A stretch of 32,000 nt of DNA from assembly GCF_000017945.1 (NCBI RefSeq), contig NC_009776.1, positions 210,001 through 242,000 of the forward strand, in the 5' to 3' direction. The notes below the pieces were generated by a model. That model was not told the origin of the DNA. It was given only the letters and a program-made list of their open reading frames with translations, and searched no databases. Position numbers and translations under genes: made by a program. Shown one piece after another: positions 1 to 32,000 of the stretch (positions within the stretch are counted from its first letter, which is position 1; each line of letters starts with the position of its first letter). This DNA is from Ignicoccus hospitalis KIN4/I (GTDB lineage: Archaea > Thermoproteota > Thermoprotei_A > Sulfolobales > Ignicoccaceae).

Positions 1-86
1 TGCGCTTGTACTTCCTACCACCAATTCATAAAGCTACACTAGGTAGCTTATTATCCTCCTCCGCTCTCGCCCCGAACCCGGGTAAC

Positions 87-2756
87 ATGCCGCAAAGGTT
101 TCGCCTCGCCCCTCGAGCGGACAAGATCATCAAAGAGATAAAGTTCGGAATACTCTCGCCGGACGAAATAAGGAAGATGGCCGTAGTGGCCGTCGTAACT
201 GACCAAGCTTACGACGAGGCCGGCATGCCCGTGGAAGGGGGCATAATGGACCCCCGTATGGGGGTCACCAGCCCCGGCCAGAGGTGTCCCACTTGTGGTA
301 ACACCCTTCACGACTGCCCCGGCCACTTCGGTTACATAGAGCTAGTGAAACCGGTAATACACTATGAGTTCGTGCCTCACATTTACGACGCCCTCCGCGC
401 CACTTGCAGAGTCTGCGGCAGAGTGAAGCTCTCCGACGAGGAGATAGATAAATTCTTGCGGTTGTATGAGAAGTTGGAAAAGAAGTGGCCTTTACTGGCT
501 AGGAGGGTAACTGCCTTCGTTAGGAAGAAGGCCGCGAAGGTGATGGAGTGCCCCCACTGCGGGGCGAAGCAGTACAAGATCAAGCTGGAGAAGCCCTACA
601 ACTTCATTGAGGAGAGGATGCCCAGGCTCCACTACTTGAACCCGGAGGAGGTGAGGAGCAGGCTGGAAAACATACCCGACAAGGACGCTAAGGTACTCGG
701 CTTCGACCCCAAAGAGGCCAGGCCGGAGTGGGCCGTACTTACCGTATTGCCCGTCCCCCCTGTCACTGTTAGGCCCTCGATTATCCTAGAAACCGGAATG
801 AGGTCGGAGGACGACCTAACACACAAGCTAGCAGACATAGTTAGGACAAACAACAAGTTGAGGGAGAACATCGAAAGCGGCGCTTCGGAGGCAATGATAG
901 AGAACTTGTGGGGCTTGCTCCAGTACCACGTGGCTACGTTCTTCGATAACGAGATCCCCGGCATCCCGCCCGCCAGGCACAGGTCGGGCAAGCCCTTGAG
1001 GACCTTGGCCCAGAGGCTCAAGGGCAAGGAAGGTAGGTTCCGTTCCAACCTCTCCGGTAAGAGGGTCGACTTCTCGGCTAGGACCGTCATCAGCCCCGAC
1101 CCTAACATATCGATAAACGAGGTAGGAGTCCCCATAGAGGTGGCCAAGACCCTCACGGTCCCGGTTAAGGTAACTCCTTGGAATATCGAAGAGATGAGGA
1201 AGTTGGTCATTAACGGCCCGGACAAGTGGCCCGGCGCCAACTACGTCATCATGAAGGACGGGCGCAGGATAGACTTGAGGTACGCCAAGGACCGCAAGAT
1301 AATTGCAGAGAGCTTGCAGCCCGGCTGGACCGTCGAGAGGCACTTGCAAGACGGGGACGTGGTGCTGTTCAACCGGCAGCCGTCCTTGCACAGGATGAGC
1401 ATAATGGCCCACTTAGTTAGGGTGCTGCCGGGCAAGACCTTCCGCCTCTGCCCGCTCGTCTGTCCCCCCTACAACGCCGACTTCGACGGCGACGAGATGA
1501 ACTTGCACGTGCCCCAGAGCGAGGAGGCGAGGGCTGAAGCGCTGGAGCTCATGCTGGTCGAGAAGCACATACTGAGCCCCAGGTACGGCGGCCCGATAAT
1601 CGGGGGCCTCCAAGATTACATCTCCGGCGCCTACTTGCTAACCACAGTCGCGACCTTGTTGGACAGGAGCGACGTGCAAGAGCTCCTAGGGGTTACGGGC
1701 TACGAGGGCGAGCTCCCGGAGCCCGCGATCTTGAGCCCCAAGACGGTGTGGACCGGGAAGCAGTTGTTCTCCGTGTTCTTGCCTAAGGACTTCAACTACT
1801 CCGGAAAGGCGAACATATCCACCGGCGAGCTCAAGTGCGACGACGAGTACTGCTTCTACGACTCCTTCGTGGTCGTCAGGGACGGAGAGCTGGTTGAAGG
1901 GGTGTTGGACAAGAAGTCCATAGGCCACGAGCAGCCTAAGAGCCTAATGCACTGGATAGTCTACGAGTACGGCCCGGAGAAGGGCAGGGAGATATACGAC
2001 AGAGCGTTCAAGATGTTCCTAAGGTTCATAGAGAAGAGGGGCTTCACCACTAGGTACGACGACGTGAGGTTGCCTCCCGAAGCTAAGAAGGAGATAGAGG
2101 AGGTCTTGAAGGAAGCTTACGAAGAAGTGGAGAAACTGATAGAGGACTTTAAGAACGGCTTGTTGGAACCCTTGCCCGGAAGGACTCTGGAGGAGACTTT
2201 GGAGTTAATGATAATGGACGTACTGGCCAAGGCAAGGGACAAGGCCGGCGAGATCGCGGCCAAGTACTTGAGCCCGCTGAACAACGCCGTAATAATGGCA
2301 AAGGCCGGAGCAAGGGGCAACATACTGAACTTGACGCAAATGGCGGCGCTGCTCGGCCAGCAGTCGGTTAGGGGGGAGAGGATCAAGAGGGGCTACCGCA
2401 AGAGGACCTTGCCGCACTTCGAGTGGGGCGACATAAGCCCGGACGCCAGAGGGTTCGTGAAGCACTCGTTCTACGAGGGCCTAACTCCCACCGAGGTGTT
2501 CTTCCACGCCGCCGGAGGTAGGGAGGGGCTGGTGGACACGGCTGTGAGGACGAGCCAGTCCGGCTACATGCAGAGGAGGCTGATAAACGCGTTACAAGAC
2601 TTGAAGGTCGACTACGACGGCACGGTTAAGGACGCTTGGGGCGCGCTTTATCAGAGCGTCTACGGCGACGACGGCGTGGACCCCATGAAGAGTGCCCACG
2701 GGGAGTCGGTCGACGTGAAGCACGTAATTGAAAAGGTCACGAAGGTGAGACTGTGA
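87..2756 (+). CDS. rpoA1: DNA-directed RNA polymerase subunit A' (Rpo1N)
   Basis: Lies in ORF 6..2756. The first in-frame ATG at 87 gives [31 protein letters not shown], a typical archaeal Rpo1N N-terminus. Zinc motifs CPTCG and CPGHFG and the catalytic [10 protein letters not shown] are present. The stop overlaps the next gene's start (GTGA). The upstream 1..86 is too short to confirm the expected rpoB 3' end. Confidence 0.95.
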
Positions 2757-4021
2757 GCGGGGCGGCCGAGAAGCTGGAGTACGCGTTCAAGCTGATAGAC
2801 GAGTGGGAGAGGAAGCTTTACGAGGAGTACAACATAAGGTCGAAGCCGAAGTTCATCGAAGAGCTGAGGAGGAACATCGAGAAGCTGATAGACGTAAAGC
2901 CGGAGGTCAGCGAGGAAGAGCTGAAGAAGGTAGTGGACCTGACGTTCAGGTACTTCCTGAGGGCGCAGGTCGAGCCCGGAGAGGCCGTGGGCACGGTGGC
3001 TGCCCAGTCCATAGGCGAGCCCTCCACGCAGATGACACTGAGGACCTTCCACTATGCGGGCGTAAAGGAGCTAAACGTAACCTTGGGCCTTCCTAGGCTA
3101 ATAGAGATAGTTGACGCGAGGCGCACCCCCAGCACCCCCACTATGACCGTCTACTTGGACGAGGAACACAGACACGACAAAGAGAAAGCTCTCGAAGTGG
3201 CTAGAAAGATAGAGATGACGAAGGTCGAAAACGTGGCGTCGAGCGTAGAGATAGATTGGTTCGAGACCACCATAATTGTTCGGCTCGACCCAGAGATGAT
3301 GGAGGATAAAGGAATAACGAGGGACGACGTGATCAAGGCAATAAACAGGTTGAGGATAAAGGGAAGGGCGGAGCCGGACCCCGACGACGAATACGCCGTG
3401 CTCGTGAGGCTGGACCCGGAGGCTTACACCTCCATAGGCGAGCTGCAGAAGGTAAGGGATAAGGTTCTGTCCGCTAAGATTAAGGGCATTAAAGGGATAA
3501 ACAGAGTAATCGTTCAACAGAGGGAGGATGAGTACGTCTTAGTTACCGACGGCTCTAACTTGGCCCAAGTGTTAGAGGTAGAAGGCGTGGACCCCACTCG
3601 GACGGTGAGCGACAGCATCAAGGAGATAGAAGAAGTGTTAGGTATAGAAGCCGCTAGGCAAGCAATAATAAATGAGATATTGGACGTCTTGGAGAACCAA
3701 GGTTTGGACGTGGATAGGAGGCACATAATGTTGTTAGCCGACGCGATGACTTGGAGCGGCGAGGTCAGGCAGGTGGGGAGGCACGGGATAGCCGGTACCA
3801 AGCCCAGCGTGCTCGCCAGGGCGGCCTTCGAGGTCACTGTTAAGCAGCTCGTGGACGCGGCGGTGGAAGGGGAGGTGGACGAGCTGAAGGGAGTCACTGA
3901 GAACATAATAATCGGCCAGCCGATACCGTTGGGCACCGGGATGGTGCTCTTGGCTATGAATCCGCAAGAGTTCGTGAGGAGAGTTAAAAAGAGCAGTGAA
4001 GAGCGCCAAGGGGGTGAATGA
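2753..4021 (+). CDS. rpoA2: DNA-directed RNA polymerase subunit A'' (Rpo1C)
   Basis: 422-aa ORF carrying [29 protein letters not shown], the conserved largest-subunit C-terminal region. GTG start overlaps the A' stop. Position directly after rpoA1 matches the archaeal split-subunit arrangement. Confidence 0.95.
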
Positions 4022-4341
4022 CCGTGACCGCGATAGAGGCCGAGTTGAAGACTGCCTTGAGAACGGGAAAAGTGGTCTTGGGCGCTAAACAAACCATAAA
4101 GTTGTTGAAGACCGGGAAGGCCAAGGCGGCCATAGTCTCGGCCGGGGCTCCTCCGATAGTGAGGAGGGACGTGCTGTACTACGCCAAGCTCAGCAACATA
4201 CCGGTGTACGTGTACCCCGGGACCAGCAAGGAGCTGGGCACGCTGTGCGCCAAGCCCTTCGTCGTGAGCGCCCTCGCGGTAGTAGACGAGGGCGACTCTA
4301 AAATAGTGGACGCAATAAAAGCCGAGAGCAGGGTTGAGTGA
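4018..4341 (+). CDS. rpl30e: 50S ribosomal protein L30e (eL30)
   Basis: 107 aa with [33 protein letters not shown]...[21 protein letters not shown], typical of the L30e/L7Ae fold family. ATGA overlap with the rpoA2 stop. Canonical position between rpoA2 and nusA. Confidence 0.93.
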
Positions 4342-4342
4342 A

Positions 4343-4774
4343 ATGCCGGATATAGTCCTCACCCCGGAAGAGTTTAGGTACATGCAGACCTTCGCTACGC
4401 TGACCGGAGTGACGCCCGTCGACTGCATAGTGGACCCGACCTTTGATAGAATAATCTTCCTAGTGAAGCCGGAGGACGTGGGAAGGGCGATAGGCAAGAG
4501 GGGCTTTATGGTTAGAAAGTTGAAGGAAATATTGAAGAAGCAGATAGAGATAGTCCCCTACAGCGACAACATTGAAGAGATGGTAAAGAACGCCTTGGCC
4601 CCGGCTAGGGTGATTGGAGTCAGGGTGAGCAAGACTCCAAAGGGGAAGGTCGTGTACGCCAGAGTGAACCCCAAGGATAAGGGAGTGGCCATAGGTAAGG
4701 AGGGCCGAAACGTCGCCAAGGCCCGTTTAATCCTTAAAAGACACTTCGATGTGGACTCGCTCGTGGTGGTCTGA
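4343..4774 (+). CDS. nusA: Archaeal NusA-like transcription termination/antitermination factor (two KH domains)
   Basis: GKRGFMVRKLKEIL and GKEGRNVAKARLIL are two KH-type GxxG motifs. I prefer the ATG at 4343, 2 nt after the L30e stop. The ORF track begins at the in-frame TTG at 4334. Confidence 0.9.
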   Translation: MPDIVLTPEEFRYMQTFATLTGVTPVDCIVDPTFDRIIFLVKPEDVGRAIGKRGFMVRKLKEILKKQIEIVPYSDNIEEMVKNALAPARVIGVRVSKTPKGKVVYARVNPKDKGVAIGKEGRNVAKARLILKRHFDVDSLVVV

Positions 4775-4788
4775 GGGGGTGAGGTGCG

Positions 4789-5232
4789 ATGCCCGGTAAG
4801 AAAGCTCCCAACGGACTGTTCGCGGCTAGGAAGCTGGAGAGGAAGAGGCTCAAGTTCAGGTGGAGCCAGAGGGAGTTCAAGAGGAGGATGTTGAAGCTCA
4901 AGGAGAAGTACGACCCACTGGAAGGGGCTCCAATGGCACGCGGGATAGTCCTCGAGAAGGTAGGCGTGGAGGCGCGTAAGCCTAACTCCGCAGTGAGGAA
5001 GTGCGTGAGGGTGCAATTGGTTAAGAACGGGAAGGTAGTAACGGCCTTCGTGCCCGGGGACGGCGGCCTCAACGTGATATCCGAACACGACGAGGTGGTG
5101 ATAGTCGGCATAGGAGGGCCCAGAGGGAGGTCGATGGGTGACATCCCGGGAGTTAGGTACAAAGTCGTGCTGGTGAACGGGGTATCCTTGGACGCCATCC
5201 TGAAGGGTAAAAAACAGAAGCCCGTGAGGTAA
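4789..5232 (+). CDS. rps12: 30S ribosomal protein S12 (uS12)
   Basis: 147 aa. [30 protein letters not shown] and GVRYKVV are hallmark uS12 segments. A GGTGAGGTG Shine-Dalgarno-like sequence lies just upstream of the ATG. Confidence 0.96.
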
Positions 5233-5235
5233 GGT

Positions 5236-5745
5236 TCAGTCCTCGTAGTCCCCGACTTCCCCGTACTCCCTCTCCAAGAGTTTTTCGTCAACGTATATGG
5301 GCTTGTCGGTTATCAAGGCCAAATATATGGCGTGGCTGGGTATCATGGGTATCGAGAGCTTCACCGAACCCAAGTTCAAGAACAGCTTGGCGGTGTAAAG
5401 GCCGCTGTCCTCGTCGAGTTCGTCTATTACGACCTTCTCTATAACGCTCTTAAAATTCTCTATCACGCTCTCGAAGTACGGCAATATGTCGAAGAGGGAG
5501 TTCCTCGCGTTCCGGGGGACCTCCCCGAAACCCTCCTTCAAGTTCTTGATAGCGTACACTATCTCTATGGGGATGTAGTACAAGCGGAAGGTCCTAGAGT
5601 CTTCAAGCTTACAAATCATGACGGTGATAGGCGTTAGGTGGGCGTTTTGGTATATTTCTTCTATCCTCGCGTCTACGTCGACGACCCTAACCAGCCTGCC
5701 CTCCAAGGCGCTCGCTCCCTCCGTCTGCCTCGGTTTTGGGATCAA
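5236..5745 (-). CDS. Bifunctional-nuclease (BFN / DUF151) domain protein
   Basis: 169-aa ORF on the opposite strand, between rps12 and rps7. The layout is VRVVDVD...[30 protein letters not shown]...[21 protein letters not shown]...[26 protein letters not shown]. From memory, this matches the DUF151 pattern (beta strands, a P..HDL-like segment, the RPSDAI-like motif IPSHAI, then PIYV). The start is ambiguous: TTG at 5745, or TTG at 5706, which has a GGAGGGAG sequence upstream. Confidence 0.65.
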
Positions 5746-5748
5746 AGC

Positions 5749-5756
5749 CTTAAAAC
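5749..5756. promoter_or_regulatory. TATA-like box (CTTAAAAC) in the 45-bp divergent spacer between the BFN gene and rps7
   Basis: This is the only A/T-rich octamer in 5746..5790. It lies about 38 nt upstream of the rps7 ATG at 5791. Read on the minus strand (GTTTTAAG), it lies about 46 nt upstream of the alternative BFN start at 5706. Confidence 0.3.
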
Positions 5757-5790
5757 GTGGGAGCGCAAAGCGCTAGCGGGTCACGAAGGC

Positions 5791-6378
5791 ATGGAGAGGG
5801 AAACTATAAGTCCCTTGGAGCCCAAGTTGTTCGGCAAGTGGGACTACGACGGCGTGGAGATAAGGGACCCTAGCCTTAAGAAGTACATATGCTTGAAGCC
5901 CGTGTGGACCCCGTACACCGCCGGTAGACACGAGAAGAGGAGGTTCGGGAAGGCCGAGGTCCCCATAGTGGAGAGGTTGATAAACAAGCTCATGAGGCCT
6001 GGAAGGAACATGGGCAAGAAGGCCAAGCTCTACAGCGTGGTGGAGAGGGCCTTCGACTTGATATACTTGATGACCGGGCAGAACCCCCTGCAAGTGCTCG
6101 TGAGGGCCATTGAAAACTCCGCCCCTAGGGAAGAGACCACCAGGATAATGTACGGCGGTATAGTCTACCACGTGGCTGTGGACGTAAGCCCCCAGAGGAG
6201 GGTAGACCTAGCTCTGAGGTTCCTAACCGAAGGCGCCAGGATGAAGGCGTTCAAGAGTCAGAAGCCCTTGGAGGAGACTCTCGCGGAAGAGATAGTGGCC
6301 GCGGCTAACGACGACCCCAAGAGCTACGCTATACAAAAGAAGGAGGAAATCGAGAGGATAGCGCTCTCCTCGCGCTAA
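5791..6378 (+). CDS. rps7: 30S ribosomal protein S7 (uS7)
   Basis: Lies in ORF 5638..6378. The internal ATG at 5791 gives [33 protein letters not shown], a typical archaeal uS7 start. The sequence continues through [22 protein letters not shown] and a C-terminal [13 protein letters not shown]. Confidence 0.94.
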
Positions 6379-6380
6379 CC

Positions 6381-6402
6381 TTCATTCCTTTTTCCTTTCT
6401 TC
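6381..6402 (+). terminator. Pyrimidine/T-rich tract (TTCATTCCTTTTTCCTTTCTTC) after the rps7 stop
   Basis: Archaeal terminators are oligo-T tracts. This is the only such tract between the rps7 stop (6378) and the cdc6 promoter. Confidence 0.35.
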
Positions 6403-6403
6403 G

Positions 6404-6412
6404 GCTATTTAT
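6404..6412 (+). promoter_or_regulatory. TATA box candidate (GCTATTTAT) for orc1/cdc6
   Basis: A/T-rich element about 35-40 nt upstream of the GTG start at 6447. This is consistent with a short-leader transcript. Confidence 0.4.
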
Positions 6413-6446
6413 CCCGGGCCGGCGCCTACACTGTGACGGGTGACCA

Positions 6447-7658
6447 GTGCTGACCGCGGACCTCGACGACATACTCGACGACGTCTTCGAACGGGTGACC
6501 AGCTCGAGGATATTCAAGAACAGGGACGTGCTGCTGCCGGATTACTTGCCTAACAAGCTTCCCCATAGAGAAGAACAAATAAGGAAGGTGGCCAGCGTCC
6601 TAGCCCAAGCCCTCAAGGGCTACAAGCCGAACAACTTGTTCATATATGGCCTCACGGGCACCGGTAAGACAGCGGTCGTAAAGCTGGTAGTCAAGAAGTT
6701 AAGTGAGAAAGCCGTCGAGAAGGGAGTTAAATTGAAAATAACCTTCATCAACACCAAGAGGGACGATACCCCGTATAGGGTGCTAGCGAGGATGCTGGAG
6801 GACATAGGGATAAGGGTACCCCCGACGGGAGTGGCGACGGCGGAGCTCTACTCGAGGTTCAAGAAGTTCCTGGACAAGAAGGGAACTTTGATGATACTCG
6901 TGTTAGACGAGATAGACTATCACGTAAAGAAGTACGGCGACGACTTGCTCTACAAGCTGACCAGGATAAACGAGGAGCTCCAAAGGTCCAAGGTATCCTT
7001 GGTTGGAATAACGAACGACGTCAACTTCACCAGCTGGCTCGACCCTAGGGTAAAGTCCTCCTTGGGCGAGGAGGAGCTCGTGTTCCCCCCGTACACGGCC
7101 GAGCAGCTGAGGGACATATTGAAGGACAGGGCGGAGATGGCGTTCGTAGAGGGGGTGCTGGGGGAGGGAGTGATAGAGCTCTGCGCGGCCTTGGCTGCTA
7201 GGGAAAACGGGGACGCTAGGAAGGCCCTCGACTTGTTGAGGATATCCGGCGAAATAGCCGAGAGGAGCGGCTCCTCGAAGGTTACCGTAGAGCACGTCAG
7301 GAGGGCTTGGGAGCAGATGGAGAAGGACAGGGTGGTGGAGATAGTGAAGAGCTTGCCCTTACACAGCAAGTTGATACTGTATTCCATACTCCTCTTGACG
7401 AAGGGCGGGAAGACCACCTACACCGGCGAGGTGTACCGCAAGTACAAGGAGCTGACCGCGGAGCTCGGGATAGAGACCCTAACGCTTAGGAGGGTCGGCG
7501 ACTTGATTTCGGAGTTAGACATGTTGGGGCTCATCTCCACCGAGGTGGTGAGCAGGGGGAGGAGGGGGCTCACTCGAGTGATCAGCTTGGAGAGCGACCC
7601 AGAGGCTATAAGAAAGGGGCTGCTCGTGGACCCCACGGTGGCCGAGGTCGCCGGTTAG
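6447..7658 (+). CDS. cdc6: Orc1/Cdc6 replication initiator (AAA+ domain plus winged helix)
   Basis: 403 aa. The N-terminal LPDYLPNKLPHREEQI matches the Orc1/Cdc6 signature. Walker A is GLTGTGKT and Walker B is LVLDEID. ARENGDARKALDLLR is the sensor-2/ISM region. The C-terminal winged-helix-like tail contains LRRVGDLISELDMLGLI. Confidence 0.93.
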   Translation: MLTADLDDILDDVFERVTSSRIFKNRDVLLPDYLPNKLPHREEQIRKVASVLAQALKGYKPNNLFIYGLTGTGKTAVVKLVVKKLSEKAVEKGVKLKITFINTKRDDTPYRVLARMLEDIGIRVPPTGVATAELYSRFKKFLDKKGTLMILVLDEIDYHVKKYGDDLLYKLTRINEELQRSKVSLVGITNDVNFTSWLDPRVKSSLGEEELVFPPYTAEQLRDILKDRAEMAFVEGVLGEGVIELCAALAARENGDARKALDLLRISGEIAERSGSSKVTVEHVRRAWEQMEKDRVVEIVKSLPLHSKLILYSILLLTKGGKTTYTGEVYRKYKELTAELGIETLTLRRVGDLISELDMLGLISTEVVSRGRRGLTRVISLESDPEAIRKGLLVDPTVAEVAG

Positions 7659-7725
7659 CTTTGACGACGGTCGCCCCTCCGCGGCGTGTCCGGTCGTAGC
7701 CCTCCAGACCGCCCTCTGGCCCCCC

Positions 7726-8178
7726 GTGGTCGTAAGGCTCCAAGCGCACGCGTTCAAGAAGGACCCCGGCGACGTGACTGGGGCCTTCTTGCCTTTGGCC
7801 GAGGGCGACGTCGTGATAATAGATAGCATAACCATCTGTGGCTTGGGCTACGTGGACCCCTCGAAGTTCGAAAGGGCAGTGGTGGTGAGTAAGTTCGTAC
7901 CCCGCGTGACCAAGGCTGTGCCGGTAGCCAGGAGGCTCTACGGCGACGACCGCTTTCGGGAGGTAGCGGAGGAGTACCTAAGGAGGGTGAAGTGCTTCAA
8001 GAGGGGGCCCCACAAGCTCTGCGTCGCGCCTTACGGGATGGACTACCAAGAGGCATTGAAAATAATTGAAGAGAGGAGCGTTAGGAGGGGGCTGCCGGAA
8101 GAGGTGATACTAGCACACGAGCTGGCCTCGGCGGCGGGGCTCTGGCTCACGCGAGCCCCTTCTCCACTAGGAAGTTAG
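7726..8178 (+). CDS. Hypothetical protein (150 aa)
   Basis: Same-strand ORF 67 nt after cdc6 with a GTG start. Its composition resembles neighbouring genes. I recognise no family. The 3' end overlaps the convergent prs gene by 32 nt. Confidence 0.4.
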   Translation: MVVRLQAHAFKKDPGDVTGAFLPLAEGDVVIIDSITICGLGYVDPSKFERAVVVSKFVPRVTKAVPVARRLYGDDRFREVAEEYLRRVKCFKRGPHKLCVAPYGMDYQEALKIIEERSVRRGLPEEVILAHELASAAGLWLTRAPSPLGS

Positions 8179-9043
8179 ATAGGTACTCACTCACGTCTAT
8201 TACCTTAGTTATCGTCGGATAGTCCCTAGCTAGGGTATTAGCCGTTATGACCCTCTCCACTCCGGCCTCCCGGAGCTTGTTCTCCGCGTCGCCCACCATG
8301 AGCGCGTGCGCGACCAGCGCTAGGACCCTCTTGGCCCCGGCCGCCTTGAGCTGCTTCGCCGCCAAGGCCAGCGTTGAGCCAGTGGACACCATGTCGTCTA
8401 CTATTATTACGGTCTTGCCCTCCGCGCTTATCTCCTTAGGCCTTATGGTCACTTCGCCCGTCACTCTGTCCCTCCTCTTCTCCAAGTAGTCCCAAGGCGC
8501 CTTTAGAACGGACGCGACGCTCTTCGCCCTAGCAGTGGCGCCCCGGTCCGGGGCGAGCACCAAGGGGTCCTCGACCTCGTCTTTTATCTTTTCGGCTAAG
8601 TAAGGTAAGACGCTGACGTTGAACGCTCCCCCTCCGAACTCGCTCAAGGAGTACTCTTTGTGTATGTCCACTACTACCAAGTAGTCCAAGTCTAGGTTAG
8701 AAAGCGTCTTGAGCAAGGTCTTTATCGAGACGGGCTCCCCCTCCCTGAACCTCCTGTCTTGCCTTGCGTAGGGCATGTAGGGCATGAGCAAGGTCACGCT
8801 CTCGGCGCCTAGGTCCTTGAGGGTATCTATGGTGAGCAAGACTTCTATTACCCTATCGTTTTGGTCGGGGAAGCCGGTGTGTACGACCAGTACGTCCTCG
8901 CCCGAGACGGGTATGGGTATGCGCACGTAGCTCTCCCCGTCCGGGAACTTCTTCCTCTCTATGAAGTGGGCCTCGGCGTTCAAGGAAGCCACCAAGCCGT
9001 CGCACAGCCCCTTGGGCGGGGTCAAGCATAGCACCTTACCCAC
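8147..9043 (-). CDS. prs: Ribose-phosphate pyrophosphokinase (PRPP synthetase)
   Basis: 298 aa. PYMPYARQDRRF is the PRPP synthetase signature, and VIIVDDMVSTGSTL is the PRPP-binding loop. Confidence 0.93.
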   Translation of the reverse strand: MGKVLCLTPPKGLCDGLVASLNAEAHFIERKKFPDGESYVRIPIPVSGEDVLVVHTGFPDQNDRVIEVLLTIDTLKDLGAESVTLLMPYMPYARQDRRFREGEPVSIKTLLKTLSNLDLDYLVVVDIHKEYSLSEFGGGAFNVSVLPYLAEKIKDEVEDPLVLAPDRGATARAKSVASVLKAPWDYLEKRRDRVTGEVTIRPKEISAEGKTVIIVDDMVSTGSTLALAAKQLKAAGAKRVLALVAHALMVGDAENKLREAGVERVITANTLARDYPTITKVIDVSEYLSNFLVEKGLA

Positions 9044-9076
9044 TGCCTTCTCCCGGTTCCGGGGACGAGGGGGAGC

Positions 9077-10117
9077 CTATAGAGAAATGGGGAAGCGCAG
9101 CAAACACACCACGTCGCCGAAGGGCCTCAGCCTCTCCCAAGCCTCGGTCCCCTTGGGCACTATTATCACTTCCGCGCCCTTCTTCTCCGCGAGCTCCACC
9201 AACTCCACCGCCCTCTCCCCTAAGTCGGGGGAGTGCAAGAGGTCGTCCGATATTATGAGGGTTTTAACCGCGTTCGCTTGGGCGGCGGTCATACAGTCGT
9301 CGACCCCGTAGAGCGCGTACCCGTCGCCCCGGGCGACGTGTTTCACGAACTCCTCGAGGGCCTCGAGAGCTTTGATGCTCTCCAGCTCCTTCGCGACCCC
9401 CCTCAAGGAGCCCTTCCTTATCGCCTCTAAGACGCCCGCCCTCCCCCCGGAGGAGGCGCTGTCCACCTTAACCTTGAAGCCTTCCTCGGACAAGCGTTGG
9501 GCGACCTTGTCCTTAAGGAACCCGGGGCCCACCACTACCACGTGGTCGAGGTTTCTTAACTTCAGCTCCTCAGAAACCCTCTTCGCCAGCTCGTTTATCT
9601 TCCTCTCGGTCGCCGCCTCGCGGCCCTCGTCCCCCTTCCCCGGGAGCCTGAGGGAGCCCTCGAAGACCCACTCTATTCCTTGTCCCCTGACCACCGCTAA
9701 GGAGTACTCGTCGTAGTCCACAGCGAGGACCGGGACTTGGGGCTTCCTCTCCTCCCCCTTCTTGAGCCTCTCCAAGAGCTGCGCGAGGCCCCTCTCCCTA
9801 ATTATGGTTATCTCCTTCCCCGGGTAGACCTTTATCGCGTGGTGCGAGCCTATTAAGCCGAACTTGTCCGGCCCCTCTACGACTACCCCCTTGACCCTCA
9901 ATACGTTGCTGAACGCTTGGAACTCCGAGCCCGTGACCTTAATGGTCAACGTCATGGGTATCTTTTCCTTGCCGGAGCTCCCCGCCACGCTCCTGGCGGT
10001 CCTCGCCCGGACCAAGTCCCCGGGCCTCAAGGCGCTGTGTAAGATCCACACGTCCTCCTCGTCTTCCACCCTTACCTTGACTTCCCCCTTAGACTCGTTG
10101 ACCTCTAAGACTCGCAC
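9077..10117 (-). CDS. pelA: Pelota / Dom34 mRNA surveillance factor
   Basis: 346 aa with an eRF1-like three-domain layout. The N-terminus is MRVLEVNESKGEVKVRVEDEEDVWILHSALRPGDLV. The central and C-terminal domains include VVVGPGFLKD and TLIISDDLL. Confidence 0.9.
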   Translation of the reverse strand: MRVLEVNESKGEVKVRVEDEEDVWILHSALRPGDLVRARTARSVAGSSGKEKIPMTLTIKVTGSEFQAFSNVLRVKGVVVEGPDKFGLIGSHHAIKVYPGKEITIIRERGLAQLLERLKKGEERKPQVPVLAVDYDEYSLAVVRGQGIEWVFEGSLRLPGKGDEGREAATERKINELAKRVSEELKLRNLDHVVVVGPGFLKDKVAQRLSEEGFKVKVDSASSGGRAGVLEAIRKGSLRGVAKELESIKALEALEEFVKHVARGDGYALYGVDDCMTAAQANAVKTLIISDDLLHSPDLGERAVELVELAEKKGAEVIIVPKGTEAWERLRPFGDVVCLLRFPISL

Positions 10118-10199
10118 TTTGGACCCCGGAGGGCCTTCCGGGAAGAGTTAATTCGTTGGGACGCGGCGCTCGAGGAATGTAAGCCGTGAGAGGCTTTGG

Positions 10200-10299
10200 T
10201 GGGGCCGCCGCCGGGATTTGAACCCGGGACCTCGGGATCTCCGCGGCCTCAGCCGGGCCTCCACAGTCCCGCGCTCTAACCAGCTGAGCTACGGCGGCC
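10200..10299 (-). tRNA. tRNA-His (anticodon GTG) with a canonical-position intron, an encoded G-1 and an encoded CCA
   Basis: Hand-folded cloverleaf on the minus strand: G(-1) GCCGCCG TA GCTC AGCTGGTTA GAGC G CGGGA CTGTGG[intron, about 22 nt, 10239..10260]A TCCCG AGGTC CCGGG TTCAAAT CCCGG CGGCGGC C CCA. All stems are Watson-Crick. The extra 5' G opposite discriminator C is the tRNA-His identity feature. Confidence 0.9.
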
Positions 10300-10339
10300 A
10301 GCTTCCGGGCGGCGCCCCAGCGTTCCGCTCCCTGGAAGG

Positions 10340-10347
10340 TTTAAAAA
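10340..10347 (-). promoter_or_regulatory. TATA box candidate (TTTTTAAA on the minus strand) for tRNA-His
   Basis: Isolated A/T octamer about 44 nt upstream of the mature tRNA 5' end. This is compatible with a short 5' leader. Confidence 0.35.
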
Positions 10348-10404
10348 GTTGGAGCACGGGACCGCGCCGGAGCCTCGGCCCCGAGGGTTCGGAACTCTGA
10401 GCCT

Positions 10405-10647
10405 TTACCCCCTATGAAGTACCGGGTAGAGCTCCACCACGTCGCCGTCCTCCAAGCTCTCGTCCAACAGAGCCGACCTCTCTACGCCGTTGACGAATAC
10501 TAGCAATATTGCCTTGGGTTCTCCGTCCTCGTCGACGTACCTCTCCAAGCCGAAGAGCTTCCGGGCGCAGAGCAACAACTCCTTCAAGTTCTTGGCCTCT
10601 AGCTCCGCCCTCCGGCCGTCCCAGAGCCTCAGTTCCACCATCCTCAC
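10405..10647 (-). CDS. Small beta-grasp (MoaD/ThiS/ubiquitin-like) protein, putative
   Basis: 80 aa. The C-terminal part, ILLVFVNGVERSALLDESLEDGDVVELYPVLHRG, resembles the ThiS/MoaD pattern (VNG...L.dGDeV.i.P...GG) but ends in RG rather than GG. The start is GTG at 10647 or ATG at 10641. Confidence 0.45.
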   Translation of the reverse strand: MRMVELRLWDGRRAELEAKNLKELLLCARKLFGLERYVDEDGEPKAILLVFVNGVERSALLDESLEDGDVVELYPVLHRG

Positions 10648-10653
10648 AGCCTC

Positions 10654-10668
10654 GTGAAGTTACTTCAC
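10654..10668. promoter_or_regulatory. Perfect 15-bp palindrome GTGAAGT-T-ACTTCAC in a divergent promoter spacer
   Basis: Read directly from the sequence. It sits between the beta-grasp gene start (10647/10641) and the usp start (10703). A CTTTAAC TATA-like element follows at 10674..10680. Confidence 0.3.
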
Positions 10669-10702
10669 CCGCGCTTTAACGGGCCCCCGAGGGCTCTGGG
10701 CT

Positions 10703-11128
10703 TTGCTGGAGTGCGCGTTGCTGGCGTACGACGCTTCACCCCCCTCTCGGAAAGCTTTACACTTCGCGAAGGAGTTAGCGAAGAAAACTGGTTCGGAGCT
10801 CTTAGTACTTTACGTTATAGATATAAAGAAACTAAACGAAGTTTTAGGTAACTTAGACGTGGAAAAGCTGAAAGTTCTGGAGAGGAGGGCTAACTCTTTG
10901 GTGGAGGACGCAGTTAAGTACTTGAACGAAGAAGGCGTCAAGGCTAGGGGGCTGGTGAAGAAGGGGCCTCCGCCGGAAGCGATAGTGGAGACGGCGGCGG
11001 AGGAGGGCTGTTCAATGATAATTGTGGGCTCCCGCGGCCTCAAGGGCCTCAAGAGGGCGCTCTTGGGTAGCGTTTCAGATAAGGTGCTTAGGATAAGCAA
11101 CGTACCGGTGCTCATCGTAAAGGGCTAA
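10703..11128 (+). CDS. Universal stress protein (UspA family)
   Basis: 141 aa. LLAYDASPPSRKALHFA is followed by the C-terminal ATP-binding motif IIVGSRGLKGLKRALLGSVSDKVLRISNVPVLIV (G-2x-G-9x-G(S/T)). Confidence 0.85.
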   Translation: MLECALLAYDASPPSRKALHFAKELAKKTGSELLVLYVIDIKKLNEVLGNLDVEKLKVLERRANSLVEDAVKYLNEEGVKARGLVKKGPPPEAIVETAAEEGCSMIIVGSRGLKGLKRALLGSVSDKVLRISNVPVLIVKG

Positions 11129-11167
11129 AGGTAGATTAGGCCTCTGAGCGGTAGAAAGTCATGAGGT

Positions 11168-13149
11168 GTGTCCTTGACCGAAGAACAGAAGACTGTGTTA
11201 CCGATCAGTAAGGGCGTGGTCCCTACTGGAAAGCTCCACGAGATGAGGAAGAGGGCCCTCGAGGACCCGGAGGGCTTCTGGTCGGAGATCGCCTCGGAGC
11301 TCTATTGGAAGAAGGGTTGGGATAAGGTAGTCGAGGGCGAGGCCCCCTACTTCAAGTGGTTCGTGGGCGGGAAGACCAACATATCCTACAACGCCTTAGA
11401 CAGGCACGTTAAGACTTGGAGGAGGAACAAGGCCGCCATAATCTGGGAGGGCGAGCCCGGCGAGACCAGGGTCATGACTTATTACCAGCTCTGGAAGGAA
11501 GTAAACCGCTTCGCCAACGTGCTGAAGGATTTGGGCGTTAAGAAGGGAGACAGAGTGACCATTTACATGCCCATGGTTCCCGAGGCAGTCGTCGCTATGC
11601 TGGCGACCGTGAGGGTCGGCGCGATCCACAGCGTGGTCTTCTCCGGGTTCTCTGCGAAGGGGTTGGCGGAGAGGATAAACGACGCTCAAGCTAAGGTCGT
11701 GATAACGGCCGACGGCATGTGGAGGAGGGGGAAGAAGCTCATACTCAAGGAAATAGTGGACAAGGCTTTGGAGGAGACGCCGTCCGTGGAGAGCGTGGTG
11801 GTTTACAAGAGGCTGGGCGAGGAGGTCAACATGGTCGAGGGCAGGGACTACTGGTGGGACGACCTCATGGAGGGCGCGGAGGACTACGCGGAGCCCGAGT
11901 GGGTGGAGAGCGAGCACCCCTCCTTCATCCTCTACACTTCCGGCACCACCGGCAAGCCCAAGGGGATAATTCACGACACCGGGGGCTACATGGTAGGAGT
12001 CTACGCTACGATGAAGTGGGTATTCGACATAAGGGACGACGACTTGCACTGGTGTACTGCAGACATAGGCTGGATCACCGGCCACTCCTACGTGGTCTAC
12101 GGCCCCTTGCTCCACGGGGCCACTACCCTCATGTACGAGGGCGCCCCCGACTACCCCAAGCCCGACCGCTGGTGGAGCATAATTGAGAAGTACGGTGTAA
12201 CTACCTTCTACACGGCTCCCACGGCTATAAGGATGTTCATGAGGTATGGCGAGAAGTGGGTGGAGAAGCACGACCTCAGCACCTTGAGGATCTTGGGCAG
12301 CGTCGGCGAGCCCATAAACCCGGAGGCGTGGTGGTGGTACTTCAAGCACGTCGGCAAGGGCAAGTGTCCCATAGTAGACACTTGGTGGCAGACGGAGACC
12401 GGGCACACATAGTAGACACTTGGTGGCAGACGGAGACCGGGCACATAATGATAAGCCCCGCCCCCGGGATAGAGCTGGTCCCCCTGAAGCCGGGGAGCGC
12501 CACCTTCCCGTTGCCCGGCGTGGACGCCGAGGTGGTGGACGACAACGGCAACCCCGCGCCTCCCGGAACTAAGGGCTACTTGGTCATAAGGAAGCCGTGG
12601 CCCGGCATGTTGCACGGTATCTGGGGAGACCCGGAGAGGTACGTGAGGACCTACTGGAGCAAGTTCCCCGGGTGGTACTTCACCGGCGACTACGCGATGA
12701 AGGACGAGGACGGCTACTTCTGGATATTGGGTAGGGCGGACGACGTGATCAAGGTCGCCGGCCACAGGCTGGGCACCTTGGAGATAGAGAGCGCCTTCGT
12801 CGCCCACCCCGCGGTGGCCGAGGCGGCGGTGGTGGGCAAGCCCCACCCGGTCAAGGGAGAGGGCATAGTGGCCTTCGTAGTGTTGAAGGAGGGTTACCAG
12901 CCCAGCGACGAACTGAGGGATGAGCTGAGGAAGTGGATAAGGGAGACCATAGGCCCCGTCGCCACTCCGGACGAGATACACTTCGTTACCAAGTTGCCTA
13001 AGACTAGGAGCGGAAAGATAATGAGGAGGGTGCTTAGGGCGGTGATAAGCGGCCAGCCCTTGGGAGACTTGAGCACCTTGGAGGACGAGGCGTCCGTGGA
13101 GGAAGTGAAGAGGGCGGTAGAGGAGTTGAGGAGAGACTTAGGAATGTGA
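11168..13149 (+). pseudogene. acs: AMP-forming acetyl-CoA synthetase, interrupted by a 38-bp tandem duplication (frameshift plus premature TAG at 12410..12412)
   Basis: ORF 11168..12412 carries the ACS N-terminal domain ([14 protein letters not shown]-binding motif, ...[14 protein letters not shown]). The continuation, [20 protein letters not shown]...[10 protein letters not shown], lies in another frame from 12406 to 13149. Removing one 38-bp copy would give a single ORF of about 659 aa. Confidence 0.85.
12370..12445 (+). repeat. Perfect head-to-tail duplication, 2 x 38 bp (CATAGTAGACACTTGGTGGCAGACGGAGACCGGGCACA)
   Basis: Copies at 12370..12407 and 12408..12445 are identical base for base. 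The flanking bases differ, so the unit is exactly 38 bp, which is not a multiple of 3. Confidence 0.97.
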
Positions 13150-13160
13150 CCTCGAGGAAC

Positions 13161-13184
13161 CCTTTCTTTCACTTTAAATAAAAA
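13161..13184. terminator. A/T-rich convergent terminator region (CCTTTCTTTCACTTTAAATAAAAA)
   Basis: T tracts on both strands lie between the acs stop (13149) and the stop of the convergent 138-aa ORF (13186). Confidence 0.35.
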
Positions 13185-13185
13185 C

Positions 13186-13602
13186 TTACCAACCCAAGAC
13201 CCCGCCTATGTCCGCGGTCTCCTCGGCCTCGGTCGCGCACTGGACCGCTAGGGCCCCTACCTTGTCGCTGAGCCAGTTCCTAACGTAGTCCAGCTTGTTC
13301 TCCTCCACGACGTACATGTCGCTCAAGGCGCTCTCGCCGCACTTGCCGGAGAAGTGGGCCTCTAACATGTTACCCCTCTTCCCAAAGGTGACTTCCACGT
13401 TCATCTCGTACTTCCCGGGCTTTACCTTCCTAGTCTCGCCGCCGGCGCTTATCTGGCCCTCCTTGACTACCTCGAAGACTATCTTCATTGAGAGGGAACC
13501 CTCGCCCTCTTGCACCTCCACTTGAGGCTCGCCTATGAACCCTCCCAAGGCGTTCTCCAAGCCCTTGAGGGCTGCCTTCTGGGCCGACCTCGCGCTTATC
13601 AC
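13186..13602 (-). CDS. Hypothetical protein (138 aa)
   Basis: Clean ORF with a GTG start and codon usage like its neighbours. It lies downstream of, and co-directional with, the metallophosphoesterase gene. I recognise no family. Confidence 0.45.
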   Translation of the reverse strand: MISARSAQKAALKGLENALGGFIGEPQVEVQEGEGSLSMKIVFEVVKEGQISAGGETRKVKPGKYEMNVEVTFGKRGNMLEAHFSGKCGESALSDMYVVEENKLDYVRNWLSDKVGALAVQCATEAEETADIGGVLGW

Positions 13603-13693
13603 GGCTCCTTCCCAAGAGAGAAGGCCCTCTGGGGGTGTAATAGGCCTCCGTCCCGTGACCCGCTCCTCACCCAGTCGGCCAAGTACGCGATCC

Positions 13694-14443
13694 TCATCGG
13701 CCCAAGGGAGCTTCCTCCACGAGCAGGCCCGCCAAGTCCTCCAGAGCGGGCAGCTCTACCACCCCCAGCTCCGGGTCCGCGGCGTAGGGGACGGCCTTCT
13801 TGAGGTCCAGCTCCTTCAGTATAGGCGACAAGTAAGCTTCTCTATTTGGAGTAACGCTGGTCCCGGACTGGTAGAGGCCCACCGCAGGCAACACCACGAC
13901 CACTCCCCTCCGCGAGGGGACCTTTAGGTAGCACGGGAACTTCGCAGTGGCACCCACCGGGTCCCTCAGCGCCACGCTCGGGTGCTCGTGGCCCATAATA
14001 GTTACCTCGCCCAGCTCCGCGGCCTTGTGGCCGTGGATTACCTTCACCCCCTCGCTCAAGTCCAGCTCGTCCACCACCTCGAACCCGGCGTCCTCCACCA
14101 GCTTCTTGACGAAATTGTCGTGGTTCCCCCTTACTAACACCAACTCCACACCCTTCTTCTGAGCCGCCGACAAGAAGGCCTCTACGTCCCTCTTTTCCAT
14201 CTTGCCCAGCCTTCCGAACTGGTGTTTCAAGTCGCCCGCTACGACGACCTTCTTGACCGCCTTGGAGACGCTCTCTAGGACCTCCAGCGCCCTCCTAAGC
14301 TGGGCGGGGGGCAAGAAGACCCCCTTTCTGCTCATCTCTTCCTCGAAGCCCAAGTGGAGGTCCGCTATTATTGCATAGCCCTTGTACAGCAAGGCCCCTT
14401 GAGGGGTGGCGTAAAGTCCCCGCTCTAGCTCTACGGCTTCCAC
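13694..14443 (-). CDS. Calcineurin-like metallophosphoesterase (SbcD/Mre11-related small archaeal family)
   Basis: 249 aa. Motifs appear in order: IADLHLG, VVAGDLKH, RGNHD, HGH and MGHEHP, which is the metallophosphoesterase motif series. Confidence 0.8.
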   Translation of the reverse strand: MEAVELERGLYATPQGALLYKGYAIIADLHLGFEEEMSRKGVFLPPAQLRRALEVLESVSKAVKKVVVAGDLKHQFGRLGKMEKRDVEAFLSAAQKKGVELVLVRGNHDNFVKKLVEDAGFEVVDELDLSEGVKVIHGHKAAELGEVTIMGHEHPSVALRDPVGATAKFPCYLKVPSRRGVVVVLPAVGLYQSGTSVTPNREAYLSPILKELDLKKAVPYAADPELGVVELPALEDLAGLLVEEAPLGR

Positions 14444-14473
14444 TCGGGACCCCAGAGCTTAGGGACGTAGGGG

Positions 14474-15136
14474 TTAATACTTAGGGGAGCGCCTCAGCTC
14501 GCCCTCCCCGGTTATCCAGTACTCGCCGTCGGTCCTCACTTCCCTCTTCCATATCGGGGGCTCGTGCTTCAACCTCTCTAAGATCTCCCTAGCGGCTTTG
14601 AACGCGCTCTCCCTATCCTTTCCGCTAACTGCTATTATCAAGGTTTTTTGTCCCACCTTACGGGGCCCTAAGAACTGCACCACCCTCGCGTCTAAGGCCC
14701 CCCACTTCTTCAGTTCCTCCTCCACTATCTTTTCCATAAACTCCTTCACGCTCGGATGAGCTTCGTATATTAGCTCTAATACTTTAGATCCTTTAGATTT
14801 TACCGTCCCAACGAAGATTACCGTGGCACCCGACTCGGGGTCGCCCAACTCCTCCACCAAGCCGTCCAAGCTCCAGTCCTCCTCTTCGGTGAGCACCACC
14901 CTCCCCCCTCCGCCGGCGGCGGGGGGCACCAGCTCGTACTCCCCCTCCGTTAAGGGCTCTTCGTCCTCGGCGAACCTGCCGTCCTTCAAGACCACGGGCT
15001 CTGGGTAGCCCTCCGGCAACAGCTCGAGAACCTTCCTCTTGAGGTCGGCCACCTTAGAGCCCTCCGGCAACTCGAGCTCCGCGGCCTCACCGAGCGCGTC
15101 CTTGTACATAGCGTACAACTTCAACTTGACCTTCAA
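14474..15136 (-). CDS. moaE: Fused MoaD-MoaE molybdopterin synthase (small plus large subunit in one ORF)
   Basis: The N-terminal ~77 aa are MoaD-like and end in YELVPPAAGGGG. The C-terminal part is MoaE-like (VIFVGTVKS...YEAHPSVKEF...VGQKTLIIAVSGKDRESAFKAAREILERLKHEPPIWKREV). TTG start. Confidence 0.78.
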   Translation of the reverse strand: MKVKLKLYAMYKDALGEAAELELPEGSKVADLKRKVLELLPEGYPEPVVLKDGRFAEDEEPLTEGEYELVPPAAGGGGRVVLTEEEDWSLDGLVEELGDPESGATVIFVGTVKSKGSKVLELIYEAHPSVKEFMEKIVEEELKKWGALDARVVQFLGPRKVGQKTLIIAVSGKDRESAFKAAREILERLKHEPPIWKREVRTDGEYWITGEGELRRSPKY

Positions 15137-15200
15137 CTCGCGCCTCCGCCTTCGTTACGCCCCCGCGGGATTTGAGGGGAGCGGTCGTCCGCGCCCAAGC

Positions 15201-15209
15201 TTATATAAA
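15201..15209 (+). promoter_or_regulatory. Strong TATA box (TTATATAAA)
   Basis: Lies about 36 nt upstream of the ATG at 15241, inside an otherwise GC-rich divergent spacer. Confidence 0.5.
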
Positions 15210-15240
15210 TGGAACGGGTAACTGGTAGGGGCTCCGCAAC

Positions 15241-16707
15241 ATGTACTACCGTACACGAGAGGCTAGGTCCGAGTTCCTGAGGAAGGTTAGGGAGGAGGCA
15301 ATAGACTTCCCCGACTACGAGGTAATAGACTCGCCGTCGCCCGAGCTCTACAAGTTCATTTTTCCCTTCAAGGAAGTGCCGCGCGTGTTCTTCGACGGCA
15401 TAATACTCCCTACGGAGCTGCCCTCAGAGATATGGATAACGGACACCACCTTCAGAGACGGCCAGCAAGCCCGGGAGCCCTACACGGTCGAGCAGATAGT
15501 GCGCTTGTACAAGTACTTACACGAGCTCGGAGGCCCCTTAGGGAAGATTAAGACCACAGAGTTCTTCCTGTATACAGAGAAGGACAAGGAGGCAGTGAGG
15601 AGGGTAAAGGAGCTGGGCTACAAATATCCGATCCCCACCGGGTGGATAAGGGCGAAGAAGGAAGAGCTCAGCTTGGTTAAGGAGGCCGGCTTGGAGGAGA
15701 CCGGAATACTCGCCTCCATAAGCGACTACCACATATACTTCAAGTTTAAGGCTTCCAGGGGCAAAGTCGTAGAGAAGTACTTGAGCGTCGTGGAGGAGGC
15801 CCTTAAGATGGACATAATACCCAGGGTGCACTTGGAGGACATAACTAGGGCAAACATATTCGAAGTGGTAGTCCCGTTCGTCCGAAAGTTAATGAAGTTG
15901 AGCGAGAGGTACGGGCTCCCGGTGAAGGTTAGGTACCCCGACACGCTGGGCGTCGGCGTGCCCATAGTGGAGGCGATGTTGCCTAGGAGCATCCCCAAGC
16001 TAACTTGGGTCCTCCGCCACGTCTGCGGCGTGCCGAGCGAGTGGCTGGAGTTCCACGGCCACAACGACTTCCACTTAGGAGTGGCTAACGCGGTGAGCGC
16101 TTGGCTCTACGGCGCCGGGCTGAACAACGGCACGCTGTTAGGGATAGGCGAGAGGGCGGGCAACGTGCCGATAGAGGCCTTAGTCTTCGCCTACGCCCAG
16201 CTGAAGCACGGGTTTGACGGGATGAACACTAAGGTGATAACCGAGATAGCCAAGTACTACCGCGACGAGCTGGGTTACGAGGTACCGCCTTACTACCCCA
16301 TAGTAGGGAGGAACTTCGCCGTGACGAGGGCCGGAATCCACGCGGACGGGCTCTTGAAGAACCCGGAGACCTACTTGCCCTTCGACACGGAAGGGATCTT
16401 GGGCGTGAAGCCCGGAGTCGCCATAACTCCCTACGCGGGCTTGGCCGGCATAGTCTACTGGATAAACAAGACTTTCGACCTAAAGGGGGAGGAACAAGTG
16501 AGCAAGAAGGACCCGAAGGTGCAAGCGATATACAAGGACGTCATGAAGCAGTTCGAGCACGGCCGCTTGACTGCCTTGAGCGACGCCGAGATGCTGGCGC
16601 TGGTCGCCAAGCACGCGCCGGAGCTCATCAAGAAGTACTGGGACAGGCTCCCGGAGGACTTGAAGGCCAAAGCGGTGGCGCTGCTGGACCTCGCGGAGAG
16701 GAGATAA
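15241..16707 (+). CDS. HMGL-like (pyruvate carboxyltransferase) family enzyme: homocitrate / 2-isopropylmalate / Re-citrate synthase-like
   Basis: 488 aa. ITDTTFRDGQQ is the DRE-TIM metallolyase N-terminal motif, and HGHNDFHLGVANAVSAW is the metal-binding HxH motif. GTLLGIGERAGN is also present. It has a ~65-aa N-terminal extension and lacks a LeuA-type regulatory C-terminal domain. Confidence 0.8.
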   Translation: MYYRTREARSEFLRKVREEAIDFPDYEVIDSPSPELYKFIFPFKEVPRVFFDGIILPTELPSEIWITDTTFRDGQQAREPYTVEQIVRLYKYLHELGGPLGKIKTTEFFLYTEKDKEAVRRVKELGYKYPIPTGWIRAKKEELSLVKEAGLEETGILASISDYHIYFKFKASRGKVVEKYLSVVEEALKMDIIPRVHLEDITRANIFEVVVPFVRKLMKLSERYGLPVKVRYPDTLGVGVPIVEAMLPRSIPKLTWVLRHVCGVPSEWLEFHGHNDFHLGVANAVSAWLYGAGLNNGTLLGIGERAGNVPIEALVFAYAQLKHGFDGMNTKVITEIAKYYRDELGYEVPPYYPIVGRNFAVTRAGIHADGLLKNPETYLPFDTEGILGVKPGVAITPYAGLAGIVYWINKTFDLKGEEQVSKKDPKVQAIYKDVMKQFEHGRLTALSDAEMLALVAKHAPELIKKYWDRLPEDLKAKAVALLDLAERR

Positions 16708-16741
16708 GAGCTTTTCCTCTCCCAGTAAGCCGGGACCCCCA

Positions 16742-16927
16742 GTGAGCTTGTTGGAGAAGGTCGAGTTAGCCCTTTCTATAACCTTCATAATATTGTTAAT
16801 AGCCTTGGCGGTGGTCGCAGACTCCAACGGCTTGGGGGCGGAGGGGACCTTGGCCCTCGCCGCGGCGACCGCGGCCTCGGGCGGGGCGGCGATACTGCTC
16901 CACCACGTGAGCGCCGACAAGCCTTAG
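16742..16927 (+). CDS. Possible small membrane protein (61 aa)
   Basis: GTG-start ORF with two hydrophobic segments (LALSITFIILLIALAVVA and LALAAATAASGGAAILL). There is no other support. Confidence 0.25.
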   Translation: MSLLEKVELALSITFIILLIALAVVADSNGLGAEGTLALAAATAASGGAAILLHHVSADKP

Positions 16928-17298
16928 CGCTTCACCACGTCTAAATAATCTTGTATGAAGCCTTTCTTCACCATCTCCTCGTACGTCCTCCATATCCTCT
17001 TCACGTTAGTGAACTTAGTCTCGAAGCCCTTCTGCTCCAAGATCTCGTAGACCACGTCCACGAACTCTTGGGGCGAGGGCCCCGCGGAGAGCGCCTCTAC
17101 TATAACCTTCATCAAGTCCTTCCTGGTCGGCCTCCTCTTGTTCACCTTCCTCACCCTCCTCTCCTTCTCTATCTCCTCTAGGACCTCACGCAGCGCCTCC
17201 TCGGGGACCCAGTCGAGCTGCAAGGCGACCCCAAGGACTAAAACCTCCGTTCTTGATAAGTTTTGGTGCCGCAAGGTGTACTTCCGAATAAAAGGCAC
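16924..17298 (-). CDS. Hypothetical protein (124 aa, basic centre KERRVRKVNKRRPTRK)
   Basis: ORF with normal composition and a lysine/arginine-rich middle segment. I recognise no family, and the start is uncertain. Confidence 0.4.
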   Translation of the reverse strand: MPFIRKYTLRHQNLSRTEVLVLGVALQLDWVPEEALREVLEEIEKERRVRKVNKRRPTRKDLMKVIVEALSAGPSPQEFVDVVYEILEQKGFETKFTNVKRIWRTYEEMVKKGFIQDYLDVVKR

Positions 17299-17538
17299 TT
17301 ACACAAAAAGGACAGAAGAGTTCTGCGAGTCTTGCGTGCCGGTGAGCTTGCGTGAAGGAGGTTCGCTTGAAGGAAGTGAAGACGGTGAGGACTAGGTGTT
17401 CCAAGTGCCCCCTCAGTAGGATCTGCTTAAAAAGGCGCGACTGAAGTTAGAGACGGTGTAGCCGCCATAGCGGAAGAGGTTCTTGACAAGAGTTTATTTC
17501 TGCTTCACGAGGACGGCTACTCCGTTTACCTGGACGAG

Positions 17539-17922
17539 GTGTTAACGGAAGTCTACCAGCAGTGCCTAGAGAGACCCAGCGACGCTACCTTGGAAGACTT
17601 GATGAAGACCCACACCAAGTGCATAAGTGAGGTCTTGAAGATAAGGCCGGTAATAACCATGATCGAGGGCGAGGAGAAGGCGAAAACCATCATGGTCGAC
17701 AAGGACGACGTTTACTTGTTGGAGTGCGAGGACATAAGCGACGACCTCCTCGAGGACGCCAAGCTAACCAACGAGCTCTTGTTCGCTTTCGACGACGTCT
17801 TAATAGACGAGCTGGAAGACGCAGTAAAGGTAATCATGTGTACGTTGAAGAAGAGAAAGTTGAAGGAAGAAGAGAAGAAGGAGATGTCTAACTTTTGGAG
17901 TTTGAAGTCTAACAGTTTTTAG
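17539..17922 (+). CDS. Hypothetical acidic protein (127 aa) with a lysine-rich tail
   Basis: Low-GC ORF with a GTG start. The reading frame is open, and looks protein-like, from 17431, but has no canonical start before 17539. It overlaps the convergent DUF885 gene by 4 nt. Confidence 0.35.
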   Translation: MLTEVYQQCLERPSDATLEDLMKTHTKCISEVLKIRPVITMIEGEEKAKTIMVDKDDVYLLECEDISDDLLEDAKLTNELLFAFDDVLIDELEDAVKVIMCTLKKRKLKEEEKKEMSNFWSLKSNSF

Positions 17923-19367
17923 AACTTCGAGAGGAGGAGTTCCGACAGCACGTCCACCGGCAGCGCCCCGTAGCCCAACACGGTCGCGTGGAACTCGTAC
18001 AAGCTGAACGAGCTGCCCGCGTACTCCCGGTAGAGCTCCCTCAGCTCCTTCAACCTCATCTTCCCGTAGGAGTAGGACAGCTGGTACCCGGGCGTCAAGG
18101 TGTACCTCAAGGCCTCCGAGTAGGCCGAGGACTCGTCCAACATGGCCACGTTTTTCAACTCCTCCACCGCTTCCTCAAAGCTCATCTTGCCCGTGCTCAA
18201 GCCCACGTCCACGTAAACTCTGACCCACCTCCACAGCTCGTCCTTCTTCACTTGCCAAGCGTAGCGCGGGTGGGCCTCGAAGCCTTGTTCGAACATGAGC
18301 TCCTCCGCGTAGTGGGCCCAGCCCTCTACGTAGTCGGTCGCGGACGCCAAGTATCTATACTTCGAGGGCAAGTGGAAGCTCAACTGAGCGTGGTGGCCGG
18401 GGTAGGTCTCGTGGACCGCGGTGTTCAGCACGTCGAAGTAGTCCTTCTTCGCGGAGCCGGGGGTGACCAACAGGTAGCCCACGTTGTAGGGTGAGAAGGG
18501 CTGGGGAGGGTCGTAGGCGGCGTAGGGGATGGTCGGCCTGAGGGGCGCGGGGGTGTCTATGACCTCTAAGTCCTCGTCTGGGGCCAGCGGCACGAGCTTC
18601 CTCTCCTTGACGAAGGCTCTGGCTTTGCTCACGGCCTCCGAGTAGGCCCCCTTGAGGTCGCTAACCTCCTTGCCCTCTGGAGGCTCTCCGAGCTCTTCAA
18701 CTATTTCCTTCGCTTTTTTCCTACCTAAGGCTTCCAGCTCTTCGGCGCTGGCCTTTATCCCTCTGACCCGTAAGAGCGTCGAGAACAAGCTCTCGCCCAT
18801 TGGCTGGTAGCCCTCGTCCGCCTCGAGCCCGTCCAACCACTTGTCGTATTCTTCCACGGACCTCTTGACTTCCTCGGGGGCGCCCAGCTCCAGTAACAAC
18901 AATTTGAGGCCTTGAATCTCAGCCCTAGCCAAGTTAACCCATAAGGACTTAGGCCTCTCCAACAGCTCTTTGCTCTCTTCGAACAGCTTGGGCAAGGCCT
19001 TTAGCCTGCTCGCCAGAGCAGCCCTCTTGTGGTCCTCCGAAGCGGGGGAGAGCAATACCGTTAACAAGAGCTCGGAGGCCAGCGAGGGGGCCACGGGGTA
19101 GTGCTTCCAAGGCCTCCACTCCCCCTCGAGCAGCACCTCTACCTCCAGCTGTCTGACCACCTCCCCCTTGTCCACCTCGAGCTCCTCGTCGTCCGGGGTC
19201 CACTCCTTGAGCTTCGCCGCGCCCTCCAAGCACCAGTCCACCAGCTCTTCTACGGCCCTCTTGCTGAGGGACGGAACCTTGAAGTCGTACTCCCTAAGTC
19301 CCATCGCCGAGGCGTAGTGAGGGTTGAGCTCGAACCACTTTTTGACAATCTCGTTGATCGGTTTCAA
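17919..19367 (-). CDS. DUF885-family protein (putative metallopeptidase-like, HExxPGHH motif)
   Basis: 482 aa. As far as I recall, TAVHETYPGHHAQLSF followed by EGWAHYAEELM is the DUF885 signature. Confidence 0.75.
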   Translation of the reverse strand: MKPINEIVKKWFELNPHYASAMGLREYDFKVPSLSKRAVEELVDWCLEGAAKLKEWTPDDEELEVDKGEVVRQLEVEVLLEGEWRPWKHYPVAPSLASELLLTVLLSPASEDHKRAALASRLKALPKLFEESKELLERPKSLWVNLARAEIQGLKLLLLELGAPEEVKRSVEEYDKWLDGLEADEGYQPMGESLFSTLLRVRGIKASAEELEALGRKKAKEIVEELGEPPEGKEVSDLKGAYSEAVSKARAFVKERKLVPLAPDEDLEVIDTPAPLRPTIPYAAYDPPQPFSPYNVGYLLVTPGSAKKDYFDVLNTAVHETYPGHHAQLSFHLPSKYRYLASATDYVEGWAHYAEELMFEQGFEAHPRYAWQVKKDELWRWVRVYVDVGLSTGKMSFEEAVEELKNVAMLDESSAYSEALRYTLTPGYQLSYSYGKMRLKELRELYREYAGSSFSLYEFHATVLGYGALPVDVLSELLLSKF

Positions 19368-19404
19368 GAGCTTATACCGGGAGCCCTTTAGGGGTCGGGC
19401 GTAT

Positions 19405-20394
19405 TTAAAGCCACGGAACTTCTACCTCGTCCAGCCTCCACCTCTGCCTCACGAACGCCTCCTCGGGAGCGACGGTGAAGCCGTGCTTGTAGTAGAGCAA
19501 GCCGGTCCAAGCGATCATGGCGCCGTTGTCCCTCGCTAGCTCGTAAGGTATGGGCTTGAAGGAGACGCCCCTCTCCTCGCTCATGAGCGCCACCTTCCGC
19601 TGGAGCCTCTTCGAGCCCGCCACGCCCCCCACTAGGACCACCTCCTTTAGCTTGGAGTGGGCCAACGCCCTCTCGCCCACTTCCACCACCATGTCGTAAG
19701 CGGTTTCCCAGAGGCCGTAGCATACCTTCTTCTTGTCCTCCTTCTTCCACGCCCTCAGGGCTGCCGTTAAGAGGCCCGAGAAGGAGAGGTCCACCCCTTG
19801 GACTGTGTAGGGGAGGTCCGCCGGCTCTTCCGCCCCTTCGGAGCAGAGCTCCACCACGTGTACCCCTCCCTTGACGAAGGGGGGCCCTATCCCCACCTCC
19901 CTGGCGAAGGTGTCTAACAAGTTGCCCAAACCTATGTCTAAGGTCTCCCCGTACACCCTGTACCTCTTTATCGCTGGGGCAGAAATTATCGTGCTTCCCC
20001 CGGATACGTAAATCGCTACGGGTTTAGAGAAGCCGGTCACGGCCCTAGCTATCTCTATGTGAGCCAACGAGTGGTTGACCGGCACTAGGGGCTTTTCGTA
20101 GAAGGCGGCGAGGGCCCGCGCCATGACGGCTCCCGTCCTCAAACAAGGCCCCAGCCCGGGGCCCGCGCTGTAGGCCACCGCGTCCAAGTCCTCCGGCCTT
20201 AGCCCCGCCACCTCCAAGGCCCTCTTTACGAGCCTCGGCCCCCACTCCGCGTGGTGCCTCGCGGCCTCCCTCGGGTGGATCCCGCCTTCCTTCGGCACGT
20301 AGGTGTGCATCTCGTTCGCCAGCACCTCTGCCCTCTCGTTAACTATTCCCACCCCTATGGTGTGGGCGGTGCTCTCTATGCCGAGGACGTACAA
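19405..20394 (-). CDS. kae1: Kae1, tRNA N6-adenosine threonylcarbamoyltransferase (KEOPS catalytic subunit)
   Basis: 329 aa. MYVLGIESTAHTIGVGIV..., VNHSLAHIE (the metal-binding HxxxH region), GPGLGPCLRTG and VLVGGVAGSKRL are all present. It is not fused to Bud32. Confidence 0.93.
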   Translation of the reverse strand: MYVLGIESTAHTIGVGIVNERAEVLANEMHTYVPKEGGIHPREAARHHAEWGPRLVKRALEVAGLRPEDLDAVAYSAGPGLGPCLRTGAVMARALAAFYEKPLVPVNHSLAHIEIARAVTGFSKPVAIYVSGGSTIISAPAIKRYRVYGETLDIGLGNLLDTFAREVGIGPPFVKGGVHVVELCSEGAEEPADLPYTVQGVDLSFSGLLTAALRAWKKEDKKKVCYGLWETAYDMVVEVGERALAHSKLKEVVLVGGVAGSKRLQRKVALMSEERGVSFKPIPYELARDNGAMIAWTGLLYYKHGFTVAPEEAFVRQRWRLDEVEVPWL

Positions 20395-20407
20395 GGCGTC
20401 CTCCGGG

Positions 20408-20923
20408 TCACTTGGCCCGGACCTCGAATAAGCACTCCTCGTCCCCTAGGAGCTTGCTCTTCAACATCTTGATGACGAGGTCAGCAGAGGAAGTTCCGAA
20501 GCGGACCCTCGGCGTTATTATGCAAACCCTCTTCCCCGTCACGGATTCGACCATCCCGGCGACTAGAGACATCATCGTGATGCAGGCCCTACCGCTCTTG
20601 TCCTCGTCGAACTTCAGAAGGGGGCACTCGCGCACCCGGACGAGCAGCTTGTCCCCCTCCCGCTCGCACGAGGCCGCGACCCCGAAGGCCTTACACGGCA
20701 AGGAGAGCGCGGTCGTTACGTCGTTTACATTCAACAAGCCTTGAGACCTAAAGCGCTCCACCATACTTTTGGAGGCCTCCTTCATGATTTTGTACACCAG
20801 CTGCCTCGCCGCGACCTCCCCGAACAAGTTCTTGGCCTCTTCATAGAGGAGGTTGAACGCGACGTTCTCTAAGAATTCGATCTTGAGTTCGGATAGGAGA
20901 GAATCGTCTACCAAAGCGCGCAT
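20408..20923 (-). CDS. V4R-domain-like small-molecule-binding protein (putative)
   Basis: 171 aa. The C-terminal half, LLVRVRECPLL...GRACITMMSLVAGMVESVTGKRVCII...GDEECLFEVRA, fits the V4R cysteine pattern (ECP...C...G...G...C.FEV). It lies 14 nt upstream of kae1 on the same strand. Confidence 0.45.
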   Translation of the reverse strand: MRALVDDSLLSELKIEFLENVAFNLLYEEAKNLFGEVAARQLVYKIMKEASKSMVERFRSQGLLNVNDVTTALSLPCKAFGVAASCEREGDKLLVRVRECPLLKFDEDKSGRACITMMSLVAGMVESVTGKRVCIITPRVRFGTSSADLVIKMLKSKLLGDEECLFEVRAK

Positions 20924-20949
20924 CCGTTTTTACCTACTCGTCGGTAAGT

Positions 20950-20960
20950 CTTTAAAAAAG
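20950..20960 (-). promoter_or_regulatory. CTTTTTTAAAG (minus strand): T6 terminator tract for the ATPase gene and TATA-like box for the V4R-like gene
   Basis: Starts immediately after the ATPase stop codon (20961..20963). It is centred about 32 nt upstream of the ATG at 20923. Confidence 0.35.
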
Positions 20961-22355
20961 TTACTTTGAGCTCACCTCGATTCCGGCCTCCTCCAACAGC
21001 TTCTTAACTTCTTCGTCCCCCTCGAGGGCCCTGAAGGTCAAGGCGGCCAGCGCGACCCTCGCTGCTAGGTCCTTCGAGCTCGCCAGCTCCTTAAGCTTCT
21101 CCGGGGCGCTGAGGGCCTCAGCGTAATTGCCTACGAACTCCACGAAGAGCTCCGCCACGCTCTCGTCCCCCAAGTAGCTGAAGGCCAGGGGGGCCACCTC
21201 GGCCTTGCTTACGGCCAAGGCTTTAGCTAGGGCCTTCCAGGCCTTGGGGGTGGGGTACGGAGTAAAGCGGTTCTCGAACTCCTTCACCACCTCCGGGGGA
21301 GGCAAGAAGGTGTCGTAGCTCTTGACACGCTTGCTCACCTCCTCAACCACCCCCCTCAACTCCTCGTACTTCACGCCCTCGCCGTGGTTGGGCGAGGTGA
21401 CTTGGAGGAAGTAGTAGACCTCTTCCGCCCACTCCTCCCCCTCGTCGTCCAGCTGTTCCTTCCACTCCCTCACCGTGGGGGCCCTCACTCTTACGTATTC
21501 CAAGTTGCCGCTCGAGACGTATGAAGGGATTAAGGTGACCTCCGCGTAGGAGGGGTCGGGGCCGCTCAGCACGCTCAGCTTGCCGAATTCACACATACCT
21601 ATCCTCTTAGTTATCAAGACGTCCAACAGCTTAGACAAGGCGTTCCACGGGAGGACCGTAGCGTTCTCTATATGGAGCAAGCCGGCCAGGGAGACCGAAA
21701 GGGCTGAGGCCCACTTGGGCGGAACCTTAGTGAAGAAGTTTTCCTTAATTACGTTCATTCCCTCTAGATCTTCCTCGCTCAGCTCGGAGGCGTGGAGCTC
21801 TACGTATACGAACTTGTTGTCGTACTCGTCTACGTTCAGCTGGTCTTTATAGTACATCACGCCCTCCTCCCACGCCTTTAGTCCGTCCTTGGTAGGGACG
21901 AAAGCTCTGGTCAGTACCACCTTTTCGTAAAATTCATTGACCTTCTTGCTGTTTATGGTAGATATTATCCTGTGTAAGTTAGAACACGAAGGGTCGTTGT
22001 CGCACTTGTCGGCCAAGGAGAAGGAAGTGGCTATGAACATGGTCTCCTCGTCCACCTCCTCGAGGGCCTCGGCGATCAGCTGTTTGTTCCCCGTAGCTAT
22101 CACGTTACTCAACGAGGCGTGCCTCTCCTTGAGCTCCTTAGAGCCCTCCTCGAAGAGGCCTAGGAAGTCCTTCTCTACGATGTCTTTAGCCACCGCCCTT
22201 ACGAACGTCACGAATGACCTCTTCACTACTTCGGACTTACCTATCCTAGGGGGCCCGTAGAGGACTGGAATGGGGACCTCCACTCCGGCCGCGTACTTGA
22301 GGAAGTACGAGAACGACAAGTAGCTCTCGGCCTCCTTAGGCCCCAGCGCGAACAC
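20961..22355 (-). CDS. Divergent P-loop AAA+ ATPase (MoxR/AAA_5-like) with a large insertion and an atypical Walker B region
   Basis: 464 aa. Walker A is LYGPPRIGKSE near the N-terminus. About 200 aa later comes a MoxR-like block, ELHASELSEEDLEG...AGLLHIENATVLPWNALSKLLDVLITKRIG, where HIEN occupies the place of the usual DE(I/V)N. A helical C-terminal lid-like domain follows (TPKAWKALAKALAVSKA). The middle of the gene is low in GC. Confidence 0.55.
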   Translation of the reverse strand: MFALGPKEAESYLSFSYFLKYAAGVEVPIPVLYGPPRIGKSEVVKRSFVTFVRAVAKDIVEKDFLGLFEEGSKELKERHASLSNVIATGNKQLIAEALEEVDEETMFIATSFSLADKCDNDPSCSNLHRIISTINSKKVNEFYEKVVLTRAFVPTKDGLKAWEEGVMYYKDQLNVDEYDNKFVYVELHASELSEEDLEGMNVIKENFFTKVPPKWASALSVSLAGLLHIENATVLPWNALSKLLDVLITKRIGMCEFGKLSVLSGPDPSYAEVTLIPSYVSSGNLEYVRVRAPTVREWKEQLDDEGEEWAEEVYYFLQVTSPNHGEGVKYEELRGVVEEVSKRVKSYDTFLPPPEVVKEFENRFTPYPTPKAWKALAKALAVSKAEVAPLAFSYLGDESVAELFVEFVGNYAEALSAPEKLKELASSKDLAARVALAALTFRALEGDEEVKKLLEEAGIEVSSK

Positions 22356-22429
22356 TTCGACCCTCTCCCGCGTTCTGCCCGACGGAGACGTTAAGGGTTG
22401 GGGCGGACCCCTACGCGCCGGGAAAGGCC

Positions 22430-23077
22430 TTGGTCTGGGAGAGGAGGGAGAGGCCGCTCTTACAAGTAGCCTTGGACTTCACGACCATACCGAGTGCGAT
22501 CTCCGTCGCGGTCAAGGCGCTGAAGGCCGACATATTGGAGGTCGGGACCCCGTTGATAAAGTCTGAGGGTTCTAAGGCCGTTTCCGCGATAGCCGCGCTC
22601 GGCAAGCCTACGCTGGCCGACACCAAGACTTGCGACACCGGGGCCTTGGAGGCCTCCATAGCCTTCGACGCGGGGGCCGACGCGATGACCGTCATGGCGT
22701 TCTCCGACGACTCCGTCATAAAGGAGGCCGTGGAGGAGGCGGAGAGGAGGGGGAAGGTGGTGGTGGCCGACATGATGCACTTGAAAGACCCGGTGGAGAG
22801 GGCTAAGAGGCTGAAGGAGCTCGGAGTTAGGGCGGTTGAGCTACACGTAGGGATATCCCAACAGAGGGCCTACGGCGTCACTGCGGCCGACTTGGCGGCG
22901 CTGGCGGAGAGGGTTAGGTCGCTCGGGCTAGTGGTTGCGGTGGCCGGGGGCATAACCCCGGAGACCGCGAGGGCCTTCGTAGGGAAGGCGGACGTGGTGG
23001 TGGTTGGGGGTTATATAACGAAGTCCCCGAATCCAGAAAAGGCCGTTGAGGAGCTCCTTAAGGCTTTGGGGAGGTAG
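22430..23077 (+). CDS. hps: 3-hexulose-6-phosphate synthase (OMP-decarboxylase superfamily, HPS/KGPDC subgroup)
   Basis: 215 aa. The series LQVALD, EVGTPLIK, ADTKTCDTG, ELHVGISQQ, VAVAGGI and VVVVGGYITKSPNP is typical of HPS. TTG start. Confidence 0.78.
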   Translation: MVWERRERPLLQVALDFTTIPSAISVAVKALKADILEVGTPLIKSEGSKAVSAIAALGKPTLADTKTCDTGALEASIAFDAGADAMTVMAFSDDSVIKEAVEEAERRGKVVVADMMHLKDPVERAKRLKELGVRAVELHVGISQQRAYGVTAADLAALAERVRSLGLVVAVAGGITPETARAFVGKADVVVVGGYITKSPNPEKAVEELLKALGR

Positions 23078-23081
23078 GCCC

Positions 23082-23258
23082 TTACTTTTCGAAGATCGTG
23101 TAGCCGCACTTGCCGCAGTGCCACCTGGGCACGGGCTTCAAGTGGTGTGCCATGAAGCTGCCGCAGCGCGGACACCTCTTGTTCTTGGGCTTTATGATCC
23201 CTTTCTCGTAGTCCCACTCGTACAACAAGTGGGGCTTCACTTGGGCGTGTTTGGGCAC
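23082..23258 (-). CDS. rps27ae: 30S ribosomal protein S27ae (eS31), zinc-ribbon; absent from the supplied ORF track (58 aa)
   Basis: My hand translation gives (GTG)PKHAQVKPHLLYEWDYEKGIIKPKNKRCPRCGSFMAHHLKPVPRWHCGKCGYTIFEK*. The CPRCG...FMA.H...CGKCGYT pattern is the eS31 signature. GAGGTGAT, complementary to the 16S 3' end, precedes the GTG. The gene follows rps24e, as in the conserved archaeal pair. Confidence 0.85.
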   Translation of the reverse strand: MPKHAQVKPHLLYEWDYEKGIIKPKNKRCPRCGSFMAHHLKPVPRWHCGKCGYTIFEK

Positions 23259-23269
23259 CTCCCATCACC

Positions 23270-23587
23270 TCACTGGGCCTGTGCTTCTTGAGCCTGGGAG
23301 CACTGCTCGTGGAGCTTCTTAACCTTTTCCGGTTCTAACTTCTGCAACCTCTCGTAGTTCTTGTATACGTGTGCCCTGGCCCTGGTCCGCCCGATGCCGT
23401 ACTCGCTCAACAGCTTGGTCACCACCACCAACTTCTTGTCTACCCCGAGCATTTGGGCAACCTTCTCCTCTACCTCACACCTCGAGGGAGTGGGCTTCGC
23501 CACGTGCACCAGCACTAGGTCCAGCTCCTCCCTCTCCGCTAAGGGGTTCCACCTCTTGTTAACCACTTGGACCTCGAACTCGCTCAA
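23270..23587 (-). CDS. rps24e: 30S ribosomal protein S24e (eS24)
   Basis: 105 aa. NPLAEREELDLVLVHVAKPTPSRCEVEEKVAQML...YGIGRTRARAHVYKNYERLQKLEP matches the eS24 pattern. Confidence 0.9.
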   Translation of the reverse strand: MSEFEVQVVNKRWNPLAEREELDLVLVHVAKPTPSRCEVEEKVAQMLGVDKKLVVVTKLLSEYGIGRTRARAHVYKNYERLQKLEPEKVKKLHEQCSQAQEAQAQ

Positions 23588-23600
23588 CCCCCCTCACCCC

Positions 23601-23825
23601 TCACAAGTACTCCTCTCTGAGCTCGACCTTCTGCCTCCTCTCTTCAACCTTCTTCAGGTGGGTTATGTAGCCGGCTATCTGGTTCCTCAGCTTCTTGGAG
23701 TTAACCTCTATTAATTGGCTTACTACCTTCTTATTGTGCTCGAAGTCCCTAGTGAACAAGTCCGGGTACATCTGGAGGAGCTTCCTCGCGGTCCTCTTAA
23801 CCACGTTGATCCTTACCTTCCCCAA
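23601..23825 (-). CDS. rps17e: 30S ribosomal protein S17e (eS17)
   Basis: 74 aa. MGKVRINVVKRTARKLLQMYPDLFTRDFEHNKKVV...SKKLRNQIAGYITHL is a classic eS17 sequence. TTG start, 2 nt after the stop of the upstream amidohydrolase gene. Confidence 0.9.
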   Translation of the reverse strand: MGKVRINVVKRTARKLLQMYPDLFTRDFEHNKKVVSQLIEVNSKKLRNQIAGYITHLKKVEERRQKVELREEYL

Positions 23826-23826
23826 T

Positions 23827-24930
23827 CTATCGCCACCCCGCGCTGGACCAAGGCCGATTTAATTTTGCTTTCCCGACGACGCCCACCAACGCCTCCGGCC
23901 CGCCCCTCTTAACTATTGTAGCGTACTTATTCTTCGACCTGTCCAAGGCTAGGAGCTTGGAGTCCATCAAGAGGGCCGGCCACCGGGACCCCTCGACCAG
24001 CGCGGTCTTCCACGGAAGGCCCAGCGGCTTCTCTGCGTTGGTCGTTACGGCTTTCAGCAACTCCCTCGCAGCCTCGTCGTCGAACGCGCCCTCGGACCTC
24101 AGCTCGAACGCGCTGGCCTCCAAGTCCCTCCAGAGGTCCGGCTTGTTAAAGGTGCAGTTGTCGCTCCCCAACAACAGCTTCACCCCCACCTCTATCGCCT
24201 CCTTAACCTTCGGCTTGAGGCCGAACCAGCGGTTGGAGCGCGGACACACCACCAAGGCTACGCCGTTCCTCTTCAGCTCCTCCAAGTCTTCGTACTCTAA
24301 GAAGCAGCCGTGGACCACGAAGTCCGCGCCCAAGTCCAAGGCCTTTTGGACCGGCTCCTTCCTCACCTCCGCCAAGTGGAGCCCCACGGGCTTTCCGGCG
24401 GCCTTAAAGGCTTCGGCGGCCCTCCTTGCGAGGTCCGGGGTAGGGAAGTCGGGCTCGGGCAGCCCGAGGCCGTGGGCGAGCCTCAAGACCTCCTCCAAGT
24501 CCTCCTCCTTCTCCACCCTCCCGAAGGGCAAGTAACCCTCCTCCCTCGCTTCCAGCGCCTCCTTCAGCCCCTTCGCCCCTCCCTCGCGGAAGTCCGCGGC
24601 CGCAAAGGAGCCGGTGGAGCGCAGAGCTTCCATCCCCATCTTTATTGCCTCTTTAATGTCAGCCTCCTCTAAGGCCTTTCTCTTAAGGCCTTTGGACGGG
24701 TCCACTATTTCGCTCAAGCTCTCCCTAAGCCAGGCATCCGGGAAGTAGCAGTCCGCCAAGTGAGTGTGGGCGTTGACTAAGGCAGGCATAACCAACAAGT
24801 CAGAAACCTTCTTGGTCGTCGGGTACCAGTCGACGAGCCTCCCTCCCTCCCAGACGAGCTCCACTTCCTCCACGAGCTCCAGCTCCTCGCCCACTAGGGC
24901 GTACTTCGACCTAATCGCTAACAACCTCAA
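23827..24930 (-). CDS. Amidohydrolase-superfamily protein (chlorohydrolase/deaminase-like)
   Basis: 367 aa. PALVNAHTHL is the metal-binding HxH motif. GLHLAE, VVHG and LGSDN then appear in the expected order for the metal-dependent hydrolase TIM barrel. Confidence 0.78.
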   Translation of the reverse strand: MRLLAIRSKYALVGEELELVEEVELVWEGGRLVDWYPTTKKVSDLLVMPALVNAHTHLADCYFPDAWLRESLSEIVDPSKGLKRKALEEADIKEAIKMGMEALRSTGSFAAADFREGGAKGLKEALEAREEGYLPFGRVEKEEDLEEVLRLAHGLGLPEPDFPTPDLARRAAEAFKAAGKPVGLHLAEVRKEPVQKALDLGADFVVHGCFLEYEDLEELKRNGVALVVCPRSNRWFGLKPKVKEAIEVGVKLLLGSDNCTFNKPDLWRDLEASAFELRSEGAFDDEAARELLKAVTTNAEKPLGLPWKTALVEGSRWPALLMDSKLLALDRSKNKYATIVKRGGPEALVGVVGKAKLNRPWSSAGWR

Positions 24931-25011
24931 TACCTCCCTCGGTTTTCTGTAGGGGGCCGGTGAGGAGCTGTCATGGGCGCCGAGGGGTGAGGACTCGGTT
25001 CTCGGCCGAGG

Positions 25012-26238
25012 CTACTTGCTCCAAAACCTCTCCTTGGACATCTCTAAGGCTTTGAGCGCCGGCAGCTCCTTGCCGGCTAGGAAGCTCAGTAGCGCGCCCC
25101 CGCCGGTGCTTATGTGGCCTACCTTGTCCTCCATACCTAGCTCCTTGATCACGGCAGTTAAGTGGCCCCCGCCGAAGATGGTGAAGGCGCCGCTCTCAAG
25201 CGCCAGCCTGACCAGCTCCCGGGTGCCCTCGCGGAAGCGCGGGTCCTCCATGACGCCGGCGGGACCCCTCATGACTATTACCCTCGCGTCTTTCATCAGT
25301 TCCCCGTAGGTCTTGACGGTCGCCGGCCCCACGTCCCTTATGAGCCCCGTCACCGAGAAGGCCGGCTCTACCCTCACGTTCCCCTCCTCGTCCACGGTCT
25401 TGAAGTCCAACGGAGTCTCTATAGGTGCCCCGGCCAGCAAGAGTTTCTTGGCCTTGGGTATGAGCCCCAAGAGTCCCTTCTTCTCCAGCACTTCCATGTT
25501 CTTCTCTCCCAAGTCTACCCCTTTAGCGACCAAGAATACCTCCGCCACAAGCCCGGTAGTCAGTATCCTGTCGGCAACCTTGTTCTTCACTAAGTTCTCT
25601 ATTATAACTATGGTGTCCGGCACCTTCCCCCCTCCCAGCACGAATATCTTGGGGGAGACTTGGGGGTTGAACACCTTACTTAACGCCTTTACCTCCTTTT
25701 CCATCACCCTTCCCATCGCTGAGGGGAGGACCAAGGGGAAGCCCACCACGCTGGGCTGGGACCGGTGGGCGGTGGCGAAGGCGTCGTTTACGTAAACGTC
25801 GAACAGCTTCGCCAGCCTCCTAACGAGGTACGTCTTCGCTTGTACCTCCGGGGGAGCGTTTATGTTCTCTTCCGCTAAGAACCTGACGTTGTCGAGCAAG
25901 AGGACTTCCCCGGGCTTCAGCTCCTTTATCCTCCTCCGGGCCTCGGGGCCCATCACGTCGTCCACGAAGTTTATGGTCTGGCCGAGGACCTCCGAGAGCT
26001 TCTTGGCGTGCGGCTCCAAGGTGATGAAGTCGTCCTCCCCCGGGCGCCCTTGGTGGGAGATCACCACGACCGCTGCCCCCTTTTCCAAGAGCTCCTTTAT
26101 CGTGGGCACGTGGGCCCTTATCCTCGAGTCGTCCAAGAGCTCCTCGTCCTTTACGGGGCTGTTGAAGTCTACCCTCAACAATACTTTTTTGTTTGAAACG
26201 TCTATATCATCCAAGGTGGGGAGCTCCTCCAACTTCAA
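25012..26238 (-). CDS. pgk: Phosphoglycerate kinase
   Basis: 408 aa. VLLRVDFNSP, ISHQGRPG, LLDNVRF, AFATAHR and STGGGA are present, in an archaeal PGK layout. TTG start. Confidence 0.95.
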   Translation of the reverse strand: MKLEELPTLDDIDVSNKKVLLRVDFNSPVKDEELLDDSRIRAHVPTIKELLEKGAAVVVISHQGRPGEDDFITLEPHAKKLSEVLGQTINFVDDVMGPEARRRIKELKPGEVLLLDNVRFLAEENINAPPEVQAKTYLVRRLAKLFDVYVNDAFATAHRSQPSVVGFPLVLPSAMGRVMEKEVKALSKVFNPQVSPKIFVLGGGKVPDTIVIIENLVKNKVADRILTTGLVAEVFLVAKGVDLGEKNMEVLEKKGLLGLIPKAKKLLLAGAPIETPLDFKTVDEEGNVRVEPAFSVTGLIRDVGPATVKTYGELMKDARVIVMRGPAGVMEDPRFREGTRELVRLALESGAFTIFGGGHLTAVIKELGMEDKVGHISTGGGALLSFLAGKELPALKALEMSKERFWSK

Positions 26239-26538
26239 GGAGGGTCTTCCCGACCTCTCTAGCGAGGCCCTTGGTTATAGGGCAAGCGGGGGTCGGAGTG
26301 AGACTAGGCACATCACTCGCTCAGGGGCTGCCCACTTCCTCATTCCCTAAACCCCCTCCCGGGGCGTTAGACAAAATAGCGTTCCGGCCGAGGGGCGAGC
26401 GCCCGGCGACCGGCCGTCGTCCCGGCGGGCGATGGGCCGGGCTTGTGCGCCGGAACACCTTTAACCCCCTTCTCGAAAGGGCTGCCTCGGTCGTTCGAGT
26501 TGGTCTGTCCTTACGCCATACCGGCCAGGGGAGGCTTG

Positions 26539-26685
26539 GTGCACTGCAGAGCGGCGGACATGGCGGTCGACCCCTCGGAGTACCCTTGTTTCGGGAACTA
26601 CGAGGAGTGCCCGATATACCGCTCTGAGGAGAGCGGGAGCTGCGAGACTTGTCCCCTCTACGGGAGCTGTCCCAAGGCGCAGTAA
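26539..26685 (+). CDS. Candidate Cys-rich micro-protein (48 aa from GTG 26539; 41 aa from ATG 26560)
   Basis: The sequence is MHCRAADMAVDPSEYPCFGNYEECPIYRSEESGSCETCPLYGSCPKAQ. It has six Cys with CX6C and CX2CX5C spacing. GGGGAGG lies 4 nt upstream of the GTG. Codon usage resembles the neighbours (ATA, AAG, GAG). The ORF ends 43 nt before sdhA. I recognise no family. Confidence 0.3.
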   Translation: MHCRAADMAVDPSEYPCFGNYEECPIYRSEESGSCETCPLYGSCPKAQ

Positions 26686-26727
26686 GGGTAAAAGCCCGAG
26701 CCCTCAAGCTCCCCGGAGGAGGAAGTT

Positions 26728-28413
26728 TTGGAAACCCTCGGTCCCTATGACGTCGTCGTAGTTGGAGGGGGCCTGGCGGGCCTCAGGGCGGCGATCGAGG
26801 CGAGGCGCCACGGGGCAAGCGCGCTGGTGGTCGCGAAGTCCCACCCGGTCCGGAGCCACTCCTCCGCCGCGGAGGGCGGGGTCGCCGCTTACATCGAGGG
26901 CGCCTCCGACCCTAGGGACTCGCCCCTCCAGCACGCCTTCGACACCGTGAAGGGCTCGGACTGGCTGGCCGACCAAGACGCGGTGGAGCTCATGGCCTTC
27001 GACGCCGAGAGGGCGATACTGGAGCTAGAGAAGTGGGGCTGCTTGTTCTCCAGGGACCCCGACGGGAAGATCGCAAGGAGGCCCTTCGGGGGCCACACCT
27101 ACCCCCGCACTAGGTTCGCCGCAGACAAGACTGGTATGTGTATGCTCCATACGGTTTACGAAAGGGCCTTGGCTGAAGGCGTAGACATGCTTTACGAGTT
27201 CTACGTTACCGACGTCGTTAGTGACAAGAGGAAGGTTTACGGCGTTATAGGCTTTGACGTCAAGAGCGGGGACGTCTACTTCATCAAGAGCAAGGCAGTG
27301 ATACTCGCCACGGGCGGGGGCGGGTTGATGTACAAGTTCTCAACGAACAGTTATCTGAACTCGGGGGACGGCTACGCGATCGCCGCCAGGGCGGGCGCCC
27401 CCTTGGCGGACATGGAGTTCATCCAGTTCCACCCCACCGCCCTCTACCCCTCCAACATACTGATAACCGAGGCCGCCAGGGGCGAGGGAGGGTACCTTAT
27501 CAACAAGAACGGAGAGAGGTTCATGAAGAGGTACGCCCCCGAGAGGATGGAGCTCGCCCCGAGGGACGTGGTCGCGAGGGCGATAATGAACGAGATTAAA
27601 GAGGGGAGGGGCTTCGAAGGGGGCTACGTGCTCCTCGACCTGACCCACCTAGGGGAGGAGAAGATAAACGAAAGGCTCCCCTTGGTTAGGGAAGTGTCCA
27701 TAAAGTTCGCCAAGGTGGATCCGGTTAAGGAGCCCATACCGGTAAGGCCGGCCGCGCACTACACCATGGGCGGGGTCAAGACCAACTTGGACGGCGCCAC
27801 GGAGGTGAAGGGCTTGTTCGCGGCCGGCGAGGCCGCTTGCGTGAGCGTTCACGGGGCCAACAGGTTGGGCAGCAACTCGTTGCTGGAGACCTTAGTGTTC
27901 GGCAGGAGGGCCGGTATGGCCGCTGCCGCCTACGCGAAGGAGGTCGGCTACTCGGAGCCCCCGAAGGAGGCCTTGTCGGAGGCCGAGGCGAGGCTCTGGC
28001 TTCCCACTACCTCCGAGAGCGGCTTGAGCTTTGGTCAACTTAGGAAGGAGGTAGGCGAAATCATGTGGAATTACGTAGGCATAGAGAGAAACGAAGAGGG
28101 CCTCAAGACGGCCGTCAAGAAGTTGAAAGAGCTAATGAACATGACCAAGTACGTGAAGGGCTCGGGAGGCCCCGGCGCTTACGAGCTAGTCGCCGCTCAC
28201 GAAACTATAAACATGGTAATGAACGCCTACGCGACCGCTACGGCCGCCTTGTGGAGGACAGAGAGCAGGGGGGCGCACTACCGTTCCGACTACCCCAAGA
28301 GGGACAACGAGAACTGGCTCGCGCACACGATCATGCGCTGGAAGGGGACTTGGGAGATGGAGAAGCTGCCTGTAACGATAACTAGGTGGCCGCCCCAAGA
28401 GAGGAAGTACTAA
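26728..28413 (+). CDS. sdhA: Succinate dehydrogenase / fumarate reductase flavoprotein subunit
   Basis: 561 aa. DVVVVGGGLAGLRAA is the FAD dinucleotide fold. RSHSSAAEGG is the covalent-FAD histidine motif, which argues against NadB. FHPT, the RGEGG loop and ESRGAHYRSDYP are also present. TTG start preceded by GGAGGAGG. Confidence 0.88.
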   Translation: METLGPYDVVVVGGGLAGLRAAIEARRHGASALVVAKSHPVRSHSSAAEGGVAAYIEGASDPRDSPLQHAFDTVKGSDWLADQDAVELMAFDAERAILELEKWGCLFSRDPDGKIARRPFGGHTYPRTRFAADKTGMCMLHTVYERALAEGVDMLYEFYVTDVVSDKRKVYGVIGFDVKSGDVYFIKSKAVILATGGGGLMYKFSTNSYLNSGDGYAIAARAGAPLADMEFIQFHPTALYPSNILITEAARGEGGYLINKNGERFMKRYAPERMELAPRDVVARAIMNEIKEGRGFEGGYVLLDLTHLGEEKINERLPLVREVSIKFAKVDPVKEPIPVRPAAHYTMGGVKTNLDGATEVKGLFAAGEAACVSVHGANRLGSNSLLETLVFGRRAGMAAAAYAKEVGYSEPPKEALSEAEARLWLPTTSESGLSFGQLRKEVGEIMWNYVGIERNEEGLKTAVKKLKELMNMTKYVKGSGGPGAYELVAAHETINMVMNAYATATAALWRTESRGAHYRSDYPKRDNENWLAHTIMRWKGTWEMEKLPVTITRWPPQERKY

Positions 28414-28453
28414 CCTATTTCTCCCCTTAGTCCTAACCCTAGGAAGCGAAGAA

Positions 28454-29641
28454 ATGTCCGAAGTAGCGATGGTCTACGACTTCAGCAGGAAGAAATGCGG
28501 AATAAAGGAGTACGGGGACGCCCTGGTCAAGTGGCTCAAGGCCATTGGGGTGGACGTGGAGGTTTGCGACTTGAAGAAGGAGAGCTACGCGGACTCCGTG
28601 AGGGCGGCGCTCTGCGCCTCGCGCGGGGAGCTGGTGCACACCCAACACGAATACGGCCTCTTCAAGGGCCACTTCGGCTGGTCGCAGATATTCTACTACT
28701 TGACCCTAAAGCTCTTGAGGAAGAGGGACATCACCACTCTCCACACGGTGTTAACGCCCAAACAAGCCATTGAGAACTACGTCAAGTTTAGCCTTCCGTA
28801 CGTCAAGGAGAGCTTGATAGAAACGATGAGGGGGTTCTTGATAAGCGCTCTGGTGCCTTACATACCCCAAGCCTTCAGCGACCTCCTAGTGGTGCACACC
28901 CTCCGGGGCTACGAGCTCCTCCCGTGGCTGGGGAAGATGAAGGCCGTCCTAATACCTCACTTCACCCCCAAGCCCTCGTGGAAGATAGACGAGATTATTG
29001 AGAAATGTAGAAATATGATGAGTAAAAAGGTGGAGCGCGTGGAGATAGTCACCCCCGGGTTCATCAGGCCGACCAAGAGGTACGACTGGGCGGTCCACGC
29101 GCTCGTGAGCTTGGCCTTGGAGGGCTTGGAGGTCCCGCTGAGGTACACCGTGGTGGGCACCACACAAGACGAGGCGGGGGAGAGGTGGTACCAATACATG
29201 AAGGACTTCATTGACGAGATATCTAAGTACACCGAGAAGCTGGGGCTGGAGATAAGGATAGTGAAGAAAATGATGACTAAAGAGGAGCTGATAGAGAGGG
29301 CTTGTTCGGCCCACGTGGTCTTGCTCCCTTACTCGGACCCCACCCAAGAGGCCTCCGGCATAGTCCACGACTCGTTGACTTGCGGGAAACACATAGTGGT
29401 CCCGAAGATAGGGGACGTCCGCAACTACCCGGAGGCCTTCCACCCCTTCGACATAGACGACCCGCTGCCTACGATGAAACAAGCCTTGAGGAGGGCGATA
29501 GACGAGGTTTTGAGGGGCAACTTGTGCAACCCGGGGGCCTTGGCGTACGCGCGCTTCACCGCCGTCGACCGCGTTGCGAGGAGGCACGCTGAGCTCTACG
29601 CCACGCTCCGCTCTCGAAGATCTCCTCGGCGACCCTCTTGA
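28454..29641 (+). CDS. GT-B fold glycosyltransferase (group 1 / GT4-like)
   Basis: 395 aa. The N-terminal domain has HTQHEYGLF. The C-terminal domain has the E-x7-E-like region PTQEASGIVHDSLTCGKHIVVP. The Arg-rich tail overlaps the convergent mre11-like gene. Confidence 0.7.
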   Translation: MSEVAMVYDFSRKKCGIKEYGDALVKWLKAIGVDVEVCDLKKESYADSVRAALCASRGELVHTQHEYGLFKGHFGWSQIFYYLTLKLLRKRDITTLHTVLTPKQAIENYVKFSLPYVKESLIETMRGFLISALVPYIPQAFSDLLVVHTLRGYELLPWLGKMKAVLIPHFTPKPSWKIDEIIEKCRNMMSKKVERVEIVTPGFIRPTKRYDWAVHALVSLALEGLEVPLRYTVVGTTQDEAGERWYQYMKDFIDEISKYTEKLGLEIRIVKKMMTKEELIERACSAHVVLLPYSDPTQEASGIVHDSLTCGKHIVVPKIGDVRNYPEAFHPFDIDDPLPTMKQALRRAIDEVLRGNLCNPGALAYARFTAVDRVARRHAELYATLRSRRSPRRPS

Positions 29642-30719
29642 GCTCGTCGGACCTCCTCTCTTGTGCCGCCTTCACGAGCTCGTAGAGGAGCCGGCCGAGC
29701 TCCTTCCCGTAGAACTCTATTATCAAGTCCTCCAGCCCCGTAAAGTTCGTGACGGTCTCCTCCACTTCCTCTTCCTCCTCCGCGAGGAAGTTCACCCTCA
29801 CGGTCAACGCCCTCGCTTGGAACTTGGAGGATATCGCCCTTACGGCGTCCTTACCCACCTTGCCGGTTAGGTAAAGGTGCACCACCGCGCCTTGGGGTAC
29901 GGACTCCGCCTCCGCGAGCGCCCTCTTGTAGTCCTTCGGTAACTCGTACTTCTTTATTATCTGCTTCCTGTTGTATACGTTTAACTTGCCTACTATCTGG
30001 GCCTCGTCGCCCCCTAAGTCCACAAGCAAGGGTCCCCGCCTCAACAACGGGTTGTCCGAAGACTCCCACAACACCTCGTCAACTGTGGTGGCCTCCAAGG
30101 AGCCCGGGTAGGCGGCGGGCGCCCCGTGGACCTCCAAGACTGTGGGCTTGTGGACGTGGCCGAGCGCGTAGTACTTGTAGCCCTTGGGCAACAGGCCCTC
30201 GTCCACACAGCTGAAGGGGAGCGCCCTGCACAGGCCTACGTGAAGGAGCAAGACGGAGTTCTTCTTAGGTTTGACCGCCCTCAAGCGCTCCAGGGGCCCC
30301 CTCTTGGAGGGGGTGACGGCGTCGTCCCCGTAGAAGGTAAAGCCCTTGAGCTCGTACCCCTTGGCCCCCAGCTCCCCCCTGAGCAGCTTGGCCCCGGTCA
30401 GCTCGCTCAAGTAAGCTATAGCTGGATATCCCCTCACCTTCGGTATGTCGTGGTCCCCGGCAACCATTATCACTTCTATGCCATTTTCCCTCAGCCTCCT
30501 TACCCCTTCGACCGCGACCTTGAACGGCTTCATTGTGCTGTCCGGCACGGGGGTGTCGAACAAGTCTCCAGCTATTACGAGGGCGTCGGCCTTCTCCCTT
30601 ATCGTGGCTTCCACCAAGTCTTCGAAGGCCTTGTAGAAGTCCTCCTCCCTCTCCTTCAAGCCGTACTGCCTCTTGCCCAAGTGGACGTCGGCGGCGTGGA
30701 CGATCAGCAACGCGACCAC
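29556..30719 (-). CDS. mre11: Mre11/SbcD-family nuclease (metallophosphoesterase)
   Basis: 387 aa. Phosphoesterase motifs occur in order: HAADVHLG, AGDLFD, VAGDHD (GDHD in place of the usual GNHD), LLLHVG and LGHVHKP. A C-terminal helical/acidic domain follows. Confidence 0.78.
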   Translation of the reverse strand: MVALLIVHAADVHLGKRQYGLKEREEDFYKAFEDLVEATIREKADALVIAGDLFDTPVPDSTMKPFKVAVEGVRRLRENGIEVIMVAGDHDIPKVRGYPAIAYLSELTGAKLLRGELGAKGYELKGFTFYGDDAVTPSKRGPLERLRAVKPKKNSVLLLHVGLCRALPFSCVDEGLLPKGYKYYALGHVHKPTVLEVHGAPAAYPGSLEATTVDEVLWESSDNPLLRRGPLLVDLGGDEAQIVGKLNVYNRKQIIKKYELPKDYKRALAEAESVPQGAVVHLYLTGKVGKDAVRAISSKFQARALTVRVNFLAEEEEEVEETVTNFTGLEDLIIEFYGKELGRLLYELVKAAQERRSDELKRVAEEIFESGAWRRAQRASSQRGRRR

Positions 30720-30762
30720 CCTTGAGGGCTCGCCCGGGGATAACTACCTCACTCGCCTCGGC

Positions 30763-31122
30763 TTACCTCGATCCGCTCACGGCCCTCCGGTAGCAGCCCC
30801 ACAGCCCTAAAAGCGCCAGCGCGAGGGAGAGGGCCAAGAGGGGCACGTGCTGGAGGGCGAGCTTGGGCAGAGTGCCGTAAGGGGTGATCACGCTCCTAGA
30901 GACCCTCCCGGTCAAGTAGCTGCCGAACGAGGCGGTTAGGCACCAGACGTCCTTGTCCTTGAGGAGGCCCCAAAGGAGGGCCAACGAAATGCCCGCGTAG
31001 ACCAAGTTCTCGACGAACAAGAAGAAGGGGAACGTCTTTATTACTCCAATGACGTGAGCTACGTCTATTCCTATGAAGCTTAAGAAGAGCAAGATCAAGA
31101 CGGCAGACGAAGGCCCCTTCAC
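30763..31122 (-). CDS. Hypothetical integral membrane protein (119 aa, 3-4 predicted TM segments)
   Basis: Hydrophobic segments are AVLILLFLSFIGI, FPFFLFVENLVYAGISLALLWGLL and VPLLALSLALALLGLWG. The GTG start is 2 nt after the aroD stop. Confidence 0.5.
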   Translation of the reverse strand: MKGPSSAVLILLFLSFIGIDVAHVIGVIKTFPFFLFVENLVYAGISLALLWGLLKDKDVWCLTASFGSYLTGRVSRSVITPYGTLPKLALQHVPLLALSLALALLGLWGCYRRAVSGSR

Positions 31123-31124
31123 GG

Positions 31125-31772
31125 TCAGTCCCCGCGCCCCCCAAGGGCGCTCAAGGCTTTTGTCAGTTGACGGACGCTCACTTGGCCCGGGGCGGTGGCC
31201 TCCCCCACGCTCCCGTAGTTCAAGAAGCTGCCCAGCAGAGCCGACGCCAACCTCAAGGCCTCCGTCCCCTCGCCCATAGGCATGAAGGCCGTCCTGGGGT
31301 GCACGCTCTCGCTGAACAACAAGAAGTACGACGGAAAGTCCGTCACTACCGTAGCTACCTTAAAAGCCCACGCCCCCGCCTCCAGTGCCCTCTGGGAGAG
31401 CTTCCTTACCTCCCCCTCCCGGGGAGGCTTCCGGAAGTAGTGGACGGAGAGGATCGCCCTATCGCAAGGGAGTTCCTTAAACTTCTTAACCTCCACGTCG
31501 CAGACCGCTCCGGCCTCCGAGGCCATCTCGTAGGCCTCCCCCCTCCAAGGAGGGGACCAGACCCCTCCCTCCTCCGGGTCCCTGACCGTAACTATCACGT
31601 CTAAGCCGTAGTTCCTTGCCAACTCTATCATTTCCAAGAACGGGGGCGTCTCCTTGCGGGTCCAATAGTCCAACCTGAGCTCCACGAAGTCCGCTCCGGC
31701 GGCGGCCGACTTAATTATAAGCTTCTTAACTTGCCCTAAGTCGGTAAACGGTATGGACGCCACCGCGTACAC
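31125..31772 (-). CDS. aroD: 3-dehydroquinate dehydratase, type I
   Basis: 215 aa. DFVELRLDY, the catalytic-lysine context WAFKVATVV, and a C-terminal APGQVSVRQL are typical of type I AroD. Confidence 0.85.
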   Translation of the reverse strand: MYAVASIPFTDLGQVKKLIIKSAAAGADFVELRLDYWTRKETPPFLEMIELARNYGLDVIVTVRDPEEGGVWSPPWRGEAYEMASEAGAVCDVEVKKFKELPCDRAILSVHYFRKPPREGEVRKLSQRALEAGAWAFKVATVVTDFPSYFLLFSESVHPRTAFMPMGEGTEALRLASALLGSFLNYGSVGEATAPGQVSVRQLTKALSALGGRGD

Positions 31773-32000
31773 GGGGGACCCCTGGGAGGCGGTTAGGGAC
31801 AGCGCTCGATATTATTCTGCGATAGCCAAGGGTTACGACGAGCTCTACGGAGAGGAGCAAGAGAAAAAGTATGCCGTTGGTTTAAAGATGCTTAAGCCGT
31901 CAAAGAGGGTTTTAGACGTGGGGTGCGGCACGGCCTTACTGCTGAAGCACGTGGAAGGCATATACGTAGGCTTGGACGTGAGCAAGGGAATGTTGGAGGA
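31753..32000 (+). CDS. Class I SAM-dependent methyltransferase, 5' partial (runs off the window)
   Basis: My hand translation from ATG 31753 gives MDATAYTGDPWEAVRDSARYYSAIAKGYDELYGEEQEKKYAVGLKMLKPSKRVLDVGCGTALLLKHVEGIYVGLDVSKGMLE. VLDVGCGT is SAM-binding motif I. The start overlaps the divergent aroD start by about 20 nt. Confidence 0.6.
   Translation, partial: MDATAYTGDPWEAVRDSARYYSAIAKGYDELYGEEQEKKYAVGLKMLKPSKRVLDVGCGTALLLKHVEGIYVGLDVSKGMLE

Follow-up and report, generated by a model that had tools for sequence, protein, structure and literature searches.

[quoted passage not shown] The actual chromosome would carry the 38-mer once and acs as a single uninterrupted gene, whose product would be an abundantly expressed acetyl-CoA synthetase (ACS) of 645 aa. 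The extra copy would shift the reading frame and lead annotation pipelines to call two genes, Igni_0256 and Igni_0257. An error in Igni_0256/0257 has already been published; what is added here is its nature, an exact 38-bp tandem duplication without microhomology at its boundaries.

A perfect 38-bp duplication in the reference sequence

In the window (the whole stretch of DNA that was analysed, 32,000 nucleotides), the order of the sequence at the locus is GTGTCC, CATAGTAGACACTTGGTGGCAGACGGAGACCGGGCACA, CATAGTAGACACTTGGTGGCAGACGGAGACCGGGCACA and then TAATGATAAGC. The two copies stand head to tail and have 0 mismatches by string equality, and Tandem Repeats Finder reported the interval 12370-12445 with a period of 38, 2.0 copies, 100% matches and a score of 152. 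Together with direct reading, these results confirm the perfect head-to-tail duplication given in the preliminary description of this DNA, and ORF reading likewise bears out the frame shift and the TAG stop codon that it had placed at the junction. A direct scan for perfect tandem duplications with a period of at least 12 bases found this one as the sole case in the 32-kb window, and the chance expectation of a 38-base duplication is about 4e-19.

The junction of the two-copy allele reads CACA followed by CATAGTAG, and its junction 35-mer is ACGGAGACCGGGCACACATAGTAGACACTTGGTGG. The single-copy allele reads GTGTCC, the 38-mer and TAATGA across this site. The repeat is exactly 38 bases long, as the bases outside it mismatch (C at 12369 versus A at 12407, and C at 12408 versus T at 12446), and no flanking microhomology at the duplication boundaries was found when the bases just outside were compared on both sides. 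The downstream part of the gene lies in a different frame from the upstream part and ends at a stop codon at 13147-13149. The coordinates of all these elements are collected in Table 1.

Table 1. Window positions of the duplication, the gene fragments and the restored gene
Feature	Coordinates	Strand	Description
Copy 1 of the 38-bp unit	12370..12407	+	Encodes a 12-residue peptide (preceded by P) in the frame of the upstream gene part
Copy 2 of the 38-bp unit	12408..12445	+	Identical to copy 1; read in the frame of the downstream gene part
TAG stop codon	12410..12412	+	Arises in the upstream frame from the out-of-frame copy 2
N-terminal fragment ORF	11168..12412	+	414 aa from GTG 11168, ends at TAG 12410-12412
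Igni_0256 / ABU81440.1, deposited N-terminal fragment	from TTG 11174	+	412 aa (P0130)
C-terminal fragment ORF, Igni_0257 / ABU81441.1	12448..13149	+	233 aa, ATG 12448, MISPAPG..., exact match to P0127
acs (AMP-forming acetate--CoA ligase), probable true gene	11174..13149	+	645 aa once one 38-bp copy is removed

The start of acs is ambiguous. The longest ORF begins at GTG 11168 and gives 647 aa, which is also the annotated length of the I. pacificus orthologue. The start at TTG 11174 (645 aa for the gene and 412 aa for the fragment) is the one used by GenBank, by the JGI and Logan gene calls and by the proteome table of 2011.

The restored gene is a full-length acetyl-CoA synthetase by sequence

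When one copy of the 38-mer was deleted, a collinear ORF was obtained, of 647 aa if GTG 11168 is the start and of 645 aa if TTG 11174 is. A single collinear ACS frame had been expected from this deletion and was indeed recovered, and the expected length of about 659 aa did not hold. The restored protein scored 1044 bits against NF001208 (NCBIfam; cut-off 657) and 1007.6 bits against the equivalog model TIGR02188 (cut-off 724.95), with residues 23-636 covering positions 7-628 of the 629 in the TIGR02188 profile. It is also collinear with the solved ACS structures 8rpk and 2p2f/1pg3/5jrh (Salmonella Acs), and the alignment is gap-free at the junction. The restored frame thus aligns with ACS homologues from end to end, as had been named beforehand for a genuine ACS gene.

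Members of the adenylate-forming family share a P-loop-like motif, a GRxDD hinge and a catalytic lysine in the SGKIMRR motif. In the restored protein the core motifs follow in order, the P-loop-like motif at residues 256-266, TWWQTETG at 405-412, the hinge GRADDV at 509-514 and SGKIMRR at 602-608, and they match Salmonella Acs (2p2f/1pg3) column for column. The gene is otherwise intact, as had been stated, with a full-length restored protein and every core motif present. Judged by its sequence, the restored gene is a full-length AMP-forming acetyl-CoA synthetase (acetate--CoA ligase). The frameshift falls at residue 413 within WWQTETG, a motif of the N-terminal domain, and the inter-domain hinge at 509-514 follows about 100 residues later. 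This position agrees with the earlier remark that the break lies in a catalytic core motif.

An intact 647-aa protein of I. pacificus is 91% identical to the restored protein, and ACS homologues on genome contigs reached at most 63% identity among the matches listed. One source gives the name '3-hydroxypropionyl-coenzyme A synthetase' to Igni_0256 (UniRef A8A938) and to the I. pacificus orthologue. This looks like a transferred name, and it is at odds with a score far over the cut-off of the acetate--CoA ligase model.

Independent assemblies carry a single copy

The split products (P0130, 412 aa, and P0127, 233 aa) were recorded on one contig only, that of the reference CP000816 (1,297,538 bp). 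The best database match to the restored protein was an intact protein of 645 aa that is 100% identical to it (P0001); P0001 and P0132 are the same protein, and their sole difference is the translation of the TTG start. The intact 645-aa product was found on seven contigs from JGI (3300030446), Logan (SRR4136252, SRR606249, ERR9765749 with the same contig in 6 samples, ERR9765777 and ERR9765779) and ENA (ERZ926311) assemblies. SRR606249 is presumably the synthetic community of Shakya et al., which included KIN4/I DNA. A TPA genome bin has an unsplit version of 622 aa (HIH90253.1) on a 172-kb contig.

At the nucleotide level, the 38-mer was present once in 7/7 contigs matching the window; five of these contigs are 100% identical to the window, in stretches as long as 15.4 kb. 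By BLASTN, contig L083 corresponded to window positions 1473-16905 and contig L084 to 10274-23149, both with 100.000% identity and 0 gaps. In each case exactly 38 query bases fall within both alignment blocks, which means that each contig holds the 38-mer once. The same single-copy pattern was observed by BLASTN for L082, L086 and L087, and L081 and L085 likewise have one copy. The alignments of the single-copy contigs put the 38-base gap at copy 1 (12370..12407), and the choice of which copy is the extra one is arbitrary. When the reference was compared with later assemblies of this strain over 21.7 kb, they differed in the duplication alone. A single copy in other data had been named in advance as the mark of an artefact, and exactly this was found, in 7/7 contigs and in the re-sequencing by the authors described below. 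Two scans of metagenome contigs gave 0 matches to the two-copy junction and also 0 matches to a single-copy-specific 50-mer included as positive control, which makes the first result uninformative.

Two of the contigs have peculiarities of their own. L081 (JGI 3300030446, Ga0169454_105272) contains an N run of 53 bases at 311-363, one substitution relative to the window, and three deletions of 10-12 bases near 3432, 4608 and 5306. These indels were considered as further tandem-duplication polymorphisms and rejected: they are an N run and small deletions in a scaffolded contig, no other assembly shares them, and they represent faults of scaffolding or assembly and no polymorphisms. In L085 (Logan ERR9765777), two 1-base gaps were observed at about 4846-6311, corresponding to 14.5-16 kb of the window, where an HMGL-like gene is broken into pieces of 278 + 225 aa. 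The same gene gives one 488-aa product in L083 and L084, and its split in L085 is probably an error of that assembly. The case shows how frequently such split genes are specific to one assembly.

Published record of the locus

The genome of KIN4/I was determined from 3-, 6- and 40-kb Sanger libraries with Phred/Phrap/Consed. According to the methods account of that project, misassemblies were fixed, Consed editing, primer walks or PCR served to close gaps, and the reported error rate was <1 in 50 kb. Podar et al. (2008, Genome Biol 9:R158; PMC2614490) noted Igni256/257 as adjacent genes that normally form one polypeptide, and suggested that they represent two subunits or else a pseudogene. Giannone et al. 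(2011, PLoS One 6:e22942; PMC3149612) re-sequenced the region, called the split of Igni_0256/0257 a sequencing error, reported one ORF of 645 aa and announced a correction in GenBank. The nature of the error is left unstated in the passages of both papers that deal with Igni_0256/0257, and a full-text literature search on Igni_0256 and Igni_0257 gave no matches.

The same paper of 2011 states that an independent analysis agreed and also confirmed acetate as a substrate of Iho0256 (PMC3149612). This analysis is cited there as reference 22, which in the reference list is an unrelated paper; the authors most likely meant Ramos-Vera et al. 2011, which is entry 23. In supplement file 2 of PMC3149612, Iho_0256 is listed with 645 aa, its first two count columns read 767 and 825, and Iho_0258 follows directly after it with no row for Iho_0257. 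The 645 aa of this supplement is the length obtained here by deleting one 38-mer. The text of the same paper ranks ACS, as a single 645-aa product, among the most abundant proteins.

Origin of the second copy and alternative explanations

The second copy of the 38-mer is absent from the independent matching data and from the re-sequenced region, and how it entered the record can be suggested from the assembly procedure. Most likely, an end-to-end contig join or an edit in Consed would have kept a 38-base overlap twice. Another likely origin would be a consensus taken from a clone that had gained the duplication during cloning. With no microhomology at the boundaries, a cut-and-paste join fits better than slippage. 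Artefacts of overlap retention at contig joins resemble the duplication in several respects: a perfect head-to-tail duplicate of tens of bases, without divergence or microhomology at its ends, standing alone in a sequence that is otherwise perfect and missing from independent assemblies. The case differs from them in that a contig join at this locus is presumed, and in that the assembler was Phrap, with Consed editing. Overlaps of k-1 are routine in de Bruijn assemblers, unlike Phrap. Three points count against an artefact: a 38-base duplication is atypical for an error of Sanger base-calling, apart from the duplication the reference has no fault over the 21.7 kb compared, so the mistake would be isolated and unusual, and a genuine variant in the DNA prepared in 2007 is a formal alternative.

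In this alternative, the 38-bp duplication was real and dominant in the 2007 culture or DNA batch, where it knocked out acs, and later cultures lack it. Zero divergence between the copies and a gene that is otherwise intact would fit a very recent event. The loss of acs might be tolerable, given that I. hospitalis grows without acetate (PMC2614490), and a reference otherwise free of errors over 21.7 kb, from a project reporting <1 error in 50 kb, speaks for a real sequence. Against it stand the single copy in 7/7 independent contigs and in the authors' own re-sequencing, the rank of the 645-aa ACS among the most abundant proteins (PMC3149612), and ends without the microhomology that would promote slippage. 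The authors of the re-sequencing, with the data in hand, called a sequencing error (PMC3149612). A private mutation of this kind is therefore regarded as unlikely. An extension of it, in which a two-copy allele that was real in the 2007 culture later collapsed and so toggled the abundant, outer-membrane-associated ACS off and on, is very unlikely. If true, the toggle would let the organism pass back and forth, in a crude and reversible way, between assimilating acetate and growing purely as an autotroph.

Perfect tandem duplications can collapse through recombination or slippage. A reversible on/off switch, with appreciable formation and collapse and phase variation of acetate assimilation, would account for one record with two copies and others with one, and is nevertheless highly improbable. 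The two-copy state occurs in exactly one record and in 0/7 independent contigs (consensus assemblies would hide minority alleles), the site has neither repeat-prone sequence nor boundary microhomology, and the orthologues are intact. Both allelic states were not found across independent samples, as the two-copy products were seen on the reference contig only. Genuine frameshifting tandem duplications that cause loss of function or phase variation share with this one the perfect copies, a unit length that is no multiple of 3 and a premature stop codon; they should be found again in independent reads or cultures and most often start from short direct repeats, whereas neither holds for the duplication here. 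Of the three readings offered earlier for the zero divergence, the artefact is favoured by the single-copy contigs and the re-sequencing, the on/off state is unsupported, with two copies in the reference and in 0/7 other contigs, and a very recent event found no support.

A functional two-piece enzyme, one of the options of Podar et al. 2008, in which the 412/414-aa N-terminal fragment and a re-initiated 233-aa C-terminal fragment assemble after translation, is hardly credible: ATG 12448 follows soon after the stop, the 233-aa product is annotated, and the symbiont N. equitans is noted in the genome literature for split genes, but the break at residue 413 lies inside WWQTETG and at no domain boundary (hinge GRADDV 509-514), the two ORFs would encode 12-13 residues in duplicate, the protein table has a single 645-aa entry (PMC3149612), and the split is absent from the other sequence data of the strain and in practice refuted by the single-copy re-sequencing. 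A break at residue 413, about 100 residues ahead of the hinge, is implausible as a natural split point. Natural archaeal split genes, as in Nanoarchaeum equitans, resemble Igni_0256/0257 in that two neighbouring ORFs together account for a protein usually made as one chain. Every sequence of the organism shows such a natural split, the junction peptide is encoded once, and the division usually falls between domains, whereas the Igni_0256/0257 split interrupts a core motif and is not seen in other data. The split enzyme re-initiated at ATG 12448 that had been considered earlier is accordingly unsupported, with its products on no other contig and the break off a domain boundary.

The preferred reading, an error in the reference record, finds its closest counterpart in the published Igni_0256/0257 error itself (CP000816). 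The locus, the two ORFs and the organism are the same, and the 645-aa ORF given in the passages on that error is the product of the 38-mer deletion made here and also the product found in the independent assemblies. Mayer et al. 2012 reportedly described a monomer of ~77 kDa, a size that would agree with the full-length protein.

Neighbouring genes

The neighbours of acs encode a Usp protein (WP_052569855; 136-aa version ABU81439) and a phosphoesterase (ABU81443). Like the two ACS fragments, these proteins were identified by exact sequence matches to I. hospitalis KIN4/I entries on the reference contig. Upstream of the Usp gene, a tRNA gene of 96-99 nt lies on the - strand at window positions 10200-10298 (Rfam RF00005, 60.8 bits). 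ARAGORN reported this interval as 'tRNA-?(His|Pro)' with the 4-base anticodon gtgg and a long extra arm, also with the intron option on, and the gene probably represents a crenarchaeal tRNA with an intron. Immediately downstream of acs, and running towards it, a 138-aa ORF (Iho_0258) occupies 13186-13602 on the - strand; it is annotated as 'hypothetical protein' and has no Pfam match on record. In the proteome table of 2011, Iho_0258 has 185 and 72 in the first two count columns (PMC3149612), which indicates that it is expressed.

Consequences

The two fragments are still carried by GenBank, RefSeq and UniProt, as ABU81440 / WP_011998292.1 / A8A938 and ABU81441 / WP_274377262.1 / A8A939. Their persistence in the window and in RefSeq means that the GenBank correction of 2011 was evidently never made. 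Such fragments can mislead pathway reconstructions, pseudogene counts and lists of 'split genes' for the Ignicoccus-Nanoarchaeum system. When a perfect tandem duplicate whose length is no multiple of three is met in an otherwise intact conserved gene, independent assemblies should be checked first. The practical point is one of data hygiene; the biological importance is very small, because I. hospitalis would have an ordinary intact acs.
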